NCBI GenBank assembly: GCA_002737705.1 | Contig: NSIM01000005.1 | Coordinates: 10,623-74,622 of the forward strand | Origin: Flavobacteriales bacterium | GTDB taxonomy: Bacteria; Bacteroidota; Bacteroidia; NS11-12g; UBA955 | DNA: 64,000 nucleotides | Reading direction: 5' to 3' | Shown here: positions 1 through 64,000 of the stretch, one piece after another | Numbering within the stretch: position 1 is the stretch's first letter | How the letters are laid out: the number at the start of each line of letters is the position of its first letter | The notes under the pieces: generated by a model | What the model was told of the DNA's origin: nothing | The model's database searches: none | The model's input: only the letters and a program-made list of their open reading frames with translations | Program-made: the position numbers and the translations under genes

Positions 1-47
1 TGCAATCATGAAAATTATTTGATTGGAATGTAGTGTTGTCCCCAAAT

Positions 48-782
48 TTACAAAGGTTTGAGGCAAATGTTATCGATCAAAATCTCGCCGTCGGCTTCCA
101 ATTGTAACAGAAATTGTTTAATCATGGAAGGGTCGGTTTTGAAGGATTCAAAGGGGAACATCGACATTGGAATGGATACTTCTGTCCAACTGCTATTGGA
201 AATGGGTGTAGCAATCAATTTTGATGAAAATCCCAACCAGCACTGAGCGCCAGTATAATCTTCAAAGGCGATGGCAAAGGGAAGGGAACGAAGTGTATCG
301 CCCGTACTCTTGAACTGAAAGGATAACCTTGCTGCATCGCGAAGTCCGCTAATGTCTTTGGGTTGCCAGTTGTCCCAGCCGATTCCCATGCCAATCCAAG
401 TGCATCCGCCACCGATTTTATCCCAAGTTAAACGGATATAATTGTTTCCTTTTTGGGCATCGCCGGATTCCTTTTTGATTTGAACGCATTTGGGTTCTTT
501 GGAAATCCATACTTGCTGACCCAAATCTTCGTCCATCAGTTGGAGCGCGTAAAATCCATTGATATTTGGACTTTCTGGGGCAGAGGACATATCGTATAGC
601 CCTTGCTTTTTGGCATATAGCCACTTTCCTTTTAGTAAAACCGTATCCATTTTTTGGATGTCGTTGCTATCCGTTTGCGCGAAACTACTGTTTGGAAACA
701 TCGCAAGGAAACCCCACATAATGATGAATGAAATCCGCGGATTTGTGGTGCAATGGGGAAAGGAAATTCTACAACGCATCAT
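48..782 (-). CDS. secreted carbohydrate-binding-like protein; terminal gene of the GH operon
   Basis: 244-aa ORF with a hydrophobic N-terminus ending SSFAQ. It is Trp/Gly-rich and beta-rich. It sits 3 nt after the stop of the upstream lipoprotein gene. The function is guessed from operon context. The real start may be the internal Met at 719. Confidence 0.4.
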   Translation of the reverse strand: MMRCRISFPHCTTNPRISFIIMWGFLAMFPNSSFAQTDSNDIQKMDTVLLKGKWLYAKKQGLYDMSSAPESPNINGFYALQLMDEDLGQQVWISKEPKCVQIKKESGDAQKGNNYIRLTWDKIGGGCTWIGMGIGWDNWQPKDISGLRDAARLSFQFKSTGDTLRSLPFAIAFEDYTGAQCWLGFSSKLIATPISNSSWTEVSIPMSMFPFESFKTDPSMIKQFLLQLEADGEILIDNICLKPL

Positions 783-784
783 CG

Positions 785-1789
785 TTATAACTCTAACGGA
801 CCTTTTTCAGTGAACATGATACAATCGATTTTTGTACTCGCCGCACCGTTCGATGGATTCGCTAAGTGCAACATGCTAACCATGACCAAAGAATTGGGAT
901 TATGTCGGCTATTGCCATTGTTGCTGGCAGGAACGCCATTCACGAGGTGAATCATATCGCTGTATTTAAACGAAACCAATTTCCAACCTTCCCATGTAAT
1001 ACGAAGCTCACTGTCGTATTGGTCGTCGTTGGCCGGATCAAACTTCCCATTGGCATTGTCGTCTTCGCGGAACTGAAATAACACTCTACTTTCATTGGTA
1101 TTGGGTTTCCCGTAAATCAGGCAATTGAAGTAAACGTCTTCGCCCACACTACTTAATGGATAGGTGGTTTTTCCATAGGCCGATGCTGGGAAATCAATCA
1201 TACCGATAAGCCAATCCCAGTTCACCGTTCCGGCCATATTCAGATAATTGCTACCTTCTACATTGAATTGATCGTTGTGAATTTTGAAATCCATGCCACC
1301 TCCGGTTTGAATAAACGTGGTCCATTTGGTGTTCATGCCTGACTCAAAGTTGGCAACCACAAAACCCGAAGGGTTGCGGAGTCCAGTTATCCCGATTGTG
1401 ACATTAAAAGTATCGGTTACACCTTTTACCAGCAAAGTCGCCACGCAGGGTTCGTTTTTGAACATTGGAAAAAGAGTGGTGCTGCCATTCCATGTCGCCG
1501 TTGACGCATCGATGATTCTACTTTTCCCGGTGATAAATTTTTGTGCACCAGAATTACTGCCTTTGATTCGGATGGTCCAATCGCAGAGTTTGGTGAACTT
1601 GGCGGTGAATCCTACAGTCTCCGATTTGGAAAAGTCTACTGAAGATTTGTTGGCTTGGAAGGGTTGTAACATGCCGAATTGACCGTTGAGATCGCTGAGG
1701 CTAGGCCCGTCGAAGGAACTGTTGTCTCGCTTACAGCTTGATGCGAGCAAGGTGGCGGCAATCACGAGGGTAAGAATTTGTTTTTTCAT
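785..1789 (-). CDS. surface lipoprotein; SusE/F-like glycan-binding candidate
   Basis: The signal peptide MKKQILTLVIAATLLASSC has a lipobox Cys. It lies 10 nt downstream of the beta-barrel gene stop, in the same operon. Confidence 0.45.
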   Translation of the reverse strand: MKKQILTLVIAATLLASSCKRDNSSFDGPSLSDLNGQFGMLQPFQANKSSVDFSKSETVGFTAKFTKLCDWTIRIKGSNSGAQKFITGKSRIIDASTATWNGSTTLFPMFKNEPCVATLLVKGVTDTFNVTIGITGLRNPSGFVVANFESGMNTKWTTFIQTGGGMDFKIHNDQFNVEGSNYLNMAGTVNWDWLIGMIDFPASAYGKTTYPLSSVGEDVYFNCLIYGKPNTNESRVLFQFREDDNANGKFDPANDDQYDSELRITWEGWKLVSFKYSDMIHLVNGVPASNNGNSRHNPNSLVMVSMLHLANPSNGAASTKIDCIMFTEKGPLEL

Positions 1790-1798
1790 CGCTAGGGA

Positions 1799-3529
1799 TT
1801 AAAAGGTCATGTTATAAACAACCATCCACTGGTTGATTTTGTAGTTGTTGAAGGCGTGAATTTTGTCTTGATAATTCGATTGTTGGTAAAGCGCAGCCAA
1901 GTAGGCTTTTTCACCAAATCGGAAGCGAATGCCCGCGGCAGAAACCGTTTGATTCAAATTGCCATTGTATTTGCTGAAATCGATGACTTCGGTAAAGCCG
2001 TTGCGATCCGATAACAAATCATTTCCCTTGCCCTGAAGCGCGGTGTAGCCAATCATCAAGTCCATGCTAGGCAGTAGTTCAAATTCGGCACCCATTCCGG
2101 TTTGGAAAGAGGTGAGGTCAACAGATTCGAAGGCGAATTGACCTGCTCTTTGTGTGTTTTGGTAGCAGGCGGAAGCCGATAATTTGGCAACGCGATCCCA
2201 ATGAAAGTATTTTCCAAGGTTGGCGCCCAGTTGAAGGCGGGTCATCATAAACGATTTCAGCGCTGAGGTGCCTTGTCCGCGAATTTCTTTGAGTTGATGG
2301 TGGCTAAATTCTGACTGAATCACCTCATTCTTACTGTTGTATTTTCCTTTAAGGTATAAACCCTGTCGGTTAAAAGTAGCCTGTCCGTATGGCAATACAT
2401 TGTTAATCAACGGATTGTAGGCCATGAGTTTTGGGTTGATGCCGGTGCGGTACAATAGGCTATTGCCCGTGATATCGCCAAAATTCAGCGGTCGATCTGC
2501 TTGGGTTTGCTTATATCGGTTAAAGAAATTGGATTGGGCATTGTAGTCGACGCGTTTGCTTTGCGCTCCTGGGCTGCGGAAATCAGGACCCACATTCAAA
2601 TATCCCAATTCAGCTTCCCATTGTTTGTTTTCTGGCGAAAGGGTAATGGTGGGATTCATGAAGTAATCGGTGAGTGTAGGCGCGGTTGTATCGATGGTAT
2701 AATGGTAACGTGAATTTCCAAATTCGCCTTGAAGTTGGGCATTGAGTTTCCCGATTTTGTTGTTGTATCGGAAGGTTATGGTATTGACGATATTACTAAA
2801 AACGTTGGTATCCAAAGCAGTTCCTTTCACATCAAACAGGGCAGCCAGATTATAGGCCAAACTCAAATGATTGCTTTGGATTAAATCAACGGTGGTTCCG
2901 CCAAACAATCGGTCTTGGACGTTGCCGAAATTGGTGGCGTTCATTCGTGTGAGGTAGGCGTTGACATTGAGTTCTTTGACAAATTTGATGAACTGTAAAC
3001 CCCAATCCAACGACAAGCCCTGTTGTCGCCAAGTATTTGATTTGTAGAAGGTTTCATAATTTACGATATCGCGCTGTAGCTGAAAAACACCCGGTTGGCC
3101 GATCAACTGATCCTCGTTGTGGTTATATAGGGTAAAGGGGGTTTGCTTTAGGTTGATATCGCCCAATTGGTATCGAACTACATCGGCGATGATGCCTTTT
3201 ACCCAAAGCTGACGTACGTCGAAAGACACTCCGGCACCATAAAATCCACCGTATTTGTTGTTGATGCGAATCATCCCTAGAATTTCAGTGTTTTTGTTGG
3301 GGCTGATGTTAAATCCTAAATCAACGAGAGCATAACCCGCCACTACTTTTTTTGCTGTGGTTTTGTCGGGTATGGTATCGTTCACTTGAATATCGGCATT
3401 GGAGATGATCGAACGTGCTCCGCCTGTGAATAGGACTTTAGGACCAGTTTGGCCTTGGGTGATGTTGGCGATCAGGGTTGCGACTAGGGCAGTGGAAAGG
3501 GTATATAATCGGTTCATGGATTGTTGCAT
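1799..3529 (-). CDS. outer-membrane beta-barrel protein; putative porin, possibly of the Bacteroidota-specific ~600-aa family
   Basis: 576 aa with an N-terminal signal peptide and alternating amphipathic beta-strand patterning. The C-terminus is ...YNMTF, and a terminal Phe is typical of outer-membrane barrels. There is no TonB plug and no lipobox. Its start overlaps the upstream gene's stop by 1 nt. Confidence 0.5.
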   Translation of the reverse strand: MQQSMNRLYTLSTALVATLIANITQGQTGPKVLFTGGARSIISNADIQVNDTIPDKTTAKKVVAGYALVDLGFNISPNKNTEILGMIRINNKYGGFYGAGVSFDVRQLWVKGIIADVVRYQLGDINLKQTPFTLYNHNEDQLIGQPGVFQLQRDIVNYETFYKSNTWRQQGLSLDWGLQFIKFVKELNVNAYLTRMNATNFGNVQDRLFGGTTVDLIQSNHLSLAYNLAALFDVKGTALDTNVFSNIVNTITFRYNNKIGKLNAQLQGEFGNSRYHYTIDTTAPTLTDYFMNPTITLSPENKQWEAELGYLNVGPDFRSPGAQSKRVDYNAQSNFFNRYKQTQADRPLNFGDITGNSLLYRTGINPKLMAYNPLINNVLPYGQATFNRQGLYLKGKYNSKNEVIQSEFSHHQLKEIRGQGTSALKSFMMTRLQLGANLGKYFHWDRVAKLSASACYQNTQRAGQFAFESVDLTSFQTGMGAEFELLPSMDLMIGYTALQGKGNDLLSDRNGFTEVIDFSKYNGNLNQTVSAAGIRFRFGEKAYLAALYQQSNYQDKIHAFNNYKINQWMVVYNMTF

Positions 3530-5394
3530 TAGAAGAAAATTTTGATTTCAACGGTGGTTTCCCAGCCTTTGTATTGGTCTTTGCTGAAGCTTCGGTCTTG
3601 GTAATTCATCCATCGCTGACGGATATAAAGGCCTGCGCCTTTACTCATTTCTATGTCAAAGCCGGTGGCCAAGCCCCATCCTTCCTGATTTCGAGGACGT
3701 CGGCTGATGGCATCTACTGTGGTGTTATAATTTGCGATGATTCGCTCCCAACCTACGTAATTGGCAAAGACAACTTTTGGAGAGAGATGGTAATAGGCTT
3801 CTAGCTGATGATAATAGGTTCTCAAATAGGCTTCTTCGGTGAATAAGGTAATTGCGGAACGCTTTTTTTGCACTGACGCGTAAGAGCCTAAGTAGGTGAT
3901 GAATAAATCTCTGTATGCAAGTCTGGTTTTGTATTTCGCATTCACTTCGATGTTGATGAAATACTTCTTATACAACGGAACACCAGTGGAGGTGCCGTCG
4001 GTAAGATTCACTGTTTCAAAGACGCCGCGATACACTTTTGTTAGATTTTGATACGGACCAACATTGGCCGGGAATCCCCATCGCCAAAAGCGAGATAGGG
4101 AGAGGTTGTTGACGGGGTGGGAGTAGGTGAGTTGGGAAGAGATATTTTCGATTTCGTTGGCGTTGGTATATCCGATGCTCGTTTTCAGTTTGCCGATTTC
4201 GAATTCTGTGTTTAATTCAATACCAGTTCTGTTGTTTGTGATTTGGCCTACAGGAACCATCGCACTAGAAAAAGGTACCAAAACGAGTTGGTCTGAGCTA
4301 CTAGAGCTGCTGACGTTGCCTTCGCGAATGGAAGAATTCCAGAATACGGATGAGTTATTCAAAACCCTTGGACTTACGCGGTAGTAACGAATTAAAAGGG
4401 GGATGCCTGTGGTGGTCTTGGGGAAGCTTAGTTTTAGGTCGATGGCTTCGCCCCATCCTTTGGCTAGGGTTGGACTGAAGTATCGTCCAGCACCCACCTC
4501 GCCGGAAATGGTTAATATGCGTTTTTTGATTTGGAATTCGGCAGTATGCATATTGAATCCAACCCCATGGGTAAGGAGGCTGTCTGAGTAGGTTTGGTTG
4601 TTAAACGTATTTAAACTGACATAATCGTTGCCAAATAATTTTTTCAATTTTCCGCCATAGGATTGATTAGGGAGGGGCGCCATTCCGCCGTTGAGCTGGG
4701 TTTTCCCAAACATAATAACCCCGGAAAGATTCTTGGGCATATCGTTGGCTTCAAGAATAATCCCTTGAAAGGCTTGACGTCCCCATCGGGTGTCTTGGTT
4801 TAGCGCGCCGTTGGTATAGAAGGTGTTATAGCGGTCGGCGACATTGCTTGTTTGGGGATCCCAAGGGTTTCTTTCGAAGATGGAATATCGATTGAAGCCG
4901 GGATTGGTATGGAAAGTAAATGGCGTGAGTGCGTACCAATTGATACCTCCCGCAATTACGTTGAGGCTTCCTTTTTGGAAATCATGGGTTCCAGTTAAGC
5001 TGACGCCCAAGTTTAGCCCTTTTATATTTTCCGCTTGACCAGCGCCGGTCATTGGGGTCCACAAATAAAAATCGGTTGAAAATCTTGTGCTAGGGGTGAT
5101 GCTTCCGCCCATGTTTAGCATGAGTTGTGGGATTTGAGCATCGTCGCCGACGAAAATGTGGGTTGGGGTTTTGGCTTGGTCAATATAGCTACCCCGGTTA
5201 AACATATCTTTCGAATTTTGCAGATATCGCACATTGGCAATAAAACGGTAGTAGCCTGAAATGGTAAATCTTTCCAACTTTTCCGGGGCTTGTTTTGGAT
5301 AAACGCCAAGAGGGTAAATTGTATTTGTGATTTGCGCCACAGCGTTTGTCGTGATAATTCCCCAAAATGCGATTGTAAGTAAATATCTTTTCAT
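3529..5394 (-). CDS. outer-membrane beta-barrel protein; putative porin, paralogous in architecture to the neighbour
   Basis: 621 aa with signal peptide MKRYLLTIAFWGIITTNAVAQ. The C-terminus is ...EIKIFF. No plug domain is present. It starts 5 nt after the GH stop. Confidence 0.5.
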   Translation of the reverse strand: MKRYLLTIAFWGIITTNAVAQITNTIYPLGVYPKQAPEKLERFTISGYYRFIANVRYLQNSKDMFNRGSYIDQAKTPTHIFVGDDAQIPQLMLNMGGSITPSTRFSTDFYLWTPMTGAGQAENIKGLNLGVSLTGTHDFQKGSLNVIAGGINWYALTPFTFHTNPGFNRYSIFERNPWDPQTSNVADRYNTFYTNGALNQDTRWGRQAFQGIILEANDMPKNLSGVIMFGKTQLNGGMAPLPNQSYGGKLKKLFGNDYVSLNTFNNQTYSDSLLTHGVGFNMHTAEFQIKKRILTISGEVGAGRYFSPTLAKGWGEAIDLKLSFPKTTTGIPLLIRYYRVSPRVLNNSSVFWNSSIREGNVSSSSSSDQLVLVPFSSAMVPVGQITNNRTGIELNTEFEIGKLKTSIGYTNANEIENISSQLTYSHPVNNLSLSRFWRWGFPANVGPYQNLTKVYRGVFETVNLTDGTSTGVPLYKKYFINIEVNAKYKTRLAYRDLFITYLGSYASVQKKRSAITLFTEEAYLRTYYHQLEAYYHLSPKVVFANYVGWERIIANYNTTVDAISRRPRNQEGWGLATGFDIEMSKGAGLYIRQRWMNYQDRSFSKDQYKGWETTVEIKIFF

Positions 5395-5398
5395 GGGC

Positions 5399-6748
5399 TT
5401 ATGGATTAAAACTGTCCATGGTGAATTTTTTTACGCGGACCGATTTGGGTTGGGTAGAGTTTGCGCTTGCATCGACATAAAAAGGGTAGTTGGCGTAAGC
5501 GATTTTGTTTTGATATTCGATATTTACAAACAGTCGGTAAGCCCCTTCTTCATTGGGCGCTTTGAACTGTATGCGTTTTGATTTGCCTTTTTTGATCAGA
5601 CCCGGAATTTCGGTGGCCTCGTTTTCTGCATCACCCCCGGCTTTTTTGTCGTTGCTTTCGGCCAAAATTTTCCAACTACAATGCACATTATGAGTGTCGT
5701 TGGGGGTTTGATTGTATTGAATCAAATAGGCATCGGCGAAGGCTTGGTTGATCGAATTCGCGGGCACATGAAGTCCGCTATAAGCGTTTTTCCCGTTGAC
5801 GAGCAGATTCGTAATGCTGGGAGTTGATGTCGTTGGGCTCTGACTGCTCCAAGCAATTTGCAGCGCATCAATGGCTTGCGTGGGCTTGCCATCTTTGGTG
5901 AAAAGGCCATACCAGGTAAGTGTATATTCCTGTTTTTGTCCCCATAAAAACACATACGACCCTATGCAATCTTGGGGATTTGCTGCTATATAGTTTGTGT
6001 ATCTTTTATTGTAGACTTCTGCTTTTTCGAGGCTACTTTGTTCAATGGCAGCGCCCCATGGCGTAGTGGGTGATTCCCAGTGACCATTGGGTCCCCATTC
6101 GGTGATCATGTATGGTCCTGTCCACCCCCATTTCCTGATATTGTAGGGTACGTTGCCGATATCGCCGTAAGTGTTCACGCAGTATACATCGATGTCTGGG
6201 GCTTTTTGTTTGATGAGCGCCACTTCCATCGAGTCCAAGCCGGCAGTTACCGTAGAGGTTGGGTGGTTGGGGTCTACTTGATGCGCATATTTTGCGATGT
6301 CTTGAATTGCATCCCAAACGCGGGTATTGGAATAAAACAGATCGACTTCATTTCCGATGCCCCACATGAGCAAAGCGGGGTGATTTTTGAATCGATCGAT
6401 AACGCTTTTGAAATGATTGAGTTGCTTTTCTACTTTGGCTTTGTTGCTATAATCAAATCCATGTCGTTCGTGCTGAAGCCACATTCCCAGCATCACAGTG
6501 AGTCCGTGTTTTTGCGCATTGTCGAGGATGGTTTGGGCATCGTCGATTCCCCATGTTCTGATGGAATTTCCTCCAATATTCACGACGACGTCTAGGTGGG
6601 TATCGCCACCGGCGCCTTTGACGTAGTAGATTTTCCCATCGCGCAGCATTTCCCAACCTGTAGGGGTTTGGCGCACCTCGACTTTTACAGCTTGGGCGCT
6701 AGATAGATTGAAAAAAATTAGGGAAAGGAGGGTAAGAAAGTACTTCAA
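5399..6748 (-). CDS. secreted clan GH-A (TIM-barrel) glycoside hydrolase; family undetermined (GH2-TIM, GH5 or GH53-like)
   Basis: Signal peptide present. Motifs: GGNSIRTWG (beta-1 Arg), LMWGIGNEVD (acid/base Glu in an NE motif), and MITEWGP (nucleophile Glu about 80 residues later). A C-terminal ~100-aa extra domain follows. Confidence 0.7.
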   Translation of the reverse strand: MKYFLTLLSLIFFNLSSAQAVKVEVRQTPTGWEMLRDGKIYYVKGAGGDTHLDVVVNIGGNSIRTWGIDDAQTILDNAQKHGLTVMLGMWLQHERHGFDYSNKAKVEKQLNHFKSVIDRFKNHPALLMWGIGNEVDLFYSNTRVWDAIQDIAKYAHQVDPNHPTSTVTAGLDSMEVALIKQKAPDIDVYCVNTYGDIGNVPYNIRKWGWTGPYMITEWGPNGHWESPTTPWGAAIEQSSLEKAEVYNKRYTNYIAANPQDCIGSYVFLWGQKQEYTLTWYGLFTKDGKPTQAIDALQIAWSSQSPTTSTPSITNLLVNGKNAYSGLHVPANSINQAFADAYLIQYNQTPNDTHNVHCSWKILAESNDKKAGGDAENEATEIPGLIKKGKSKRIQFKAPNEEGAYRLFVNIEYQNKIAYANYPFYVDASANSTQPKSVRVKKFTMDSFNP

Positions 6749-6758
6749 GTGTTAAAAA

Positions 6759-7451
6759 TTAAAGGTCAAATGCGAAGTAGCTGCTGGAAAGTTTGCTATA
6801 CTTTTTCGCGTTGTACTTGAACAATTTTGCGGGTCTGTGGGTGACACTGGATTGTTTTAGTCCGGTGTCTGTAATGAAATCCATGGAAAGGATTTTTTTT
6901 CTAAAGTTTCTGACGTCGAATACAGTTTCTAGTATCGATTCGTAGAGCTTTTGTAATTCGGTGAGCGTAAAGTATTTTGGCAGCAGCTCGAAGCCAATGG
7001 GCTGACGACGGATTTTGGCTTTCAGCTGGTCTTTGGCAAAAAGGAGAATTTCATTGTGGTCGAATGGCAAGTCTGGAATTTCGGAGATGGGAAACCAGGC
7101 GGCTTCTTCAGCCCATGAGGATGGGTGAATGTTATAATCTTCAATTTTAATCAAAGCAAAATAGGCAACGGTAAAAACGCGGCCAAATGGATGTCGATCT
7201 ACCTTCCCAAACGTATGAATTTGCTCCATGTAAATTTTATCCAATCCGGTGAGATCTTGCAGTACTTTTTCGGCAGACGAGGACAAGTCGTTGTCTAAAC
7301 TGATTAAATCACCAGGAAGTGCCCAACAGTTCCTGTAGGGGTCGGCACCGCGATAAATGAGCAATACTTTAAGTCCCGATTGGTCGAACCCAAAGACTAC
7401 GTTATCTACGGAGACAGCCGCTTTAAAAAAGGGAATAAGTTTTGGATCCAT
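6759..7451 (-). CDS. NrtR/AraR-family transcriptional regulator (Nudix-like domain plus C-terminal winged HTH)
   Basis: 230 aa. It shares a Nudix-like fold pattern and the C-terminal motifs (DHNEIL, LQKLYESILE, DVRNFRKK) with the paralog at 20199..20969. It lies 10 nt upstream of the GH gene on the same strand. Confidence 0.65.
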   Translation of the reverse strand: MDPKLIPFFKAAVSVDNVVFGFDQSGLKVLLIYRGADPYRNCWALPGDLISLDNDLSSSAEKVLQDLTGLDKIYMEQIHTFGKVDRHPFGRVFTVAYFALIKIEDYNIHPSSWAEEAAWFPISEIPDLPFDHNEILLFAKDQLKAKIRRQPIGFELLPKYFTLTELQKLYESILETVFDVRNFRKKILSMDFITDTGLKQSSVTHRPAKLFKYNAKKYSKLSSSYFAFDL

Positions 7452-7544
7452 GGGATATTTCGCAATGTCCTAGGCGAATATATTGTAAAATATACAATAA
7501 TACAAATGCGAACTCTGAATGGAGGATTTTTTACTTATTTATGG

Positions 7545-7578
7545 GCCAAAGTTCAACCAATTTCGGTTGAACTTTGGC
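7545..7578. promoter_or_regulatory. perfect 14-bp inverted repeat with a 6-nt spacer; operator or RNA hairpin candidate
   Basis: GCCAAAGTTCAACC aatttc GGTTGAACTTTGGC. It is about 95 nt 5' of the NrtR-like start on the minus strand. No U-tract follows on either strand, so it is not a classical intrinsic terminator. Confidence 0.4.
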
Positions 7579-7782
7579 GGAGATGTGAATACAGCTGAGC
7601 ATCGTAGACTAAATTAGTAAAAAACTAAGTTAGTACTATTGATATGGAAAAAACAAAAGAAATCATTGATTATTTAAAATTTTCAAACAAATTAAGGGTT
7701 TTGCGCTGTTTGTTTATTCGCAGCTTGCTCAAATTCAGGACAAACGGAGCAAATAGCATCAACCGACGACAGTGTCGCCTGG

Positions 7783-7845
7783 GAAGAAACAACTGAAACA
7801 GTTGATGATCCAGAAGAAACAACCATTGAAACAGTTGATGATCCA
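7783..7845 (+). repeat. imperfect tandem duplication (30 + 33 bp) encoding acidic EETTETVDDP / EETTIETVDDP units
   Basis: gaagaaacaac-tgaaacagttgatgatcca is repeated with a 3-bp insertion. It lies in a start-less reading frame that begins with a lipobox-like LFAACSNSG. Confidence 0.5.
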
Positions 7846-8137
7846 GGTTCGGACATTTCAACCGCTACTGCAAATGGGGGTATTGTAGTCTAAATCTGAT
7901 GTTTTTTCAATAATTGGCTGACTTTCCTTTGAAAGCAAGACTAGCACTATGTAAGTTCAAAAAAAACTGAGTAATCAGTTTTAATAAAAAACTGGCGGCA
8001 TAGATACAAATTCAATGATGCAATGTTTACTTTGTTCAAACCTGAAGTTGAAGCAAAAGTGACCTTGGCGTTCCGAAATGATAAAGGCATAATGCATATT
8101 CCTGAAGATACAATGAGTTAATCAATATGCCGACTAT

Positions 8138-8452
8138 TTGATTATTTTTGAAGATAACAATGCAATGATACTGACTGCAAGAATCACCAAACCTCCGCAA
8201 AATGATTCAAGAATTCATGGTGGAGATTCAGACTCGTTTTTAGCATGTTCTATTATTTTCAAGTACAACAAGTATCCTGTGGAAGGCCGAAAATTTGGCA
8301 CTCAAGGAATTTATTGGGAAATTGATGGTTTAGGATTCGTCATTACATCAAACGAAAGTGAAACAGTTTTTTCTAATTCAGAATTGAATACATATACTAT
8401 TTCCAATAATTTCGCCATGTGGCATGCCGCAGGTATTGCACTATTTAACTAA
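8138..8452 (+). CDS. hypothetical protein
   Basis: 104-aa ORF in an otherwise gene-poor interval next to a transposase remnant. No recognisable motifs. Confidence 0.3.
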   Translation: MIIFEDNNAMILTARITKPPQNDSRIHGGDSDSFLACSIIFKYNKYPVEGRKFGTQGIYWEIDGLGFVITSNESETVFSNSELNTYTISNNFAMWHAAGIALFN

Positions 8453-8510
8453 GAACTTACTAATGGCAAAGAAAAATAAAGAAGACACCATTAAGCCTAT
8501 TGAATTGATA

Positions 8511-8699
8511 TTATGGGATGCAGCCAATAAAGTATGAGGCAGCGTCGAACCAGCGCATCAACCCTTTCTCTCCAAGCTGGTCAAACTCATTTTTCCATTT
8601 ATAAAACGCACTCTTTTTTACCCCAAAAAATTCACACGCCACATTGTTTTTACCACGCTCTTTGGCATAGTGTAATACCCTTAAGTAGTTTGTAGGCAT
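8511..8699 (-). mobile_element. truncated transposase N-terminus (HTH / leucine-zipper region, IS481 or IS3-like); pseudogene remnant
   Basis: 62 aa, ...RVLHYAKERGKNNVACEFFGVKKSAFYKWKNEFDQLGEKGL..., resembles the N-terminal HTH of IS transposases. It stops after 62 codons. There is no catalytic domain and no terminal inverted repeats. Confidence 0.5.
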
Positions 8700-8877
8700 C
8701 CCCAGAATTTCGGATTTGCGGTAGTTCGGTTTCTTTGTGCGGGTAACTGATGGATAGTTCCCGTAATTCGAGTAATTGCTTGTCTTTCATCCAAGAGAAA
8801 AGAGAAAAATCCCACAGCATAAGCCATGGGATAATTCTACACTTTTTTTATAAGACGATTTTTTACATGTTTAGCAA

Positions 8878-9519
8878 CTATTTTAGAACCAACTTATAAT
8901 CGCCGCCTTGGTTGGGTGGATACTTACCAAATTCCTCCAAGGTTATCCAGACATTACCACTCGGGTCTTGATTGTATTCTTTTTCGGTGCGGTAGATTTT
9001 GCCATTATAACCAATGTATCCGTGTCGTGTCGGGGCAATAAAAGTTGGATCCTTAGGTATGGGTAGCGGGTAATATTCTCCAACCTTTTTGATGCCTCGT
9101 TTACCCAATCCAACTCCCAATTTTAGACCAAACTGGTCTGCTGCATCTTGGTCTTGTGTTGCCACAATTCCGTTGCCAAAGATAAATTGAAATTCATCGA
9201 AAGAGGAAATATTGCCATCGTCAAAGAAAGTCAATATAGAAGGTTGATCCCCAGTGGGTTCTCCCCAATTGCCACAAAGACTATCAGGAAATAAGTTGGG
9301 GTATTCTGCTTTCGGGGTTTCTAAGACACCTTTGCCGTCTATGGATACTGCTTTTTCTGATTTAATCCCATTTTTAACGGGTGCTTTAACAGTGGTAACT
9401 GCATTCCTCTGCTGACCAAAAACAAATGACGGATTGCCAAAAGCAAACAGAAACAAAATAAATAACTGTGCGAAATGTGGGCCGAAAGGCCGTTGAAGGA
9501 TGATTGATTTGTTTTTCAT
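8878..9519 (-). CDS. secreted hypothetical protein
   Basis: 213 aa with an N-terminal signal peptide. A copy of the 74-bp repeat lies immediately 5' of it. Confidence 0.5.
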   Translation of the reverse strand: MKNKSIILQRPFGPHFAQLFILFLFAFGNPSFVFGQQRNAVTTVKAPVKNGIKSEKAVSIDGKGVLETPKAEYPNLFPDSLCGNWGEPTGDQPSILTFFDDGNISSFDEFQFIFGNGIVATQDQDAADQFGLKLGVGLGKRGIKKVGEYYPLPIPKDPTFIAPTRHGYIGYNGKIYRTEKEYNQDPSGNVWITLEEFGKYPPNQGGDYKLVLK

Positions 9520-9533
9520 TACACTATGTATTA

Positions 9534-9607
9534 AACAATAAAACTACCTCCTACGGTCAGTGATTTAAAATTACTGCTGAGAGGTGGTATTGTTCATTTC
9601 ATAGTGC
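9534..9607. repeat. 74-bp perfect direct repeat, copy 1
   Basis: Identical over 74 bp to 11524..11597. It sits 15 nt 5' of the start of gene 8878..9519. Confidence 0.9.
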
Positions 9608-9670
9608 TTGATATTATGTGTAACGGAAAAATATATGCCAATATTTTATTTAATTGTTAAACTATTACCA

Positions 9671-11521
9671 CTAGTTAAAAGAATAGTATTTGGTCAGCCA
9701 TTTATCATACACACAGAATTGTATATCTCCCAATGGAAACTCCTTGTTTGGATATTTCTTAAATTCTTCTATACTGCATTTTAACTGCCCGCGTAAGTAC
9801 ATAACATGATTCTCGATGGTAATATCTGAAAAAGCACATTGGTAGTAAACTGCTTCCTCGCCGGAAATGCGCTCTTGAGAAATGGTTAATTCGGGTATTC
9901 TACCATAGAAATTACCAATGGCGGCTTTCCATAAGTCTGTGTTTTTGAACACTGTATCCATTCCTGGTTGGAAGTTAAATGTTTGCTTGCTTTGTTGCGC
10001 AAGTATAAAATCATAAAATTGTGGCAGATAGGGTTGATGGATTCGATTGAGAATTGTTTTGGTGGATAAAATCATTTTTGTTCTGTCTGACTTGGTCATT
10101 TTCACAAATTCGAACTCAATATCATCATTCACAAACCTGACATTGCTTCGCGGTATTGTTGTGTGCACTGAAATTTGGTTCACACCCGGCGAGAGTTCGA
10201 TATTTTTGGCATGATTCATTTCTACCCCATTGATTAATATTTTACAATCGGATACACCCTCAGAATACACGTAAAAAGTTAAGATATTGTCTTGGGTAAT
10301 GTTTATATTGTTCATTGGACCCAAATACTGTGTGTTAAGACCCATGTGTTTGGTCACCGGTGATGTAAAACAATGGCGCATCTTATTGAAATACAATTGT
10401 GTAAAACGGAATAATTCATTCTTTGGAAAATGGTCTTCCGCAAAAATTTTTGGATCTCCAAGAAAATACTTGTCAAACCACATGAATTCTCCCTCTGTAT
10501 TATTGGAATCATCGGGGCGATCAATCCATGTCACATCCAATAACCTCCATTGATGATTGATTTTAACCAAATTCCAAGCGTGATTGGTTCCTATTTTTTC
10601 AATGTGTCTTTGCCAACTATTGTTGTCGGCATACCCAACAATAGTGATGCAAGGAAGGTTTATCCCTATACAGAATTGCTCAATAAAATCGGCATACCCC
10701 TGACACACTGTTCTTTTTTGATGGAACACCTCATCTGGCTTGATTGGGCCGCTGAGGTCATATCTGAAATTTCTAACCATCCATCTGCACAACGCTAAAA
10801 TTCTCAATGAGTCATCAGATATACCGGTGGTCAGGTCTATTGCCAATTTTTTAATTGCCTTGAGGTCTTCGGGATTTAAATTCTGGTAATATTTGGGTTG
10901 CATCCTCACTTGATACATACTATCGGCACATTTTCCCGCCCTCATCAAAAAATTGGGGTCATATTGAACAATGGCATTTAAAAAACGACTGTTATGACGC
11001 ACAGGTTGAACAACATAATTATTCTTTATCAACTGGCGATGAATATACTTTTGATTTACCACCATAGAGCGATGACTCACAGCATTTTGCGTGGCCAATT
11101 GCCCACTATCGGTGATTAATTTTAACTTGTACCGGCCATTGATGTCTGTAATTTGACCATCACGATAAATAAATTTTAGTTTATCAAATGGCCTAAATCC
11201 ATTTTTGAGTCCGTAGCTATTAAAATGTATTATAGTCTTTAAGGTGTTTTTTGTGAACTTAAAAGACCCACTATCCATGGAATTGTTATAAGAACTCCTT
11301 TTAATTAAGGCATAATGCTGGTTGGGATACAAAATCAGAAAGTAACCACTTTTTGATGATTTGTAATAAAAATATACTTCTTTTTTTACCAGTTCTTCAA
11401 ATTGTAAAGTCTGAGAATTGACATTCCCATAGATACAAAATGGTAAGAGGATGATTAATGGTGAACATAAAATCCAACTTTTAAAATGGGCAAATGATTG
11501 GCTAAACACGGTTCTAAACAA
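9671..11521 (-). CDS. secreted transglutaminase-like cysteine protease superfamily protein
   Basis: The catalytic triad motifs appear in order: CQGYADF (Cys), NHAWNLV (His), LDVTWID (Asp). A signal-like N-terminus is present. The start is probably the TTG at 11521. Confidence 0.7.
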   Translation of the reverse strand: MFRTVFSQSFAHFKSWILCSPLIILLPFCIYGNVNSQTLQFEELVKKEVYFYYKSSKSGYFLILYPNQHYALIKRSSYNNSMDSGSFKFTKNTLKTIIHFNSYGLKNGFRPFDKLKFIYRDGQITDINGRYKLKLITDSGQLATQNAVSHRSMVVNQKYIHRQLIKNNYVVQPVRHNSRFLNAIVQYDPNFLMRAGKCADSMYQVRMQPKYYQNLNPEDLKAIKKLAIDLTTGISDDSLRILALCRWMVRNFRYDLSGPIKPDEVFHQKRTVCQGYADFIEQFCIGINLPCITIVGYADNNSWQRHIEKIGTNHAWNLVKINHQWRLLDVTWIDRPDDSNNTEGEFMWFDKYFLGDPKIFAEDHFPKNELFRFTQLYFNKMRHCFTSPVTKHMGLNTQYLGPMNNINITQDNILTFYVYSEGVSDCKILINGVEMNHAKNIELSPGVNQISVHTTIPRSNVRFVNDDIEFEFVKMTKSDRTKMILSTKTILNRIHQPYLPQFYDFILAQQSKQTFNFQPGMDTVFKNTDLWKAAIGNFYGRIPELTISQERISGEEAVYYQCAFSDITIENHVMYLRGQLKCSIEEFKKYPNKEFPLGDIQFCVYDKWLTKYYSFN

Positions 11522-11523
11522 TT

Positions 11524-11597
11524 AACAATAAAACTACCTCCTACGGTCAGTGATTTAAAATTACTGCTGAGAGGTGGTATTGTTCATTTCATAGTGC
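11524..11597. repeat. 74-bp perfect direct repeat, copy 2
   Basis: Identical to 9534..9607. It lies immediately 5' of the transglutaminase-like gene start. Confidence 0.9.
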
Positions 11598-11916
11598 CAG
11601 CGTTTAACCCATAACGAAAACACACAAGTAAATATTTGAAATCAAATAATATAAAACGAGCCTCACAAAAAAATATGAACCATTGCCTGTCGTACTTCAG
11701 AGTTTCGTAGACACCAAAATTAACTATTGAAAGTAAATTTTAATGCTTCGTAGGCTATTTTTACTTCAAAAGTTATCGGAGAATTTATAGTCCTTTAGCG
11801 TTTCTATGTAAGATGCGCCCCCATTTGCAAATCTTGAATATGCCGATGGTGTTTTGATTGAAATTGACGACCATTATAAGTTTGTATTATATTAATTCTA
11901 AATATAAACATCCACA

Positions 11917-13359
11917 TTATTTTTTTGTCGGTATTGATTCATTGTGCGGAATAAGATCCTTGCAAAGGATGGTGAGTGCTTGATTGAGTGCAATGCAATC
12001 GGCGGCGGCGTTACTTAGGTGAGGTGTTACTCTCACTCCACGAACAATCGGATGGTTGATGCCCACAGTAAAAATAGTAAACTTTGTCATGAGTATTGAA
12101 GAGAGTTCTGTGGGGGTATAACCGTCTATTGCGGCAGTAGCAATGGCGCCGCCCCGTGAAAAAGGAAATAACGGTGATTGTAGTTTAAAATTATCAAAGT
12201 TGCTTAAGTCGTGAACCGCATTCATATTTTGTTGGTATTCGGGGTCACTGAATATACCCAGACTTTTACCAAAGGTTTCCAAGGCCACTTTGTTTCCTAT
12301 CCAAAGCAACTTCAGATAAAGCAGTCGATTGTATTTTGAAGTTGCACCAAGTAGTTGATGAAATGCTATGGCTTTGGAGATGGTTTGTAGTGAATTAATG
12401 GGTCGGGTACCTTGGTGTTCATACTTGCGAATATTGTCTTTTTCCATACCAATATCGCCCATGAGTGGCCAAATTTCTCGAATGAGACTTCTTTTTACAT
12501 ATAAAAAACCTACTCCAATGGGATTGCATAGCCATTTGTGTAGGCTGCCGCCGATGATATCGGCGCCTGCGTTCGACAATTCACTTAGATTCATGGGCAT
12601 GTGCGCTAAACTGTGAGCAGCATCTACAACTACCCACAGATTGGGTTGCTTTTGTTTGGCTTCTCGAACAATGGCTTGCACCGGTATGAGATGTCCATTG
12701 AGATTAATCATGTGGGTCACATGCAACATTTTTGTTCTCGCCGTAATTTGTTGCACATATGCTTGGATAATGTCTTGATCGGATGCAGGGTAAAGGGATA
12801 TTTGTGCCACTTTTATCACAATGCCCCAACGTGCCGCAGCTTGTTGAAAAGCTTCAACCATGGATCCATAGTCTTGATCGCCAATGATAACTTCGTCGCC
12901 CAACTGCCAGTGTGTACCCATGATGATGGTATTGAGGCTTTCGGTTGTGTTGCGGGTGAAGGCCACTTCCTCGACATCCCAACCCTGAAATCCGGCAAAT
13001 ATATTGCGAGCATCCTCAATTGCTTTACTCTGTTCCGAGCGCATGAAGAAGCTTGACTGAGTATTAATGCGGGATTCTGCCTCGCCGTGATAGTCTAAAG
13101 TTGCAATGGGTTGGTGGCTAAAATAGCCATTTTCTAAATTGATAAATCCTTGGGGCCGATTAAAATTTTTTGCTACCACACCCCAATATGATTCACTGTG
13201 AGGCAACGATTCAACGGTTTTTTTGGGTATAAAAAACCCCATCCCCTTATTGGATTTTTTTTGTATAGGTTTTGGTTTAGAAAACAATGATTGTGCGGGA
13301 AGTACAAAGCTTACCAAAGCAGTGCTGCCGAAGGCTTGAATGAACTGTTTGCGTTTCAC
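11917..13359 (-). CDS. class V aminotransferase-fold PLP-dependent enzyme with an N-terminal export signal
   Basis: The SLHKW motif is consistent with a PLP-binding Lys. Fold-type I patterns are present. The N-terminus MKRKQFIQAFGSTALVSFVLPAQSLFS looks like a Tat or Sec signal. Confidence 0.65.
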   Translation of the reverse strand: MKRKQFIQAFGSTALVSFVLPAQSLFSKPKPIQKKSNKGMGFFIPKKTVESLPHSESYWGVVAKNFNRPQGFINLENGYFSHQPIATLDYHGEAESRINTQSSFFMRSEQSKAIEDARNIFAGFQGWDVEEVAFTRNTTESLNTIIMGTHWQLGDEVIIGDQDYGSMVEAFQQAAARWGIVIKVAQISLYPASDQDIIQAYVQQITARTKMLHVTHMINLNGHLIPVQAIVREAKQKQPNLWVVVDAAHSLAHMPMNLSELSNAGADIIGGSLHKWLCNPIGVGFLYVKRSLIREIWPLMGDIGMEKDNIRKYEHQGTRPINSLQTISKAIAFHQLLGATSKYNRLLYLKLLWIGNKVALETFGKSLGIFSDPEYQQNMNAVHDLSNFDNFKLQSPLFPFSRGGAIATAAIDGYTPTELSSILMTKFTIFTVGINHPIVRGVRVTPHLSNAAADCIALNQALTILCKDLIPHNESIPTKK

Positions 13360-13657
13360 ACAGGCAAGATAACGAAATTTAAGGTTTTATTGGGTTTTGA
13401 TATTGCGCCATCGTCCCGCAAATCGATAGACCGCAGGATTGAATTTCCTTGGAGCCCACTGCATACTTTTTCTGCAATAAGAGCCACTTCAGTGACGCAA
13501 AACACCCCTTTAACATTGGTGTAAGTTGTAACGAACCGAAAAGAATAATACCCCAAACAATAAAATGGTGATTTTGCAATTGCGCTGCATAATCGAAAGA
13601 TTTCAATTTCAATTTTAATTGTAAATATGGTATTGAGTTCCTAATTTCGTGCTACAC

Positions 13658-14149
13658 ATGAAAAAAATATTTCTCAAGTTGTTTGCCTATGCTCCACTTG
13701 TTTTTGCAGCATTCACTTTATTTACATTGGGCGCTTGTAAAAAAGAAAAATCCCCTGTAGAAGTTCCGACCACATCGGAGCTGATTTGTGGCAATTATTG
13801 GCAATTATATTCTATGCCCATCGAACCTCCCTTGGATTTAATTGGAGGGGTTAAGCTGACCGACTACTTCACGCAAACCTTGAATGACTGTGATAAAGAC
13901 AACTACGTCAAGTACAGGGATAACAACAATCTAAAGACGTATGTTAATTATGCGGGTATTTTAAAATGCGATCCTTTGGATAAAGATTCTACCATTGGGG
14001 TCTGGTCACTGAGCGCTGACGGTAAAATAATTGAACAAGACGGCGAAAAATTAAAATTGATTTTGATTGACAACAAAAACATGCATATTCAGATGGATAA
14101 TTTTATGCTGAACTCGAGCATTACCTTTAAATTCAAAAAAAAGATTTAA
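13658..14149 (+). CDS. hypothetical lipoprotein
   Basis: MKKIFLKLFAYAPLVFAAFTLFTLGAC is a signal peptide with a lipobox Cys. The ORF extends to 13649 with an alternative Met. Confidence 0.5.
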   Translation: MKKIFLKLFAYAPLVFAAFTLFTLGACKKEKSPVEVPTTSELICGNYWQLYSMPIEPPLDLIGGVKLTDYFTQTLNDCDKDNYVKYRDNNNLKTYVNYAGILKCDPLDKDSTIGVWSLSADGKIIEQDGEKLKLILIDNKNMHIQMDNFMLNSSITFKFKKKI

Positions 14150-14258
14150 GTCAAAAAAATAATCGAAAAAAATCGATCAGACTGATTCGGTCACTGGGTT
14201 AGGATTGCCTCACTGCGCTCGGCTTTCCGCTACGGTTTGGTCCTGCAATAGAAAACCA

Positions 14259-14284
14259 CAACGCTGCCGCGTTGCCTTTTTTTG
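14259..14284 (+). terminator. intrinsic terminator hairpin inside repeat unit 1
   Basis: CAACGC-tgcc-GCGTTG followed by CCTTTTTTTG. It lies downstream of the lipoprotein gene ending at 14149. Confidence 0.5.
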
Positions 14285-14396
14285 CGCCCATCTCTCACTC
14301 GCCTTCTTTGAAGGCTGAATCGATTCGGGCACTGGGTTAGGATTGCCTCACTGCGCTCGGCTTTCCGCTACGGTTTGGTCCTGCAATAGAAAACCA

Positions 14397-14421
14397 CAAC
14401 GCTACCGCGTTGCCTTTTTTT
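14397..14421 (+). terminator. intrinsic terminator hairpin inside repeat unit 2
   Basis: CAACGC-tacc-GCGTTG followed by CCTTTTTTTG. Confidence 0.5.
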
Positions 14422-14512
14422 GCGCCCATCTCTCACTCGCCTTCTTTGAAGGCTGAATCGATTCGGGCACAAAAAAAGCCTCAACTTTCGTTCAGGCCTT
14501 TGCTCTTGATCG

Positions 14513-14586
14513 TGCACTTGTAGGGATTCGAACCCCAAACCTTCTGATCCGTAGTCAGATGCTCTATCCAATTGAGCTACAAATGC
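14513..14586 (-). tRNA. tRNA-Arg (anticodon ACG)
   Basis: Cloverleaf read by hand on the minus strand. Acceptor GCATTTG / CAAGTGC. D-stem GCTC / GAGC. Anticodon stem TCTGA / TCAGA with loop CTACGGA. T-loop GGTTCGAATCC. CCA is not encoded. Confidence 0.8.
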
Positions 14587-14742
14587 AATTTTTACAATTT
14601 AAATATGGGTTGCAAATATAGAAAGAATTGTTTTATAACACATCTTGAATCGTTAAAGAATTTCTGTCTCGAGAATCATAGTGCGTGATAAAATACCTTT
14701 CCAAAAATCGAAAAAAAATGTCTTAAATTGCATCACAATTCT

Positions 14743-17358
14743 ATGAAAAAAACTTTATTGTCATTGCTCATTATTGCTGTATTAAGTGCTCCGGCATTCG
14801 GCAACAAACCCCCCAAAAAGAAAAAAGGGGCTGTCTCTCTTTCAACAGAAACAAAAGCCAACGAAAAATCAAAGGAAGCCATTCCCTCAATTGAGAGTAA
14901 AACAAAAAATTGCACCCGTCTCGATGGGCTTTTTACCCTCTTTCAAGATAGTGCTGATGGCAAATTATACCTTATGGTGAATGCAAAACAACTCAATACC
15001 GAGTTTATCCACTTCGCCTATACCGAAAATGGGGTGATTGATGCAGGCCTTTACCGAGGTCAGTACCGGGATTCCCGTATTTTTACCATCACCAAATTCT
15101 ATGGCAACCTCGAATTCAGCCAAATCAACACCCATTATTATTTCGAACCCAATAGCCCCCTAGCCAAAGGCCAACAAGCAAACATTTCCAATGCGCCCCT
15201 GGCTTTTGAAAAAATCATTGCCGAAAACAAAAAAACCGGCGACTACCTTGTCGATGCCGATGAACTTTTCCTCACCGAAAAACTTCACCAAATTAAAGAA
15301 GGAGGCAGACCCGGCAGCGAAGGATTTAAATTAGGCAGCCTAGCCAAAGGAAAAACGCAATACATCAAAATAAAAAACTACCCGGAAAACAGCGATTTGG
15401 TGGTACGATACGTATATGACAATCCGGCTCCTTCCGGAGGTGGAGAAGACATCGCCGACCCAAGATCAGTATCAATTGAATTGCAACACAGCATCTTATC
15501 AGCCCCAAAAAATAATTTCAAACCCCGTTATGATGACCCAAGGGTGGGATATTTCTCAGACCAAGTAAACGACATGACATCTATTAATGTTACCAATTAT
15601 CGCGACGTGATTCACCGTTGGGACTTGCAAAAAAAGGACACTACAGCCCTGTTGTCAGAACCCGTAAAGCCGATCGTTTGGTGGATTGAAAATACCACAC
15701 CTTTGGAATACCGCCAAACCATCAAAAAAGCAGCCCTGCAATGGAATAAAGCGTTCGAGCCCATAGGATTTTTAAATGCCGTTCAAGTATTTGAACAGCC
15801 CGATACTGCCAAATGGGATGCCGGAGATATTCGCTACAATGTATTGCGATGGACATCCTCCCCAAACCCCCCTTTCGGTGGGTATGGGCCTAGCTTTACA
15901 AACCCCCGTACAGGTGAAATTTTAGGGGCTGACATAATGTTTGAGTACATCTACCTCACCAACCGATACCGCACCCAAAAATTGTTTAAAACCGATGGAG
16001 GACAAGCGCTAAGACCTTCCGAAATCATAGAAAATAGCCAAAAAGAATTGAACGAAAATAGTATCAACTCCCTGCCTTTTCAAGGGTGCTATGCCGCCGA
16101 TTGCCTGCACAACGAGCACCTGTTTGCCAGTACTCTCTTGGCTGCACAAAACGCCAGCGAAGTCGAAAAAAGTCGTTTGATTAACGAATCCATCTATTAC
16201 CTCGTGCTGCACGAAATGGGGCATACTATGGGTCTCATGCACAATATGAAAGCATCACAGCTCCATACCCCTGCTGAACTGAGCGATCCTTCTCTAACCT
16301 ACAAAACCGGATTGATTGGCTCAGTGATGGATTACCCCGCAATCAACCTCAACAAAACAAAAAACAATGTACAATACTGCCAGACCGAACCTGGTCCATA
16401 CGATCTCTGGGCCATTGAATTCGGTTACAGCCAAGCCCTGGGAAACCCCACCGCCGAAGCCGAAAGAATGAGGGGGATTCTCGAAAAATGCCTCGACCCA
16501 AAACTTGTATTTGGCAATGATGCCGACGACATGAGGGCAGCTGGCAAGGGCATTGACCCCCGTGTAATGGTCAATGACTTGTCGAACGATGCCATAGGTT
16601 ACGGAATTGATCGCATTGAAATGACCCAGGATTTGATGAAGAATTTGCGGAATACACATACCGAGGGAGAAATAAGCTACCAAGCAATGCTTGGAGCCTT
16701 TGCTTCTCTCAGCAGTGCTTATGCCTCAATGGTGGGAATTATGAGCCGCTATATAGGAGGGTTATATGTTAACAGAGCCTTCCCCAACCAAGTAAATGCT
16801 CCCCAACCCTACGAACCCGTCCCCTATTTCCAACAAAAGCGAGCAATGGAAAGTTTGGCCAAATACGCGTTTGCACCCAATGCAATGGAAGTGCCAGCCG
16901 AAATTATTCCGTATTTGCAACAACAACGTCGTGGTTTTGGATTTTTTGCAAAAGAAGAAGACCCCAAATTGTTAAACAGAGTTTCACGCATGCAAGCTGA
17001 GGTTTTGGCTCATTTGCTCAATCCCAAAACCTTGATGCGCATTTCGGACACCAAAGAATATGGAAACCGATATGGCCTGAGCGAAATGATGGGTGCACTC
17101 ACCAATGCCATTTTCAACGATGACCTCAAAGGAAGTGTAACAAATCACCGCATGGTTTTGCAAGAAATGTATTTAGAAACCCTATTGTCGGGTGCCTTAT
17201 CCGTTTCGAAAAATCCTTACGATGCCGTTTCAAAAGCTGCCATGTACGGAGAAATTGTTCGCATTCATGAAGTATTGAAAGCCAACCCAGGTGTATCTGA
17301 AACAAAATCACACCGCACTTTGTTATTGAAATCCATCGAAAAAGCACAAAATAATTAA
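14743..17358 (+). CDS. secreted zinc-dependent metalloprotease (met-zincin; Bacteroidota ~850-aa family)
   Basis: Signal peptide MKKTLLSLLIIAVLSAPAFG. The HEXXH zinc-binding motif is VLHEMGHTMGLMHN. Confidence 0.75.
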   Translation: MKKTLLSLLIIAVLSAPAFGNKPPKKKKGAVSLSTETKANEKSKEAIPSIESKTKNCTRLDGLFTLFQDSADGKLYLMVNAKQLNTEFIHFAYTENGVIDAGLYRGQYRDSRIFTITKFYGNLEFSQINTHYYFEPNSPLAKGQQANISNAPLAFEKIIAENKKTGDYLVDADELFLTEKLHQIKEGGRPGSEGFKLGSLAKGKTQYIKIKNYPENSDLVVRYVYDNPAPSGGGEDIADPRSVSIELQHSILSAPKNNFKPRYDDPRVGYFSDQVNDMTSINVTNYRDVIHRWDLQKKDTTALLSEPVKPIVWWIENTTPLEYRQTIKKAALQWNKAFEPIGFLNAVQVFEQPDTAKWDAGDIRYNVLRWTSSPNPPFGGYGPSFTNPRTGEILGADIMFEYIYLTNRYRTQKLFKTDGGQALRPSEIIENSQKELNENSINSLPFQGCYAADCLHNEHLFASTLLAAQNASEVEKSRLINESIYYLVLHEMGHTMGLMHNMKASQLHTPAELSDPSLTYKTGLIGSVMDYPAINLNKTKNNVQYCQTEPGPYDLWAIEFGYSQALGNPTAEAERMRGILEKCLDPKLVFGNDADDMRAAGKGIDPRVMVNDLSNDAIGYGIDRIEMTQDLMKNLRNTHTEGEISYQAMLGAFASLSSAYASMVGIMSRYIGGLYVNRAFPNQVNAPQPYEPVPYFQQKRAMESLAKYAFAPNAMEVPAEIIPYLQQQRRGFGFFAKEEDPKLLNRVSRMQAEVLAHLLNPKTLMRISDTKEYGNRYGLSEMMGALTNAIFNDDLKGSVTNHRMVLQEMYLETLLSGALSVSKNPYDAVSKAAMYGEIVRIHEVLKANPGVSETKSHRTLLLKSIEKAQNN

Positions 17359-17362
17359 TGCA

Positions 17363-17737
17363 ATGAGCCCCAACAAAATCATAGGTATAGGCTGCTTGAT
17401 GCTCTCAGTGTCGATTGCCATGGGCGCCATGGGAGCCCATGGCTTGGAAGGAACTATATCTCAGAAATATTTCAATATTTGGCATACTGCTTCCTTGTAT
17501 TTTGCACTAAACGCCATCGCACTGATGGCCTTTAGCCCGTTTATAACAAGCAGCAATGGAATGCCCATGCATTTAATCCTTACAGGCAGCTTTATCTTTA
17601 GTTGTGCGTTGTGGTTATTGGCTTTGAACGAACTCATTACACCTGGTTTGAAAAAACTCGGTGCCATCACACCCATAGGAGGTGCCATGATGATAATCGG
17701 CTGGGCCCTTTTGGGGATTAAACAACTCAGAAAATAG
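17363..17737 (+). CDS. DUF423 (YgdD/TMEM256-like) small membrane protein
   Basis: 124 aa with 4 TM helices and an AMGAHGL motif. Confidence 0.55.
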   Translation: MSPNKIIGIGCLMLSVSIAMGAMGAHGLEGTISQKYFNIWHTASLYFALNAIALMAFSPFITSSNGMPMHLILTGSFIFSCALWLLALNELITPGLKKLGAITPIGGAMMIIGWALLGIKQLRK

Positions 17738-17798
17738 GCAAGCTCGCCCTCCACTAATAATGGAATTCTACACTACCAGCAGGTGGAGTCTATACTCT

Positions 17799-18539
17799 TT
17801 ATGGCTGTGGGGGCGGAATGTATTGTAATTCTTCTGCGCTTGGCTTTTTGCCAGGCTTTACATTGATTAAATCTACTTCCAATACAGTAATACCGTACAT
17901 ATCCTCGAAGGTACCAGCCATTTTAGCCAGACTTGGAAATTCTGTATTGGAAATATACACCTCAAATGTCCCACCCGAAGCGGTCTTTTGAAACGACTCC
18001 TCCAATGGTGGCAGGTTAAGGCTTGCTATGTTTCCGACAAATGGCTTATTTTCTTTGCGGTTATTTTGAAATACCTTGCCCTTGCTATTTTTGATGACAA
18101 AGTAACAAGTTATTGTATCATAGGCTTGGGGTATTCCGCCACTTCCCTTTTTCACTTCTTTGTAAAAGCCTTTGGATGCGAGCGGACTCACCCCTGGCTC
18201 CTTGCTCAACTTGGCCAAAAAATCATTGGTTGCCTTCTGTAATAGTTTGATTTTTTTTGATTGGACTCCCTGTGCATAGTCCTGATAAACCTTTCCCATC
18301 ATCTCTTGTTTAATGTCATAACCACTGTCCTTGGCGAATCCATCTTTTAATCCCTTGATAAAGCTACCGAAATCAATGGCATCAATGCCATTTTGCTTCA
18401 TGCGTTGGGATGTCTCATACCCAGATACATAACTAAATGAGTCTTCCGACGTTTTTAAACTCTTGTTGGTGTTGATTTCACCACAGCCAGCCAAAATTCC
18501 TAAGGCCAAAGCCGACATATATAATTCTTGCTTTTTCAT
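17799..18539 (-). CDS. FKBP-type peptidyl-prolyl isomerase-like lipoprotein (FkpA/Mip architecture, possibly degenerate)
   Basis: Lipobox LAGC. An N-terminal Mip-like helical domain is followed by a C-terminal segment whose pattern resembles the FKBP domain. Confidence 0.5.
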   Translation of the reverse strand: MKKQELYMSALALGILAGCGEINTNKSLKTSEDSFSYVSGYETSQRMKQNGIDAIDFGSFIKGLKDGFAKDSGYDIKQEMMGKVYQDYAQGVQSKKIKLLQKATNDFLAKLSKEPGVSPLASKGFYKEVKKGSGGIPQAYDTITCYFVIKNSKGKVFQNNRKENKPFVGNIASLNLPPLEESFQKTASGGTFEVYISNTEFPSLAKMAGTFEDMYGITVLEVDLINVKPGKKPSAEELQYIPPPQP

Positions 18540-18541
18540 AT

Positions 18542-20164
<1,623 letters not shown>

Positions 20165-20198
20165 TTAATGAAAAATAAAGATGCGAAGTTAAGACTTA

Positions 20199-20969
20199 TC
20201 AATTAAACACAGTAATAGAACCCTCCATTTTAAGATTTACTATGCTAGAATATAATTCCTCGGAGCTGCTTCCATTAAAAACATAAAACCGAGCCGGCTT
20301 ATTGCTCACTCCGTATTGTTTTTCAGTCAAGGCCCGAACAAGTCCAGAATGTAACATTTTCCTTCTAAAATTGCGTTTATCAACTTCTCGTTCTAAAATT
20401 ATTTCGTATAGTGACTGCAAATCCCCCATTGTAAATTTAAGGGGTAGTAATTTGAAAGCAATCGGGTAAATCTGAATCATTTCTCGTAATGCCAACAATG
20501 CTGCCTCAAAAATCTCGTTGTGATCAAAGACCAAATCCTTAATTTCGGAAATTGGAACCCACTTTGCCTCTTTGGTAAATGAGCCAGGCTTAATCTCAAC
20601 TTTACTTGTATCAATCAACGCCAAATAGGCTAACGTTATTACCCGTGCATCGGGTTCTTGACGAACACCTTCTAACCAACTGCGATCTTTGGCTTTTGCA
20701 ATCCGCAAAGGGTCTCCAAAGGCTTTAAATTGATGCAGAAAAATCCCAGACAATCCTGTGAGTTCTCTGAGTATTCGGTCGGCAGCCTCATCTAGATTTT
20801 CATTGTCCCGAACTAAATCTCCCGGAAGGCCAAAACGATTATCAGCGTTTTGGAAGGTACTTTTTGCACCGTTTCTATTGATTAACAACAAACACAAAGC
20901 ATTGTCATTTAATCCAAAAATTGAACAATCTACAGAAACATGGGGATTTAAAGATGGGCTCAAAGACAT
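20199..20969 (-). CDS. NrtR/AraR-family Nudix-like transcriptional regulator, paralog 2
   Basis: 256 aa. It shares LPGDL, ELTGL, FDHNEI, LQSLYEIILE and DKRNFRRK with 6759..7451. It is divergent from the kinase and acyltransferase operon. Confidence 0.65.
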   Translation of the reverse strand: MSLSPSLNPHVSVDCSIFGLNDNALCLLLINRNGAKSTFQNADNRFGLPGDLVRDNENLDEAADRILRELTGLSGIFLHQFKAFGDPLRIAKAKDRSWLEGVRQEPDARVITLAYLALIDTSKVEIKPGSFTKEAKWVPISEIKDLVFDHNEIFEAALLALREMIQIYPIAFKLLPLKFTMGDLQSLYEIILEREVDKRNFRRKMLHSGLVRALTEKQYGVSNKPARFYVFNGSSSEELYSSIVNLKMEGSITVFN

Positions 20970-21014
20970 AAATCAACAGGAATTTACACAAGCAATATAA
21001 CCCAAAATTGTTTT

Positions 21015-21046
21015 ATCAAACACAAAAAGTTTTTAAAGTGTTTGAT
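21015..21046. promoter_or_regulatory. 32-bp palindromic element in the divergent intergenic region; operator candidate
   Basis: ATCAAACAC aaaaagtttttaaa GTGTTTGAT. It lies between the regulator at 20969 and the kinase at 21091. Confidence 0.35.
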
Positions 21047-21090
21047 TGACACTTAGAGAAATTTAATTACATTGCAGAAATTTTTAAACT

Positions 21091-21948
21091 ATGATTCTCA
21101 TTGCTGATAGTGGAAGCACAAAATGTGATTGGATTTTTACCGATGGCGGTTCAACGCGTCTATCATTTCACACAATGGGATTCAATCCATTTTTTCATAC
21201 CAGTGAGCTAATCGAAACTGAAATTAAAAAAAATACTTCACTCTTTGCGATCGCTCACCAGGTTGAACAAGTCTTTTTTTATGGGGCAGGTGCCAGCGAT
21301 TTAAAACGCAACGCGGTTGTTGGCAAGGCCCTAAATTCTGTTTTTAGCAAGGCCAAAGTAGTCGTAGACCACGATTTAAATGGTGCCGTTTATGCAACAT
21401 GTGGTGACAATCCAGGTATTTCTTGTATTTTGGGCACAGGCTCTAACAGCTGTTATTTTGATGGAACCACTATATTCGAGGAAGTGCCCGCCCTGGGATA
21501 TTTACTGGGAGATGAGGCAAGTGGAACATATTATGGCAAAGACCTACTTCGCATGTTTCTGTATCACGAACTACCCGAAAAAATCAACAATGGTCTTAAA
21601 GAGAGATACAACCTGACCAAAGAAAGCATATTTGATTCCATTTATAACAAACCGAATCCAAATGTGTATTTGGCTTCGTTCATGCCTTTTCTCAGTGATA
21701 ACCGCGACGAGAAATGGGTGCGAGATTTTATTTACAACGGCTTCAGCAAATTTATAAATATTCATATCTGGAAATACGAAAACCACAAAGAAGTGCCGGT
21801 ACATTTTGTAGGGTCTGTAGCCTTTTATTTTCGTGATCTGTTAAAAGAGGCTTGTAAAATTCACCGCATTCAGGTAGGAATTATTACGAGCGACCCCATC
21901 TTGAATTTAGTAGATTACCACCTAAAAAAATTAGAACTTTTGGCTTAA
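21091..21948 (+). CDS. BadF/BadG/BcrA/BcrD-type ATPase; N-acetylglucosamine-kinase-like sugar kinase
   Basis: The N-terminus LIADSGSTKCDW is typical of this family. Actin-like ATPase fold motifs are present. Confidence 0.6.
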   Translation: MILIADSGSTKCDWIFTDGGSTRLSFHTMGFNPFFHTSELIETEIKKNTSLFAIAHQVEQVFFYGAGASDLKRNAVVGKALNSVFSKAKVVVDHDLNGAVYATCGDNPGISCILGTGSNSCYFDGTTIFEEVPALGYLLGDEASGTYYGKDLLRMFLYHELPEKINNGLKERYNLTKESIFDSIYNKPNPNVYLASFMPFLSDNRDEKWVRDFIYNGFSKFINIHIWKYENHKEVPVHFVGSVAFYFRDLLKEACKIHRIQVGIITSDPILNLVDYHLKKLELLA

Positions 21949-21979
21949 TTACAAACGATTCATTTATTTTTGTTTTGCT

Positions 21980-22930
21980 TTGGCTTCAACAAAATCATCC
22001 AAAAAAATATCACCCTCCGTATCTTCTCAAAAATCCCCGTCTAGTTGGTTGATTGTCTGGGCAGGAATCAGCATTCTTGTTCCTATTTTAATTATTTACG
22101 CCTACAGTGCTTATCCAAAATCAATAAAAATTGGAGCTTTTGAACTCAAAAAGTTACAAGAAATTCAAGATGTTGATGCGATGTTGATCGCTATTGATTC
22201 AACTAACAATCCACTTGCAAAATCTGAAATACAAAAAACTGACTCGATAAGTACCGATTCGATGCCGAGCAATGCAAGGGTTGATATGCCCTTTATCGGT
22301 CCCCATAAATCTTTCATCATCCCGAAATATGAATTCCCACAACCCACAGATAGTACCAAATATAGGATTATATTGATTGGCGATTCTGAAAGTGGGGGCT
22401 TGAGGTATCCCTTAAATGATTATTGTTTTGAAAACGGTCATCGTCTTGTTTTGTCGATGGAGTGGTACTCGGCTACAATATTCAATTTTGCCCGTTCAGA
22501 TACAATAGAGCGTATTATTGCACGTTACAAACCCACCTATATTTTTTTGGTATTTGGACTCAACGAATTATATGCCAGAGACCTGAAAATCAGAAAAAAT
22601 GCAGCAGATTTACTCGCCGAAAAACTTAAAGGAATTCCCTACACATGGATTGGACCTGCCAATTGGCAGGAAGATTTCGGTATCAATACAGTATTTAAAA
22701 GTTCTGCCGACACGGGGTCTTACTTTATGACAAAAAAATTGGTATTGCCCCGAGCTGAGGATGGAAGACATCCAAGCAGTAAGGGTTACAGAATGTGGAT
22801 GGATAGTATTGCTGTTTGGCTAGAAACTGAAGCCAAGTATAAAATATCCATGAAAGTACCCACCAAAAGAGGACGCCCCTTCCGTTCATCGGTCATCACT
22901 TTAAATGCTGCAAAATTCCGTGGATACTAA
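21980..22930 (+). CDS. membrane-anchored SGNH/GDSL-like hydrolase (AlgJ/AlgX-like)
   Basis: An N-terminal TM anchor is followed by ILIGDSESGG, a GDS(L)-type motif. Confidence 0.5.
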   Translation: MASTKSSKKISPSVSSQKSPSSWLIVWAGISILVPILIIYAYSAYPKSIKIGAFELKKLQEIQDVDAMLIAIDSTNNPLAKSEIQKTDSISTDSMPSNARVDMPFIGPHKSFIIPKYEFPQPTDSTKYRIILIGDSESGGLRYPLNDYCFENGHRLVLSMEWYSATIFNFARSDTIERIIARYKPTYIFLVFGLNELYARDLKIRKNAADLLAEKLKGIPYTWIGPANWQEDFGINTVFKSSADTGSYFMTKKLVLPRAEDGRHPSSKGYRMWMDSIAVWLETEAKYKISMKVPTKRGRPFRSSVITLNAAKFRGY

Positions 22931-22958
22931 CTGGTTACAGGGTATTCTTTCCCCATTG

Positions 22959-24416
22959 ATGAAGCCCGAATTCTTGCATAAAGCAATGGCTTATTCTACT
23001 ACTGACCCATGGTTCTTTACAGAATTTAGTTTTTTAGCAATTTTTGGTATCTTTTTGATATTTTATGCAATTTTCATTCAAAAGAATACTTGGCGCAAAG
23101 TATATATCATCGCATTTAGCCTATTTTTTTACTACAAATCGAGCGGCCCATTTCTTGGCCTTTTTGCACTAATGATCTTGAGTGATTATTTATTTGCACT
23201 CCTGATTCAGAAAAAAAATGGGGTAGTGAAACAAATCCTGCTCTGGATCTCACTGTCTTACAGTCTTTCTTTTCTGCTGTATTTCAAATATGCCAATTTC
23301 TTTATTCAAAATTGCAACGAACTTATGGGAACATCCTTTACAAATCAGGATTTGTTCTTGCCAATTGGAATCTCGTTTTACACTTTTCAATCCATAAGTT
23401 ATCTGGTCGATGTATACCGAAATGAAATACCCGCAAGCAAAAACATAGGTGATTATGCTTTTTACATGACATTTTTTCCGCATTTGGTTGCCGGTCCAAT
23501 TGTAAGGGCCAAAGATTTTCTCCCGCAGATTATTGCACCACAAATAATCAACCTCGCCTTATATAAGGAAAGCTTGTTGAGAATTATTACCGGATTATTG
23601 AAAAAATTGTTTGTCGCTGATTATTTGGGAAAATATGTAGACCTCGTTCACCAAACACCCTCAGGATTTTCTGGTGGTGAAAATTTGCTGGCTATGTACG
23701 CTTATAGTTTTCAAATTTATTTCGATTTTTCTGGTTATTCAGACATCGCCATAGGCCTTGCACTCATGCTAGGATACCGACTTAAGGAAAACTTCGACAA
23801 TCCCTATTTGGCAAAAAACATTACTGAATTTTGGAGAAAATGGCATATATCTCTCAGTAATTGGCTGCGCGACTATGTTTATATTCCGTTGGGTGGAAAC
23901 CGCAAAGGGGTTTTTCATACTTACATATTCCTTATGACAACCATGTTTATTGGCGGTCTTTGGCACGGAGCAAATTGGCGATTCGTATTCTGGGGTTTGG
24001 CCCATGGATTGGCTTTGGCTTTGCATAAACTATGGAAACAGATTTTCCCTTCTTCCAAGAGAACTTGGTATTCATCCCTGTTCGGTACACTGTTCACATT
24101 TCATTTTGTAGGACTCTGTTGGATTTTATTCCGTGCGCATTCATTCGAATCGGCCTTTGTTAGTATTGGGCAAATTGCATACAATACAGAATGGCTGAAT
24201 TTCACAGGATTTTGGATATCGCGATCATCCGTTGCCTATCTCTTAGTGATTGCGGCTTTCATTGTATTTTTCCCCGAGAAACTCAAAGAAAAATGTTTCA
24301 AACTGTTGCTTCGTCTCCCCGCTATAACATGGATAATCTGGATTGCCATCGCCCTTCAGATTGTGGTTCAATTCAAAGACGATATTGTTCAACCCTTCAT
24401 TTACTTCCAATTCTAA
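22959..24416 (+). CDS. MBOAT-family membrane O-acyltransferase (AlgI/DltB/PatA-like)
   Basis: A multi-TM protein. The conserved His motif WRKWHISLSNWLRDYVYIPLGG and a downstream LWHG are present. The start is uncertain; the ORF extends to 22905. Confidence 0.8.
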   Translation: MKPEFLHKAMAYSTTDPWFFTEFSFLAIFGIFLIFYAIFIQKNTWRKVYIIAFSLFFYYKSSGPFLGLFALMILSDYLFALLIQKKNGVVKQILLWISLSYSLSFLLYFKYANFFIQNCNELMGTSFTNQDLFLPIGISFYTFQSISYLVDVYRNEIPASKNIGDYAFYMTFFPHLVAGPIVRAKDFLPQIIAPQIINLALYKESLLRIITGLLKKLFVADYLGKYVDLVHQTPSGFSGGENLLAMYAYSFQIYFDFSGYSDIAIGLALMLGYRLKENFDNPYLAKNITEFWRKWHISLSNWLRDYVYIPLGGNRKGVFHTYIFLMTTMFIGGLWHGANWRFVFWGLAHGLALALHKLWKQIFPSSKRTWYSSLFGTLFTFHFVGLCWILFRAHSFESAFVSIGQIAYNTEWLNFTGFWISRSSVAYLLVIAAFIVFFPEKLKEKCFKLLLRLPAITWIIWIAIALQIVVQFKDDIVQPFIYFQF

Positions 24417-26062
24417 TGGCATTCAAGCACATTATTTTTCTTGTTATTGCCCTATTTTTAAATACAAACAATCTTCATTCCCAGTCTGAATCAACAGATA
24501 GCCCTTCTATTTTCAAGGACTTTAATCCCTTGGAGGATTCGCAAAAACTGCAAAAAGCCATGAAAAAATTGCATGCTGTATTTAAAAATCAAGGTAAAAA
24601 AGGTATCGATACGATGTTTACGATCATTCATATTGGAGACAGTCATATCCAAGGTGACTATTTTAGCGGTGAAATTCGCCGGCTTTTACAGGGCTATTTT
24701 GGCAATGCCGGACAAGGATTGCTATTCCCCTATGCTTTGGCTAAAAGTTATGGACCACGGGGAGCATTGCTAAGCCAAAAGGGGGGTTGGACAGGAATCA
24801 AAACCCTAACACCAAACCTTCTTGAGCCCCTTGGATTGAATGGATATGGGGCAGTAACCCACAATGAAAATGCACAAATCACAATTGCATTCAATGAAAA
24901 ATTCAATGATAGTGTATTCCAACGTATCAATATTTGGCATACAGCAGATCCAAAATCATATATTACCCGATTGAACGACGACTTTTCTTGGGCGGGTAGC
25001 CAATTGTATACTTCTGGTTGGGGAGTCAGTTCTTACACAAGCCGAAAATTTGTCAAATCATTTACCCTCACCGCACTCTCGACCCACCCTGTGCAAAACC
25101 ATTATGGATTCTACGGATTTGAATTGCTACCAACCCCTCGAAGAGGAATCGCATACCACCATTGCGGTGTTGTCGGCGCGCAATTCACTCACCTCATCGA
25201 AAAAGCCCCATGGACAATCGAACAAATTGCCCACCTAAAACCCGATATTGTGATTTTCTCATTTGGCACAAACGAATCTTATAATGGAAAACACGATAGC
25301 GCTGTCTATTCTGAATCGGTTCAAAAATTCCTCTCTGAACTGGTTGTTGCATCACCCCAAACTGCAATTATCATTACGACAGCGCCTGATACACGGAGCC
25401 GGAATTTGATACCTCCAAAACAAATATCGGTAAACAATCAACTTAAAACTTTAGCGAAGAATGCCCACCTAACCTTATATGATTTGAATACCGCAATGGG
25501 CGGATGGGGGTCAATGAACTTATGGTATAAAAACAAATTAACCCTTGCAGACAAACTCCATTTTACCGCTTCCGGTTATGCCCTTCAAGGTAAACTCTTT
25601 AGCCTTTCATTCATGCAATTCTATAATAAAGTCAACGAGAAAGACACCCTACCCATTGATACCTTGAGAAATGCAGTTTGCCAATCTATGGAAAATTTAT
25701 GGCTTGATTATAGGGTACTCCCCCTTGGCGATTCAACCAAACCAAATAAAACTTTACAACCAATTCCCATTCTAGTAAATGGTGTTTCATCCGATTCTCT
25801 GCTGAGTACTTCTGAGCCAAAAACCATCTCAAATTTGCCACCCCACAGCAAAACAATCCCTCAGAAAAAAAAGAAATTGGCATCCAACAAAAAAAAGATG
25901 ACTTCTTCTGGAGAAAAAATACACACCGTAAGAAAAGGGGAAAATTTGTACCGCATCGGAAAATTATACCATGTGAGTCATGAATCAATTGCCAAAAAAA
26001 ATCACCTCAATAATCCCAAGGCTATTAAACCCGGTCAAATCTTGATTATTCCCAAGAAATAA
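24416..26062 (+). CDS. SGNH hydrolase with a C-terminal LysM domain (O-acetyltransferase or esterase partner of the MBOAT)
   Basis: Its start overlaps the MBOAT stop (TAATG). The signal peptide is MAFKHIIFLVIALFL. IIHIGDSHIQGD is an SGNH block I. The C-terminal GENLYRIGKLYHVSHESIAKKNHLNNPKAIKPGQILIIP is a LysM-like motif. Confidence 0.7.
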   Translation: MAFKHIIFLVIALFLNTNNLHSQSESTDSPSIFKDFNPLEDSQKLQKAMKKLHAVFKNQGKKGIDTMFTIIHIGDSHIQGDYFSGEIRRLLQGYFGNAGQGLLFPYALAKSYGPRGALLSQKGGWTGIKTLTPNLLEPLGLNGYGAVTHNENAQITIAFNEKFNDSVFQRINIWHTADPKSYITRLNDDFSWAGSQLYTSGWGVSSYTSRKFVKSFTLTALSTHPVQNHYGFYGFELLPTPRRGIAYHHCGVVGAQFTHLIEKAPWTIEQIAHLKPDIVIFSFGTNESYNGKHDSAVYSESVQKFLSELVVASPQTAIIITTAPDTRSRNLIPPKQISVNNQLKTLAKNAHLTLYDLNTAMGGWGSMNLWYKNKLTLADKLHFTASGYALQGKLFSLSFMQFYNKVNEKDTLPIDTLRNAVCQSMENLWLDYRVLPLGDSTKPNKTLQPIPILVNGVSSDSLLSTSEPKTISNLPPHSKTIPQKKKKLASNKKKMTSSGEKIHTVRKGENLYRIGKLYHVSHESIAKKNHLNNPKAIKPGQILIIPKK

Positions 26063-26212
26063 ATTATCTGGAACTATCATTTTCATTGCGATTCGAGCAT
26101 CGCCTGAAAATAAAATCTCATGTTTAGCCCAAATTCAGGTGTCCAAGGTCTATAACCAGCGAGAAATAATCAAAGCCCGACCAAAAATACTTGTAAGAAA
26201 AACTTTCAAGTA

Positions 26213-28120
26213 TTAATGTAAAACCTGCATTCCCATTGCGGTTAATCCACCCTGGGTCTTGAGCTTAATTTGGTATAATCCAGTGGTCAAATTGGCAACA
26301 GGAATTACAATACCTTGGCTGCCGATTACTGTTCCATAATTTACGGTGTATACTTCGCGTCCCATGGCATCAAAAACAGAAACTTCCAGCGCTTTCTCAG
26401 TGCCCTTGAATGTTATGGTCAACTGTTCCGAAGCTGGATTTGGCATCATTTTTATGCCTTCTAAAACTTGTGTACGAATGCCGCTAGGAACGGATGTTAC
26501 CTTTACGTCAAAATACATGGTATCAGACTTACACGGAGGATTGTTGGCAACCAACATCACCTTAAATGTTCCATCTGCACTGAATGTATAGGTAGTGGTT
26601 TGCTGAAAACTTTCATTCCCATCGCTAAAATTCCAATACACATTGGCAGCATTATTACCCGTAAATTTAAAGTTCACTTTTCTTCCGGATACTACAGAAA
26701 AAGATCCAGCTGACTTGGGCTTGAGTGTACCGTATATTGTTTTGGTTTTAATTGTTTCACAGCCCGCCGTATTCTTTACAGATACCTGATAACTTGAAGA
26801 AGCTCCGCTTGCTGTGGCAAAAGTGGTGTTTTTAGTAGACCCATTGCTCCAAAGATACGTATAGGTCTGTGGCGGACCTCCACCCGCAGCCACCGAAGCT
26901 GTCAACTGCACTGAATCTCCATCGCAAACCATAGTATCTGTGGCCGTTAAGTTCACATTTGGTCCATTTTGAATCTGCACTCCCACGTTTCTTTGACCCG
27001 TACAACCTTTATCATCGATTCCTGATACAGTATAAAAAGTAGATGCTGAAGGCAAAGCGTAAATGGTATCACCCGTATTTGAACTCAATCCAGTGGTAGG
27101 TGTCCATGAATAGGTCTCAGCACCACTGGCAATCAATTGAACACCGGTAGTAGCACCTGCACACAATATCGCATTCGCTGGAGTAACGGTAATGACAGGA
27201 GCCGTTGCCGTATTGTCAATCCATATGCGAATGCAATTGGATGTATCCGATTCACTGCTTCTTGAACAAGTTACAATTGCTCTGATATAACGATATTTAC
27301 CAATCGCTGCAGAAAAATTCGCATTGTTTACATTCGCTGTCCAAGCATTCGTAGTAAAGGTGGAAGAATCTGAAGACAGCTGATACTTTAATGACATCCC
27401 CGTAGATGCTGTATTGTTGGACAAGGTAATAGTTGATGGGCCTATTGCTCCGCAGATATAGTATGTCGATGCAGTCAATTTACCCGCATCGGGCTTGCCT
27501 TCACAATAAGTGGGATACGCATCCCAGGTAACACTATCGATAAAAATATTACCCCCACTTGCACCCCCGCGCGCAGTTGCCTGAATCGCAAAATAATTGG
27601 TGGTACCCGTGAAAGAGGCTGGTATAGCAAACGAATATTTGTACCACCCGTGGGTCACCGAATCTGGATATGTTTTCTTGGCATATCGCATAATTCCGCC
27701 CAAACGCTTGGCGCCTGTCAAATTTCTTGCCGTGTTGAACCAAACTGAAACCGAATCACCAGTATTGTAATTTGTGTCACGAAACACGTAAAGTGAGATG
27801 TAACTGTTGGCTGTTCCACGTTTGCTTAAATCAATTACTGGCGACACCAACGTTTGCGTAGCACCAGCCGCAGCACCCCTCGCCGAAAACCGTGCCATGG
27901 CTGAACCCCCAAAAGGTTTGCAGGCAGGGGTAGTACCTGCATTGGCTGTTGTTCTGCGCGACCAAGTAGGTGCTCCAGGTCCTCCACCACCAATGGCCTG
28001 CCAACCCGCAGGTAGAAATGCAGTAGCCTCAAATCCCTCTCCAGCTGTCACTTGGGCTTCGATTTTCCCAATTGGAAATATCGAGAAAATTAAAAACGAA
28101 TAGATTAGTATTTTTTTCAT
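26213..28120 (-). CDS. T9SS cargo protein: an N-terminal anchor-like domain, PKD/Ig-like repeats and a type A C-terminal sorting domain
   Basis: Signal peptide MKKILIYSFLIFSIFPIG. The C-terminus ...MMPNPASEQLTITF...GLYQIKLKT... matches the T9SS CTD pattern. The ORF track's upstream extension overlaps the neighbouring gene. Confidence 0.7.
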   Translation of the reverse strand: MKKILIYSFLIFSIFPIGKIEAQVTAGEGFEATAFLPAGWQAIGGGGPGAPTWSRRTTANAGTTPACKPFGGSAMARFSARGAAAGATQTLVSPVIDLSKRGTANSYISLYVFRDTNYNTGDSVSVWFNTARNLTGAKRLGGIMRYAKKTYPDSVTHGWYKYSFAIPASFTGTTNYFAIQATARGGASGGNIFIDSVTWDAYPTYCEGKPDAGKLTASTYYICGAIGPSTITLSNNTASTGMSLKYQLSSDSSTFTTNAWTANVNNANFSAAIGKYRYIRAIVTCSRSSESDTSNCIRIWIDNTATAPVITVTPANAILCAGATTGVQLIASGAETYSWTPTTGLSSNTGDTIYALPSASTFYTVSGIDDKGCTGQRNVGVQIQNGPNVNLTATDTMVCDGDSVQLTASVAAGGGPPQTYTYLWSNGSTKNTTFATASGASSSYQVSVKNTAGCETIKTKTIYGTLKPKSAGSFSVVSGRKVNFKFTGNNAANVYWNFSDGNESFQQTTTYTFSADGTFKVMLVANNPPCKSDTMYFDVKVTSVPSGIRTQVLEGIKMMPNPASEQLTITFKGTEKALEVSVFDAMGREVYTVNYGTVIGSQGIVIPVANLTTGLYQIKLKTQGGLTAMGMQVLH

Positions 28121-28127
28121 ACTTCTT

Positions 28128-30920
28128 TTATTTATTACTATCAAAAACCAATACTGTTCCCTGCCTATCAAAATTTCTAAATCCAGAAACTGTTTCATCA
28201 AAAATTGCATGGATGATGTAAACGTACATTCCCGTTTGAACTGGTTGATCCATATAAATTCCATTCCAAGCCTCACTTAAGGGTTTTTTGTCAAATATAC
28301 ATTCACCCCAACGATTATACACACTCCAATAACCTGTTTTTATTGCGCAATCCTTACCCCAATCATCGACAAATCTGGGACGTAATTCATCATTTAAACC
28401 CCGACTTCCAAATGGCGTAAACGCATTGGGCATCCACATTTTACAATCACATCTTAGAGCGAAAACAGTAACTGTATCGAAACGAATCCCGCATTCATTC
28501 TTTGTAGTCAATACATATACACCAGACTGTGAAACCTTTATATCTCCGGTTTTGGCACCTGTATTCCAGCTGTATTTACTGTATCCAGAAAATTGGAGTC
28601 CTTTTAGATAATAGGGATTACCTGCACAAAAATATTCGTTCCGCATCAACCGCTTCTCTGGAAATGTATCAAAATAAATATTAAATGTGTCGGTCCTAAC
28701 ACCACATACATTTGAAAGTGTTAACCAAAATTTTCCACTGCCAGTAATCAAACGACGGGGTCCATTGGTTAAATCGTCCCACACATAATTGATTACATTA
28801 GACTGGGTCATATTCAAATCCCATGCAAACTGCGAGGAACAAAATGTGGTGTCTTTGACCCTTGATTTAGTCGGCGAAAACTTGATTTTTACATCAAATG
28901 TATCATAAGCTACCCCGCATAAGTTATTGATTTTGAGAATGACGTTCTCGGTCGTGTAAAAAAGCTTAGGAACGACAGTATCAGCGTCTGGCCATGTGTA
29001 TTTACTTGCCACTACTTTGTTAAAATTTACCACTATCGATTTTCCCACGCACAAGGCAGTATCTTTTATTTTCGGGCTGACGGGGGGCAATAATAATTTC
29101 AAACGAACGGAATCGACCTTACTTCCACAGGCATTTCGAGTATCTAACCAATATACTCCCGGCTTCGTAAAAGTACGTGTAGACAGAGTACTTCCATTGT
29201 CCCACACATATTTACAAAAGGGTTGGGCTATATCAACAACAAGGGAAAACGGGCTTTTACAAAAAAGCGTATCTTTTAGTTTCGACTTGAATGGCGGAAC
29301 AGTTTTTCCTACGATAAGGGTATCTTTACGGGTACCACAGGCATTGGTTGAATTTACATAATAGGTTCCCTCAGAGGTAAATGTTCGTTTGGCCGATGTA
29401 TTGCCATCATTCCAACTATAAGATTCTGCCAATAATTGGGATGCGTCAACGGTAACACTGGGTACTCCAGGACAAAGAACCAAGGGAGAAATTACGGTTT
29501 TAATAGGAATTGGACAAGCTTGCGTGCAATTCACTGCCTGATTTACAATAAATGAAGCGGTGTCAAAAACCAGTGTAGACAAATCTCCAAAACTGCGGGA
29601 CGTATACGAAGATGTATCCCAAGTCCAGGTTATGTTCGTGCTAGATCCATTATTATTAGCCGTTCCGCAACTTGTGTTACAAGGACTGTTAATCATGAAA
29701 TTATGGTGGGATCCAGCCGAATTGTCTACCCCAAATGACACCATACCACCCTTTTGCATATAATCAAAATTGCGCGCAAATGTATTAGAAACATAATTGT
29801 TGTTTCCGTTCGACAAAATTTTCTGGGTTGTAATGGTTGCTCCAGTTGCAGTATCCACTTGAACCATCAATTGGCGACTCACCGTAACGGACTGATAAGT
29901 GGAAGTGACCCAAAGTGAAGACCCCTCCAACATAATATGTTGACCATTTTCAGAAATATTATTCGTCCCTATAGATTTTGTCCACTTAATGGTTCCGTTG
30001 GCCGTAAACGCTGTCAGCAGAATGTTGGCGGTAAGGTTTGATCCAGTTGTACCCACTGCGAACATGGTTCCTCCTTTGGCAACAACCACTGATCCAAATT
30101 GGTTAATTCCATTGGTTTTTCCTTTGAATATCTTTCGAACCTTTCCATCAAGAGCAATGAAAACTGCAAAAGGATAGGTTTGGGTTGATCGCGCCCACCC
30201 CGTAACAACCCACTCATTGCCAACCCTAGCGATCCCTTGGGCATGGTGTTCGTTGTTACCCAAATCAATATTTATCCCCCATCTCGTTATACCACTCGAA
30301 TCCAATTGTGCGGCAATTAAATTACGTTTTGCAGTTTGCTGGCTTCCCTCACCCACAACCACAAGGGTATTGGCATCATACACCAGGGCTTTGGTTATGA
30401 TGTCACTTTGATTGTTTCTGGCAGACGAAGGCGTTTGACGCGTCCATCGTAATTTCCCATCAGCTGAAAAATATGAAATTGTACCCAAACTGGCGCTAAT
30501 AGCGGAAGCAACAGAAGAACCAACCACCAATGCACCCCCTGATGGGGTGGACACAACATCATAAACCACCTCATTGGCACCCGAAGATTTGACACCAAAC
30601 CGAAGTGATTTGACAAACTTTCCCGAATCATTAAACTGCATCAACCAGCCATCGGAATGATTCGCCCCTCTTACAACGCCATATCCAGCCATCCAAAAAC
30701 CTCTATATCGAGAAGAAACACCGCTTGTGTTCCAAGAAGAAAAAATACCTTGGGCAGGTGCTACAACCCGCTCCGTATTTGTAAAATATTGTCTTTTAAT
30801 AAAGGGGTAGCAAATTGCTTGCGCATGACAAATGCTTACTTTCAATAACGATAAAATAACAAAACAAAGTACAAGAAATTGTTTGGTTACGATTGAATAA
30901 ATATTACAATTCATAAACAC
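28128..30920 (-). CDS. large T9SS cargo protein with a type B (gliding-motility-associated) C-terminal domain
   Basis: 930 aa with repeated ~60-aa Cys-containing modules. The C-terminal ...MPNAFTPFGSRGLNDELRPRF... matches the MPNAFTPNGDGxND type B CTD signature. Confidence 0.7.
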   Translation of the reverse strand: MFMNCNIYSIVTKQFLVLCFVILSLLKVSICHAQAICYPFIKRQYFTNTERVVAPAQGIFSSWNTSGVSSRYRGFWMAGYGVVRGANHSDGWLMQFNDSGKFVKSLRFGVKSSGANEVVYDVVSTPSGGALVVGSSVASAISASLGTISYFSADGKLRWTRQTPSSARNNQSDIITKALVYDANTLVVVGEGSQQTAKRNLIAAQLDSSGITRWGINIDLGNNEHHAQGIARVGNEWVVTGWARSTQTYPFAVFIALDGKVRKIFKGKTNGINQFGSVVVAKGGTMFAVGTTGSNLTANILLTAFTANGTIKWTKSIGTNNISENGQHIMLEGSSLWVTSTYQSVTVSRQLMVQVDTATGATITTQKILSNGNNNYVSNTFARNFDYMQKGGMVSFGVDNSAGSHHNFMINSPCNTSCGTANNNGSSTNITWTWDTSSYTSRSFGDLSTLVFDTASFIVNQAVNCTQACPIPIKTVISPLVLCPGVPSVTVDASQLLAESYSWNDGNTSAKRTFTSEGTYYVNSTNACGTRKDTLIVGKTVPPFKSKLKDTLFCKSPFSLVVDIAQPFCKYVWDNGSTLSTRTFTKPGVYWLDTRNACGSKVDSVRLKLLLPPVSPKIKDTALCVGKSIVVNFNKVVASKYTWPDADTVVPKLFYTTENVILKINNLCGVAYDTFDVKIKFSPTKSRVKDTTFCSSQFAWDLNMTQSNVINYVWDDLTNGPRRLITGSGKFWLTLSNVCGVRTDTFNIYFDTFPEKRLMRNEYFCAGNPYYLKGLQFSGYSKYSWNTGAKTGDIKVSQSGVYVLTTKNECGIRFDTVTVFALRCDCKMWMPNAFTPFGSRGLNDELRPRFVDDWGKDCAIKTGYWSVYNRWGECIFDKKPLSEAWNGIYMDQPVQTGMYVYIIHAIFDETVSGFRNFDRQGTVLVFDSNK

Positions 30921-31150
30921 CCGTTATAGACATCAAAAATGCACAAAACGTTTACTCAAACCCAAAAAAAATGTAATAATTGTGTCAAATTAAAATTAAT
31001 GGGCGTTTGTTGAATAGAAAAGTGCATTTGTCGTATTATTGCAAGTTGTGTTCAAGTGGCTAAAAGCAGAAGGGCTAAAACTGCCTGTATATTGGGTAAA
31101 TATGACGCAAAATACCGAACTTTACAGCCAGAAAGTTTTGCTCTACTAAA

Positions 31151-31720
31151 TTGAAAAAACTCATCATCTTTTCAGCACCCTCAGGGTCGGGAAAAACCAC
31201 CGTAGTGAAACATTTGCTCGGGGTACTCAACCCGCAACTGGATTTTTCGATTAGCGCGACCACACGCAATCCGCGTCCTGGAGAACTTGATGGCCGCGAG
31301 TACCATTTTTTGAAAGAGGCTGATTTTCGACAACAAATTATAGACAATAAATTTCTAGAATACGAGGAGGTATATTCGGGAATATTGTATGGAACTTTAT
31401 GGAGTGAAGTAACACGAATTTGGGAAGCAAAAAAATCTGTTATTTTTGATGTTGATGTAAAAGGTGGTCTCAAGCTCAAACACAAATTTGGGGACAAAGC
31501 CTTGGCGATATTTTTGAGACCCCCAAGTATTGAGATTCTTATGGAAAGACTTGCCAAACGAAGTACTGAAGTTGAACATCAATTGCAAGAACGCATAGAC
31601 AAGGCGCACTCTGAATTGGATTATGAAAGTCAGTACGATGCGGTCGTAATTAATGATTCACTTGAAAACACTTTTGCCGAATGCCTTACTTTGGTTTCGG
31701 ATTTTCTCAAAAAAACCTGA
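31151..31720 (+). CDS. gmk: guanylate kinase
   Basis: P-loop SAPSGSGKTT and a GMP-binding pattern. The start is the TTG at 31151; there is no in-frame ATG upstream. Confidence 0.85.
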   Translation: MKKLIIFSAPSGSGKTTVVKHLLGVLNPQLDFSISATTRNPRPGELDGREYHFLKEADFRQQIIDNKFLEYEEVYSGILYGTLWSEVTRIWEAKKSVIFDVDVKGGLKLKHKFGDKALAIFLRPPSIEILMERLAKRSTEVEHQLQERIDKAHSELDYESQYDAVVINDSLENTFAECLTLVSDFLKKT

Positions 31721-32325
31721 TGGGTATTTCAAACCCCCATATTGGCCTGTATTTTGGCTCATTTAACCCGATACATCTGGGGCATATGAAAGTGGCCAAG
31801 TACCTAAAAAAATATGGAAAATTTGATTCAATCTGGTTTGTGCCTTCTCCATTGAATCCCCAGAAGGCAGAAGAAATGCTATTGCCCGCAAATCTGCGTT
31901 TGAATTGGGTAAAAAAAGCCATCGCCGAAGATCCCGATTTCAAAATTTGCGATGTAGAATTTGGATTGGGAATGCCAAGCTATACATACCGTACGGTGAA
32001 ACATCTTTATTCAATGTATTCAGGCCATGTATTTTCCCTTCTGATGGGAGCCGACAATCTAATGGATTTTCACTCTTGGAACGACGCACAAAAATTGGCT
32101 CAAATTTGCCCCCTGCACGTGTATGCAAGGCCGGGATTTTTAAAACCTTCAGGAGAAATTCCATTTAATGCCAAGTGGTATGACTCACCATTATTGGATA
32201 TTTCGGCAACACAGATTCGAAATTTACTATTTGAAAAAAAGGACATTTCAGGGTTAATACCCGCCTCAATTTTACTCGACGTCGAGACTTTTTTTCAGAA
32301 CTTTATTGCGGAAAGTAACCAATAA
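31720..32325 (+). CDS. nadD: nicotinate-nucleotide adenylyltransferase
   Basis: GLYFGSFNPIHLGHM is the (H/T)xGH nucleotidyltransferase motif. The start overlaps the gmk stop (TGATG). Confidence 0.8.
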   Translation: MGISNPHIGLYFGSFNPIHLGHMKVAKYLKKYGKFDSIWFVPSPLNPQKAEEMLLPANLRLNWVKKAIAEDPDFKICDVEFGLGMPSYTYRTVKHLYSMYSGHVFSLLMGADNLMDFHSWNDAQKLAQICPLHVYARPGFLKPSGEIPFNAKWYDSPLLDISATQIRNLLFEKKDISGLIPASILLDVETFFQNFIAESNQ

Positions 32326-33192
32326 AAAAGCAATCGCAAAAGTTACAAAGAACGAATAGGCCGCATACACCAAAATAGGTTTTTCCATAACAGGGTTTCC
32401 CAATTTATCCCCCGCAATAAGCAATGCCAATGCGGTATTGTGTAAGCCAACTTCGATTGCAATGGTAACCCGATTTCGGTAGCTCAATTTCAAAGGAACA
32501 CCTACCAAAAATCCAATGAGCATACTGCCAATATTTAACGTGATGACATAGGGTGTGAGCAGTTGAACATCCGCAATATCCATTGCTGTACCACCCTGAG
32601 ACGGACTGGCAAAGAATTTATAGGCAAATACCAACAACAGTATACAAGGCAAAATAATATTGAGCCACTTGCCCAAAAATAGCGTCCGATCTCCGGTGCG
32701 TGAACGAACAAGCATTCCAAAAGCCGCGGGAATAATCGTTACAATAAAAATATCAAACAGGGTATTCCAAAAAGGCAATTGAATGAACTCGTTGGCCAGT
32801 GCAGACTCTTTCATGAAATAATGGAGAAAAAAATTTACCATGATTGGAATAGAAATTAGGGATAGCATCGCATTACAAACCGTTAAAGAAACTGCCAAAG
32901 CAACGTTTCCCTTGATTAAGTAACTGATTAAATTGGAGGTGATTCCCCCCGGACACACACTCAAAATTAAAATTCCCACTTTTAATTCATTGGCAATGGG
33001 GGCATAAATAGCAATGGCTGCGGCAACTAAAGGCAAAATGACCATTTGGGCAAACAGGCCAATTGCAAGAGATTTGGGCTGAATAAAAAGTTGCTGAAAA
33101 TCTTCTTTTTTAAGAGACACGCCTAAGCCAAACATAATCATGGCTAAAACCGCATTGAGAACAATGTTAATATCGATTGAAAATGATCCCAT
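32272..33192 (-). CDS. bile acid:sodium symporter (BASS) family transporter
   Basis: A multi-TM protein with a CPGGITSN motif. Its 3' end overlaps the nadD 3' end by 54 nt (convergent). Confidence 0.6.
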   Translation of the reverse strand: MGSFSIDINIVLNAVLAMIMFGLGVSLKKEDFQQLFIQPKSLAIGLFAQMVILPLVAAAIAIYAPIANELKVGILILSVCPGGITSNLISYLIKGNVALAVSLTVCNAMLSLISIPIMVNFFLHYFMKESALANEFIQLPFWNTLFDIFIVTIIPAAFGMLVRSRTGDRTLFLGKWLNIILPCILLLVFAYKFFASPSQGGTAMDIADVQLLTPYVITLNIGSMLIGFLVGVPLKLSYRNRVTIAIEVGLHNTALALLIAGDKLGNPVMEKPILVYAAYSFFVTFAIAFLLVTFRNKVLKKSLDVE

Positions 33193-33251
33193 TTATTGAG
33201 GTTGTTTGCAAAGTACATCTCAAATACGAGGCTACCAAATATACCGGGTAC

Positions 33252-34046
33252 TTAAGATAATTTATCCCGAACTATCGCCAAAAAATGGTCGAAAATACTT
33301 GGATTAGATGCTACAATTTGTTTGGCAAACAAAACCCCATTTTCTCCATTGAAATTGGCCACCTTTCCTCCTGCTTCTTGCACAAGTAACACCCCTGCGG
33401 CAATATCCCATGGCGCCAAACCCATTTCAAAAAATCCATCAAACCTTCCAGCAGCTGTATAGGCCAAATCAATGGCTGCAGAACCCATTCTACGCAAACC
33501 ATGGGTACCACGCATTAACGCTTCAAGCAATGCCAAATACGCATCCATTTTTTCGAATTCGCAGTAGGGAAATCCCGTGGCGATAAGCGAATGGTCCATG
33601 GCAATGACTTTATTCAATTCAAGGCGCACCCCATTTAAATATGCACCTTCACCCAAAGAAGCCGTGAATGATTCTTGTAGGGCCGGACAGCAAACAACAC
33701 CCAGTTGAAGCGCTCCATCTCGCCATAAAGCCACACTGATACTAAATATTGGCAATCCATGCAAAAAATTTGTAGTGCCATCCAAGGGATCAATGATCCA
33801 CGTTGGCTGAGACCCTAAAATACGTTCAGGGTTAAATTCTTCACCAATAAAAACAGATTCTGGCAACAACAATCGCAATTGGTCCATTAGCTTTTGTTCG
33901 GATTCCCGATCAACAAAACTCACCAGCTGGTTTAACCCTTTGTCTACTATTTCTGATTGTCCAATTTTTTGCCAATGTTGTAGTTGGAATATCCCCACCT
34001 CACGGCAAATCTTTTCCACTTCTGCAAGCAATATGGCATTGGCCAT
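33252..34046 (-). CDS. inositol monophosphatase family protein (SuhB-like)
   Basis: WIIDPLDGTTNFLHG metal-binding motif. Confidence 0.8.
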   Translation of the reverse strand: MANAILLAEVEKICREVGIFQLQHWQKIGQSEIVDKGLNQLVSFVDRESEQKLMDQLRLLLPESVFIGEEFNPERILGSQPTWIIDPLDGTTNFLHGLPIFSISVALWRDGALQLGVVCCPALQESFTASLGEGAYLNGVRLELNKVIAMDHSLIATGFPYCEFEKMDAYLALLEALMRGTHGLRRMGSAAIDLAYTAAGRFDGFFEMGLAPWDIAAGVLLVQEAGGKVANFNGENGVLFAKQIVASNPSIFDHFLAIVRDKLS

Positions 34047-34048
34047 GA

Positions 34049-34465
34049 TTAACAGAATTCTTCGTAGGCAAATCGAAGATTTTCGGCCAACATATCAGCA
34101 GTTCTTCCCTCAATCATATGACGCTCAACCATGTGAACCACTTCACCCCCTTTAAACAATGCTACAGCGGGAGAAGAGGGTGGGTATGGAGACATATATT
34201 CGCGAATTTTTGCAACGGCATCTAAATCTTGACCTGCAAAAACCGTTACCATTTTACTGGGTTTTTTACTGCCTGTCAATGATTTCAGAACACCTGGACG
34301 GGCAGACCCTGCGGCACATCCACATACAGAATTCACCATTACGAGGGTTGTATCCATATTCCCCTCAATATGAGAAACTACTTCTTCAGCAGTTTTTAAT
34401 TCGGTAAAACCACCTTGGGTTAATTCGGCACGCATCGGGGCTACAAGCATTTCTGGGTAAGGCAT
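34049..34465 (-). CDS. BrxA/BrxB-family bacilliredoxin (thioredoxin-like, CGC active site)
   Basis: 138 aa with NSVCGCAAG. Confidence 0.65.
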   Translation of the reverse strand: MPYPEMLVAPMRAELTQGGFTELKTAEEVVSHIEGNMDTTLVMVNSVCGCAAGSARPGVLKSLTGSKKPSKMVTVFAGQDLDAVAKIREYMSPYPPSSPAVALFKGGEVVHMVERHMIEGRTADMLAENLRFAYEEFC

Positions 34466-34623
34466 AACAGTAAATTATTATATCAACAAAGATACAATCC
34501 CCCAGAATACGATTTTTTTTTATATTTGTATTCGATTGTTTTTCTTTACATCCGTGTCTATCCAGAAGAAACCGAAACTCCCAAAACAATGAAGAATATT
34601 CCATTCATCTAAGCTAAAAACCC

Positions 34624-37600
34624 ATGTATATTACTTCCATTAAATACCTTATTGCCCTCATCTCCTTTGCTTTGGTGAGTGTATTGTCGTATGCAGCAAA
34701 TACATGGGGGGGTGAAATGTATGCCAGTCATATTGGCAACAACAAGTATATGATCACATACAAAGCATACCAAAATTGCGGTTCAGGAAGCAAATTGCCA
34801 GATACCACAAACATTAAATGCTATGCAGGCACATCTTACAGTTGTGGAACTGTGAGCATAAAAGCAAGTAAAATTAGCGTTCGTGACCTTACATACAAAT
34901 GCTCCACTGGCACAAGTTGTAAATTTGGAGCCCCTATTTCTGAAGTTATATACCAATGCACTGCTGATTTAAATAGCAAAGTCTATACATCTCTTTTGTC
35001 GGGTAGTTGTCAGGAAATTACTTTTTTTGCCACGGGTTGGTTCATGCCATTTGGTAGCTGTTATAGTGCTGGTGGGACTGAATCGGTGGTGGCAACAACA
35101 TTGTATATTGGCAATCTCAATCGATGTAAATCCAAAACCAATATCGCACCAGCGCTCTTCTTCGACCCCATTCGAAACATTCGGATTAATCAAAAAATTA
35201 CCATCGCACAGGGACTGGTTGATACTTCTGAATATGATTGGCTTCATTTCCAATTGTCCCCAAGCATGTATCAAGTACCCTTTAACAACAAAACTTGCAG
35301 TGCCACCCCCAATAGCAACTATTTAAATCCTTTCACCCCGTATTGTAATCCTGCCGCGATTCAATGTACCCCCAATAAAAATACCAGTCCCATCCAAGGA
35401 ACCCTTTTTGACACAATGAGCGGAGACCTGTCTTTTTACCCCACAGTAGCCGATGAAAAAAGCATTATTTCCTATAGAATTATGGAGTACAGAAGGGATT
35501 CTACCGGTAAATGGACACTCATTGCCAAGCATACCCGAGAAATTGGCGCCATCACCTTTGATGCCAATGGCACAAATGAAGCACCAAGCATTCTCTGGGG
35601 TAGTGGAATTTCCAAAACTTGTGTTGGGACAAGTGTGAAATCAAAAATTTTCGATATTACCGACTTCCCCGTGCCAGGACAATCCAAAGTCGACAGCCTC
35701 TTGGTGATTGTCCCAAAAAATATCAAAGGGGGCATATTGAAGGTGTATTCCTCATCAATAAACCAATCTGCTATTGAACTTAACTGGAATCCCAGCCTCA
35801 CTGATACGGCCTATATTCCCTACTTATTTCCGATCAAAATTATCGACCAACATTGCGATCCTCCTTTGGAAATGAGCATTACCCACCTATTTACGATTTA
35901 TCCCAAACCCGATGGCGAACCTCTTGTTTCATATTTGGGTTGCAACAAATTGGCCCTACAAGTAAAAAATCTGCGGGGCGGTCCCGATGTGAAATGCACA
36001 TGGCAAGTGAACGATGCAAATGGCAAACTTGTGGCAACCAGCAAATCTGTGAAAGACACCCTCTTTTTAAACGGACCGGGCAAATACAATGTGCAGGCTT
36101 TGTTTTCAAATCGCGGATTATGTTTTAAAAGCTGGGATACTTCTTTTAACATCATCGACACCTTAACTTCTTTCCATCTTGGTGGAAAAACCCTCATTAC
36201 AGACACCATCAATTGTCCAAATGCCACGTATTTAGCAGAACCATTCGACCTGGTTGGCAAAAACGCGACTCTCTCCTACCAATGGTATGCCTTAGATCAA
36301 ACCCTTGCCTATGGCTATAAAGACCCCCGAAAGATTCCAACCAATGCCCTAAAGAAAATTGCTACGTCAAAAAACCTGTCCATTTTACCCCGTTCTGATA
36401 CGGCTTTTTTATTGTCTATAACAGACAATCAAGGATGTATTGAATCGAGAGAATTGCGCATCATACAGATTTTTTCCAAAGCCTTGTCATGGAAAAAGAA
36501 ACCCCTTGAACCTATTTGCGCAAGCAATCCACCTTTCAAACTCATTGACCCCTTAAATAAAGACATGAGCACGGGCGATTTTTTTACAAACATTCGTTGC
36601 TTGAATGGCAAATACCTCGACAGTATCGGACCCAATTATTACAAGGTAAAAGCGCCTGCGAAACCCAATACTGGCGAAAAAATTTCACTGTTCCTTGTTG
36701 CGTCATTTGATACTTTGGGTTGCATCAGTCGGGATACCAATACAATTGATGTTGTCTACAGCCCACTATTTAATCTCAACAAAGAAATAAAAATTTGTAC
36801 CAGTGATTCTGGTTTTTGTTTATCTACCGCTGTAACCAAGCCCGCCACTAAAGCAAAACCCTTTGAATGGTCTATCATTTCAAAGCCATCCAAATCTCCC
36901 GCGCAATTGCTTTCCACAACGATCAATCATTGCAAAGGAATCCATTTAATAACGCATTTTGATTCCATCGCCCTGGGAAAATATGTCATTTCAGCATGTG
37001 CCATCGACTCTGCTTTGGGTTGTAGATCCTGTGATACAACCACGATCATTTCAAAATCTAAATGGACGTTTGTATACGTTGGCGATTCGGTTCTATGTCC
37101 CAACGATCCTCCCGTGCAATTACACAAATTCAATAAGGTCACCTCAGGAGAATCCTCGGACAGTATTTATTCCATGACATTTTATGATATCAATGGTGAA
37201 AGCAAACCCAACTTCAATCCATCCCAGCTCGTCGATACTAAAAATGGAATCCTTTTTCCACGGATTGCCACTGGAAAATTGCGTATTGCGTTTTCTCCAC
37301 AAAAATATTGCTATGCAGATGGACTGGTATTGCTTAGAATTCAAGACACCCTTGCAATTAAAAGCACAGTTACACCCGATTCTATCATTCGTCTCCCTAA
37401 AACATCCTTCACCTTCACTGCAAATACAATCTCAAGTCGCGTATGGTGGGATTTTGGTTCAGGACTCAACGCAGATACCTCCACCTTAAACCCCATTACC
37501 TGGTCGTTCGAAAATAAACCCGCAAGCTATCGCGTAAAAGTTCGCAGTTTTAATACCAATACATGCTACGGAGAAAGCCAAATAAAAGTATTTGTCTTGC

Positions 37601-37851
37601 CGGTTACTGCCCTCCAACTTTTCGATTTAAACGCCAAAATTGCCAATAATCTGCTATTGGTATCTTCGTATTGGACATTGGAAAAATTGGAAGTTTTCGA
37701 CCTTAAAGGCAAACGGGTTTATTTTAACACAACCAACCAAGGAGTCCCCATTAATGTGATTCCTTATGGCGTATATATCTATCGATTACATGCCCAAAAT
37801 GCAAAAAATCAAGTGATAAAAACCGGTACATGGGTTAATGTACTAGACTGA
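34624..37851 (+). CDS. large secreted T9SS cargo protein (type A C-terminal sorting domain)
   Basis: 1075 aa with a signal peptide. The C-terminal ~80 aa (...KLEVFDLKGKRVYF...GVYIYRLHAQN...) is CTD-like. Confidence 0.6.
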   Translation: MYITSIKYLIALISFALVSVLSYAANTWGGEMYASHIGNNKYMITYKAYQNCGSGSKLPDTTNIKCYAGTSYSCGTVSIKASKISVRDLTYKCSTGTSCKFGAPISEVIYQCTADLNSKVYTSLLSGSCQEITFFATGWFMPFGSCYSAGGTESVVATTLYIGNLNRCKSKTNIAPALFFDPIRNIRINQKITIAQGLVDTSEYDWLHFQLSPSMYQVPFNNKTCSATPNSNYLNPFTPYCNPAAIQCTPNKNTSPIQGTLFDTMSGDLSFYPTVADEKSIISYRIMEYRRDSTGKWTLIAKHTREIGAITFDANGTNEAPSILWGSGISKTCVGTSVKSKIFDITDFPVPGQSKVDSLLVIVPKNIKGGILKVYSSSINQSAIELNWNPSLTDTAYIPYLFPIKIIDQHCDPPLEMSITHLFTIYPKPDGEPLVSYLGCNKLALQVKNLRGGPDVKCTWQVNDANGKLVATSKSVKDTLFLNGPGKYNVQALFSNRGLCFKSWDTSFNIIDTLTSFHLGGKTLITDTINCPNATYLAEPFDLVGKNATLSYQWYALDQTLAYGYKDPRKIPTNALKKIATSKNLSILPRSDTAFLLSITDNQGCIESRELRIIQIFSKALSWKKKPLEPICASNPPFKLIDPLNKDMSTGDFFTNIRCLNGKYLDSIGPNYYKVKAPAKPNTGEKISLFLVASFDTLGCISRDTNTIDVVYSPLFNLNKEIKICTSDSGFCLSTAVTKPATKAKPFEWSIISKPSKSPAQLLSTTINHCKGIHLITHFDSIALGKYVISACAIDSALGCRSCDTTTIISKSKWTFVYVGDSVLCPNDPPVQLHKFNKVTSGESSDSIYSMTFYDINGESKPNFNPSQLVDTKNGILFPRIATGKLRIAFSPQKYCYADGLVLLRIQDTLAIKSTVTPDSIIRLPKTSFTFTANTISSRVWWDFGSGLNADTSTLNPITWSFENKPASYRVKVRSFNTNTCYGESQIKVFVLPVTALQLFDLNAKIANNLLLVSSYWTLEKLEVFDLKGKRVYFNTTNQGVPINVIPYGVYIYRLHAQNAKNQVIKTGTWVNVLD

Positions 37852-37958
37852 GCCCATCAACTTTTTGAATCCCTATTCAATGGTGTAACTATTATTGTAC
37901 TTTTTAGAATATATATTGTGACTATAATTTCATAAAATGTCCAATGAAAACCCCCTAA

Positions 37959-38393
37959 GTGACTATTTCAAAGCTGCCGTATCACCCCGATTTACTGGTT
38001 GCTTTTGGGGGAAATTCTATACGGATATGGGGAATTGACAATGCCAAAACAATCATAGATGAGGCACAAAAAATAGGGCTGACGGTGATGCTGGGGATGT
38101 GGTTGCAATACGAACGCCACGGTTTTGATTACAACAACAAAGCGAAAGTAGCCAAAAAATTGGCTCATTTTAAAAGTATAATTGATCAATACAAAGACCA
38201 TCCTGCCTTGTTAATGTGGGGAATTGGCAATGAAGTTGATTTGCTTTACAGCAATACCAAAGTATGGGATGCCGTTGAAGAAATTGCCCAATACGCTCAT
38301 AAAGTCGATCCAAACCATCCCACTTCTACTGTAACTGCCGGCTTAGATTCCCTTGAAGTAGCATTGATAAAAGAAAAAGTACCCAAAATATAA
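37959..38393 (+). pseudogene. truncated paralog (central ~130 codons) of the GH-A glycoside hydrolase at 5399..6748
   Basis: About 80% amino-acid identity to residues ~60-190 of the intact GH, including GGNSIRxWGID and LLMWGIGNEVDL. It lacks the N-terminus, the signal peptide and the nucleophile region. A stop follows ...IKEKVPKI. Confidence 0.75.
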
Positions 38394-38437
38394 TCTTTTC
38401 GGCACGTCGAATGGAGAAACGCACCCCTAAACGGCCG

Positions 38438-39784
38438 CTATTGCAGATTGCCCAATACAAATACTTGCTTACAATGATTATATCCAAGAAAATAGGGAAT
38501 TGTATTGAGGGCATTGATCGAATCTGTTGTAAAAAAATCGGCACGCATACCAGGAGCCAACATACCGACATTGTTTTCAAGCCGCAATGCCCTGGCTGCG
38601 TTACAGGTTATTGCATTCAACGCTTCTGCAGGCAATAATTTCATCTGGGTGCAGGCCAATGCCCATATTGTTTGCAAACTGAGGATCGGACTGCTACCAG
38701 GATTGAAATCTGAAGCCAATGCTACAGGCAATCCAGCGTCAATCATCGGTCGGACTGGTGCATAAGGGATACCCAAAAAATAACTTGTCCCGGGTAAAGC
38801 GACTGGCATCGTTCCACCCCCATCGCTCATAAAAGAATCGCGCAGGATGTCAATTTCACGACTGCTACAATGTTCTAAATGATCAGCACTCAAACTGCCA
38901 TTGGCCACAGCAACCTGAACTCCTCCGGTTAATCCCAATTCATTTGCATGAATCTTAGAAGGCAACCCCACTGCTATGGATGCTTTCAATATCCGATCGG
39001 TTTGGGCTGGACTAAAAAACCCCCGATCACAAAATACATCAATATAATCAGCAAGGCCTTCAGCAACAACCTGGGGTAACATCTCATTAATAACCAAATC
39101 AACATATAAATCTGGCTGTTCTTTATACTCCATCGGGATGGCATGGGCCCCCAAAAATGTCGATTGAATTATTATTGGAAATGCCAATTTTAGCCGCCCA
39201 ACAACCCGCAACATTTTAAGTTCAGCCTCCACTGTAAGACCATAACCACTTTTAATCTCCACTGTTGTTGTACCGTGAGCAATCATCAATTGTAATCTCT
39301 TGGCCGCTTGCCCAAACAGCGCATCCTCATCCATTGCCTGCAAGGCCTTGGCTGAATTTAAAATACCCCCTCCGGCTGCCGCAATTGTCTCATAGCTTTC
39401 TCCACCAATACGCATTACAAACTCTTTCCAGCGCGGCGCAGCAAAGACTAAATGGGTATGCGAATCTATAAATCCAGGCAATAATTCAACACCGCCCAAA
39501 TCGGTACATTCAAATTTCACAACACCCCCAGCAACAATTGACTTTGGGCTGTCAATTTTAAGACAATGAAGCCCCTCCACAAATTGATTGACTTCGAGGG
39601 CTAAAGATTCGGGCCCAAAAAACCCTTCCTCTCCTCCCAAGCCCACTATTTTTCCTTCTTCAACACATAACCACGCCTTTGAAAATGAATCTACGACTTG
39701 CATTGCAGCACCCATTTTAAACTCCCCAGGAACACCCGACACGCCCCACATTTTTGAAATACCAATAAATAACTTGCGCATCAA
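38438..39784 (-). CDS. hutI: imidazolonepropionase
   Basis: GFIDSHTHL, DHLE and amidohydrolase metal-ligand patterns. The exact start is uncertain because of several in-frame Met codons. Confidence 0.75.
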   Translation of the reverse strand: MMRKLFIGISKMWGVSGVPGEFKMGAAMQVVDSFSKAWLCVEEGKIVGLGGEEGFFGPESLALEVNQFVEGLHCLKIDSPKSIVAGGVVKFECTDLGGVELLPGFIDSHTHLVFAAPRWKEFVMRIGGESYETIAAAGGGILNSAKALQAMDEDALFGQAAKRLQLMIAHGTTTVEIKSGYGLTVEAELKMLRVVGRLKLAFPIIIQSTFLGAHAIPMEYKEQPDLYVDLVINEMLPQVVAEGLADYIDVFCDRGFFSPAQTDRILKASIAVGLPSKIHANELGLTGGVQVAVANGSLSADHLEHCSSREIDILRDSFMSDGGGTMPVALPGTSYFLGIPYAPVRPMIDAGLPVALASDFNPGSSPILSLQTIWALACTQMKLLPAEALNAITCNAARALRLENNVGMLAPGMRADFFTTDSINALNTIPYFLGYNHCKQVFVLGNLQ

Positions 39785-39809
39785 TTACAAATAACGCATT
39801 TTTGAAACA

Positions 39810-40352
39810 ATGACACCCGATGAATTGTTGCACAAATTACAAACAGCACCAAAAATATCCCCTACTGTATTTGTTGCACCCAACGCAACTATCATTGGCG
39901 ATGTAACCCTAGATTCAAACAGTAGCGTATGGTTTGGTGCTGTTCTTCGTGGAGATAGTGATTCTATCCGCATCGGATCAAAAAGCAATATACAAGACAA
40001 TGCAGTCATCCATACCGATCCCGGATTTCCCTGTATTATTGGAGAAAACTGTGTTATTGGACATTCTGCAATCGTTCATGGTGCAACACTGAATCACCAT
40101 GTTGTTGTAGGAATGAATGCTACGATTCTCAACAATGCCGTCGTGGGTGAATACAGTATCATCGGTGCCAATGCCCTAATCCCGCAAGGAATGATTATAC
40201 CACCCTATTCTCTGGTTCTTGGCATTCCCGGAAAAGTAGTTAAAACACTAGAAAAAAGTGAGGAAATTCGAATACAAAACAATGTGGATGACTATGTACT
40301 TCGTGCACAGACATACCGCAGATATTTTTCTGCTCCCAAATTTAAGGAATGA
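39810..40352 (+). CDS. gamma-class carbonic anhydrase / hexapeptide-repeat family protein
   Basis: Left-handed beta-helix hexapeptide repeats in a YrdA/PaaY-like pattern. Confidence 0.7.
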   Translation: MTPDELLHKLQTAPKISPTVFVAPNATIIGDVTLDSNSSVWFGAVLRGDSDSIRIGSKSNIQDNAVIHTDPGFPCIIGENCVIGHSAIVHGATLNHHVVVGMNATILNNAVVGEYSIIGANALIPQGMIIPPYSLVLGIPGKVVKTLEKSEEIRIQNNVDDYVLRAQTYRRYFSAPKFKE

Positions 40353-40381
40353 TATTTGTTTTCTCAGTCAAGTAATTCTCG

Positions 40382-41341
40382 ATGGCCCGCCGAACAAAAT
40401 ATTTTTACAATCCAAAAACCCTGAGTTTTGAAAAGATTTCAGAACAATTTCGGTATTTGATCTGGCGCAGAATTGGAGCAGGTTCGTTGTTTGTAGTGTT
40501 GATTCTCGTTCTTGGCTTTCTCATCGCTACTTTTTATGTCCGATTTAATTTAATGCCCAGCCAACAAAACAATTATTTTGTATTGTCTGAGTTAGAGCAA
40601 ACAAACCGCCAATTGGATGAATTTGAAAAAAAAATGGTATTCCTAGAAGAGAAAGATATTGGTATCTACCGTTCGATTTTTGATGTTCCACCCCCCAAAT
40701 CCGAAAATTTTCAGAGTAAGGATTACGCCTACTTACTCAAACTATCAAATGGGAAATTGTTGGTGAAAATTAAAGAGAAAGTAGCGCACCTTGAAGCCCT
40801 TGCCCTTCGCCAAGAAAAATCCTATATTACACTGCAACGCTTATCGAAAGGCAGAATCAAAGCCATCGAATCAATCCCCGCAATCATGCCCGTTGCAAAC
40901 AAAGATTTGCGGCATTTGGCGAGTGGATTTGGATACAGGAGAGATCCTTTCTACCACACCCCATCGTTTCATCCAGGCATGGATTTTACCGTGGCTACAG
41001 GAACAGAAGTCTATGCCACAGCAAACGGAAAAGTATCGCATGCACAATCAGAACCCTGGGGTTATGGAAACCACATCATCATCAATCACGGCAACGGTTA
41101 TATTACTCTTTACGGACACCTTAGTCGATTCGGCGTCCGAACTGGACAGCAAATAATTCGCGGTCAACTGATTGGTTATGTCGGAAATACTGGTCGATCA
41201 ACTGGAAGTCATTTGCATTATGAAGTGCGTAAATTCAACAACCCACTGAATCCCGCGTTCTTTTACCGCAATGATTTATCCGATGAACAATACCAAAGAA
41301 TGATTGAATTGAGCCAACGTGAAACAGCCCGTTTCGATTAA
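40382..41341 (+). CDS. M23 family metallopeptidase with an N-terminal TM and coiled-coil (EnvC-like)
   Basis: HPGMDF...GYGNHIIINHG...TGSHLHYEV are the M23 zinc motifs. Confidence 0.8.
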   Translation: MARRTKYFYNPKTLSFEKISEQFRYLIWRRIGAGSLFVVLILVLGFLIATFYVRFNLMPSQQNNYFVLSELEQTNRQLDEFEKKMVFLEEKDIGIYRSIFDVPPPKSENFQSKDYAYLLKLSNGKLLVKIKEKVAHLEALALRQEKSYITLQRLSKGRIKAIESIPAIMPVANKDLRHLASGFGYRRDPFYHTPSFHPGMDFTVATGTEVYATANGKVSHAQSEPWGYGNHIIINHGNGYITLYGHLSRFGVRTGQQIIRGQLIGYVGNTGRSTGSHLHYEVRKFNNPLNPAFFYRNDLSDEQYQRMIELSQRETARFD

Positions 41342-41392
41342 ATACCCCTTTTACTATTCAAGGGTGCACCATACCTTCGCAATACTTGATTA

Positions 41393-41749
41393 ATGGCAAA
41401 AAATTCTAACCCCATGGAAAATACTGAGATTCACTCAAAGACCTATCTAAAAATTGGCGCTGTAAGTACAATGATTGGTGTTCCAGCCAGCACCTTGCGG
41501 TTTTGGGAGAAAATTTTCCCCCAAATTAAACCGATGAAAAACAAGAAGGGAGACCGGTTTTACACAGCCAAAGACATCGTGGTACTGAAAGAAATTTATT
41601 ATCTTTCTCATGAAAAAGGTATTCGTTTGGCCCAAGCTTCGAAGAAAGTAAAGCGGAATGAAGAATGGGTAAATCCCCAAGCCAAATTGATCCAAGAACT
41701 CAGAGAATTCAAAGAAAAGCTCATTAAAATCAAAGAACAACTAGAATGA
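41393..41749 (+). CDS. MerR-family HTH transcriptional regulator
   Basis: YLKIGAVSTMIGVPASTLRFWEK is a MerR-type HTH. A C-terminal coiled-coil follows. Confidence 0.6.
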   Translation: MAKNSNPMENTEIHSKTYLKIGAVSTMIGVPASTLRFWEKIFPQIKPMKNKKGDRFYTAKDIVVLKEIYYLSHEKGIRLAQASKKVKRNEEWVNPQAKLIQELREFKEKLIKIKEQLE

Positions 41750-42597
41750 CAAGCTTAGAAAGGAATATCGGAATCTGTGTATTAAACCTCATTCTGACTC
41801 CTTTCTTACAAGCACAATTAGATTCATTTGGGGGCATAATTCATACGAATATCCAGCCTTCTCATCCAAGAAAAACAATCCAAATACTCTTTCCTAACCT
41901 GTTTTATGGCGAACAGAAAGCGATTACAAATAGAATTTTTTGCAATTATTACAACTGCGCCTCCGGGGTGATGGATTTGGCTGCAATTCGTGTCGGATTC
42001 CAATACAAACAATGGATAATAGAGTCGGGCCATATCGGCAGCAAGGACCTATCCGATCAATCCTTAATGGTTTCAAAGGGATTGAAAATTGGCAATACGC
42101 TCTGGCTTCAAAGTGGTGTTGGCATTGCATACAAAAGAATCTTGGGTCAATTTGACAAACAATTGGGCATTCAGCCAATGATGCGCATAGGGTGTACCTA
42201 TAATTCCAAACAGGGTGGCGTATGGATTTACCAAACAAATCGATTTCTGGGCTTTTCAGAAATGGGTTCGAAAACGATAAAAGATGCCCAAAAAACGAAA
42301 CTATGGGCAAGCAATATATGGCAGGAAGATAGAATAATTTGGTTGGGAAATAGCACCCATCCACTACAGCCATGGGCTTCAATAATACGAAATGCTGAAA
42401 CAGTTTTCGTTGAAGGTGGAATGGTTTGGCTGGGAGAAAAACAGTGGCGCGGGATATTTGCTGCCCGCAGCAACGAAAGTCCCATAACATTGACAATTGT
42501 GAAAGAGGATAACCGATGGACAGCAGGATTAAGTTTTCAATGGCACCAGCGATTGGGCTGGCAAGGCGGATTACAGGCAAACTATTTTTGGCGGTAG
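41746..42597 (+). CDS. secreted hypothetical protein, possibly outer membrane
   Basis: Its start overlaps the MerR stop (ATGA). It has a signal peptide and a Trp-rich sequence, with an aromatic C-terminus ...NYFWR. Confidence 0.45.
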   Translation: MTSLERNIGICVLNLILTPFLQAQLDSFGGIIHTNIQPSHPRKTIQILFPNLFYGEQKAITNRIFCNYYNCASGVMDLAAIRVGFQYKQWIIESGHIGSKDLSDQSLMVSKGLKIGNTLWLQSGVGIAYKRILGQFDKQLGIQPMMRIGCTYNSKQGGVWIYQTNRFLGFSEMGSKTIKDAQKTKLWASNIWQEDRIIWLGNSTHPLQPWASIIRNAETVFVEGGMVWLGEKQWRGIFAARSNESPITLTIVKEDNRWTAGLSFQWHQRLGWQGGLQANYFWR

Positions 42598-44864
42598 TAT
42601 CCATGATTGGATGCCTGTCTATATGTTCTGCTCAACAGGGTAATGTTCATTTTCCGATCATCGTCGGAAATGCCATTCCATTGGATTCCAACAATTGGGT
42701 AAAAAATGGTTTGCGTACTGGAGACAGAAAAATGGTTGAACACAATCTATCATCTATCAATCGCTGCATAAACTGTCACAAAAAAACAGACACAAGAGAA
42801 TGTAAGTTGGTCAACAAATTGTGGCGTATAGATTCACTTGAAGCACAAAAAAGGATGCCCACTGTGATGCATGAAATAGACACGACCTTGATTTTCATCA
42901 ATCAAATGAGCGATGACGATATATTGCACCACCCATTGCTAAATTTTGAAGACGGAATATCCATCGTCAATTACAAAAAACAGTTTGGCCCAATATTAAA
43001 TATCAGCGAATTAATACATTGTAATATTGCAATATACAAATTAATAAATCTGAAGCCATTTCTTCGATTTGACATGCCAATGAATTGGCAAAAAAGTCAA
43101 TGGATTCAACAAATAAAGGAGTCTAAACAAAGTATTCTATACGGGATACAATACCAACATAATCTTAAACATGACCCAACAACCATTGGCAAGCCCATGG
43201 GTTATTCAATGCAATGGCGGTTCAACAATGCCCATACTTTTTCGACAGGCATAACGCTACAAAGCGACCCGGGGGAAATTGTATTTAGACCCGATTTTAC
43301 GAGTTTTCACTTGAGATTATCGCAATGGAAAAAGGTTGAATCATGGGTTTTTGGAAGGTATACAATGCAACTCGGACAAGGATTGGTGCAAGGGGGCCTT
43401 TCTGGATTTTGGAATGCACCCATTGTCTGGGCCAGAAAAACACCCGATTGGTTGTTGGCAGAAAAAAGAGGTTTTGATGAATTCCGTGGATATACAGGCT
43501 CTGCTATGGCACTCAAAATAGGGGCAATACGAATAATAGCCGCAATCTCATCACAAAAAATATCCTGTCGCATTAACGAATCAGGGGAAATCACATCCCT
43601 GATTACCGATGGCAGATTCACGACTTTGCTGAATGAAAAACGAAAAAACAATACCCAATTGAAGCATTTTACCCTAGCAAGCCAATATGAAAATACTGCA
43701 AATAGGTATTTAACAGGCATGGCAATCAGTGCAAACACATACAATCGCACATGGGCTCCCGGTCATAAATGGCCGAATAAAACCCTATTGCAAGGCGGAA
43801 ATTTTTCCTTTCAAGGAATCGGCTCTCTGTTTGTCTATTGTGAAACCTGGTTTACAAAATACAATCGCCATGGCGGGATGTTGTTTGGTCATTACGCAGT
43901 GCAATTTTTATTCGATCCAACCCAGACAATGCAAATCTCATTCAACCCCAAACTGACAAAAAAATGGAATGCTGCGACCTCGTGTGCAGGAATAGTAGGA
44001 TATGCCTTGACACTGGGGAAAGAAACAGATATTTCGGTTCGTTGCTACCGCATTGAATCCGGTTTTCAACCAAGCCAAGGGTTGTTTAACCAATACACAA
44101 AAAATCTATTCTCAACATCGACAATGATTAGCCAGGGTAGCCAGGGAAAACGCGAATTCAAATATGGACTTACTATTGGAAAAGATATCGATTATACTTC
44201 ATCGGGAATTCGGCCAGTAACCGTAAAACACCAGATCCAATGGAACGAACCCATTGGGAATAGTTTCATGATTGGTCTATTTTGGCAGCTTAGCAACAAC
44301 AAAAATGAGGGAAATTGGGATGATTTTGTGGGGGCAAACCATGTCGATGAAGCAGTGAATTACAGCAAAATTGGAATCCAACAAGATCGAACGATACTGG
44401 GGAATAACGCACAACGAATTACATTTCAGATACAGCACCAAGCATCTGTTGGATGGAATTTTAAAAACAAAATCGCAATCATTCCGCAACGTTTTGTGGG
44501 TCAAACATCTTGTCTCTTTGCATTGACTTGCACCCATCGAAAGCCCTTTTCACCACTAAAAATTGGAGCAGAAATACTGCAATTCACTACCCCAATTGCT
44601 TTATACCACCAACCCATTAGTACCGCAAATAATTTTACGTCCTGGGTATTAACCGGGAAGGGATCAGCTGCCAATCTCCTTATCGAACACACCCTTGGAA
44701 CACGGAAAAAATTCGCGAACCCCATTGCCAAAACCCCTGAAAACCTCAAGAAAAAACAAAATTCACAAAAAATACACCTCTCCCTTCGCGCTGAAATCGT
44801 TCATAAAACAGAGAGTCAAAATTCTTATCAACCCCGTATTTTTGTATCGCTATGCTGGAAATAA
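42540..44864 (+). CDS. large secreted hypothetical protein
   Basis: Signal peptide ...[18 protein letters not shown]. It overlaps the upstream gene and is probably cotranscribed. Confidence 0.45.
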
Positions 44865-45622
44865 TAAGTACAAAAAATGCGTTTGACAATCATGGAATCG
44901 CATTGGGCCCAACACTTTCTGTTAACCTGAACAAAATTGCCACGCTCAGAAACGCAAGGGGTGGCAACAATCCAGATATTCTTCTGGTTGCCCGTGATTG
45001 TGAGCGATTTGGGGCGCAAGGCATAACAGTTCACCCGCGTCCAGATGGACGCCATATTCGCCATGACGATGTGGTCGAATTATCAAAAATCATTGGTACC
45101 GAGTTTAATATTGAAGGCTATCCCACTGAAGAGTTTCTCCAATTAATTGAAAAAATAAACCCTGCCCAGGTAACACTTGTTCCAGATCCCCCGGATGCAT
45201 TAACCTCAAATGCGGGTTGGAATACACTCCAAGAAAAAGATTTTTTGTGTGATGTTGTTGCCCGTATAAAAGCATCACATGCCCGGGTTTCCCTGTTTTT
45301 GAACCCCGACCCACGCATGGTTGAGGCAGCAGCGTTGTCGGGGGCATCCCGCATCGAATTGTATACGGAAGCATATGCCAAGGGATTTTATTCTGACCCT
45401 GTTGTTGCACTAAAACCCTATATCGAAACAGCAAATATGGCTTTGCAAGCAGGATTGGGAATCAATGCAGGCCATGATTTGAATTTGGAAAATCTCAATT
45501 ACCTAGCAAAAAATCTCAATGGCTTACAAGAAGTATCTATAGGCCATGCATTGATTTGTGATGCCTTGTATTTCGGACTGCAGAACACCATTCAGATGTA
45601 CTTAAAACAGCTCAAACAATAG
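44852..45622 (+). CDS. pdxJ: pyridoxine 5'-phosphate synthase
   Basis: [17 protein letters not shown] and [12 protein letters not shown] are PdxJ signatures. The start may be the downstream TTG near 44903. Confidence 0.8.
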
Positions 45623-45674
45623 GCTAAATAGACATTGCAAAGCTTAGATTACAAACCAAACATATTCGCCCGCA

Positions 45675-46616
45675 ATGCACAAGGTAGTTTCTTTTTTACT
45701 GTTGTTTATGTTGGCCCATGAGCCTCTTTTTGCTTGGGGTTTCCTCGGACACAAAACAATCAATAAGCAAGCAGTATTTGCCTTGCCACAACCCCTATTT
45801 CAATTTTACAAGACCCATATAGAATTTATATCCGAACATGCTGTTGATCCAGACCAAAGAAGGTATAGCGATAGCTCTGAAGCCTGTAAACATTATTTAG
45901 ACATCGAACGATATGAAACTGTTATGCCTCTCGACACATTGTCCAAATTCTGGAAAATCGCCCTAACACAATATCCATCCGATACGCTTCTTGCCTATGG
46001 CATCCTTCCTTGGCATGTTCAATTTATGCTGTATCGACTCAGCGAAGCTTTTAGAAATAAAAACATAGACCAAATTCTGCACTTGTCGGCAGACATAGGC
46101 CACTATGTAGCCGATGCACATGTTCCCCTTCATACAAGTATGAACTATGATGGGCAATGGACCCACCAACAAGGAATCCATGCACTATGGGAAACCAGAA
46201 TTCCCCAAATAAGCCTGTCCAAATACAATTTAATTGTTCCGATTGCCCACTATCTCCCCTATCCTGCCGACACCATCTGGTCGATTGTTGAACAAAGCCA
46301 TGAATACCTCAATTGCGTCCTTGTTACAGAACAAAATCTTAAAACACAATGGGGTGAATCCAATAAATGGGAATTGGATGGAAACAGCAAAGGAAAAACA
46401 ATAAAACAGGTAAAAAAACAGTATGCCCTCACCTATGAAGCGCAACTGAACAACATGGTTGAAATGCGTATGTTTCAATCTATCCATTTGGTAGCCTGTT
46501 TTTGGTATACCGCTTGGATTTTGGGCGGTCAGCCCAATTTACTAGCCACAAACAAATCCGTAGACGCTATCATAGAACCCCTTGATCTCTTGATGATTGG
46601 TCGGCCAGAAAAATAA
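45675..46616 (+). CDS. S1/P1 nuclease or zinc phospholipase C-like secreted protein
   Basis: The mature N-terminus begins WGFLGHKTI, the conserved Trp-1 and His pattern of S1/P1 nucleases and PLC. Confidence 0.5.
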   Translation: MHKVVSFLLLFMLAHEPLFAWGFLGHKTINKQAVFALPQPLFQFYKTHIEFISEHAVDPDQRRYSDSSEACKHYLDIERYETVMPLDTLSKFWKIALTQYPSDTLLAYGILPWHVQFMLYRLSEAFRNKNIDQILHLSADIGHYVADAHVPLHTSMNYDGQWTHQQGIHALWETRIPQISLSKYNLIVPIAHYLPYPADTIWSIVEQSHEYLNCVLVTEQNLKTQWGESNKWELDGNSKGKTIKQVKKQYALTYEAQLNNMVEMRMFQSIHLVACFWYTAWILGGQPNLLATNKSVDAIIEPLDLLMIGRPEK

Positions 46617-46617
46617 A

Positions 46618-48588
46618 TTATTGAATCTTGACTACACGCATCTCAATGCGTCGGTTTTGGCTTCGACCCAAGTCTGAATCATTGCTTACAACGGGCTGGG
46701 TGTCCCCATACCCTTTAGAAGTAAGTCTTTTTTGATCGATCCCCTGGGTTTTAAGATAATGTATTACTGCTGAAGCCCGCAGGCCCGACAAACGCATATT
46801 ATACTCAGCGGACCCTTGATTGTCTGTATGCCCAAGAACCTCAATTGCCATCAGCGGATTGGCCCGCATCAAAGTTTCGACCATTTTCAATTCAATGAAA
46901 CTTTCAGATTTAATATCAAATTTGTCCGTATCAAAAAATATATTGTTTAAGGTTACAAGTTGTTTGGGCTCAATGGGACTGAGTTTCGCCACAACCTTAA
47001 AGGGGTTCTCTACACTTGATTCAATGGGTTGAAAATTAAAACTTTGGGTTAGAAAACCCATTGCTGAAGCATGCAAAGCGTAGTTGACATTGGGAAACAA
47101 TGGAATAAAAAAATCTTGAACGCTGTCTTCGAAGACAACTTTTCCTGTACTTAAATCAATCAATCGAACCAAGGCTATGATTGTTTTTTTTGTTTTGGCA
47201 TTCAATAACAATCCAGACACATAGGTAACTGCTTTGGGCTTAAATTTCTCTGGGACCAAAAAACGATAAATATCCAGACCGCCATTGCCACCCAATCGAT
47301 CGCTGGCAAAATAGCCCGTCTTTCCAACAGCGTCGATATACAATCCAAATTCTTCGGCTGTTGTATTTAAGACAGACCCCAAATTCTCCGGTATTGACCA
47401 TTGATTATCCATTCCCAAACGCGACATGTGCAAATCAGCACCTCCAAACCCAGTATGCCCTAGGCTTGAGAAATACAGGGTTCTGCCATCATAGTGGAGA
47501 AAAGGTGCATCATCGTCATCTTTGGTATTGATGGTAGAACCCAAATTTTCCGGATTGCTCCATGCCCCATTGGTTAATTTACTCATCCATAGATCTTTGC
47601 CTCCGAATCCTCCTTTTCTTGCGCTTGCAAACACAAGTGTATGTCCATCTCCACTGATTGCAGGCTGGCAGTCCCATGAACTTCCATTGACCGGGGCACC
47701 CAAATTATCGCCCTTTTGCCAGGCAGAACCATCGAGGTAACTCACATACAAATCACAACTACCCAATCCTCCAGGTTGATTGCAACGGGAGTAATACAAA
47801 GCCGATCCGTCTGCCTTAACACTCAGTGTTCCCTCATTCTCGGCAGTATTGATCGTTCCAGAAGCGGCAAAGGCTTTGCCCCAAACACCACCAACGCGCT
47901 CACTGATATAAAAATCTTCTTGCCCATCCACCATTCGGGTAAATACAAATCGATCCCCACTAAAAGGCATCCCAGGCCAATATTCATTCTGGGCAGTATT
48001 GATTCTAGATCCCATATTTTGAATCTGGAGATTTTCGGAAATATTGACATCTTCCATTGCTATTTCAATGCTGGCCGACAAGCGATGGGCTTTGTCTACC
48101 AAACGCGTAGAAGCCTTGTGTTTGGATGGAATAAAGGACTTTAAATGGGGAATACTGTCAAAATATTGCACTGTATAAAGAGCTTCTTTAAAGTGTTTGT
48201 TGCGGTACAAATACTCACCATAATAAAAATACATGGGTTGGTATTCTGGGGCTACCCGCAAACAATTTCTATAAGACTTGCTGGCATTGAGGGTGTCATG
48301 AAGTGCCTCATAAATCGAAGCTTGTAATGAATAGGCATCGGCAAATGTGGGATCGGCATGTAAAGCCTTCTTTACACTTATAGAGGCTTTGGAAAACTCC
48401 GCTGCTTGAAATTGGACATTTGCGGTTTGTAAATGCTTTTTTGCCTTCGTATTTTGTGCGCCCAAAGGCGATGTTATGCATAAAAAAACAATGCAAAACA
48501 CTACAGAATATTTTACACCCTGAGCGAATCGGTAGGCAAACGGTCTGTTCTCTAGATACATGTCTTTTAAATTCAAATACAATGCCAC
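46618..48588 (-). CDS. OmpA-family protein with TPR and PD40/TolB-like repeats and a C-terminal OmpA domain
   Basis: The C-terminus NIFFDTDKFDI...GHTDNQGSAEYNMRLSGLRA...NRRIEMRV is an OmpA peptidoglycan-binding domain. Confidence 0.75.
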   Translation of the reverse strand: MALYLNLKDMYLENRPFAYRFAQGVKYSVVFCIVFLCITSPLGAQNTKAKKHLQTANVQFQAAEFSKASISVKKALHADPTFADAYSLQASIYEALHDTLNASKSYRNCLRVAPEYQPMYFYYGEYLYRNKHFKEALYTVQYFDSIPHLKSFIPSKHKASTRLVDKAHRLSASIEIAMEDVNISENLQIQNMGSRINTAQNEYWPGMPFSGDRFVFTRMVDGQEDFYISERVGGVWGKAFAASGTINTAENEGTLSVKADGSALYYSRCNQPGGLGSCDLYVSYLDGSAWQKGDNLGAPVNGSSWDCQPAISGDGHTLVFASARKGGFGGKDLWMSKLTNGAWSNPENLGSTINTKDDDDAPFLHYDGRTLYFSSLGHTGFGGADLHMSRLGMDNQWSIPENLGSVLNTTAEEFGLYIDAVGKTGYFASDRLGGNGGLDIYRFLVPEKFKPKAVTYVSGLLLNAKTKKTIIALVRLIDLSTGKVVFEDSVQDFFIPLFPNVNYALHASAMGFLTQSFNFQPIESSVENPFKVVAKLSPIEPKQLVTLNNIFFDTDKFDIKSESFIELKMVETLMRANPLMAIEVLGHTDNQGSAEYNMRLSGLRASAVIHYLKTQGIDQKRLTSKGYGDTQPVVSNDSDLGRSQNRRIEMRVVKIQ

Positions 48589-48849
48589 TTATGGCTGCAA
48601 ATTAAAGCCTATTTATCAGGACATCCAATCTGGGAAGCCCAACACCAGATCCAATCCATTTTGGGAATGGATGCGGGTGGCTCCGAAACCGGACCAACTG
48701 CCATCCACTTCCCAATCGCTGTGGAATACTTCCTCCACCATCTTTCGGCCGAGTTTTTAACACCTGAAGGTTATTTTCGCCCGTGAAATTAAGCATAGAA
48801 ACCCTTTGTATTGGGGTAAAGAGCTGATTCGGATTTTGGCACAGAATTG

Positions 48850-49464
48850 TTATTTCCAACGAATTGTTTTTATGAGATGGTAAACATCTTGTTCTATAAA
48901 TTTTAATACGGGTGCTATGCTGTCAGATTCAGTGTGGTGGTTAAAGTAGAGGGCTCCCCGCAAAAAATGCCCCACGCTGTCTGTAACGTAAAAATTTACA
49001 TTGCTAGCCGTATTTCCCTGAATATCGTAAATGAGCCCCTTAGCCAAGGGATTCATTGATTGGGTTGGGCGTTCCAAAATATCATCGGCTTTCTGCAAGT
49101 GCTTGTTGACCAGTTTTCGTGTATCGTAGAGTAAGCTATCAAATAAATCCCACTCATCGAAAGGGTAATAGGTCAAAAACAGGGTTGCGTCAAATTGCGG
49201 GAAGTTAACATTATACCAACCAGGCGTATGAACCCCATTGTTGCTGTCTGCAGCCAAAAGTGCGTATTGTGGTATCTCAAAAACAACGGGCAAATCAGGT
49301 TTTTCAACCCGATTGTATTGCTTAGAGGGCAGGTCTATTTTGGGATACGATTTGGGTTTGGGGACATACGAATCTGTTCCGCCACCGCCGCAAGACAATA
49401 GCAACAATAAACAAAAACCATACCTGCACTTAGCGAGAAATCTTGGCATCTGAATTAATGTCAA
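48850..49464 (-). CDS. gldD: gliding motility lipoprotein GldD
   Basis: Lipobox LLSCGGG. Motifs PKPKSYPKI, LFLTYYP and GNTASNVNFYVTDSVGHFL...IRWK match what I recall of GldD. It is immediately downstream of gldE. Confidence 0.6.
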   Translation of the reverse strand: MTLIQMPRFLAKCRYGFCLLLLLSCGGGGTDSYVPKPKSYPKIDLPSKQYNRVEKPDLPVVFEIPQYALLAADSNNGVHTPGWYNVNFPQFDATLFLTYYPFDEWDLFDSLLYDTRKLVNKHLQKADDILERPTQSMNPLAKGLIYDIQGNTASNVNFYVTDSVGHFLRGALYFNHHTESDSIAPVLKFIEQDVYHLIKTIRWK

Positions 49465-50797
49465 TTTTTACCTTATTAACGCGGCGTTGATCTGCCAATT
49501 CAACTGTAAAACCAATACCCGCAAGAACAATAGCATCGCCCCGTTTGGGCATTCTGCCCAAACGCTCCGTTATCATCCCTCCCAAACTATCACTCTCCAA
49601 TTCCAAATTGTCAAATATATCAATGGGCAAGCCCAATTCACGAATAAAATCAACCAGCAATTTCTTTCCCTCAAACAAATAAACCCCCTTATTAATTTCT
49701 GCAAATTCCTTGTCTACCTCATCGAACTCATCTTGCATATCACCAAAAACCTCATCTAAAATATCCTCCATGGTGATAATGCCACTGGTACCGCCAAATT
49801 CATCAACCACAATAGCGATGTGAATGCGGTTATTGCGCATTTCTTGAAGGGTGTCATCAATGGCCTTGTTTTCAGGAATAAAATATGGTGTTGAAACAAA
49901 TTGCTGCCATTGAAAATCATTGGTCTGGTCAAGATGCGGAATCAAATTTTTAATATTAAGAACGCCTTTAATTGTATCCAGCGTTTGGGAATATACAGGC
50001 ATTCTGGAAAATCCTTTTTCACGAATTAATTGTAATACTGCATGGTACTGAACATCCTCTGAGATGGCTACCATATCGACCCTTGACCTCATTATTTGCT
50101 TCACTTGAATACTTCCCATATTCACAATTCCTTTCAGAATTTCCTTTTCCTGTTGGGCATCATCTTCATCACTTGCCATATCAATGGCACGGCTCAGTTC
50201 TTCTGGGGTAAGTTCATTGGCATTGGGTTTAACCTTTCGCTCTAACACAGAACCAAACTTTACCAATAAATGAGTCAATGGCCATAAAATAGATACAAAA
50301 ACCCGCATCGGATACACCAAGAAACGGGCAGATGATTTATAGTGTTGGGTTGCAAATACCTTAGGCATAACCTCTCCAAACACCAAAATAATAATGGTCA
50401 CGACAATGGCCTCAATAAAAAATTTTAACCACGGAAAAGCCCCTAAGTCAAACAAGCTTTCTGACAACACAATAGACATCAATACAAAGGCAACATTCAC
50501 CAAACTATTGAGCAGTAAAATAGTGGCTAATAAATGCTTTGGGCGATCAAGTAACTGTATAATAATCTTAGAAATGGGCGATATACTAGAACGAAGTTCC
50601 TCAATATCACTTTCTCTGTGAGAAAAAAAAGCATTCTCTGAGGCTGCACAAATCGCTGAAATTGTCAGGCATACCACCATCAAAGACCCATACAATACAA
50701 TTTCGGGCACCATGGATGCGTCAACGTGCTTGATTATACCCAGTAAACATATCGAACTCGCCGAACCAGGAGCATACATAAACATGCAATAATCCAT
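49430..50797 (-). CDS. gldE: gliding motility-associated protein GldE (DUF21-CBS-CorC/HlyC transporter-associated domains)
   Basis: CNNM/CorC architecture sitting between ssb and gldD, as in the Flavobacterium johnsoniae locus. The real start is possibly the Met at 50713. Confidence 0.65.
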   Translation of the reverse strand: MDYCMFMYAPGSASSICLLGIIKHVDASMVPEIVLYGSLMVVCLTISAICAASENAFFSHRESDIEELRSSISPISKIIIQLLDRPKHLLATILLLNSLVNVAFVLMSIVLSESLFDLGAFPWLKFFIEAIVVTIIILVFGEVMPKVFATQHYKSSARFLVYPMRVFVSILWPLTHLLVKFGSVLERKVKPNANELTPEELSRAIDMASDEDDAQQEKEILKGIVNMGSIQVKQIMRSRVDMVAISEDVQYHAVLQLIREKGFSRMPVYSQTLDTIKGVLNIKNLIPHLDQTNDFQWQQFVSTPYFIPENKAIDDTLQEMRNNRIHIAIVVDEFGGTSGIITMEDILDEVFGDMQDEFDEVDKEFAEINKGVYLFEGKKLLVDFIRELGLPIDIFDNLELESDSLGGMITERLGRMPKRGDAIVLAGIGFTVELADQRRVNKVKIDINSDAKISR

Positions 50798-51306
50798 TAA
50801 GATGACAATCCTCCGCTATCTTCAAGTCCATCTCTAAGATCTACTTTACCCTGATCTTCTGCGGTGAATTCTGAATCTATGTCCCCATGGACTTTGTCTG
50901 CTATTTCACTGCTATTGGTAGAATCTTCGCTCAATACACCTACTTGATCAATGCGGGTTATTGCTTCATCATTGCGCAAACCCAGAATTGAACCCATCAT
51001 TTGGAAATTATTGACCCGAATTTTGCGAACCTGTCGCTCCTGCCCATCGGCATCGGTATAACGGTCTGTTTTAATCTTTCCCTCTACGTATAATAAGTTT
51101 GCCTTTTTTAGGTACTTTTCGGCCGTATCAGCCAACTTATCCCACATTTCCAAGTTATGCCATTCGGTGCTTTCAAGGCGTTGGCCATCTTTGGTATAGT
51201 AATCATTGGTGGCCATTGTCACATTTGCAACCACCCTTCCATTTTCCAACCTGCGAACCACAGGGTCTTTTCCCAACCGGCCCATTAAAATTACTTTGTT
51301 AATCAT
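50797..51306 (-). CDS. ssb: single-stranded DNA-binding protein
   Basis: MINKVILMGRLGKDP...TEWHN OB-fold signature. Confidence 0.85.
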   Translation of the reverse strand: MINKVILMGRLGKDPVVRRLENGRVVANVTMATNDYYTKDGQRLESTEWHNLEMWDKLADTAEKYLKKANLLYVEGKIKTDRYTDADGQERQVRKIRVNNFQMMGSILGLRNDEAITRIDQVGVLSEDSTNSSEIADKVHGDIDSEFTAEDQGKVDLRDGLEDSGGLSS

Positions 51307-51339
51307 ATTTGTTCTTTGTTTTTTAATATCTCTCTTCTG

Positions 51340-52374
51340 CTATGTAAATTTAATCATTTTTTCCATCAATCGATGAATGGGTAAATTGGCAATACTTTCT
51401 TTGTTATGCCATTCCCAATCACTTGGTGAAACAAACTTATCGTCAGATATTCTCAAATACCAGCATGTTGCATAAATTGTTTGGTGCGTGAGTTGATGCT
51501 TGAAGGTTTTCTTCGAAATTATTGAAATATTATCCACAATTCCAAAAAGGGCTAAAATGGCCTCTAAGTGGTCCAATTTATCTTCGCGAGAGACCGCAGG
51601 AAACTCATATAAATGCTGGTAAATACCCGACTCATTTCTAATCCGAATGGCCACCGTATCGCCCCGATGTAGGCAGAGATAATGCCGGTATTTAGCCATG
51701 GGTTTTTGCTTTTGTACCACAACAGGAATTTGATTTTGTAATTTATTCAAAAAAGCGACACAATGAGAATTTAACGGGCATTCTTCGCATTTTGGCTGCT
51801 TGGGCAAACACAATAAAGCCCCTACTTCAATCATCGCTTGGTTAAAGATATTGGCGTTGGTTTGGACAATTGCTACCCGTAACACTGCGTGTAGCTGGGT
51901 GTAAAATTGGCTTGTGTGAATTGGCTCATACAGTCCAAAGAACCTTGCCCCCACACGTTTTACATTTCCATCGATGGCTGGCTCCGGCAATCCATATGCG
52001 AAAGATGCAATGGCAGAAGCCGTATAATTTCCGATGCCGGGCAGGGCCAAAAGCATCTCTACATTGGTAGGGAAAACCCCACTGTGCGCGGAAAGAATAA
52101 GCTTGGCCGCCTTGTGCATATTTCGGGCACGAGCATAGTATCCCAAGCCCTGCCAAGATTTCAATATTTCTTGCTCGCTGGCATTGGCAAGCGCCTGTAT
52201 ATTAGGAAATGCCAGCACAAATCGATTGTAATAACCAAGCCCTTGCACTACCCTTGTTTGTTGAAGAATGATCTCAGAAATCCAAATTTTATAAGGATCG
52301 TTTGTCTCTCTCCAAGGAAGGTTTCTTGCAGTAATTTTATACCATTTTAACAAAGTTGGGATAACTCTTTCCAT
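51340..52374 (-). CDS. mutY: A/G-specific adenine DNA glycosylase
   Basis: HhH-GPD LPGIGNYTASAI. The [4Fe-4S] loop is C-x6-C-x2-C-x5-C (CLPKQPKCEECPLNSHC). A C-terminal Nudix-like domain is present. The start is taken at MERVIPT because the longer ORF would overlap hup. Confidence 0.85.
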   Translation of the reverse strand: MERVIPTLLKWYKITARNLPWRETNDPYKIWISEIILQQTRVVQGLGYYNRFVLAFPNIQALANASEQEILKSWQGLGYYARARNMHKAAKLILSAHSGVFPTNVEMLLALPGIGNYTASAIASFAYGLPEPAIDGNVKRVGARFFGLYEPIHTSQFYTQLHAVLRVAIVQTNANIFNQAMIEVGALLCLPKQPKCEECPLNSHCVAFLNKLQNQIPVVVQKQKPMAKYRHYLCLHRGDTVAIRIRNESGIYQHLYEFPAVSREDKLDHLEAILALFGIVDNISIISKKTFKHQLTHQTIYATCWYLRISDDKFVSPSDWEWHNKESIANLPIHRLMEKMIKFT

Positions 52375-52423
52375 AAACAGTAGCAAAAGAACAACTTTTG
52401 TACTTTTTTTGCACCCTAATATT

Positions 52424-52723
52424 ATGACAAAGTCAGAAATCGTTAACGAAATTTCATTGCGTACTGGTCTGGAGAAGACCATTATTGCCGACACAATAGA
52501 CAACTTCTTTTTGGTTGCCAAAGCATCCATGGTTGCTGGTAACAACATTTATTTAAGGGGATTTGGGACCTTTGAATTGAAAAAAAGGAAAACCAAGGTG
52601 GCGCGTAACATCAAGCGAAATACAAGCCTGATTGTTCCAGCCCACTTTGTAGCCCGCTTTAAACCTGCCAAAGAATTTGCTATCCAAGTTAAGGAAAGCA
52701 AATTTTTGACCGCACTCCTCTAA
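52424..52723 (+). CDS. hup: HU-family DNA-binding protein
   Basis: MTKSEIVNEIS...GFGTFELKKRK... Confidence 0.85.
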   Translation: MTKSEIVNEISLRTGLEKTIIADTIDNFFLVAKASMVAGNNIYLRGFGTFELKKRKTKVARNIKRNTSLIVPAHFVARFKPAKEFAIQVKESKFLTALL

Positions 52724-52746
52724 CACAGATTGTGTAACTTTGTCGC

Positions 52747-53556
52747 GTGGTAAACAACTCACGCGTTTGGTTCATGGTGCTGTTTGGCCTGGTTGGAATC
52801 ATACTGATTGCCAATAGGTGGAAGTCGGCCCAAATTAATCCAAAGGAAACAACCCGTATTGATAAAAGCGAAAAGCCCGTATTCGTTGGTGATGAACTCC
52901 CACAGAAAGAAATCACCCGTATTGAGTTCCTCAATTCGGTATTTGAAAAATCCAAGCCCAGTCCTCTCGTCTCTCGTGTATTGACCAGTAAACCGGGAAG
53001 TTTTGCTAAAGACAGCGTAGAACATGCTCTTCGTTGGGCAGAAGAAACAGAAAATACGGCCTTGGTTGCGCTGCTTCAAACCGACCTATCCGAACAATTT
53101 GGCAATCGCAATGAAACAGAAATTGCCAGAAGCCTCATATTTGCGGGCGCAAGTGTTATGGAAACACCAATCGTTGCAGCTTATTTGTTTCAATTGGGCA
53201 AAAAATATATTGATATTGGATTAAAAAAACAACCTTCAAATACCCAAATTATGAATGCCTTAATCGTTTACCAAAGTGAATATTTAAAAGCGCCAATGCA
53301 ATTTCTAGGAACACTTAGAAAAGCACTCGCAACGGATAGTAGCAATATTGAAACCCATTTTATTCATTTAAATCTATTAAAAAAATCACAACAGTGGCCA
53401 AAAGCACTGAAAAAATGCGAGAAATTGATATCTTTGCAACCCGAAAATTCTAGATGGTTGTTCGAAATGAGCGACATATTTGGTGAAATTGGGGATTCTG
53501 TCAATGCAAAGGTTTACCTTAACTTGGCAGTAAAAACACAGAAAACAAATCAATAA
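52747..53556 (+). CDS. membrane-anchored hypothetical protein, TPR-like
   Basis: An N-terminal TM. No catalytic motifs recognised. Confidence 0.4.
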   Translation: MVNNSRVWFMVLFGLVGIILIANRWKSAQINPKETTRIDKSEKPVFVGDELPQKEITRIEFLNSVFEKSKPSPLVSRVLTSKPGSFAKDSVEHALRWAEETENTALVALLQTDLSEQFGNRNETEIARSLIFAGASVMETPIVAAYLFQLGKKYIDIGLKKQPSNTQIMNALIVYQSEYLKAPMQFLGTLRKALATDSSNIETHFIHLNLLKKSQQWPKALKKCEKLISLQPENSRWLFEMSDIFGEIGDSVNAKVYLNLAVKTQKTNQ

Positions 53557-53574
53557 AAAAAGAAAAAATTAGAT

Positions 53575-53664
53575 ATGCCAAGCGGTAAAAAAAGAAAACG
53601 TCATAAAATTGCAACGCATAAAAGAAAAAAGCGTTTGCGCAAGAACCGTCACAAGAAGAAATAA
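53575..53664 (+). CDS. 29-aa ultra-basic small protein (possibly ribosomal protein bS22-like); absent from the ORF track
   Basis: ATG...TAA encoding MPSGKKRKRHKIATHKRKKRLRKNRHKKK. It lies between an upstream hypothetical gene and rng. Confidence 0.45.
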   Translation: MPSGKKRKRHKIATHKRKKRLRKNRHKKK

Positions 53665-53691
53665 ATTGGTTCGCCATCCTAATTCCGCATT

Positions 53692-55248
53692 TTGTCCAAC
53701 GAATTAATCATACAAAAAAGTTCGGCTGGGGTAGAAATTGCACTTCTTTCGAACCGCAAACTCATAGAATTTCACAGAGAAACCTCATCTGAGGGTTTTC
53801 AAGTAGGTGACTTTTATTTGGGTAAAGTCAAAAAAATCTCCCCGTCGCTCAATGCTGCCTTCATCCATGTTGGCGGTGAAAAAGACGGTTTTTTGACCTA
53901 TTTCGATTTAGGGCCCAACCTCAAATCACTCCGCAAGGTGGTAAAGTCTGCCATTGCAGGAAATCCACGATCGGGCAATTTAGACCAGTTTAGTATCGAA
54001 GACCCTATTGTAAAAACAGGGAAAATTGGCAATGTATTAAAGGTGGGTGAGCCCCTTTTGGTTCAGGTAATCAAAGAGCCTATCGCCAATAAAGGACCAA
54101 AAATATCCTGTGATATTAGCATTCCTGGACGCTACTTTATTCTGGTTCCATTTAATAACACCGTATCGATTAGCCGCAAAATTGGCAACCCGAAAGAAAA
54201 AAGTCGCTTAAAAGACCTTGCCGACAGCATACGACCTCACAATTTTGGCGTAATCATTCGCACAGTTAGCGAAGGTGTTGCCCTGGAAGAGCTTGATAAA
54301 GATATGCGAGAACTGGTAAAAAAATGGGACGCATTAATTCAAGCCCTCAAAAATGCAGCCACTTCTACAAAAGTGCTGGGTGAGGGAAACCGCTTGCAAA
54401 CATTACTCCGGGATATTTTAAATGATTCATTTACCCAGATCATAAGCAATGATCCCGAAATTTATGCTTCTGTAAAAGAGACGCTGACCAAGTACAATGC
54501 TGACAGCGATAAAATTGTAAAATTGCACCAAAGTAAAATTGGTTTATTCGACCAATTCAATGTAAACCGACAAATTCAAAGTTCATTTGGCCGCAATGTT
54601 CCTTTCAGTGGGGGTGCATACCTTGTCATTGATCATACCGAGGCACTGCATGTTGTTGATGTAAATAGTGGCAGCACCTCCTACGACCAACAAAACAGAG
54701 AGGCCAATGTTCTTAAAATAAATCTTGAGGCCGTAGAAGAAATTGCCCGACAAGTTCGATTGCGAGACATGGGTGGCATTATCGTGATCGATTTTATCGA
54801 TATGCGCGATCCAAAAAAGAAAAATGAATTGTTTCAGACGCTGAAAACAGCTATGAAAACCGATAGGGCGAGACACAATATTCTGCCGATGAGCAAATTT
54901 GGTTTGGTCCAGATTACCCGCGAACGGGTTCGCCCTGCCACCGAAATTGCTACGCAAGAAGTCTGTATTAGTTGCAACGGAACAGGGAAGATGGATTCCA
55001 GCATTCAGTTGATTGATAAAATCGAAAATGAAATCAATTATTTGTGGGAAAATATGAACCAAAAACATATTACACTTCGGGCAAATCCACTGATTACCAA
55101 TTATTTCCGTCATGGAATTCCTTCACTTCGTATGAAATGGTGGTTAAAACACAAGCATTGGTTAAAACTCCAAGCCGACCCATCGCTTTCACTAACTGCC
55201 TACCAACTTGTGAATGAATTAAAGCAGGTTGTAAACCAAGAAGCGTAA
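53692..55248 (+). CDS. rng: ribonuclease E/G family protein
   Basis: An N-terminal S1 domain is followed by an RNase E/G catalytic core of ~500 aa. Confidence 0.8.
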   Translation: MSNELIIQKSSAGVEIALLSNRKLIEFHRETSSEGFQVGDFYLGKVKKISPSLNAAFIHVGGEKDGFLTYFDLGPNLKSLRKVVKSAIAGNPRSGNLDQFSIEDPIVKTGKIGNVLKVGEPLLVQVIKEPIANKGPKISCDISIPGRYFILVPFNNTVSISRKIGNPKEKSRLKDLADSIRPHNFGVIIRTVSEGVALEELDKDMRELVKKWDALIQALKNAATSTKVLGEGNRLQTLLRDILNDSFTQIISNDPEIYASVKETLTKYNADSDKIVKLHQSKIGLFDQFNVNRQIQSSFGRNVPFSGGAYLVIDHTEALHVVDVNSGSTSYDQQNREANVLKINLEAVEEIARQVRLRDMGGIIVIDFIDMRDPKKKNELFQTLKTAMKTDRARHNILPMSKFGLVQITRERVRPATEIATQEVCISCNGTGKMDSSIQLIDKIENEINYLWENMNQKHITLRANPLITNYFRHGIPSLRMKWWLKHKHWLKLQADPSLSLTAYQLVNELKQVVNQEA

Positions 55249-55498
55249 AGTCTACCCATTCCCTTCATGCAATTTGATGGGTTTGACAAAAATACAATAC
55301 CAACGCCCGTCATCCATTTCGCACATAGCATGCAAAATTCTGCGTTGTACGGACAAAATGGTTTTCTACCGTGGAGGCAAGTATATCGTGGTCCTAATTT
55401 TTAAAGAAACGCATTCCACATGCGATTTGTCTTACTAATTCTAGAATCAGTTGTGATTTTCCGAACTAAATTGAACTAAAATATGCATATATTCGAAA

Positions 55499-57994
55499 AT
55501 GAAAAAAGCATTGTTGTTCTTTACACTCTTGATGTTGGGTATCCAGTTATTTTCACAAAATCAAATAGTGCGGGGGACCTTGCGCGACAAAGAATCTCAG
55601 TCCATAATTACCGGAGCCAAAATATTCTTCGAAGGACCTGTCACCAATCCACCCGCCTCTTTCGAAACCACCTCCAATGAAAAAGGTGAATTCGTTTTTA
55701 CCGAAGTACCCGTGGGTAGATACGCCATCGCCATTGAAGCCAAAGACTACCAAATTTTTGGAACCAATAATATCGTCGTTACCTCAGGAAAAGAGGTCAT
55801 CCTTCATTACGAGCTGGAACAAATTATAGAAAAAGTGGGTGAAGTAAGTATCAAAGCAAAGTCTAAAGGAGACAAACCCAACAACGATGCAGCCCTAATC
55901 TCAGCCCGTTTATTTACCGTGGATGAGACAGATCGTTTTGCAGGAAGCAGGGGAGATCCAGCAAGAATGGCGTCTAACTTCGCAGGGGTTCAGGGTGCAG
56001 ATGACTCCCGCAATGACATCGTAGTGAGGGGAAATTCGCCCCAAGGAATTTTGTGGCGATTGGAGGGAATTGATATTCCCAACCCCAATCACTTTGCGAT
56101 TCCTGGAACTACCGGTGGCTCTGTTTCGATCATCAATAATAAAATCTTGGGAAACTCGGATTTTTTTACCGGGGCCTTTCCAGCCGAATATGGCAATGCT
56201 AATGCTGGCGCATTTGATTTAAAATTGCGCAATGGGAACAATAAAAAACGAGAGTATAGCTCTCAAATTGGCTTGTTAGGGGCTGATGTTTTGGTCGAAG
56301 GGTATTTCAACAAAAAAAGCAGTGCCAGTTACATGGCAACCTACAGATACAGTACTTTGTCTTTGTTTAGTGCATTGAAAATTCCCATTGGAACCGATGC
56401 AGTGCCCAATTACCAAGATTATTCGTGTAAATTAAATTTCCCCTTGAAAAACAATAAAGGAAATCTAAGTTTCTTTGGAATAGGTGGAAGCAGTGAGATT
56501 GATATCAATATCAGCAACCAGAAAGAAAGCAGCAGCGAGTTATATGGCGACAATGACCGCGACCAGTATTTTGCTTCGAAAATGCACGTTTGGGGAACTG
56601 GCTTTCAGTACAATATGAATAAAAATAGCTATGTCAAGGTATCTGCTGCCATGACATGGCAAAGTGTAAATGCACACCACGAACTCGTTTTTAGGCATGT
56701 TTCAAATACGATTATACGGAATGGAAAATCCTTTCTCCAATACAAACAAGATTCTTTGGTACCCAATATGGGATATACTTTCGACACAAAAACATACGGT
56801 GTTCATGCCTTTTACAACAAAAAATTCTCTGCAAAAAGTTCTATTCGGGCTGGAATACAAGCAACAGAATACCGCTTTACGTTGTTGGATAGTGGCCTAA
56901 ATTTTAATCCCGACAAGCCCTTGTTTTGGAAATTCAGTACACGGTGGAATGCCAATGGAAATGCATTCATGCTCATTCCCTATGTACAATGGAAGTATAA
57001 ATTTTCCCCGGCCATTACTCTGAGTGCTGGAATTCAAATGCAAACCTATGCAATCACATTCGATCCAGCCAATACCCCTATGGCAAGAAAAACCTTGGTA
57101 TCCGATAAAAAGATCAGCAATACCAGTAACAGTGGTCCACTTTTGCGTTTGGGAGCCCGTTATCAACTCACCAAGCGAGATGCATTAAATCTGGGATTGG
57201 GCATGCACTCACAAAATCAAAGTGCGTATGTATACTACTTTCAAAAACCTGGAAACAATACCCCCCATAACATGAATATGGGATTGTCGAGAAGCAATCA
57301 TGCGGTATTGGGTTGGGATCACCAACTGGGAAAATCCAGTAGAATTAAAGTAGAAACCTATTACCAATCTCTGTCTAACTTGCCTACTGAACTCAAAAGT
57401 TCATCCTTTTCATTGGCAAATACTGGAAGTGGATTCAGCAGATTCTTCCCCGATAGTTTGCAAAATGCGGGCAAAGGATACAATTATGGAATGGAGCTTA
57501 CCGTTGAGAAATTTTTCAGCAAAGGCTTTTATTATTTGGCCTCACTCAGTGTTTTTGATGCACAATACCAAGGAAGCGATACCGTATGGAGAAGCAGCGA
57601 CTTTAATACCAATTATGCTGCCAATGTTTTGGTGGCGAGAGAATTTGTATTTAAAAACAAAAACTCATTGAATATTGGTGGCAAAATGACTTTCGCCGGA
57701 GCACGAAGATTTTCTCCTGTCGATTCTGTGGCTACAAAGAATGAACGCGAATATATTGAAATAGGCACATTGAAGAATACAAAGCGATTTGGATCTCCCT
57801 ACCGCCGATTCGATATACGTATTGCTTATAGAATCAACGCCAAGCGCGTATCCCATGAAATCGCTTTTGATTTTGTGAACGTGACGAATATGAAAAATGT
57901 CTTAAAATACAGCTATGTAGACACAAAACCCTTTTTCAGAGAAACCTATCAATTGGGCTTTCTTCCCCTATTTTATTACAAGTTAAATTTTTAA
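55499..57994 (+). CDS. TonB-dependent receptor with an N-terminal carboxypeptidase-regulatory-like domain
   Basis: A signal peptide, a CarbopepD_reg-like segment, a plug region and a C-terminal ...YYKLNF. Confidence 0.75.
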   Translation: MKKALLFFTLLMLGIQLFSQNQIVRGTLRDKESQSIITGAKIFFEGPVTNPPASFETTSNEKGEFVFTEVPVGRYAIAIEAKDYQIFGTNNIVVTSGKEVILHYELEQIIEKVGEVSIKAKSKGDKPNNDAALISARLFTVDETDRFAGSRGDPARMASNFAGVQGADDSRNDIVVRGNSPQGILWRLEGIDIPNPNHFAIPGTTGGSVSIINNKILGNSDFFTGAFPAEYGNANAGAFDLKLRNGNNKKREYSSQIGLLGADVLVEGYFNKKSSASYMATYRYSTLSLFSALKIPIGTDAVPNYQDYSCKLNFPLKNNKGNLSFFGIGGSSEIDINISNQKESSSELYGDNDRDQYFASKMHVWGTGFQYNMNKNSYVKVSAAMTWQSVNAHHELVFRHVSNTIIRNGKSFLQYKQDSLVPNMGYTFDTKTYGVHAFYNKKFSAKSSIRAGIQATEYRFTLLDSGLNFNPDKPLFWKFSTRWNANGNAFMLIPYVQWKYKFSPAITLSAGIQMQTYAITFDPANTPMARKTLVSDKKISNTSNSGPLLRLGARYQLTKRDALNLGLGMHSQNQSAYVYYFQKPGNNTPHNMNMGLSRSNHAVLGWDHQLGKSSRIKVETYYQSLSNLPTELKSSSFSLANTGSGFSRFFPDSLQNAGKGYNYGMELTVEKFFSKGFYYLASLSVFDAQYQGSDTVWRSSDFNTNYAANVLVAREFVFKNKNSLNIGGKMTFAGARRFSPVDSVATKNEREYIEIGTLKNTKRFGSPYRRFDIRIAYRINAKRVSHEIAFDFVNVTNMKNVLKYSYVDTKPFFRETYQLGFLPLFYYKLNF

Positions 57995-58092
57995 TCGCCG
58001 AACACAAGGGGGTGACCAAAATAAAGATTGGGCATTGTGGATGACAAATTGACCTTCGGTATGTGTCCACTCTCGGCAACATGTGAATAAAG

Positions 58093-58119
58093 GACAGCGC
58101 GCGCGCTGCGCGCGCTGTC
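58093..58119. promoter_or_regulatory. GC-rich (CG)n hairpin with an 11-12-bp stem
   Basis: ACAGCGCGCG-cgctg-CGCGCGCTGT flanked by a G/C pair. It lies 15 nt upstream of the OmpA-like start. No U-tract follows. Confidence 0.4.
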
Positions 58120-58133
58120 TAACTTCGCAGAAT

Positions 58134-59099
58134 ATGAAATACGGATGGATTTTATTCGCATTGGCGATTGCAATAACCTCTTGCGTAAGCAAAAAACAAT
58201 TTCAAACCCTCGAAGCGTCAAAAGTGGAGATGGAAAAAGCCTTTGCAAGAAAAAACGCTGATTGCCTCGAAAAAAATACCTCGTTGGTGTCTAGTATCGC
58301 TGAAATTCAAGCCGAAAAATCGGCCAAAGAAAAACACCTCAGTGAACTCAAGGACACAATGGAAACTTGCCAATTACAACTTGAGGAAAATCTCCAATAT
58401 ATCCGTAACCTAGGCTCAACACTCGATGGACAAAGACAAAATCTAGCAACAGAAATTAATGTCAAAAATAAAATCCTTCAAACAAAAGAACTTGAACTAA
58501 ACGCTGCATTGGCCAAAGCGGAAGAAGAACGCGCCCGACTAGAACAACTCCGCAAAGAATTGGAAAAAACCAGTCAGCGTGTGAAAGATCTTGAAGCGGA
58601 GCTTACCCGCAAAGAAAAAGCGGTACTCGAACTCAAAGAAGCGATCGCAAAAGCCCTTGCAGGATTTGAAAAACTGGATATCAAAGTCGAATACCGCAAT
58701 GGAAAAGTGTATGTTATTTTACCTGAAAAACTCCTATTTGCAAGCGGAAGTATTGTTGTAGATGCCAAAGGAAGAGACCCTTTAATTGAGATTGGAAAAG
58801 TACTAAACAAGAATGAAAGTGTTCAAATGGCCATCGAGGGTCATACCGACAATATTCCCATGAAGGGCAGTGAATCTATCAAAGACAATTGGGATTTGAG
58901 TGTGCTGCGTGCAACAAGTATCGCCCGAATTCTCATCGTGGATGCGGGGATGAACCCCAAACGTATCCAGGCAGTTGGCCGGGGAGAAACACAACCCATT
59001 GTAAGCAACGACAGCCCCGAAGGACGTGCCAAAAATCGACGTACAGAAATTATTCTTACGCCACAGTTGGATAAAATACTTGAGATTCTAAACAACTAA
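58134..59099 (+). CDS. OmpA/MotB-family lipoprotein with a coiled-coil
   Basis: Lipobox ...AITSC. The C-terminus GHTDNIP...NRRTEIIL is an OmpA domain. Confidence 0.75.
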   Translation: MKYGWILFALAIAITSCVSKKQFQTLEASKVEMEKAFARKNADCLEKNTSLVSSIAEIQAEKSAKEKHLSELKDTMETCQLQLEENLQYIRNLGSTLDGQRQNLATEINVKNKILQTKELELNAALAKAEEERARLEQLRKELEKTSQRVKDLEAELTRKEKAVLELKEAIAKALAGFEKLDIKVEYRNGKVYVILPEKLLFASGSIVVDAKGRDPLIEIGKVLNKNESVQMAIEGHTDNIPMKGSESIKDNWDLSVLRATSIARILIVDAGMNPKRIQAVGRGETQPIVSNDSPEGRAKNRRTEIILTPQLDKILEILNN

Positions 59100-59163
59100 T
59101 TGAGACGATACGTTCAATTGTTCACCCATTGACAATATCCTCGTTTTTGCATACATACCGATT

Positions 59164-59622
59164 GTGATTGTCGTTGCCGCTATTGAAAACCACAAAAATC
59201 CGGAAATTGATTTTCTCTGTGCCGATTATCTAAAACGCTGTGCTTCCATGCATACAGTAAAAATTGCGCTGTTACCGGCTGCCCGAACCCCCGATCCAGA
59301 AATACAAAAAATCAAAGAGAGCGAAACACTGCGTAAATTTATGAAAGCTGGTGATACCCTCATTTTATGTGATGAAAGGGGGAAATCTTTTACCAGCAAA
59401 GGATTTGCCCACTATTTAGACAAAACACTATCTCAATCTCGCGGGAAAATTGTTATTGCCATTGGAGGGGCCTATGGGTTTACCGAAACATTGCGCAATG
59501 AATATCCCAGCATACGACTCAGCGATTGGATTTTTCCGCATCACCTGGCCCGGGTGGTAATGACTGAACAAATTTACCGCGCTTTGACTATTCTCAAAGG
59601 CACAGGTTACCACCACGATTAA
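59164..59622 (+). CDS. rlmH: 23S rRNA (pseudouridine1915-N3)-methyltransferase RlmH
   Basis: SPOUT fold. The IGGAYG motif and the C-terminal ...YRALTILKGTGYHHD are RlmH signatures. GTG start. Confidence 0.8.
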   Translation: MIVVAAIENHKNPEIDFLCADYLKRCASMHTVKIALLPAARTPDPEIQKIKESETLRKFMKAGDTLILCDERGKSFTSKGFAHYLDKTLSQSRGKIVIAIGGAYGFTETLRNEYPSIRLSDWIFPHHLARVVMTEQIYRALTILKGTGYHHD

Positions 59623-59750
59623 ACCGCCGTTACGTTACAACAACAATCCCGCGAATAGTTTGGAAAATTGCTACTTCCAATCGGGCGAATCTCAAGCCAA
59701 ATCGAAAGACCGCCCCATAGCCACCCCAAAAATCGTATTTTTGCCACAGA

Positions 59751-61631
59751 ATGAATCTAGAACAGGCGCTATCGGACCAAATCGCAAATGCCGTGAACAG
59801 CCTCTATGGCAGTATTCCCCAGCCTATCAAAATCGAGCGCACCAATCCCGATTTTGTGGGAGATTATACCTTTGTGGTTTTTCCCCTGCTGCGCATTTCT
59901 AGAACTACACCCGAAAATACTGCCAAATCCATTGGGGCGCTATTGTTGACCCATGGAAGTATGGTAACTGCATTCAATGTGGTAAAAGGATTTTTAAATA
60001 TCAGTCTTAGTACCCGTATTTATGCCGATTTTTTGCAACAAAACTGGAATAATCCCAGCTTTGGAAATACGCAAATGGGGGCTGGGGAAAAAGTGATGGT
60101 TGAATACTCATCGCCCAATACAAACAAACCCCTCCACTTGGGACACGTTCGCAATAATCTTCTTGGCCTCAGCCTTTCAAGGATTTTTAAAGCCTCCGGA
60201 CATGATGTTGTAATGGCCAATTTGGTCAACGATCGGGGCATCCATATTTGTAAATCCATGGTCGCCTGGCAACGGTTTGGAAACGGAGAAACCCCCGAAT
60301 CGAGCCAAACAAAAGGAGACCATCTGGTTGGTAAATATTATGTGCTGTTTGAAAATGCCCTTCGTGAAGAAACCCTTCCCTTTATAGAAATGGCAATCAA
60401 TGGCCAATGGGCTGCTCCAAAACCCATTGCTGAGCAGTACGCTTTGCTATTTGAGCAGCTCAAGAAAGCAACCGAAGAAAAACAAATCGGGAAATTAAAG
60501 GACGATATCAAAGAATTGGTGCGCAACCACTCCGAATTGATGCGTGCTTGTCAGCAAATGCTCCGCGATTGGGAAGCCAGTGAACCCCAGGTTATTTCAC
60601 TGTGGAAAACCATGAATGCCTGGGTTTACAGTGGTTTTGAAAAAACATATACACGATTAGGTGTCTCTTTTGATCAATATTATTATGAATCTGATACCTA
60701 TAAATTGGGTAAAGATGTCATCGATGCGGGCCTGGCTGATGGGGTGTTTTACCGCAAACAAGACAACAGTGTTTGGATTGATTTACGTGATGATGGGCTT
60801 GACGAAAAAATTGTTCTTCGTGCTGATGGAACCAGTGTCTACATTACCCAAGACATTGGAACTGCAGACCTCAAATTTAAACAACACCTTGTAGATAGAA
60901 GTATTTATGTGGTGGGAAACGAGCAGGAATACCATTTTAAGGTCTTGTTTCTAATACTAAAAAAATTGGGTAGACCCTATGCTCAAGGCTTGTTCCATTT
61001 AAGCTACGGTATGGTGGACCTCCCCAGTGGAAAAATGAAAAGTAGGGAAGGAACCGTTGTAGATGGCGACGACTTGGTACAAGAGATGGTTGATGAAGCC
61101 AAAGCCAAAACCCTGGAATTGGGTAAAACCGATGGCATAAATTCAGAAGAACTCGAAAACATATATGAATCACTCGGATTGTCTGCCCTAAAATTTTTTA
61201 TTTTAAAAGTTGATCCTCGCAAACGAATGCTATTTAATCCCCAAGAAAGTATCGACTTTCAGGGCGATACTGGACCTTTTGTTCAATATACCTATGCGCG
61301 TATTCAAAGTATTTTGCGCGGTGCAGGAAATGGCTGGGAAGCACTAGAAATTGGGCAGGATTTACATTCCCTAGAAGTGGAAATTATTCAGACACTTTAC
61401 CGTTATCCAAACGAAATAAACACAGCTTCCAATCAATTTTCACCGGCCATTATTTGCCAATACTGCGTCGATTTGTCCAGAACATTTAACCGGTTCTACA
61501 ATGGGTGTCACATCTTGCGTGAAACCAATATTATTGCTAAAAACACCCGATTAAAAATGGCTTACCTCACCGCCCACACACTTAGACATGCCTTGGACCT
61601 ATTGGGCATAAAAGTAGTAGAAAGAATGTAA
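59751..61631 (+). CDS. argS: arginine--tRNA ligase
   Basis: SPNTNKPLHLGHVRN is the class I HIGH motif. DALR anticodon-binding C-terminus. Confidence 0.9.
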   Translation: MNLEQALSDQIANAVNSLYGSIPQPIKIERTNPDFVGDYTFVVFPLLRISRTTPENTAKSIGALLLTHGSMVTAFNVVKGFLNISLSTRIYADFLQQNWNNPSFGNTQMGAGEKVMVEYSSPNTNKPLHLGHVRNNLLGLSLSRIFKASGHDVVMANLVNDRGIHICKSMVAWQRFGNGETPESSQTKGDHLVGKYYVLFENALREETLPFIEMAINGQWAAPKPIAEQYALLFEQLKKATEEKQIGKLKDDIKELVRNHSELMRACQQMLRDWEASEPQVISLWKTMNAWVYSGFEKTYTRLGVSFDQYYYESDTYKLGKDVIDAGLADGVFYRKQDNSVWIDLRDDGLDEKIVLRADGTSVYITQDIGTADLKFKQHLVDRSIYVVGNEQEYHFKVLFLILKKLGRPYAQGLFHLSYGMVDLPSGKMKSREGTVVDGDDLVQEMVDEAKAKTLELGKTDGINSEELENIYESLGLSALKFFILKVDPRKRMLFNPQESIDFQGDTGPFVQYTYARIQSILRGAGNGWEALEIGQDLHSLEVEIIQTLYRYPNEINTASNQFSPAIICQYCVDLSRTFNRFYNGCHILRETNIIAKNTRLKMAYLTAHTLRHALDLLGIKVVERM

Positions 61632-61719
61632 TGCCTTGGCATACCCATTTCCGAAATTTCATTTTCCGGGGCTAAACTACCTAGAAACGTTTTTTAAAGA
61701 AAAGTTTCCGTGTTCTTTG

Positions 61720-62298
61720 TCAAAGCTCCCGATCGGGATTTTCTTTCAGAAATTGAGACCATCCCCCAGCCTTTCCCAAGCTTCCATTACCTCCTTTTGT
61801 GCTTCCAAAAGCCCGGGGTGCGAATTGATAAAAATGGCATACTGCGACAGCCAATCCATCGGTGGCATCCATCGTTTCGGGTTTTTCCTCAAACTTAAAT
61901 TGTGCATGCAACATCGCAAAAACTTGTTCCTTGCTCGCATTTCCATTGCCTACTACTGACTGTTTAATTTTTCGGGGCACGTACTCAAACACAGGCAATT
62001 TTTTGCCAATTGCTGCCGCAATTGCAACACCTTGGGCCCGACCGAGTTTTAGCATCGATTGAACATTCTTTCCAAAAAATGGAGCTTCAATCGCTACCTC
62101 TCTCACATCAAACCCCTCAATCAAAGCAGTAATACGTTCATATATATGGTGCAATTTCTCACCCGCATCCCCTACCTTAGACAAACGAACGACACCCAAC
62201 CCCAATAAAATCGGGGTTTTTTCCTCAATCGAAATCAAACCGTAACCCAGCAAATTTGTTCCGGGGTCGATTCCCAAAATAACCCTTGGTTTATCCAC
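61720..62298 (-). CDS. ruvC: crossover junction endodeoxyribonuclease RuvC
   Basis: ILGIDPGTNLLGYG and catalytic acidic residues in a RuvC-like pattern. Confidence 0.85.
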   Translation of the reverse strand: MDKPRVILGIDPGTNLLGYGLISIEEKTPILLGLGVVRLSKVGDAGEKLHHIYERITALIEGFDVREVAIEAPFFGKNVQSMLKLGRAQGVAIAAAIGKKLPVFEYVPRKIKQSVVGNGNASKEQVFAMLHAQFKFEEKPETMDATDGLAVAVCHFYQFAPRAFGSTKGGNGSLGKAGGWSQFLKENPDREL

Positions 62299-62378
62299 TT
62301 TACAAAGATGCCGATTTCCAAAAAAAATTGGAGAAAAATTCCGAAATTTGTGAAAACATCTATTTATAATCCCTATTC

Positions 62379-64000
62379 ATGGCTTTTGACTTAAACCTCA
62401 TCCAATCCGTTTACCAAAAAATGCCACAGCACATTGCTGCTGCCCGATTATTATTGGGAAAGCCCTTGAGCCTTACAGAGAAAATTCTTTTCTCACACCT
62501 ATGGGAAGGTGCCGCTCCACAACCCTTTGGTCGCGGAAAAGATTATGTTGATTTCGCACCCGATCGCGTAGCCATGCAAGACGCAACCGCCCAAATGGCT
62601 TTGCTTCAATTTATGCAAGCAGGCCGTCCAAAAGTAGCCGTTCCATCCACTGTGCATTGCGACCACCTTGTAATTGCCAAAACGGGTGCAGGTGAAGACC
62701 TGGTTAAAGCCAATTCAGAGAGTGAAGAAGTTTTCGATTTTCTGGCCTCAGTTTCGAATAAATATGGCCTGGGATTTTGGAAACCCGGAGCGGGAATTAT
62801 TCACCAAGTTGTCCTTGAAAACTATGCATTTCCAGGAGGAATGATGATCGGTACAGACAGTCACACTGTAAATGCAGGCGGATTGGGCATGATTGCCATT
62901 GGTGTTGGTGGTGCCGATGCATGCGATGTAATGGCTGGCTTGCCCTGGGAACTTAAATGGCCCAAACTCATCGGAATCCACCTTACTGGAAAGCTAAGCG
63001 GATGGGCCGCACCAAAAGATGTTATTTTAAAAGTCGCCGGTATTCTGACTGTAAAAGGAGGGACGGGTGCCATTGTGGAATACTTTGGCGAGGGCGCAAG
63101 TGCAATGAGTTGCACGGGAAAAGGGACCATTTGCAATATGGGTGCAGAAATTGGTGCCACAACATCAACTTTTGGATATGATGATAGTATGGAGCGTTAT
63201 CTCCGCGCCACAGGTCGTGAAGCAATTGCCGATATGGCAAATACCATTCGTGAACACCTCAATGCCGATCCAGAAGTATATGCCAACCCAAGCCAGTATT
63301 TTGACGAAGTCATTGAAATCAATCTCAATGAACTAGAACCCCACCTTAACGGACCCTATACCCCCGATTTGGCTACCCCAATATCAAAAATGAAAGCGGT
63401 GGCAGCCGCCAACGCTTGGCCCACAAAAATTGAAGTGGGTTTGATTGGAAGTTGCACCAATTCGTCGTATGAAGATATCAGTCGTGCAGTGAGTTTGGCC
63501 CAGCAGGTAATTGATAAAAAACTCACATTAAAAGCAGAATTTACAATCACTCCCGGCAGCGAACAGGTTCGTTATACCATTGAACGCGACGGATTTCTCG
63601 GTATATTCGACCAAATCGGGGCAACAGTATTTGCCAATGCTTGCGGACCTTGTATCGGAATGTGGGATCGAATGGGTGCAGAAAAACAAGAAAAAAATAC
63701 CATCGTGCATTCGTTTAACCGCAATTTTGCAAAACGTAACGACGGCAATCCAAATACATTTGCTTTTGTTGGGAGCCCTGAATTGGTTACAGCCTTGGCC
63801 ATAGCGGGTGATATTACGTTTAATCCTCTCACCGACTCACTCACCAATGAAGAGGGAGAAGATGTTTTCTTAGATGCCCCCACAGGTTTCGAATTGCCCT
63901 TACTCGGCTTTGCAGTCGAAAATGCCGGATACCAATCTCCCGCTTCTGATGGCAGTAGTATACAACTTCAAATAGACAAAAATAGTAGTCGATTGCAATT
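62379..64000 (+). CDS. acnA: aconitate hydratase; partial, 3' end beyond the window
   Basis: My own translation from the ATG at 62379 gives [14 protein letters not shown]...[17 protein letters not shown]...HCDHL, which matches aconitase domain 1. There is no stop in the window. Confidence 0.85.

Follow-up and report, generated by a model that had tools for sequence, protein, structure and literature searches.

A probable β-1,3-glucan utilisation operon without SusC/SusD from a freshwater Bacteroidota, with homologs of Cytophaga hutchinsonii CHU_1276-1278

In Bacteroidota, SusC/SusD pairs are treated as the hallmark of glycan uptake, and PULs are located and counted by them in genomic and metagenomic data. 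The window, the whole stretch of 64,000 nucleotides analysed here, opens with a locus that the initial annotation described as PUL-like, devoid of this pair and the best candidate there for an undescribed glycan acquisition module. Such a locus raises the question of which glycan it serves and how that glycan would cross the outer membrane. We consider it probable that the region represents the leading six genes in an operon of roughly eight for the utilisation of β-1,3-glucan, of the laminarin or chrysolaminarin type, in an uncultured freshwater Bacteroidota.

All six open reading frames proposed for this part of the minus strand are found at their places and are tightly packed. From the first gene to the last, they are:

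6759..7451, minus strand: NrtR/AraR-family transcriptional regulator, 230 aa (from its Pfam domains)
5399..6748, minus strand: GH158 glycoside hydrolase, 449 aa, TTG start (from PDB structure matches)
3529..5394, minus strand: barrel A, CHU_1276-family outer-membrane β-barrel, 621 aa, ending ...ETTVEIKIFF
1799..3529, minus strand: barrel B, CHU_1277-family outer-membrane β-barrel, 576 aa, ending ...YNMTF
785..1789, minus strand: lipoprotein, CHU_1278 family, 334 aa, lipobox LASS/CKRD
48..782, minus strand: gene 6, CBM30/SGBP-B-like glycan-binding protein, 244 aa as called (from an ortholog family scan)

The intergenic gaps measure 10, 4, 9 and 2 nt, and the genes of barrels A and B overlap by 1 nt in a TAATG stop/start, a translational coupling that is conserved across the related loci. 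The gene order, whose loss in relatives would have counted against the proposed unit, is retained. The genes for GH158, barrel A, barrel B, the lipoprotein and the binder are collinear in 65/65 to 77/78 related loci, nearly all from freshwater MAGs; the 84 loci behind these counts are the closest relatives and do not sample the family at random. This collinearity places the six-gene arrangement far beyond chance. The operon is not complete at gene 6, as first described: the window edge lies 47 nt past this gene, and relatives continue with a GH3 gene (49/57) and a gene for a protein of about 290 aa (54/56). GH158, GH3, a CBM30/SGBP-B-like binder and an NrtR-type regulator are all encoded in one direction at gaps of at most 10 nt. 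The description as a PUL-like, co-regulated glycan locus holds, and the co-localised, co-oriented CAZymes, glycan binders and dedicated regulator of a canonical PUL are all present. A gene for an inner-membrane sugar transporter is missing from the locus.

The hydrolase offers the clearest view of the substrate. Its earlier placement in clan GH-A is borne out and can be narrowed to GH158. The protein, a TIM barrel with an Ig-like domain, shows full-length similarity to this family and matches PDB 9oro, GH158(Pro), with E=5e-89 (query 18-425, chain 21-423) and PDB 6pal with E=2.8e-65. It also has the Asn-Glu after strand 4 and the Glu nucleophile after strand 7 that characterise GH158. The catalytic residues, the possible lack of which had been raised as an objection, are invariant in 62/62 orthologs: N133/E134 as acid/base, E217 as nucleophile and E274 in the -1 subsite. 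Their equivalents are Glu143/Glu229/Glu285 of GH158(Pro) (PMC13195107) and N136/E137/E220 of BuGH158 (PMC7157763). The characterised GH158 enzymes are laminarin-preferring β-1,3-glucanases (PMC7157763; PMC13195107), and the window enzyme is predicted from its sequence to be a β-1,3-glucanase as well. The target of the locus would be a β-1,3-glucan of the laminarin type. This reading is supported by the GH3 gene downstream in 49/57 loci, which matches the content of Bacteroides β-1,3-glucan PULs with their GH158/GH16, GH3 and SGBP-B (PMC7157763). Galactan, arabinan and mannan, the substrates suggested earlier, give way to it, since GH158 together with GH3 points to β-1,3-glucan. The enzyme carries a Sec signal peptide (..SSAQA/VK) with neither a lipobox nor a T9SS C-terminal domain, and the lipobox is absent in 57/62 of its orthologs. 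Having a Sec signal only, GH158 is probably periplasmic, and the same location is probable for GH3. The GH158 orthologs, without lipobox or T9SS domain, have a parallel in C. hutchinsonii, where endoglucanases including Cel9C are periplasmic.

The regulator combines a non-catalytic Nudix-fold sensor domain with a winged-helix DNA-binding domain. Its assignment to the NrtR type agrees with Pfam, which returns NrtR_WHD at E=4.6e-25 (88 bits, cut-off 27), AraR_C at 4.4e-16 (59 bits, cut-off 23.8) and NUDIX at 1.7e-4 (22 bits, cut-off 21.1). The Nudix box is degenerate, reading GDLISLDNDLSSSAEKVLQDLTG against the consensus GX5EX7REUXEEXGU. The NCBIfam NtrR model NF050029 is matched with E=6.5e-46 and 156.8 bits, below its cut-off of 400 bits, and an identity as ADP-ribose-responsive NrtR equivalog was rejected on this score. 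Since only some of the related loci have the regulator, this control is not a constant property of the locus. Two elements precede its gene:

7481..7499, no strand: candidate operator TATTGTA-N5-TACAATA, a perfect palindrome about 30-48 nt upstream of the regulator start
7550..7573, minus strand: hairpin AGTTCAACC-GAAATT-GGTTGAACT, its stem conserved and its loop variable in L002, L003, L005, L008 and L009

The palindrome is the sole perfect match within the 64 kb. Of the 29 listed loci that have the regulator directly upstream, 19 show it at equal distance, and it persists as regulator identity falls from 97% to 65%, although the flanking DNA has diverged. It runs into a Bacteroidota-type -7 box that resembles TAnnTTTG (TATATTCG here, TATATTTG in relatives); the consensus TAnnTTTG is the Bacteroides promoter type. 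A predicted palindromic operator in the regulator's own promoter region is what the NrtR/AraR family leads one to expect. The repressor probably binds this palindrome overlapping the promoter, and a sugar effector would release it. The hairpin is probably the terminator of a gene located upstream in relatives. It forms the upstream limit of the block common with L002, the homology beginning at 7575.

A trace of the same locus start is found elsewhere in the window:

37893..38390, plus strand: decayed second copy of the locus start, at the site where relatives hold the intact locus

This copy retains an operator-like palindrome at 37893-37911 with 1 mismatch and a GH158 fragment at 37983-38390, which corresponds to residues 51-186 at 77% identity and has a stop at its end. 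Between the two, from 37936, is a stretch that by eye resembles the opening ~17 codons of a regulator-like ORF and has no tblastn match.

The reported lack of a SusC/SusD pair applies to the window locus and to all annotated related loci. Of the canonical PUL, both the SusC-like TonB-dependent transporter, with its plug and 22-strand barrel, and the adjacent SusD-like lipoprotein are missing, and no SusD-family Pfam domain occurs among the genes of L001-L004, L085-L089, L091 and L092 or in the window locus. Plug-domain genes flank L001 and L004, where they belong to other, non-conserved clusters. In place of the pair stand two proteins of about 600 aa, both of which model as large β-barrels, as had been anticipated. 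The model of barrel A suggests roughly 22-24 strands and no plug; in barrel B, the N-terminal ~140 residues show the highest conservation and are poorly modelled. The claim that a TonB plug is lacking stands: neither barrel matches Plug or TonB_dep_Rec in Pfam even at E<=1. Among the 240 listed homologs, these two domains never appear, precomputed Pfam annotation being nearly always empty with a rare DUF2490 or OMP_b-brl. The N-terminal plug domain and TonB box of TonB-dependent transporters are absent from the barrels. Both proteins end in Phe, as was noted, and the top C-terminal triplets of the tallied family members all end in F. Their description as paralog-like, however, is not supported. 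Compared with each other, they give BLASTP E=3e-4 over 103 aa and a profile-profile probability of 5%, and each has its own invariant motifs. Neither matches a well-characterised non-transport family, and some family members have a CBM_4_9 fused to barrel A. Passive, porin-like uptake through the barrels, as originally suggested, may reasonably be supposed.

The fifth gene product is indeed a lipoprotein by its lipobox, LASS/C, and 60/67 of its orthologs have a lipobox too. It is probably a two-domain β-sandwich with an X2/Ig-like and a CBM11-like part; the family gives weak matches to CBM_11 (8/22) and CBM_X2 (6/22). The product of gene 6, whose start is more likely at Met22 (nt 719), had been called CBM-like. 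The window protein alone gives a weak match (CBM30, E=7e-4), and the call gains strength from its orthologs, which match CBM30 in 14/16 cases (best 2.8e-8) and SGBP_B_XBD in 11/16 (best 1.1e-7). Profile matches in the PDB are the CBM30 structures 2c24 and 1wmx with E=0.056. The window protein has a Sec signal, and a lipobox is present in 24/48 orthologs.

The module is less novel than it first appeared. Barrels A and B and the lipoprotein are homologous, respectively, to CHU_1276, CHU_1277 and CHU_1278 from the chu_1276-chu_1280 "atypical PUL" of C. hutchinsonii for cellulose, the genetics of which have been pursued since 2014 (PMC12016534). Barrel A matches CHU_1276 by BLASTP with E=1.4e-62 at 27.5% identity and has the C-terminal ETTVE[IL]KIFF in common with it. 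Its profile matches P0303 with E=1.3e-73, and the 90% cluster of P0303 includes a protein named "CHU_1276 family" by NCBI. For barrel B and CHU_1277, BLASTP gives E=1.3e-63 over the full length and the profile E=9.6e-108; for the lipoprotein and the CHU_1278 ortholog, the values are E=1.3e-16, again over the full length, and E=4.6e-34, and both proteins have a lipobox. One of the compared loci, L085, is the published C. hutchinsonii cluster, as its gene 4 of 375 aa with Y253, F256 and F343 indicates. The three families stand in the order of the atypical PUL, and a CHU_1279 ortholog is absent. Gene 6 has no similarity to CHU_1279 by BLASTP, HMM or hhalign, and on these comparisons appears as an analogue in its slot, not an ortholog. 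The window operon is a new, probable β-1,3-glucan variant of the known, mechanistically unsolved CHU_1276-1278 system.

The predicted outer-membrane part of this system consists of two unrelated, translationally coupled, plug-less large barrels, a β-sandwich lipoprotein and a presumably substrate-specific CBM30/SGBP-B-like binder, which may form a complex. Glucan would be caught on the cell surface by the binder or binders, and the barrel pair would pass its chains or large oligosaccharides across the outer membrane independently of TonB energy. GH158 and the downstream GH3 β-glucosidase would then release laminaribiose and glucose in the periplasm, a hydrolysis that could maintain the inward gradient.

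In C. hutchinsonii, CHU_1276, 1277, 1279 and 1280 are each reported to be required for growth on cellulose. CHU_1276 and CHU_1277 are putative channels, and a role in the organisation or presentation of surface enzymes has also been considered. Barrels A and B with the lipoprotein may be seen as a scaffold in the outer membrane that serves to anchor, organise or stabilise binders and glycosidases at the cell surface, the sugars entering via porins or TonB-dependent transporters encoded elsewhere. This alternative, which we regard as rather unlikely, draws on the NCBI family name "cellulose-binding protein", on the lack of an obvious energy source encoded in the locus and on the observation that having CHU_1279 physically present outweighs its cellulose binding, suggesting a structural role in a complex. 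However, two barrels modelled at about 22 or more strands each would be large for a mere anchor, and none of the annotated loci has an alternative transporter co-localised. Moreover, GH158 lacks a surface-targeting signal in 57/62 orthologs, which leaves no obvious surface enzyme to present, and CHU_1276 has been linked to glucose uptake and CHU_1277 is required for cello-oligosaccharide assimilation.

Still less probable is an arrangement in which one barrel only is the glycan channel and the other assembles or surface-exposes the lipoprotein and binder, or acts as a lid or regulatory subunit. Such a division would suit two barrels without detectable relatedness and with separate invariant motifs, the highly conserved, non-barrel-like N-terminal ~140 residues of barrel B, and the Sec-only gene 6 protein, which as the expected external glycan binder needs an outward route. 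Yet nothing assigns these roles to either barrel, and A and B are strictly co-inherited and translationally coupled. That the locus exports or remodels the cell's own β-glucan, with an export barrel and a periplasmic trimming hydrolase as in cellulose, alginate and PNAG systems, is hardly credible: no glycosyltransferase or synthase is found in or near any annotated locus, a GH3 exo-glucosidase occurs together with CBM/SGBP-like binders and a catabolic-type regulator, cellulose catabolism in Cytophaga depends on the homologous genes, and the cassette also adjoins catabolic sets such as KduI/GH88/PL14.

Import of glucan by the barrel pair is the preferred reading, and the distribution of the triad of barrel A, barrel B and lipoprotein bears on its scope. 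The triad recurs beside GH9, GH16 (at L091), GH5+CBM6/35+GH3, a GH5/PMI/ROK neighbourhood and a PL14/GH88/KduI set, as profiles confirm. Its contexts include uronate-degrading genes, and at L087 a PL1 pectate lyase lies 2.5 kb downstream. The slot-4 gene differs in every sampled context. It is conceivable, if short of probable, that Bacteroidota possess in the triad a second, general machine that imports glycans across the outer membrane independently of TonB and works next to SusC/SusD. Such a cassette would be modular, combining a substrate-specific slot-4 binder with varied CAZyme sets (for β-1,3-glucan, cellulose, other β-glucans and possibly mannan, pectin and uronates), passing intact chains to periplasmic, possibly processive hydrolases that help draw the chain in. 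If so, the version for a soluble substrate would provide an accessible model of the outer-membrane polysaccharide transporter that has long been sought in Cytophaga. A substrate that is soluble, purchasable and fluorescently traceable would make the mechanism directly testable.

The family has 337 occurrences in a species-level genome collection, most of them in abundant uncultured freshwater lineages, and PUL detection based on SusC/SusD is blind to loci of this kind. Laminarin-type glucans are a major algal carbon pool. CHU_1276-1279 have been reported only from three cellulolytic species, and the outer-membrane transporter of that system is still called unidentified. The C. hutchinsonii genes now appear as one instance of a widespread cassette that stands beside at least six different enzyme sets, which connects two separate literatures, on Bacteroidota glycan uptake loci and on C. 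hutchinsonii cellulose genes.

The regulator resembles the NrtR/AraR family in its N-terminal Nudix fold, whose catalytic box is degenerate, in its C-terminal NrtR-type winged helix and in a palindromic candidate operator that overlaps the promoter from which its own operon would be transcribed; its target is a β-glucan locus instead of NAD or arabinose genes. The barrels share the β-barrel fold with substrate-specific diffusion channels, namely the LamB/ScrY maltoporins, the chitoporin ChiP and CymA, and with the barrels of TonB-dependent transporters. Like LamB/ScrY, ChiP and CymA, they are encoded with enzymes for the matching glycan and are proposed to let oligosaccharides pass independently of TonB.

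The Bacteroides 1,3GUL (B. uniformis BACUNI_01484-01490, PMC7157763) has the same combination of GH158 (or GH16), GH3 and an SGBP-B-like binder, and its laminarin specificity is predicted for the window locus as well. GH16 in place of GH158 at the L091 cassette mirrors the interchange of GH16 and GH158 among Bacteroides species. The 1,3GUL, however, includes a SusC-like TonB-dependent transporter and SusD (SGBP-A), neither of which is found here. BuGH158 is predicted at the cell surface, whereas the window enzyme has a Sec signal only, and a hybrid two-component regulator stands in the place of the NrtR/AraR type.

From CHU_1276-1280, the window operon differs in having GH158 upstream and GH3 downstream, as opposed to GH9 downstream for cellulose, and an NrtR/AraR-type regulator where C. 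hutchinsonii has an ECF sigma factor. CHU_1276 exceeds barrel A by 128 residues in length, and gene 6 has one CBM30-like domain, whereas CHU_1279, an SGBP-B-like bimodular cellulose binder, has two CBM-like domains. The predicted substrate is soluble and the hosts are planktonic freshwater bacteria, in contrast to a soil cellulose specialist. Both systems nevertheless have homologous proteins in the same order, the genes of A and B adjacent on the same strand, a CBM-like binder next to them and a Sec-only glycoside hydrolase alongside, and both do so without SusC/SusD.

The locus consists of six open reading frames, all on the minus strand and in full agreement with the initial annotation:

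6759-7451, minus strand, regulator of the NrtR/AraR type
5399-6748, minus strand, GH158 hydrolase with a TTG start codon
3529-5394, minus strand, barrel A
1799-3529, minus strand, barrel B
785-1789, minus strand, lipoprotein
48-782, minus strand, gene 6, encoding a CBM-like protein

Spacers of 10, 4, 9 and 2 nt separate the genes, and the stop codon of barrel A and the start codon of barrel B have one base in common (TAATG). The G+C content is even at about 0.44-0.46 and drops to 0.35 immediately upstream. This upstream region (7600-8870) is nearly devoid of ORFs. A 58-aa ORF within it (8511-8687, minus strand), with sub-threshold matches to HTH_28, HTH_29 and HTH_23 (E ~2e-5), is possibly the N-terminal remnant of a transposase.

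With each species represented by a single genome, a scan located relatives of barrel A at 337 places. Synteny was assessed for the best 80 of these 337, nearly all of them from uncultured lake and river Bacteroidota MAGs, and for four other contigs. This sample is weighted toward close relatives, and each count is limited to loci with enough contig. The GH158 gene lies immediately 5' of barrel A in 77 of 78 related loci, and barrel A is followed by barrel B (73/73), the lipoprotein gene (67/67) and gene 6 (65/65). The 1-nt overlap of the barrel genes recurs in 33 related loci, while in the remainder they are mostly no more than 6 nt apart. The operon had been thought to end at gene 6. In relatives, gene 6 is followed by a GH3 gene (49/57) and then by a gene for a protein of about 290 aa with no assigned role (54/56); the operon therefore extends beyond the window edge. 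The ~290-aa protein, absent from the window and encoded at 15983-16858 in L002, one of the closest relatives, has no Pfam match, and in 29 of 53 orthologs a lipobox comes after an Arg-rich N-terminal segment (..PRRTRKNW..GTSC). Its gene is probably the final one of the operon. In many relatives a convergent gene lies 3' of the operon (L002 16912-18243, minus strand; also in L001, L004 and others). Its product has repeats of CBM48/CBM53 and the sorting domain of T9SS proteins, and is predicted to be a surface binder of alpha-glucan (starch/glycogen), encoded beside a beta-glucan locus. Contigs L011, L020, L024, L029 and L033 have 'uncultured Rhizobium sp.' or 'Bifidobacterium sp.' in the titles of their public MAG records despite their Bacteroidota-type locus; the titles are most likely mislabels of bin taxonomy.

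Pfam recognises only a GH2-like TIM barrel in the hydrolase, which a PDB search assigns to GH158 (9oro, E=5e-89, residues 18-425; 6pal, E=2.8e-65). Glu143 and Glu229 are reported as catalytic in GH158(Pro), the enzyme of 9oro, with Glu285 at the -1 subsite (PMC13195107), and N136/E137/E220 in BuGH158 (PMC7157763). The equivalents in the hydrolase, N133/E134, E217 and E274, are invariant in all 62 extracted orthologs. With these residues and the gene order conserved, nothing was found of what the initial annotation had named as speaking against its reading. Laminaria-type beta-1,3-glucan is the preferred substrate of the two characterised GH158 enzymes (PMC13195107, PMC7157763), and beta-1,3-glucan is the predicted substrate instead of the galactan, arabinan or mannan suggested earlier. 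The hydrolase is probably periplasmic, since 57 of the 62 orthologs lack a lipobox and most, at about 430-475 aa, are too short for a T9SS C-terminal domain.

The regulator matches NrtR_WHD (E=4.6e-25), AraR_C (E=4.4e-16) and NUDIX (E=1.7e-4). It is not NrtR itself, as its score is far under the equivalog cut-off. Its Nudix box is degenerate (EKVLQD in place of REUxEE), which suggests that the Nudix fold acts as a sensor and not as an enzyme. An NrtR-type regulator is found immediately upstream in part of the related loci only, and in 19 of the 29 such loci listed the palindrome TATTGTA-N5-TACAATA lies about 45 nt ahead of the regulator start codon. This candidate operator is kept down to 65% regulator identity amid unrelated flanking DNA, occurs as a single perfect copy within the 64-kb window, and adjoins a TAnnTTTG-type element, which we take to be a -7 box after the Bacteroides promoter consensus. 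A hairpin at 7550-7573 (minus strand), whose 9-bp stem is conserved among close relatives while its loop varies, sits precisely at the edge of the homology to L002 (from 7575), and is likely the terminator of the relatives' upstream gene that travelled with the locus. A second NrtR/AraR-family regulator (20199-20969, minus strand; 39% identity to the first; NrtR_WHD 4.7e-22) is divergent from a gene for a BadF/BadG-type, sugar-kinase-like ATPase (21091-21948, plus strand), and the pair could be another sugar regulon.

In L002, the region upstream of the locus (91-5568) is collinear with window positions 32725-37572. Next to the latter, at 37893-38390 (plus strand), the beginning of the locus is present a second time in decayed form, at the position that the intact locus occupies in the closest relatives. 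This copy contains, in order, an operator-like palindrome, a stretch that on visual inspection resembles the opening codons of a regulator-like ORF, and a GH158 fragment of 136 residues (aa 51-186, 77% identity). The intact locus is located 30 kb away on the opposite strand. It would seem that the native copy decayed. The working copy may have replaced it laterally: the flanks share ~70% nucleotide identity with L002, the intact locus 83%. Two large ORFs are free of Pfam domains at E<=1e-5: one of 1075 aa (34624-37851, plus strand), which relatives also have beside the locus (with 1081 aa in L002), and one of 782 aa (42516-44864, plus strand).

The barrel A profile, searched against 1.8 billion representative proteins, matched 315 clusters. 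One match, P0303 (E=1.3e-73), belongs to the same 90%-identity cluster as NCBI 'CHU_1276 family cellulose-binding protein [Cytophaga sp.]'. L085, a contig carrying a mate from this cluster, encodes proteins of 749, 599, 388 and 375 aa, a GH9 and a protein of 310 aa; the fourth has exactly the published features of CHU_1279 (375 aa, Y253, F256, F343, Gln48, Gln375). By BLASTP, barrel A matches CHU_1276 (E=1.4e-62), barrel B matches CHU_1277 (E=1.3e-63, full length) and the lipoprotein matches CHU_1278 (E=1.3e-16, full length), so that the module is not undescribed, as had been supposed. The earlier view of the two barrels as paralog-like is not supported. Gene 6 gave no match to CHU_1279 by BLASTP or profiles.

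CHU_1276-1280 of Cytophaga hutchinsonii have been termed an 'atypical PUL' (PMC12016534). As cited in the Cytophaga literature, cells need each of CHU_1276, 1277, 1279 and 1280 to grow on cellulose. CHU_1277, an outer-membrane protein bound to cellulose, is implicated in the assimilation of cello-oligosaccharides, a link with glucose uptake is given for CHU_1276, and the cluster is reported from C. hutchinsonii, C. aurantiaca and Sporocytophaga only. CHU_1278 and CHU_1279 are predicted to be SGBP-B-like beta-sandwich proteins. According to a review, the outer-membrane transporter presumed to deliver cellulose chains to periplasmic endoglucanases, including Cel9C, 'has not yet been identified'.

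In the more remote relatives of barrel A that were sampled, the profile-confirmed triad of barrel A, barrel B and lipoprotein stands beside GH9 (L085), immediately downstream of GH16 (L091), with three GH5+CBM6/35 T9SS enzymes and GH3 (L089), 2.5 kb upstream of a T9SS pectate lyase (L087), and with a LacI/PL14/GH88/KduI/dehydrogenase set (L092). In L086, the triad has a CBM_4_9-fused barrel A and is near a GH5 mannosidase/cellulase, mannose-6-P isomerase and ROK kinase. None of these loci has a SusC/SusD pair. The fourth gene is unlike from one context to the next, as expected if this slot encodes a substrate-specific binder. The searchable literature reports the triad neither beside GH158 nor from any species but the three cellulolytic ones.

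Barrels A and B lack a plug; the model of barrel B is poor at the N-terminus. The lipoprotein has the lipobox LASS|C, a lipobox being present in 60 of 67 orthologs, and recurrent weak matches to CBM_11 and CBM_X2. The evidence from gene 6 by itself is weak, but a scan of its family yielded CBM30 in 14 of 16 members and an SGBP-B xyloglucan-binding domain in 11 of 16; the signal is of lipoprotein type in half of the orthologs and a Sec signal in the window's clade. Some distant barrel A members of about 790-800 aa (P0276, P0288, P0292 and L086 10001-12382) carry an N-terminally fused CBM_4_9 (E=3e-16 to 1e-8). In outer-membrane barrels the N-terminus normally faces the periplasm, and the puzzling topology of this fusion could be informative for the mechanism.

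Computation establishes the identities, homologies and order of the genes, the catalytic residues, the absence of plugs and the operator. On the proposed mechanism, the lipoprotein and the gene 6 binder would first capture beta-1,3-glucan. If GH158 is periplasmic, the outer membrane must let chains or large oligosaccharides through, for which the plug-less barrels would be the simplest route, and GH158 and GH3 would complete the breakdown in the periplasm. The main alternative, also entertained in the Cytophaga literature, is that the barrels and the lipoprotein organise surface proteins without conducting sugar. Export of glucan is unlikely, because the locus has no synthase, its partner genes are catabolic, and Cytophaga genetics indicate catabolism.

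The features of SusC and SusD, both tested, are absent from the locus, which is therefore not a canonical PUL, and the initial reading of a SusC/SusD-free glycan module stands. Compared with the CHU_1276-1280 system, the locus agrees in three of four sequence criteria, CHU_1279 orthology being the one that fails, and it differs in its enzymes, predicted substrate, regulator and habitat.

Follow-up and report, generated by a model that had tools for sequence, protein, structure and literature searches.

The 74-nt sequence that occurs twice in the window (the whole stretch of 64,000 nucleotides that was analysed) is, with high probability, the middle of a conserved promoter-plus-leader module of ~150 nt from an uncultured, mostly freshwater Bacteroidota clade, to which a recent recombination was added in the window. 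Sequence comparison identified the 74-mer as the core of a ~107-nt 5' leader, strongly conserved and previously undescribed. The whole explanation, combining a gene-specific leader module, a gating RNA hairpin and the recent homogenisation of the window copies, is reasonably probable.

The exact direct repeats were located on the minus strand at 9534-9607 (copy 1) and 11524-11597 (copy 2), with a start-to-start spacing of 1,990 bp, as described in the initial annotation, and both stood 5' of minus-strand ORFs. There were no further copies with up to 3 mismatches within the 64-kb window (chance expectation 0), and no degenerate copies were found there by blastn with a word size of 7. Copy 1, the central part of the complete leader of a 213-aa gene, ended 14 nt before the ATG (9519) of this ORF (8878-9519). 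Copy 2, which forms the middle of a leader that is 3'-truncated or divergent and precedes a transglutaminase-like gene, stopped 2 nt short of TTG 11521, where the 616-aa ORF (9671-11521) could start at the earliest, and 14 nt short of the in-frame GTG 11509. The distance of 10-15 nt to the start codon previously given for both copies was correct for copy 1, but applied to copy 2 only with the GTG start and not with TTG.

The repeat pair is not an assembly artefact, a possibility left open by the initial annotation, because both repeats were present in an independent MAG and contigs of two unrelated read sets broke inside the repeat. The MAG (GCA_009693665.1, locus L050; 99.28% identity to the window over 7.6 kb) contained both exact 74-mers, likewise 1,990 bp apart. 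Logan contig L001 (SRR12053441; 1,976 nt, 5 SNPs) covered window positions 9578-11553, with both ends 30 nt inside the repeat, which we interpret as the graph-based assembly breaking at the repeat, with k assumed to be 31. Contigs L051 (SRR12053441) and L052 (SRR8561391) began 30 nt inside the repeat preceding the 213-aa gene.

The full leader as modelled (107 positions, 9511-9617, minus strand; alignment A1) spanned from ~10 nt before helix P1 through codon 3 of the 213-aa gene. Covariance model R1 matched copy 1 with 122.2 bits (E 3e-23) and copy 2 with 82.8 bits, located no additional copies, either in the window or in the 344 kb of loci scanned, and was strongly directional: 120-130 bits on the coding strand vs. 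~25 bits on the opposite strand. The leader was found before three gene families at ~35 metagenome loci, in a single orientation throughout; the core-pattern scan of metagenomes retrieved 37 loci, 33 of them true, and the distance from the leader core to the invariant ATGAAAAAC start was 31-33 nt wherever the contig extended that far. Five loci (L005, L008, L009, L010 and L012) were reached by protein homology alone (proteins 44-79% identical), and the element lay directly before the start in all of them. Alignment A1 comprised 28 distinct leaders with a mean column identity of 88%, columns 34-45 and 59-67 being invariant partly by construction (the scan required them) and independently tested only by the five protein-reached loci. 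The leader was kept, at the same distance to the start codon, before homologues whose proteins were only 40-50% identical, and between the window and L005 it was 96% identical vs. about 85-90% for the gene. These comparisons showed that the leader module was more conserved than the coding sequences following it, in agreement with the strong selection on a cis element at both gene starts that had been suggested from the repeats alone; the fixed distance to gene starts and the single orientation ran counter to the dispersed REP-like repeat that had been put forward as the opposite outcome.

No family in Rfam 15 matched the leader up to E 10 on a 191-nt query, and there was no relevant match on 4 kb; the only gathering-level Rfam match within the window was a tRNA-Arg. 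A 20-mer from the repeat gave 0 matches in genome and metagenome contigs, this 20-mer covering a G/A polymorphic position and the source genome not being among the representatives. Viral contigs contained 0 matches to the degenerate core pattern, and no plasmid was matched by the leader in a blastn search. The literature search yielded background on Shine-Dalgarno (SD)-less translation and sigma-54, and no description of the leader element.

The three leader-linked families were homologues of the 213-aa protein, 599-aa transglutaminase-like proteins and a 184-aa protein. The 175-225-aa family, with no assigned function, was often first in an operon with an L,D-transpeptidase and a metallopeptidase. 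In the window, this family was represented by the 213-aa gene (8878-9519, minus strand; MKNK... family), which had no Pfam or NCBIfam match and whose AlphaFold model (11-sequence alignment) reached a mean pLDDT of 41. NCBIfam returned nothing for the small proteins, and for the two large ones only a match far below threshold to a transglutaminase-related lipoprotein family; exact look-ups of the window 213-aa protein, the window aminotransferase protein and P0007 gave no record. The transglutaminase-like gene (9671-11521, minus strand) encoded a secreted protein of 616 aa from TTG or 612 aa from GTG, with a Pfam Transglut_core domain (PF01841, E 3e-9 in the 616-aa ORF), and a strain variant showed 3 synonymous and 2 conservative changes. 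The 599-aa homologues with the leader elsewhere were 31% identical to the window protein (E ~1e-60), which had the same long N-terminal region, with its VFS motif aligned to theirs; the transglutaminase-like homologues of a third clade (P0002 type) lacked the leader. IS3-type transposases and an integrase were encoded near some leader loci, and a 62-aa HTH fragment was located at 8511-8699 of the window.

Upstream of the leader, many relatives carried a box resembling the sigma-54 (RpoN) -24/-12 promoter consensus TGGCAC-N5-TTGC (PMC2831329): 20 of the 33 distinct upstream regions contained TGG[CT]A[CT]-N5-TTG[CA], in which the spacer varied in sequence, and the distance from the box to the end of the invariant CTATG in the leader was 28 nt in nearly all cases. 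Both window copies differed, since the GG/-24 and GC/-12 signature of a sigma-54-dependent promoter was found at neither. Upstream of copy 1 (type B), a promoter-like box, TGGCATATATTTTTCC (9625-9640, minus strand), occupied the position of the relatives' box and read TGGCAT-N5-TTTC, with the -12 GC replaced by TC. The upstream flank of copy 2 (type A; 11598-11688, minus strand), orthologous to the flank before the single leader of L005, had neither the GG nor the GC dinucleotide. The L010-like leaders and L035 also lacked the box, and no gene for rpoN or an enhancer-binding protein was found in the window or among the scanned ORFs of loci L021 and L033. Two further candidates were discarded: a Bacteroidetes sigma-A -33/-7 promoter inside the leader (no TAnnTTTG seen by eye), and an upstream activator site in a 230-nt conserved block before the leaders of 175-aa genes (part of the block is the 3' end of an adjacent 150-aa ORF).

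The leader is able to form a hairpin of ~85 nt. The apical loop of this hairpin is variable, its internal loops are strongly conserved, and its basal helix stops 2 nt short of the AUG. The predicted basal helix P1 is formed by CACUAUG (9600-9606, minus strand) and CAUAGUG (9522-9528, minus strand), the latter lying outside the 74-nt repeat and present in copy 1 only. The hairpin core consists of ACCUCUCAGCAGU, the apical loop and ACUGACCGUAGGAGGUAG (9544-9585, minus strand; the same core in copy 2 at 11534-11575), with helices CCUCU/(A|G)GAGG and CAGU/ACUG flanking the internal loop CAG/ACCGUA. Over 23 pairs, 94.4% of cells were paired, vs. 34-53% when the partners were slid 1-3 columns; G-U cells numbered 24 on the coding strand vs. 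2 on the other strand, and indels and variation clustered in the apical and internal loops. In the structure prediction recommended in the initial annotation, single-sequence folds gave the same rod shape as this hairpin; RNAalifold itself predicted only the two inner helices. Compensatory double changes were seen in 0 pairs and the covariation score equalled the shuffled score, the leaders being very similar to each other; since there were no compensatory changes, it is the pairing potential and the G-U asymmetry that argue for an RNA structure. In copy 2, the divergent 3' flank (11502-11523, minus strand; candidate starts TTG, 11519-11521, and GTG, 11507-11509) lacked the 3' arm of P1, and 11502-11511 can pair with 11597-11607 as a substitute closing helix over the GUG. 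Copy 2 may not work like the canonical element, because the invariant 3' part of the leader is missing.

The initial annotation had taken the GGAGGT of the repeat for an SD-like sequence. This reading was abandoned: the motif lies 27 nt from the start (ATG for copy 1, GTG for copy 2), 25 of the 28 unique leaders have AGAGG(G/T) instead, and GGAGG was limited to the window's own clade and L035. Being unconserved (usually AGAGGG) and 27 nt from the start, GGAGG is no SD site; GGAGG/AGAGG is one strand of the conserved helix CCUCU/AGAGG. Bacteroidia ribosomes do not read SD sequences, with the exception of the very strong SD of rpsU (PMC7797042, PMC9976891). A conserved leader peptide (ATG AAC AAT ACC ACC TCT CAG CAG TAA) was also rejected, its ATG being missing in the L010-like leaders.

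Regarding the history of the repeat pair, a 1,990-bp unit composed of the transglutaminase gene and one leader copy (9608-11597, minus strand) was absent from the relative L005, which corresponded to the window minus exactly this unit and had a single hybrid leader copy, with an upstream flank like copy 2 and a downstream flank like copy 1 (window 11688-11521 aligned to L005 9821-9990 at 88.9%). Paralogous leaders on one contig elsewhere were 89-90.5% identical, vs. 100% for the window pair, and identity in the flanks of the window copies dropped at once to shuffle level (52% vs. 50%, and 46.5% vs. 47%). The identity above that of equivalent leaders, the random-level flanks and the lack of the unit in L005 together indicate that the window copies were recently made identical by recombination at the leader. 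The very recent duplication initially proposed was partly supported, by the excess identity and the abrupt flank drop. The idea of a cassette bounded by direct repeats was supported by L005, with its hybrid copy and exactly this unit missing. A foreign origin of the transglutaminase gene was not supported, because homologues elsewhere at 31% identity carry the same leader, so that gene family and leader also co-occur outside the window. Homologous recombination between paralogous leaders would have replaced exactly 74 nt in a separate recent event, through gene conversion or, alternatively, one crossover involving a circular or sister copy, and the repeat pair could delete the transglutaminase unit, giving the L005 state.

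Two other origins were considered for the repeats. They could be the mere scar of a recent insertion, in which the transglutaminase gene and one leader copy, on a circular or tandem DNA, entered the resident leader of the 213-aa gene in Campbell fashion, duplicating 74 nt and leaving copy 2 with no regulatory role. The single hybrid copy of L005 without the exact 1,990-bp unit, the fall from 100% identity to shuffle level at both repeat ends, the lack of the invariant 3' leader part and of the ATGAAAAAC start in copy 2, and the leaderless P0002-type homologues would all fit such a scar, which is nevertheless somewhat unlikely: several other genomes have leader-linked 599-aa transglutaminase-like genes, the window protein shares the long N-terminal region and the VFS register with them, and a deletion in the L005 lineage accounts for the same data. 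The segment just 5' of copy 1 is a homologue of the family promoter region, which argues for two full modules rather than a module and an insert. The other origin, in which the repeat would be a dispersed element of the REP/MITE type, an attC-like integron site or a product of misassembly, is extremely improbable. As in integrons, an imperfect palindrome of attC-like size (60-140 nt) lies between ORFs, and a single-gene, repeat-bounded unit is present or absent between relatives; the transposases and the integrase near some loci would also suit a mobile element. However, every true instance whose contig reaches the gene stands at a fixed distance before one start-codon context, only 2 copies exist in 64 kb, and the independent MAG and the contig ends of two read sets contradict an artefact. 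No short duplicated sequence was found beside either copy as a MITE target-site duplication, and in the relatives the sequences on both sides were conserved together with the element. No integron core sites (RYYYAAC/GTTRRRY; R''/R') were detected by a regular-expression check of both strands of both copies, and no integron integrase by a Pfam scan of most window ORFs of at least 150 aa, overlapping alternate-frame ORFs being left out. Integron cassettes are promoterless and have attC at the 3' end, whereas the leader carries a promoter, is tied to the downstream start codon and is conserved in sequence, not in structure alone.

Other modes of action were also weighed against the RNA hairpin. 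The conserved imperfect palindrome could act at the DNA level, where a transcription factor would use it as an operator or an architectural site immediately after the promoter; the palindromic sequence, the lack of compensatory changes and the very high primary-sequence conservation, unpaired positions included, are compatible with this. A DNA site is distinctly unlikely, given that conservation continues unbroken for >100 nt into the first codons, much longer than a usual operator, that the palindrome arms are 47-71 nt apart, and that both the model scores of the two strands (120-130 vs. ~25 bits) and the G-U-compatible changes (24 to 2) favour the coding strand. The leader could also be mainly a transcription attenuator, in which the CCUCU...AGAGG(GUG) hairpin followed by UUUUAUUGUUU ends most transcripts, an antiterminator factor or an alternative fold being needed for read-through. 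Although the hairpin and the following U-rich tract were kept in all members, and copy 1 lies 63 nt past the transglutaminase stop codon, where a terminator is expected, this is very unlikely as the main function: the terminator scan called only the evident terminator at 8809-8832 (a short, perfect, GC-rich stem unlike that of the leader) and left the leader uncalled, the leader stem is interrupted by a 3x6 internal loop and capped by an 11-nt apical loop, and the U-tract is paired with an A-rich 5' strand in the best folds. Taken as a whole, the leader does not fit the pattern of an intrinsic terminator, a short GC-rich stem with a small loop and a T-run directly behind it. Finally, the SD-like motif could drive a 4-codon upstream ORF to which translation of the main gene is coupled, starting at a UUG 8 nt after GGAGG/AGAGG and stopping at a UAG 4 nt before the main start. 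Both window copies and most members contain UUG UUU AAU NNN UAG, with the same start spacing in copy 2, but such coupling is highly improbable: the L010-like leaders (before 176-180-aa homologues) have no UUG, the frame is shifted by 1-nt indels in L035, L044 and the L010-like group, any frame yields a "plausible" outcome, so that the pattern has no test value, and SD sequences other than that of rpsU are unread by Bacteroidia ribosomes (PMC7797042, PMC9976891).

In the preferred model, the transcript would start ~10 nt upstream of the hairpin, in many relatives at the sigma-54-type promoter, and the folded leader would act in cis on the mRNA, most likely keeping the SD-less start closed until it is released by some factor or condition; in addition, transcripts may terminate early at the U-rich 3' side. 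This translation-gating RNA hairpin is put forward tentatively, with a chance somewhat below even. If the leader acts in cis, the genes behind it would therefore be co-regulated. mRNA structure around the start codon tunes initiation in SD-less Bacteroidia (PMC6847099), and the structure-gated SD-less starts described for Flavobacterium johnsoniae (PMC6847099, PMC7797042) belong to the same phylum and resemble the predicted leader, whose helix ends 2 nt before the AUG. They differ in being a general trend rather than a dedicated conserved leader, here predicted from sequence, and position -3 is G here, A being the favoured base. A broader proposal, unlikely as it stands, is that the leader represents a new riboregulator class, in which the internal loop (CAG opposite ACCGUA) and the anti-SD-like/SD-like helix would serve as a binding site for a small molecule, a protein or a sub-population of ribosomes, with the basal helix gating the SD-less start and switching on a set of secreted cell-envelope enzymes. 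This set would comprise the transglutaminase-like protease, the L,D-transpeptidase and the metallopeptidase, and appears to be sigma-54-driven in many relatives. Because the module includes the first signal-peptide codons and recombines readily, the leader might also serve as a portable unit moving genes in and out of the set.

Among known systems, the Rfam "Cis-reg" leaders, including orphan riboswitch candidates and protein-binding leaders, are similar in their fixed position and orientation before a small recurring gene set, in a hairpin with variable apical and conserved internal loops, and in being more conserved than the genes behind them; the window leader differs in having no Rfam 15 match and no covariation seen, and its conserved block reaches into the promoter and the first three codons. 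Genes of the Mycoplasma vsp/vlp surface-protein families begin with an almost identical 5' UTR and signal-peptide start, which is also where they recombine. The window system is similar in that non-homologous mature proteins share a leader and first codons (MKN...), with indications of recombination inside the shared region, but differs in that no sign was found of phase variation, antigenic variation, tandem arrays or active site-specific recombinases.

For annotation, the perfect repeat described here would be a regulatory module, neither a mobile-element scar nor a mis-assembly. The window would be a clean natural example of how a shared leader homogenises paralogous control regions and mediates whole-gene gain and loss between close relatives. 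If the leader is a working riboregulator, it would mean that secreted enzymes and small proteins form a co-regulated set, not recognised before, in abundant freshwater Bacteroidota that are uncultured and, if true, would represent dedicated post-transcriptional control in a phylum without SD-led initiation.

Two exact 74-nt direct repeats were located at 9534-9607 (copy 1) and 11524-11597 (copy 2) of the window, with a start-to-start spacing of 1,990 bp, which confirms the initial annotation, and both exact copies were found again, at unchanged spacing, in an independent metagenome-assembled genome (GCA_009693665.1; 99.28% identity over 7.6 kb). No third copy with up to 3 mismatches was present in the 64 kb (none is expected by chance), and blastn at word size 7 detected no degenerate copies of the 74-mer. 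Copy 1 lies upstream of the minus-strand 213-aa ORF (8878-9519) and ends 14 nt before its ATG. Copy 2 lies upstream of a minus-strand 616-aa ORF containing a Transglut_core domain; 2 nt separate its end from the earliest start codon available to this ORF (TTG, 11521), and 14 nt separate it from an in-frame GTG (11509). The distance of 10-15 nt first proposed between repeat and start holds for copy 1, and for copy 2 only if counted to the GTG. A 1,976-nt Logan contig of SRR12053441, with 5 SNPs relative to the window, spans 9578-11553 and terminates 30 nt inside each repeat; contigs of SRR12053441 and SRR8561391 also begin 30 nt inside the repeat preceding the 213-aa gene. The ends of the 1,976-nt contig were read as an assembly-graph break at the repeat, assuming k=31. 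The repeat is real, and is not an assembly artefact. The 5 SNPs fall in the transglutaminase-like gene (3 synonymous, 2 conservative), which on this pattern appears to be under selective constraint.

The 213-aa protein has few homologues (12 matches). Flanking DNA was fetched for five of them (proteins 44-79% identical to that of the window), and in all five loci the element was directly 5' of the start codon. Scanning metagenomes with a pattern from the conserved core, ACCTCTCAGCAG-N9-20-CTGACCGTA, gave 37 loci, of which 4 lie in unrelated sequence and plainly match by chance; the remaining 33 hold 35 element instances, and the pattern had no match in viral contigs. Wherever the contig extends that far, an invariant ATGAAAAAC opens an ORF 31-33 nt after the core. 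The genes downstream at these metagenome loci belong to three families: homologues of the 213-aa protein (175-225 aa), 599-aa homologues of the window transglutaminase-like protein (~31% identity, E ~1e-60), and a 184-aa protein (locus L035) that has only its N-terminus in common with the 213-aa family. Three contigs (L024, L033 and JACCDW010717117, the last comprising L014 and L048) carry two copies, one each for the first two families. A covariance model made from 28 distinct leaders (the ~107-nt conserved 5' region around the repeat core) added no copy to those already known when run on 344 kb of fetched loci, and in the window it matched only the two known ones, scoring copy 1 at 122 bits and copy 2 at 83 bits. 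No Rfam family matched the element. On this evidence the element is a 5' module specific to these genes and no dispersed repeat, and the earlier suggestion of a shared 5'-UTR element is supported.

The 74-nt repeat is an imperfect palindrome, which for copy 1 extends past the repeat, CACTATG (9600-9606) pairing with CATAGTG (9522-9528) 2 nt short of the ATG; copy 2 has no CATAGTG 3' arm. The proposed coding-strand fold comprises helix P1 (CACUAUG/CAUAGUG), an internal loop, P2 (AACAAUA/UAUUGUU), P2b (CCUCU/AGAGG), an asymmetric internal loop (CAG opposite ACCGUA), P3 (CAGU/ACUG) and an apical loop of 11 nt, the most variable part of the fold. Mean column identity of the aligned leaders is 88%; columns 34-45 and 59-67 are invariant, in part because the metagenome pattern demanded them, and were independently confirmed by the five protein-reached loci. 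Standard pairs fill 94.4% of pair cells; shifting the partners by 1-3 columns lowers this share to 34-53%. None of the proposed pairs shows changes on both sides, the covariation score is the same as after shuffling, and RNAalifold on its own predicted P2b and P3 only. Where only one side of a pair has changed, 24 cells are G-U on the coding strand and 2 would be G-U on the opposite strand, an asymmetry that speaks mildly for an RNA of the mRNA strand. The rod shape was reproduced by single-sequence folds of several members. For copy 2 the flanks are predicted to supply a replacement helix, UUAAACGC.GG pairing with CC.GUGUUUAG over the GUG, which could be due to chance.

GGAGG, the 3' strand of P2b in the proposed fold, was confined to the window, L008 and L035; the corresponding motif is AGAGGG in 24 of the 28 leaders, AGAGTG in L033a and AGAGGT in L005. 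Since GGAGG is rare and lies 27 nt from the start codon, it is not a Shine-Dalgarno site, and the SD pairing first proposed is not supported as a ribosome-binding site; this agrees with the inability of Bacteroidia ribosomes to read SD sequences (PMC7797042, PMC9976891, PMC13000453). An SD-led mini-ORF is effectively excluded or very unlikely.

A box, TGG[CT]A[CT]-N5-TTG[CA], matching the sigma-54 -24/-12 consensus (PMC2831329), was present upstream of the leader in 20 of 33 distinct sequences, its end nearly always 28 nt before the end of the leader's invariant CTATG and its spacer differing by gene family (ACACT vs. AGGGT). From this position, transcription would start ~10 nt before P1. In the window, TGGCAT-N5-TTTC stands upstream of copy 1 (flank type B), and the flank upstream of copy 2 (type A) has neither the GG nor the GC; the box is also missing from L010-like leaders and L035. 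No gene for rpoN or an enhancer-binding protein was found in the window. In transglutaminase-type promoters (L013, L015, L019, L022, L026 and others), the sigma-54-like spacer together with the stretch that follows CGTTAT makes up a small inverted repeat, which appears to co-vary across loci (GGGT...ACCC, ATGGT...ACCAT).

Over these 74 nt, paralogous leaders elsewhere share 89-90.5% identity, vs. 100% for the window pair, and immediately outside the repeat the identity of the two copies falls to 52% upstream (shuffled, 50%) and 46.5% downstream (shuffled, 47%). Selection alone could not produce so sharp an edge, and recent recombination is therefore required. In the relative L005 (protein 72% identical), 9821-9990 aligned with window 11688-11521 and 9910-10696 with window 9610-8858: there is a single leader, flanked upstream as copy 2 is and downstream as copy 1 is, and exactly the 1,990-bp unit holding the transglutaminase gene is missing. 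Window and L005 thus differ by one crossover inside the leader, which may be a deletion in L005 or an insertion in the window lineage. L008 (79% identical) carries the type-B flank. The cassette suggested earlier is half borne out: the unit is gained or lost at the repeats, which themselves, however, are a regulatory leader and no cassette boundary. Two weak hints suggest that the transglutaminase gene once had its own leader, the centre of which has since been overwritten: the 3' flank of copy 2, AATTGTTTAG, is nearer to transglutaminase-type leaders (AATTCTTAG) than to 213-type leaders (AATACATAG), and the long N-terminal region of the window protein aligns with the MKNKVFS... of leader-linked homologues. 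The leader is absent from a third clade of transglutaminase-like homologues (P0002 type, 29-31% identical), whose signal peptide is ordinary.

The module as a whole is bordered by a class-V aminotransferase gene on one side and an HTH fragment on the other. Homology with L005 stops at ~11688 and ~8858, and similarity to L003, which is nearest to the window at the aminotransferase gene (89% nucleotide identity), breaks off at ~11703, where L003 has different genes; the module is thus in a variable region. IS3-type transposases are often near leader operons in other genomes, complete ones flanking them in L012 and L021, and an integrase is near L010. Downstream of the 213-aa gene, a minus-strand 62-aa HTH ORF (8511-8699; HTH_28/29, transposase-N-terminus-like) has no adjacent catalytic domain and includes a 49-nt match to L003 1245-1293. 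A canonical terminator-like hairpin (8809-8832, minus strand; 10-bp stem and T-run), the only such site called in 8500-12500, lies ~45 nt past the stop of the 213-aa gene. Many relatives, including L021 (region 25-10524), L009, L032 and L033, have the leader at the head of an operon that begins with the small-protein gene; its products are 175-aa, 177-aa and 162-aa proteins, a YkuD L,D-transpeptidase, another small protein of 159 aa and an M54-like metallopeptidase. Ahead of this operon in L021, L009 and L032 is a cluster of genes for caspase (Peptidase_C14), zinc-ribbon, CHASE2, SPFH/Band7-SHOCT, double-zinc-ribbon and PspC proteins.

The aminotransferase gene, single in the window, has two tandem paralogues in L003 (48-1265 and 1863-3308, ~71% DNA identity). 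A 138-nt unit in tandem (14184-14459; two copies, 99% identical) adjoins tRNA-Arg(ACG) (14512-14586, minus strand); both copies were matched in GCA_009693665.1 and L003 matched only at 1712-1817, directly upstream of its own aminotransferase gene, so the lipocalin-like gene (13649-14149) is interposed only in the window lineage. Two paralogous minus-strand NrtR-type Nudix/winged-helix regulators (6759-7451 and 20199-20969) lie 13 kb apart, the former adjoining a GH2-like gene cluster. The window, whose source is annotated as a Flavobacteriales MAG, otherwise looks like ordinary Bacteroidota chromosome, with GldD and proteins with type IX secretion C-terminal domains.

Non-homologous leader-linked proteins (window, loci L009-L048) share an unusual N-terminus: MKN(K/Q) and a long basic stretch holding (R/K)(R/K)PF(G/S), which resembles twin-arginine RRxF, then a hydrophobic core and an (S/G)QQ-type end. 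The motif reads QRPFG in the 213-aa protein, and both it and MKNK are absent from the window transglutaminase-like protein. Judged from these sequences, the leader module may also encode a specialised export signal.

We consider it highly probable that both repeats are copies of a conserved promoter-leader module specific to certain genes, and that recombination there explains both the perfect identity and the presence/absence polymorphism. A rival reading takes the repeats as a pure recombination scar, copy 2 being without function. An attC-like site (core sites are absent), a REP/MITE-type dispersed repeat (the window has no copies beyond the two, which are tied to gene starts) and an assembly artefact can in effect be excluded or are very unlikely.

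As to how the leader works, the most likely mechanism, proposed tentatively, is an mRNA hairpin that would close an SD-less translation start and would then be opened by some factor or condition; in Flavobacterium, mRNA structure near the start codon tunes initiation (PMC6847099). A DNA-level operator and a transcription attenuator are the rival readings. The element appears to be of a known kind, the conserved cis-regulatory leaders, of which it would be an undescribed member.

Follow-up and report, generated by a model that had tools for sequence, protein, structure and literature searches.

A regulator–kinase pair and a putative O-acetylpeptidoglycan-type module side by side in a Flavobacteriales genome

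The window analysed here is a 64-kb stretch of DNA from a Flavobacteriales bacterium. Between positions 20199 and 26062 it holds five genes, a regulator (REG) that diverges from a sugar kinase (KIN), and three further genes (SGNH1, MBOAT and SGNH2-LysM) on the strand of the kinase; a paralogous regulator (REG1) lies elsewhere in the window. The original prediction described the kinase and the three genes behind it as a four-gene operon under an NrtR-type regulator. All five genes, and the domains assigned to them, were confirmed. The features are as follows.

6759–7451, minus strand: REG1, paralogous regulator, 230 aa, heading a GH2-like operon
7481–7499, no strand assigned: candidate REG1 operator TATTGTA-N5-TACAATA (core ATTGT-N7-ACAAT), from reading of the sequence
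20199–20969, minus strand: REG, Nudix-related transcriptional regulator of the AraR/NrtR family, 256 aa, with NrtR_WHD (PF21906), AraR_C (PF19368) and NUDIX (PF00293) domains
21015–21046, no strand assigned: 32-bp inverted repeat ATCAAACAC-N14-GTGTTTGAT of the original prediction (arms 21015–21023 and 21038–21046)
21037–21053, no strand assigned: candidate REG operator AGTGT-N7-ACACT, core of a 21-bp semi-palindrome (21035–21055)
21046–21075, plus strand: putative kinase promoter elements, TTGACA (21046–21051, inside the operator) and TACATTGC (21068–21075, Bacteroidota −7-box-like)
21091–21948, plus strand: KIN, PG1100/MurK (BadF-type) sugar kinase, 285 aa
21965–21972, plus strand: TATTTTTG, Bacteroidota −7-box-like element (TAnnTTTG) of putative promoter function, 7 nt upstream of the SGNH1 TTG start
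21980–22930, plus strand: SGNH1, SGNH protein with a membrane anchor, 316 aa, candidate PatB-like O-acetyltransferase partner
22905–24416, plus strand: PatA/AlgI-type MBOAT acyltransferase that itself carries an acyl-shuttle tail, 503 aa
24416–26062, plus strand: SGNH2-LysM, Ape1-like two-domain SGNH esterase, 548 aa

The regulator and its operator

REG matches the winged helix-turn-helix (wHTH) family NrtR_WHD at 78.3 bits and NUDIX at 33.1 bits (cut-off 21.1), and its Nudix box is degenerate, reading DRILRE in place of REUXEE. The best solved structure for REG is Bacteroides thetaiotaomicron AraR (BtAraR; 5bs6, E = 1.2e-34), whereas Shewanella NrtR (3gz5) reaches only 4e-10. REG thus appears to be an AraR-like, sugar-responsive member of the Nudix-related NrtR family. 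A classical NrtR, with ADP-ribose as effector and targets in NAD metabolism, is not supported, since REG scores 109.7 bits against the NCBIfam equivalog for ADPR-responsive NrtR (cut-off 400), its predicted targets are sugar genes and AraR is far closer. REG1 is 39% identical to REG (phmmer 6.7e-45) and matches NrtR_WHD at 88 bits, so that the window does contain two paralogous Nudix-fold/wHTH regulators, as had been proposed, each with the wHTH domain detected by HMM. REG1 stands beside a GH2-like gene, and REG beside the kinase.

Operators of the NrtR family are palindromes of ~21 bp with a GT-N7-AC core that adjoin the regulated genes (PMC2330246), and AGTGT-N7-ACACT, the predicted REG operator, conforms to this rule. 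The motif occurs exactly once per source in the 25 sources that carry the pair, always in the REG–KIN spacer, with no further copy across the 836 kb searched and none found upstream of the three-gene module. It extends to the distant locus L064, and the version in L060 is a perfect 8+1+8 palindrome. The candidate REG1 operator, whose core is kept upstream of REG1 orthologues in four loci (L029–L032), shares the GT-N7-AC geometry with the REG site, but the half-sites differ (ATTGT against AGTGT).

The 32-bp palindrome placed by the original prediction in the shared control region exists as an inverted repeat of 9+14+9 nt with fully complementary arms, but its inner 14 nt are not palindromic. 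A complementary double change preserves it in the nearest relative (L005), and its left arm is absent from every other orthologous intergenic region examined. The motif conserved in its stead is AGTGT-N7-ACACT, whose left half-site shares bases with the right arm of the repeat. Lack of conservation was the refuting condition that the original prediction had set for its palindrome, and we therefore rejected the longer repeat as the conserved operator.

TTGACA and TACATTGC together form the joint-best sigma-70-like match in the region (10/12), and an alignment of 18 spacers has conserved columns at TTGACAC and TAnnTTGCA, suggesting that these elements constitute the KIN promoter. Because the operator covers the TTGACA/−33 element, a REG dimer bound at 21037–21053 would be expected to repress KIN until a sugar effector releases the regulator, a mechanism proposed by analogy with BtAraR. 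Like REG, BtAraR and XylR combine a Nudix-like effector domain with a C-terminal winged HTH, and their branch also uses a semi-palindromic operator of ~21 bp with a GT-N7-AC core (PMC4666351, PMC2330246). They differ from REG in half-site (AGTGT in REG) and in target, which is pentose genes for BtAraR and XylR and an alpha-glucoside operon, cut down to the kinase in the window, for REG. A regulator of this family facing a catabolic operon led by a sugar kinase is already known as nrtR–xylB-xylA (PMC2330246). In the literature searched, we found no paper that ties NrtR-family regulators to GH65 operons.

The kinase and an alpha-glucoside operon in relatives

By sequence, KIN clearly belongs to the PG1100/MurK sugar-kinase family. 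Its PDB matches range from 1e-52 to 1e-60 and include 1zbs (1.7e-60), 1zxo, and Tannerella forsythia MurK and K1058 (1e-52 to 1e-56); MurK, K1058 and the structural-genomics proteins PG1100 and BT Q8A1P1 (PMC10465942) resemble KIN in length as well as in family. The predicted BadF-type kinase is borne out by this membership, although KIN scores 23 bits against Pfam BcrAD_BadFG, under the cut-off of 31.5. MurK phosphorylates MurNAc, and its residues T94 and S133-P134-L135 are small, leaving space for the lactyl ether (PMC10465942). KIN likewise has small residues (PAL) at the S133-P134-L135 site, but a histidine at the T94 site, and this xHD/PALG signature is common to most of the best 120 KIN homologues. 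KIN and the MurNAc kinase MurK share one family, which keeps a cell-wall sugar among the possible substrates. The conserved genomic partners of KIN in relatives encode bPGM, GH65, PFK, amylase and sugar transporters; they are not MurNAc-scavenging genes and point to glucose metabolism. KIN most likely phosphorylates the hexose freed by phosphorolysis.

REG and KIN form a conserved divergent pair, and in close relatives a HAD gene and a GH65 gene follow the kinase. The more divergent loci L060/L061 and L064/L065 keep this order (KIN ~53% identical; REG 50% in L060), with a gene for an MFS/GPH transporter behind REG and one for an alpha-amylase close by. The HAD protein of relatives scores 219 bits against the beta-phosphoglucomutase (bPGM) equivalog (cut-off 189), and the GH65 protein 1128 bits against PRK13807 (cut-off 838). 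Judged from these assignments, the kinase/beta-phosphoglucomutase/GH65 phosphorylase set is an alpha-glucoside (maltose-type) operon. The ancestral operon would have comprised these three genes, REG being backed by a gene for a sugar transporter, and the REG–KIN unit of the window would be the remnant of such an alpha-glucoside phosphorolysis locus.

No HAD or GH65 gene occurs anywhere in the 64-kb window. Two other lineages carry deletion scars: in L014 the 3′ end of KIN runs straight into a terminal GH65 fragment of ~100 nt, and in L010, where the left breakpoint differs, 27 codons of the HAD gene are left. In the window lineage, a deletion of ~3 kb probably took out the two intervening genes and brought the REG–KIN unit and the three-gene module together; KIN would now adjoin SGNH1 because the HAD/bPGM and GH65 genes were lost.

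The three-gene module and its neighbours

All three module genes were detected in 41 of the 52 related genome loci; in the remaining loci a contig end cuts the module or one gene was not detected. REG and KIN accompany the module in only about 18 of the 52. Its upstream neighbours vary and include, besides KIN, GH65 (in ~13 close relatives, on the same strand and with a short gap, a layout compatible with co-transcription there), a molybdopterin oxidoreductase, T9SS proteins and divergent genes. The TAnnTTTG box recurs at equal distance in L005, L006, L007, L009, L012, L013 and L014 despite differing flanks, and in L029–L032, where a divergent gene separates the module from REG and KIN, TAATTTTG stands 9 nt before a GTG start. 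We infer that this box, 7–9 nt before the start, is the module's own promoter. A promoter-like box so near the TTG start would yield a nearly leaderless mRNA, which is unusual.

From this comparison, it is likely that two ordinary, unrelated gene units stand side by side in the window, the regulator–kinase unit and an autonomous SGNH1–MBOAT–SGNH2-LysM module; they most likely became neighbours by chance. The four-gene operon of the original prediction, in which kinase and O-acylation enzymes would belong to a single pathway connecting wall acylation to a sugar or ADP-ribose signal, gains some plausibility from the common strand of its genes, the 31-bp KIN–SGNH1 gap without a terminator-like site and the kinship of KIN with the MurNAc kinase. 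It is nevertheless very unlikely, as the comparative data do not back it: most loci have the module without REG and KIN, behind many unrelated neighbours, and L060–L065 have REG and KIN without the module. Moreover, the adjacency appears to have arisen through deletion, and KIN has His at the MurK T94 position and shares an operon with bPGM and GH65 in relatives. The proposed control of the module by the regulator, and its coupling to a GlcNAc-kinase-like enzyme, likewise find no support; the operator lies only at the KIN promoter and tracks the REG–KIN pair alone.

An incidental coupling of functionally unrelated units has a modest chance of being correct. A simple scan, which models Bacteroidota terminators poorly and is weak evidence either way, found no terminator-like hairpin between KIN and SGNH1, and with a gap so short, transcription from the REG-controlled promoter could continue into the module in this genome; relatives show equally tight spacing behind GH65. 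Since the deletion, the module would then be partly transcribed from the KIN promoter, and wall O-acetylation would vary with sugar supply. Against this stand the conserved −7-like box directly before the module and the same promoter architecture where a divergent upstream gene makes read-through impossible. We give a low probability to a related reading, in which loss of bPGM (pgmB) and GH65 in a streamlined freshwater lineage put the O-acetylation module under an AraR-like repressor by read-through, or left a MurK-family kinase retained for wall-derived sugar. If true, it would tie wall O-acetylation to carbohydrate supply, a regulatory link not described for clusters for O-acetylpeptidoglycan (OAP) metabolism.

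Module proteins and known acetylation systems

SGNH1 has a transmembrane helix (residues 22–44), a disordered linker of about 80 residues reaching to ~125 and then the SGNH core, in which S136, D261 and H264 are invariant. Block II lacks its glycine and has an invariant S164. These features resemble the architecture described for PatB, with its N-terminal TM anchor, dispensable linker, SGNH triad and replaced block II glycine, but SGNH1 has an arginine in place of the hydrophobic residue before the catalytic histidine. SGNH1 has no Pfam or NCBIfam match, and a profile of 19 relatives found no PDB chain at E ≤ 1, though NgPatB (7tjb) and Cj0610c (8gr2) are in the PDB.

MBOAT matches PF03062 at 87.8 bits and DltB structures at 1e-30, and a WHISL motif, a conserved His motif, is visible in its translation. 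Its C terminus, FIYFQF, matches the acyl-shuttle motif FXYXXF (PMC12148441); among the 44 genome loci in which this terminus was found, 42 keep FIYFQF and two have FIYLQF. A Dlt system was rejected, as the TIGR04091 (DltB) score of 174.5 bits lies under the cut-off of 375 and the module has no Dlt partner genes (DltA/DltC/DltD/DltX); DltB also lacks the shuttle motif that MBOAT carries (PMC12148441).

SGNH2-LysM begins at ATG 24416, a longer open reading frame from 24191 having been rejected, and comprises a signal peptide, the SGNH region and, beyond a low-complexity linker, a LysM domain (45.9 bits) at the C terminus. Residues 16–398 align with residues 11–367 of Neisseria meningitidis Ape1 (4k3u/4k40, E = 2.8e-22; 4K40 is identified as Ape1 in 10.1101/788067), the GDSH, GTNE and DxxH motifs line up, and the plan is that of Ape1, an SGNH domain with a beta-sandwich inserted after block I. 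The LysM domain is kept in 36 genome loci and in all 120 homologues listed, in keeping with the predicted link to peptidoglycan. The TAATG overlap reported for the last three genes is present between MBOAT and SGNH2-LysM (24414–24418), but SGNH1 and MBOAT overlap by 26 nt (ATG 22905 to stop 22928–22930).

The FXYXXF tail, the Ape1 homology and the PatB-like plan of SGNH1 agree with the proposed peptidoglycan O-acetylation set, and the likeliest role of the module is to acetylate and deacetylate the cell wall in the manner of PatA/PatB/Ape1. Homology, motifs, architecture and gene linkage are observed here, and from them the chemistry and substrate are deduced. MBOAT would load its tail tyrosine with acetyl taken from acetyl-CoA and hand the acetyl to membrane-anchored SGNH1 for transfer to peptidoglycan; secreted SGNH2, anchored to the wall by LysM, would take it off again. 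Acylation of another polymer, such as an exopolysaccharide, capsule or glycan, by an AlgI/J/X-, WssH/I- or PatA1/B1-like system with LysM merely as a wall anchor, is a minority possibility, favoured by the fact that FXYXXF-tailed MBOAT–SGNH pairs are also used for alginate, for cellulose and for secondary wall polymers (PMC12148441), by an SGNH1 not recognizable as PatB and by DltB as the best NCBIfam match of MBOAT. The co-located polysaccharide synthesis genes and AlgJ/AlgX-type SGNH-like partners by which alginate and cellulose systems (AlgI/J/F/X, WssH/I) were judged were not found.

Both units are further representatives of already known kinds. Bacteroides peptidoglycan is O-acetylated, and in OAP clusters there pat is accompanied by two SGNH genes, one long and the other short (PMC1199599). 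The patA-patB-ape1 clusters of Neisseria and Campylobacter and the ape1b-ape1c-pat clusters of Bacteroides and Porphyromonas (PMC1199599, PMC12148441) share with the module an MBOAT that ends in the FXYXXF tyrosine shuttle, a short membrane-anchored SGNH partner without the block II glycine, a long SGNH protein bearing the inserted domain of Ape1, and tightly linked or overlapping genes. The module differs in its order (SGNH1–MBOAT–SGNH2), in an SGNH1 without detectable sequence homology to PatB and in the C-terminal LysM domain of its Ape1-like protein. Unlike the OAP clusters, its family is seen only in metagenome-assembled genomes of uncultured freshwater Bacteroidota.

Gene content and gene order around the kinase and O-acylation genes

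The locus comprises an AraR/NrtR-family regulator gene (REG), a divergent BadF-type sugar kinase gene (KIN) and three further plus-strand genes (SGNH1, MBOAT and SGNH2-LysM, here the trio), and a paralogue of the regulator (REG1) lies elsewhere in the window:

6759–7451, minus strand, REG1, paralogue of REG, adjoining a GH2-like gene
20199–20969, minus strand, REG, with Pfam NUDIX, NrtR_WHD and AraR_C domains
21091–21948, plus strand, KIN, below the Pfam cut-off, with matches to solved structures
21980–22930, plus strand, SGNH1, a membrane SGNH protein with a TTG start and conserved SGNH motifs
22905–24416, plus strand, MBOAT acyltransferase (Pfam MBOAT)
24416 (ATG start), plus strand, SGNH2-LysM, 548 amino acids, Ape1-like esterase with Pfam GDSL and LysM domains

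The gene calls of identical contigs likewise give 548 amino acids for SGNH2-LysM. The annotation-level observations of the original prediction were largely right: it had placed two paralogous regulators each beside a carbohydrate-related operon, and REG is indeed divergent from KIN and REG1 lies beside the GH2-like gene. The TAATG overlap that it had read at both trio junctions occurs between the MBOAT stop and the SGNH2-LysM ATG at 24416, whereas SGNH1 and MBOAT overlap by 26 nt.

Using the SGNH1 family as an anchor, we collected 52 genome loci and located the homologues of all five proteins there. All of these loci, and the contigs identical or nearly identical to this one, derive from uncultured Bacteroidota MAGs, many of them labelled as lake or river samples. 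All three trio genes were found in 41 of the 52 loci; in the others the trio is cut by contig ends or one of its genes was not detected. REG and KIN occur in only about 18. What directly precedes the trio differs from locus to locus: KIN, GH65 (a phosphorylase gene), a molybdopterin oxidoreductase gene, genes for T9SS-tailed proteins or divergent genes. In L029–L032 the REG/KIN operon and the trio are parted by two genes, one REG1-like and one on the minus strand. Moreover, the divergent REG–KIN pair occurs without the trio in two further lineages (L060/L061 and L064/L065; KIN about 53% identical, L060 REG 50% identical). The four plus-strand genes are thus not a conserved unit. They had been proposed to form one operon in which REG and KIN are linked, in regulation and function, to O-acylation; comparison across about 60 loci gives this link no support. 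The result is mainly corrective, as adjacency in a single genome had hinted at a new regulatory connection.

In these two lineages, as in most close relatives, the genes that come after KIN encode a HAD protein and an enzyme of GH65, which reach the NCBIfam beta-phosphoglucomutase equivalog and PRK13807 cut-offs, respectively. In L060/L061 and L064/L065, the gene behind REG encodes a GPH/MFS sugar transporter, and an alpha-amylase gene is nearby. A phosphorylase, a beta-phosphoglucomutase and a hexokinase acting on the glucose set free constitute the standard set for phosphorolytic use of alpha-glucosides such as maltose; on the established GH65 pathways, KIN, HAD and GH65 read as an alpha-glucoside phosphorolysis gene set.

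Traces of this set remain in two lineages. In L014 (7676–7946), the 3′ end of KIN runs straight into the final ~100 nt of GH65, and in L010 (2842–2922) the first 27 HAD codons remain, with a left breakpoint other than that of L014. The KIN/trio junction in the window and in L005 is clean (31 bp), and neither HAD nor GH65 was found elsewhere in the 64 kb. KIN therefore came to adjoin the trio through gene loss. The intervening genes were lost more than once in this clade, and the different left breakpoints indicate that closely related freshwater MAG lineages lost the alpha-glucoside pathway repeatedly. The lineages with these scars retain KIN and its regulator.

KIN matches the solved PG1100, BT Q8A1P1, MurK and K1058 kinases with E values of 1e-52 to 1e-60. 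Aligned to MurK, it has PAL at S133-P134-L135 and His at T94, a position that contacts the C4 hydroxyl and is Asn in other sugar kinases and His in the S. tokodaii hexokinase. The xHD/PALG signature is common to most of the 120 closest KIN homologues, and homologues elsewhere adjoin PFK, sugar transporter or amylase genes or the beta-phosphoglucomutase–GH65 pair. KIN is most likely a glucose or hexose kinase; MurNAc or GlcNAc could still be its substrate.

The regulators and their candidate operators

REG matches BtAraR (1.2e-34) much better than it matches the Shewanella NrtR, which senses ADP-ribose (4e-10), and it falls short of the cut-off of the NCBIfam ADPR-repressor equivalog. An alignment of 18 orthologous REG–KIN spacers revealed a conserved AAGTGT-N7-ACACT(T/A)AG, and a second site of like form lies near REG1:

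7481–7499, candidate REG1 operator, TATTGTA-N5-TACAATA
21037–21053, candidate REG operator, AGTGT-N7-ACACT, assigned by spacer conservation

The AGTGT-N7-ACACT site occurs exactly once, always in the REG–KIN spacer, in all 25 sources carrying the pair, and nowhere outside such spacers in 836 kb; it is also present in L064, beyond the 836-kb set, and in L060 the operator is a perfect 8+1+8 palindrome. Its form agrees with the rule for NrtR-family sites, which are 21-bp palindromes built around GT-N7-AC (PMC2330246). A TTGACA element (21046–21051) falls inside the candidate operator and is followed 16 nt downstream by TACATT / TACATTGC; no other promoter-like match in the region scores higher than these two conserved elements together, which share the best score. 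REG bound at 21037–21053 would block this putative KIN promoter. When BtAraR binds sugar, its wHTH domains rotate and its affinity for DNA falls (PMC4666351); by analogy REG may act as a repressor in the same manner.

The subgroup represented by REG appears to govern a kinase/beta-phosphoglucomutase/GH65 alpha-glucoside operon in Bacteroidota. An AraR/NrtR-family subgroup with a defined operator is a modest lead; no description of a link between the NrtR family and GH65 was found in the limited set of literature searched.

The 32-bp palindrome originally proposed as the control element exists as a 9+14+9 inverted repeat (21015–21046), its left arm not being conserved in the 18 spacers. In L005 (6460–6492), the 9-nt arms are kept by a complementary double change (T21016 to C and A21045 to G), for which the chance probability, with 13 differences over 124 columns, is roughly 0.03. 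The L015 group has another arm pair (CAATTATACA / TGTGTAATTG) that likewise mirrors the left half of the operator towards REG. The mirrored arms may represent a second half-site specific to the lineage, or else the −33 regions of the two divergent promoters mirroring each other.

The sole other REG-operator match in the window (53152) has one mismatch and is within chance expectation, and relaxed GTGT-N7-ACAC matches in the GH65 coding sequence (L012, L018 and L020) were likewise attributed to chance. In none of the loci scanned does a REG-type site precede the trio.

Upstream of the REG1 orthologues, ATTGT-N7-ACAAT is kept (L029–L032, ~100 nt upstream), differing from AGTGT-N7-ACACT at one half-site position. 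A comparison of the palindromes at the two regulators had been suggested; the two conserved sites share their geometry and differ in their half-sites. The paralogues would therefore read different half-sites of one geometry, a tidy example of related regulators whose operator specificities have separated.

A probable peptidoglycan O-acetylation-type module and its candidate promoter

SGNH2-LysM aligns with the O-acetylpeptidoglycan esterase Ape1 of Neisseria meningitidis (4K40) over its full length, including the inserted beta-sandwich, with GDSH, GTNE and DxxH in register, and its C-terminal LysM domain is kept in 36 genome loci and in 120 of the 120 homologues listed. The C-terminal residues of MBOAT are FIYFQF, kept in 42 of 44 genome loci, a PatA-like FXYXXF motif. 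In this acyl shuttle, PatA auto-acetylates the tyrosine and hands the acetyl group to PatB, whereas the motif is absent from DltB, which relies on DltX (PMC12148441). A DltB identity was thereby ruled out, and the DltB-like best match of MBOAT reflects only the shared MBOAT core.

SGNH1 matched no family in any library searched, and a profile of its family found no match among PDB sequences. GDS, GLNE and DGRH are invariant among its relatives. Its layout (a transmembrane anchor, an ~80-residue linker and an SGNH domain) resembles that of PatB. It also lacks the block II glycine, and an invariant Ser lies 28 residues past the nucleophile, as with S133/S161 in NgPatB. SGNH1 and SGNH2 share only the block III stretch, which rules out recent paralogy.

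Bacteroides and Porphyromonas O-acetylpeptidoglycan (OAP) clusters contain one long and one short Ape1-type gene together with pat, and Bacteroides peptidoglycan is 27–69% O-acetylated (PMC1199599). Given this parallel, the Ape1 match, the LysM domain, the FXYXXF tail and the PatB-like layout, we read the trio as an OAP-type module, as had been proposed from the LysM domain, and infer its chemistry from these likenesses. It differs from known OAP clusters in gene order and in its LysM-tethered esterase. Such a variant cluster in abundant uncultured freshwater Bacteroidota is a modest lead, and the putative transferase SGNH1, unrelated in sequence to PatB, would be worth comparing with the tyrosine-shuttle mechanism that was recently proposed for MBOAT–SGNH pairs.

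Seven nucleotides ahead of the SGNH1 TTG start, TATTTTTG (21965–21972) fits TAnnTTTG, which we take, from Bacteroides promoters, to be the Bacteroidota −7 consensus. The same box stands at equal distance in seven relatives despite differing flanks. In L029–L032 (L029 7945–7964), TAATTTTG lies 9 nt ahead of the SGNH1 GTG start, and the upstream gene is divergent, so that read-through into the trio is impossible there. These boxes support, rather than prove, that the trio has a promoter of its own whose leader is very short; a box 7–9 nt from a non-ATG start implies a nearly leaderless mRNA, which is unusual. The consensus scan found no terminator-like hairpin between KIN and SGNH1, so some read-through may occur in this genome. 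The sigma-70 and terminator scans returned counts no higher than in shuffled sequences (18 versus 18.9 and 5 versus 5.9) and served only to note one site. TAnnTTTG or TAAAATTG also stands 7–9 nt before the SGNH1 TTG or GTG start in many loci, including L016–L023.

Genes and possible remnants around REG1

Downstream of REG1 and the GH2-like gene (5399–6748), the minus strand encodes four consecutive proteins (48–5394; 621, 576, 334 and 244 amino acids) with no Pfam or NCBIfam match at the thresholds used; the six genes appear to form one operon. L062 also has a regulator/GH2 pair of the same domain content. On the other side of REG1, about 1.2 kb (7640–8850) contains no ORF of at least 150 amino acids. 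A direct repeat (gaaacaac.gaaacagttgatgatccag) can be read within a short ORF at about 7790–7850, and there are apparent truncated gene fragments, such as a short ORF from near 8464 that stops after ...LWDAANKV; these fragments may be pseudogene remnants.

Follow-up and report, generated by a model that had tools for sequence, protein, structure and literature searches.

A probable relic of the head of a second nrtR–GH158 operon between a T9SS cargo gene and hutI in a Flavobacteriales bacterium

Introduction

Glycoside hydrolase family 158 (GH158) consists of clan GH-A endo-β-1,3-glucanases built from an (α/β)8 barrel and an Ig-like domain (PMC7157763). In BuGH158, the acid/base N136/E137 lies after strand β4 and the nucleophile E220 after β7, and alanine mutants at N136, E137 or E220 are inactive (PMC7157763). 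Regulators of the NrtR/AraR family, which are associated with palindromic operators, provide a further point of reference for the locus described here, as do xenologous operon displacement and the pseudogene relics attributed to deletion bias. Pseudogene fragments left after a gene has become redundant or has lost selection are reportedly removed by deletional bias, a view that Mira, Ochman and Moran are said to have set out in 2001.

Here we describe a locus in a stretch of 64,000 nucleotides from a Flavobacteriales bacterium (contig NSIM01000005.1), which we call the window. An open reading frame (ORF) resembling part of a glycoside hydrolase lies 31 kb from an intact GH158 gene, and the original prediction presented it as a decayed second copy of that gene. 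Our analysis indicates, with a probability of roughly 85%, that window positions 37852–38437, between a gene for a cargo protein of the type 9 secretion system (T9SS) and hutI, are non-functional and derive from the head of a second nrtR–GH158 operon, of which they are a relic.

Results

The intact operon and its setting

The window carries an intact GH158 endo-β-1,3-glucanase homologue of 449 aa (5399–6748, reverse strand), which served as the reference copy. When its protein was compared with solved structures, it matched PDB 9oro, ‘Glycoside hydrolase family 158’ (E = 5e-89), and 6pal (E = 2.8e-65), an entry deposited under the title ‘Uncharacterized protein’ that we take to be the structure of the B. 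uniformis enzyme, BuGH158. Pfam returned weak GH2 TIM-barrel similarity only. Gene callers set the start of this gene at another codon. An intact nrtR (6759–7451, reverse strand) precedes it and encodes a Nudix-related regulator with the NrtR/AraR winged-helix domain (PF21906, E = 4.6e-25; PF19368, E = 4.4e-16).

These two genes head an operon that runs from nrtR and GH158 through genes for proteins of 621, 576, 334 and 244 aa to a GH3 gene and a 291-aa gene beyond the window start; it spans window positions 48–7451 on the reverse strand and continues in another contig (L067, 7524–10796). The order from nrtR or GH158 to the 244-aa gene is kept in more than 15 Bacteroidota genomes. In at least 20 other Bacteroidota the operon is single and complete, and never adjoins hutI. 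The eight-gene string from nrtR to the 291-aa gene recurs in the same order, with no SusC/SusD pair, in more than 15 Bacteroidota MAGs. Searches of Pfam and NCBIfam gave no match for the 621-, 576- and 334-aa proteins, and the 244-aa protein has a weak CBM30 match. The string is a candidate for a non-Sus system of β-1,3-glucan utilisation governed by an NrtR-type regulator.

Several other features were observed around the intact operon. The 1.4 kb upstream of nrtR (7452–8877) is gene-poor and includes a 62-aa ORF (8511–8699, reverse strand) with weak HTH_28/HTH_29 matches, which may be what is left of an IS-type transposase OrfA. A strong hairpin (CCAAAGTTCAACC...GGTTGAACTTTGG) lies at about 7545–7585, also upstream of nrtR, and the sole tRNA in the window is a tRNA-Arg (ACG) at 14512–14586 on the reverse strand.

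An internal piece of GH158 with both gene ends missing

The ORF listed for this region and called in public assemblies runs from a GTG start over 144 aa (37959–38393, forward strand). In BLASTP, its residues 9–144 aligned without gaps to residues 51–186 of the intact GH158, with 105/136 identities (77%), 92% positives and E = 4e-80. These values are close to the approximately 80% protein identity over residues ~60–190 that had been proposed, and the four blocks then named, GGNSIR, LGMWLQ, LLMWGIGNEVDL and DPNHPTSTVTAGLDS, are all found in the piece. Nor is the likeness limited to short motifs, the outcome under which the original prediction was to be abandoned: at the nucleotide level it runs unbroken and without gaps over 375 bp (38005–38379 against 6576–6202 on the reverse strand; 74.4% identity, E ~1e-67), the only strong non-self match of the region within the window. 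Identity between the two copies was flat, at 68–78% per 60 nt, and recombination or gene conversion between them was judged unlikely because nowhere are they identical over more than 14 nt.

The homologous piece itself, GH158′, occupies 37983–38390 and comprises 136 codons free of stops and indels. It represents residues 51–186 of 449, with both ends of the gene missing. At the front, the first 50 residues are absent and the signal peptide with them. The acid/base Asn-Glu motif GNEVD (GH residue 132), which corresponds to N136/E137 of BuGH158, is kept, and the piece ends 29 residues before the nucleophile motif ITEWG (GH residue 215; the nucleophile is E217 in the intact window gene). Strands β5–8 and the Ig-like domain are also gone, leaving half a TIM barrel. 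As GH codons 1–50 and all codons past 186 are missing, the earlier description of a copy lacking its start, its signal peptide and the half with the nucleophile is accurate.

The neighbouring genes were likewise correctly named. To the left (34624–37851, forward strand) is a gene for a 1075-aa cargo protein whose T9SS type A sorting domain scores just above the cutoff (TIGR04183, 23.7 bits against 23); to the right (38438–39784, reverse strand) is hutI, encoding a 448-aa imidazolonepropionase (TIGR01224, 386.7 bits against 298). The relic ORF and hutI are convergent, with 44 nt separating their stops.

Remnants of an nrtR start and two deletion junctions

The original prediction had also pointed to the two flanks of the ORF as places where further decayed homology might lie. 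The search was positive for the 107-bp spacer upstream, which contains an operator-like site and the beginning of a regulator gene. In the 44 nt on the right, no homology was detected to the operon or to the tail of the sister haplotype described below. An Rfam search of the spacers yielded nothing below E = 0.8, and a convincing terminator was likewise absent.

The regulator remnant, nrtR′, represents the first 16 codons, from the ATG on, of a second NrtR-family gene (MSNENPLSDYFKAAVS; 37937–37984, forward strand). It aligns with the N-terminus of the intact NrtR of the window (MDPKLIPFFKAAVSVDN): YFKAAVS in nrtR′ resembles FFKAAVSVDN in the intact protein and FFKSAFSVD and FFHAAFSVD in relatives. 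Its ATG at 37937 lies 22 nt 3′ of the operator match (37890–37914) and is collinear with it; the assignment is based on this collinearity together with short matches, of 7 aa in the window and 13 aa in the sister haplotype. The first 8 codons of the 144-codon ORF are this same nrtR′ remnant read in another frame.

Both edges of the retained piece could be placed to the codon. At the left junction, nrtR homology extends up to TCA at 37982–37984, and GH homology starts from CAC at 37983–37985 in a different frame (HPDLLVAFGGNS aligned to HLDVVVNIGGNS). In the coordinates of the intact locus, about 810 bp are gone, namely nrtR codons 17–230, the 10-bp spacer and GH codons 1–50. The frame opened by the nrtR′ ATG is out of frame with the GH piece and meets a stop at 38036–38038, while the GH158′ frame is preceded by an in-frame TAA at 37956–37958 and has a fortuitous GTG as its sole start. 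In GH158′, the homologous frame has no intact start codon attached to it, as is characteristic of a pseudogene. At the right junction, GH homology ends at codon 186 and a TAA follows immediately; this stop and the 44-nt spacer up to the hutI stop codon make up 38391–38437. Because an operator and the start of nrtR are present in the 107-bp spacer, the lost copy would have held at least a promoter/operator, nrtR and GH158.

A near-perfect copy of the predicted NrtR operator

The best non-self match of the upstream spacer within the window pairs 37890–37914 with 7502–7478 on the reverse strand, the operator/promoter of the intact nrtR. The two are identical at 22/25 positions, with a score of 35 against 17.6 ± 2.5 for shuffled sequences. 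The intact site, in a region 27–51 nt upstream of its own nrtR gene, contains the perfect palindrome TATTGTA-N5-TACAATA (7481–7499); the relic has TATTGTA-N5-TAGAATA (37893–37911), one mismatch from the perfect intact site. These are the only two palindrome sites with two or fewer mismatches in the 64 kb. Among six relatives checked, a TTATTGTA-N5-TACAC motif occurs 50–67 nt upstream of nrtR in four (L011, L013, L015 and L017) and is absent within 200 nt upstream of nrtR in the other two (L005 and L018). Since the palindrome is seen upstream of nrtR in related loci, it is most likely an autoregulatory NrtR operator, a prediction for which the motif was deduced from these sequences rather than from a curated regulon.

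Recurrence of the relic and a second deletion allele

An identical or 99% identical ORF was found in the same context in at least five independent assemblies (ERZ1305449, SRR12053439/40/42 and SRR5896115), which rules out a chimaera of assembly as the source of the relic.

A sister population (SRR217001xx; contigs L054–L063) has the same gene order, with flanking genes that are 96–99% identical to those of the window (dS 0.04–0.15). Its spacer between the cargo gene and hutI measures 286 bp, compared with 586 bp in the window. First in this spacer comes the operator, with TACAAA as its right half. The nrtR remnant has no ATG and extends further than in the window, through ...AAVSVDN (LSAYFKAAVSVDN, 10/13 identical to NrtR residues 5–17), and directly after it stands GACAATGCCAAAA, identical to the GH158′ codons D-N-A-K at window positions 38037–38049. 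Only 0.1% of shuffles yield a shared 13-mer of this kind. Nearly all of the GH piece has been lost from this population and a few GH codons are left, indicating that the piece is dispensable. Past NrtR residues 5–17, blastx gave no match, and the similarity between the tail of this haplotype and the nrtR C-terminal region was not significant (z ~2).

The simplest reading of the sister allele is an independent deletion from the GACAAT of nrtR ‘VDN’ to the GACAAT of GH ‘IDN’, since to derive it from the window allele one would have to assume a further insertion of 3 nt and the coincidental appearance of the family-conserved SVDN. Two independent deletion alleles would in turn mean that the common ancestor had a longer, possibly complete, nrtR–GH pair. 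In the part that the alleles share, 101/139 columns are identical (73%). The flanks, 96–100% identical further out, become less alike close to the relic: over the last 200 bp of each gene, identity is 84% for the cargo gene and 91% for hutI. The alleles therefore appear to predate by far the divergence of the surrounding genome, which would suit an old structural polymorphism or an allele imported by recombination.

One further stretch was noted in the sister population. The first 30 nt after its cargo stop codon (L054, 6554–6583, reverse strand) include 28–30 nt that are absent from the window and encode VVFRFEKTGL, which matches NrtR residues 18–27 (VVFGFDQSGL) at 6/10 positions (E = 2.3). 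The stretch lies upstream of the operator and thus out of order, and the likeness is probably due to chance.

Truncation rather than decay

GH158′ and the intact gene differ at 30, 12 and 71 sites in codon positions 1, 2 and 3, respectively, over 136 codons (22/9/52%), with dN ~0.14–0.16 and saturated dS. From this pattern, most of the divergence would date from a time when both proteins were still under selection, and the truncation would be recent compared with the separation of the two copies; the 9% divergence at second positions sets an upper limit on any neutral phase. Signs of relaxed selection are modest. At columns invariant in 49 homologues, the relic carries three substitutions, compared with a mean of 0.18 for the others, and its branch length is 0.185 against ~0.08.

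The sample holds no population variation in the relic: the haplotype A samples, which are near-clonal and 99.8–99.96% identical to the window, have zero SNPs in it. In simulations, the probability that the frame stays open was ~0.3–0.4 at 5% neutral change, ~0.1–0.17 at 10% and 0.04–0.08 at 15%, so the open frame is weak evidence either way. The word ‘decayed’ in the original prediction does not fit a piece with no stop or indel, a 22/9/52% pattern and only three changes at invariant columns. As far as its sequence can tell, the retained piece is truncated, not decayed, and its divergence arose under selection.

A synteny breakpoint at the 3′ end of hutI

The closest hutI outside this species is 68% identical. 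Two loci from outside relatives (L050 and L051) share the order hutI, hexapeptide protein, M23, MerR, ..., PdxJ, ..., OmpA; on the 3′ side of hutI, they carry an ECF sigma factor cluster without a counterpart in the window. The relic thus sits exactly at a synteny breakpoint, at the 3′ end of hutI, relative to the nearest outside relatives. The region had been called rearrangement-prone on account of the two GH copies; the copies themselves do not justify this label, which is backed instead by the synteny break and the two haplotypes.

Compared with the sister contig L054, window positions 29660–44830 show a mosaic of identity, from 84% to 100% per 200 bp, with low-identity patches at 29860–30060, at 31860–32260 and around the relic. 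This mosaic indicates frequent recombination between diverged lineages. Independent Logan contigs also break alike, L001–L003 at window position 35109 in the cargo gene and L067 and L068 49 nt upstream of nrtR, at the operator; strains may differ at these points, or repeats may lie there.

Relatives of the relic and the origin of the second copy

Own copies aside, a search of 5.8 billion proteins and 185,579 species genomes revealed no relative closer to the relic than the in-genome GH lineage (77–79%). It revealed no intact second copy either: all 45 related loci in the species genomes encode full-length proteins of ~440–470 aa that are ≤71% identical to the relic and belong to a single canonical operon, and exact-protein look-ups around the site returned the two haplotypes only. 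A scan of JGI metagenomes with a 21-mer from the relic found one unrelated contig. All matches listed in the first protein search were ≤252 aa, so there were no full-length relatives among them; short ‘partial’ protein matches, considered as a possible family of short proteins, turned out to be contig-end fragments.

The original prediction inferred an ancestral duplication of at least part of the glycan locus, followed by deletion. A second copy of part of this locus that was later reduced by deletion agrees with the operator, nrtR′ and GH158′ and with the distinct sister derivative, whereas a duplication is one candidate origin among several. If the intact operon or its head had been duplicated within the genome, and the copy had diverged before being deleted to a fragment, the in-genome GH lineage would be expected to be the closest known relative of the fragment, as it is, and the two sequences did group as sisters with 86% bootstrap under sparse sampling. 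With denser sampling this value falls to 37%, and the quartet site counts over these 136 residues, too short a stretch to separate a paralogue from a xenologue, are ambiguous. Moreover, dS is saturated, two copies occur in none of the relatives examined, and orthologues from other taxa resemble the intact GH more closely over these 136 residues (P0016, 87.8%; P0096, 83.8%; several at 80%) than the fragment does (77%). Composition also separates the copies: GC3 is 0.38 over the 136 codons of the relic and 0.515 in the same region of the intact gene (40 versus 22 paired third positions, p = 0.03). On this evidence, an in-genome duplication is doubtful. Composition instead draws attention to the intact operon, which is the GC3 outlier of the window: its seven genes from nrtR to GH3 have values of 0.475–0.513, against 0.31–0.46 in 33 other window ORFs and 0.40 just past GH3. 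As the GC3 of the operon equals that of its flanks in 14 other taxa (within −0.02 to +0.04), the raised value is no general property of the operon, and it suggests that the intact operon was horizontally acquired or that, in this species, its codons are under unusual selection.

The GC3 of the relic equals the host background, and we tentatively entertain, at somewhat less than even odds, a xenologous displacement in which the relic is what was left of an older resident operon that was made redundant by a later, horizontally transferred, GC3-rich operon and then deleted. The gene-poor 1.4 kb with the possible OrfA remnant, adjoining the intact operon, is in keeping with such an arrival. Against it, the GC3 of the relic is taken from 136 codons (p ~0.03) and would also fit AT-biased drift after inactivation, no GC-richer donor lineage was found, and codon-usage selection in this one species is an alternative source of the contrast. 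The operon proteins are 45–68% identical to their nearest homologues, about as far as hutI (68%), so sequence distance gives no transfer signal. Composition therefore favours, short of proof, the relic as the older resident and the intact operon as the later arrival. There may also never have been a working operon at this site, if a rearrangement breakpoint took up foreign DNA, bearing nrtR and a portion of GH158, from a related member of the Bacteroidota. The position of the relic exactly at the synteny breakpoint and the lack of any trace of downstream operon genes (the 621-aa protein and so on) would be explained in this way, but the two haplotypes require an ancestor with at least a promoter, an nrtR that was whole or nearly so, and the GH gene as far as codon 186, the 73% identity of the shared part points to long residence at the site, and the composition is host-like. 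We regard such a capture as unlikely.

Could the relic still function?

Judged by what it lacks, namely the signal peptide, the nucleophile Glu, the full barrel, the Ig-like domain and a linked start, the relic cannot give rise to an active glucanase, and a coding function of the fragment finds no support. Other roles can be imagined for the fragment or the operator, as a cytoplasmic half-barrel protein, an NrtR decoy or an NrtR-controlled antisense promoter into hutI. The open frame, which gene finders call as a gene, the convergent arrangement with hutI at a distance of 44 nt, and the left half-site with its flank (ACTATTATTGTACTTTTTA), which is the same in both haplotypes within a region that is 73% identical, would all be compatible with such a role. 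The GH frame, however, is unconnected to the nrtR start codon, catalysis is precluded by the absence of the nucleophile, and three substitutions have fallen at family-invariant columns. The sister population has, in addition, dispensed with almost all of the GH piece and with the nrtR ATG, the mismatch in the right half-site differs between the haplotypes, and by our own estimate an identical run of 19 nt is not significant at 73% identity (P ~0.1). Any residual function is therefore very improbable. A wider variant has the spacer between the cargo gene and hutI as a long-lived structural polymorphism that either records how a horizontally acquired, GC-richer operon displaced a resident β-1,3-glucan operon or retains an active operator, serving as a decoy or as a glucan-responsive antisense promoter. 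The two deletion alleles are indeed ~27% diverged within genomes that differ by 3–4%; we consider this variant improbable.

Discussion

The reading that we prefer, a non-functional relic of an operon head, would involve a short series of events. A second nrtR–GH158 (β-1,3-glucan) operon would once have stood between the T9SS cargo gene and hutI. An internal deletion of ~810 bp, with 2–3 nt of microhomology, may then have joined nrtR codon 16 out of frame to GH codon 51, and a second deletion would have removed everything past GH codon 186. In the related population, a separate deletion would have produced the shorter derivative. The presence of this shorter, independent derivative in a close population suggests that the relic is being removed stepwise, presumably through the usual bacterial deletion bias.

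For annotation, the 144-aa ‘glycosyl hydrolase’ in public protein collections should be flagged as a pseudogene fragment. The locus also offers a clean small example of the loss of a redundant operon, with junctions mapped to the codon and two independent deletion alleles in sister populations, and the compositional contrast hints at which operon copy is the newcomer. It opens no new biological question: the relic is an ordinary pseudogene of a known kind whose anatomy is unusually well resolved.

Compared with the described systems, the intact window gene matches the BuGH158 (PDB 6pal) and 9oro series, and the relic corresponds to a barrel segment of these enzymes whose end lies shortly beyond the acid/base N-E motif that follows strand β4; it differs from them in having no nucleophile, no strands β5–8 and no Ig-like domain. 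Whereas the Bacteroides 1,3-glucan PUL is under hybrid two-component control (PMC7157763), the window operon has an NrtR-type regulator and no SusC/SusD pair. The intact regulator resembles NrtR/AraR-family proteins with palindromic operators in having both winged-helix domains and a conserved upstream palindrome; the relic carries a one-mismatch copy of this predicted operator.

The arrangement as a whole recalls xenologous operon displacement, in that two diverged operon heads are present, one intact and compositionally atypical and the other host-like and degraded. It differs in that the copies lie 31 kb apart rather than in situ, and GC3 is the one feature that suggests a direction. With the pseudogene relics attributed to deletion bias, the locus shares a truncated internal gene piece alongside a full-length homologue in the same genome, microhomology-associated deletions and differing states of erosion in close populations. 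It departs from them in the near absence of point decay in the retained piece and in the survival of the promoter/operator and the adjacent regulator start, through which both deletion junctions could be mapped to the codon.
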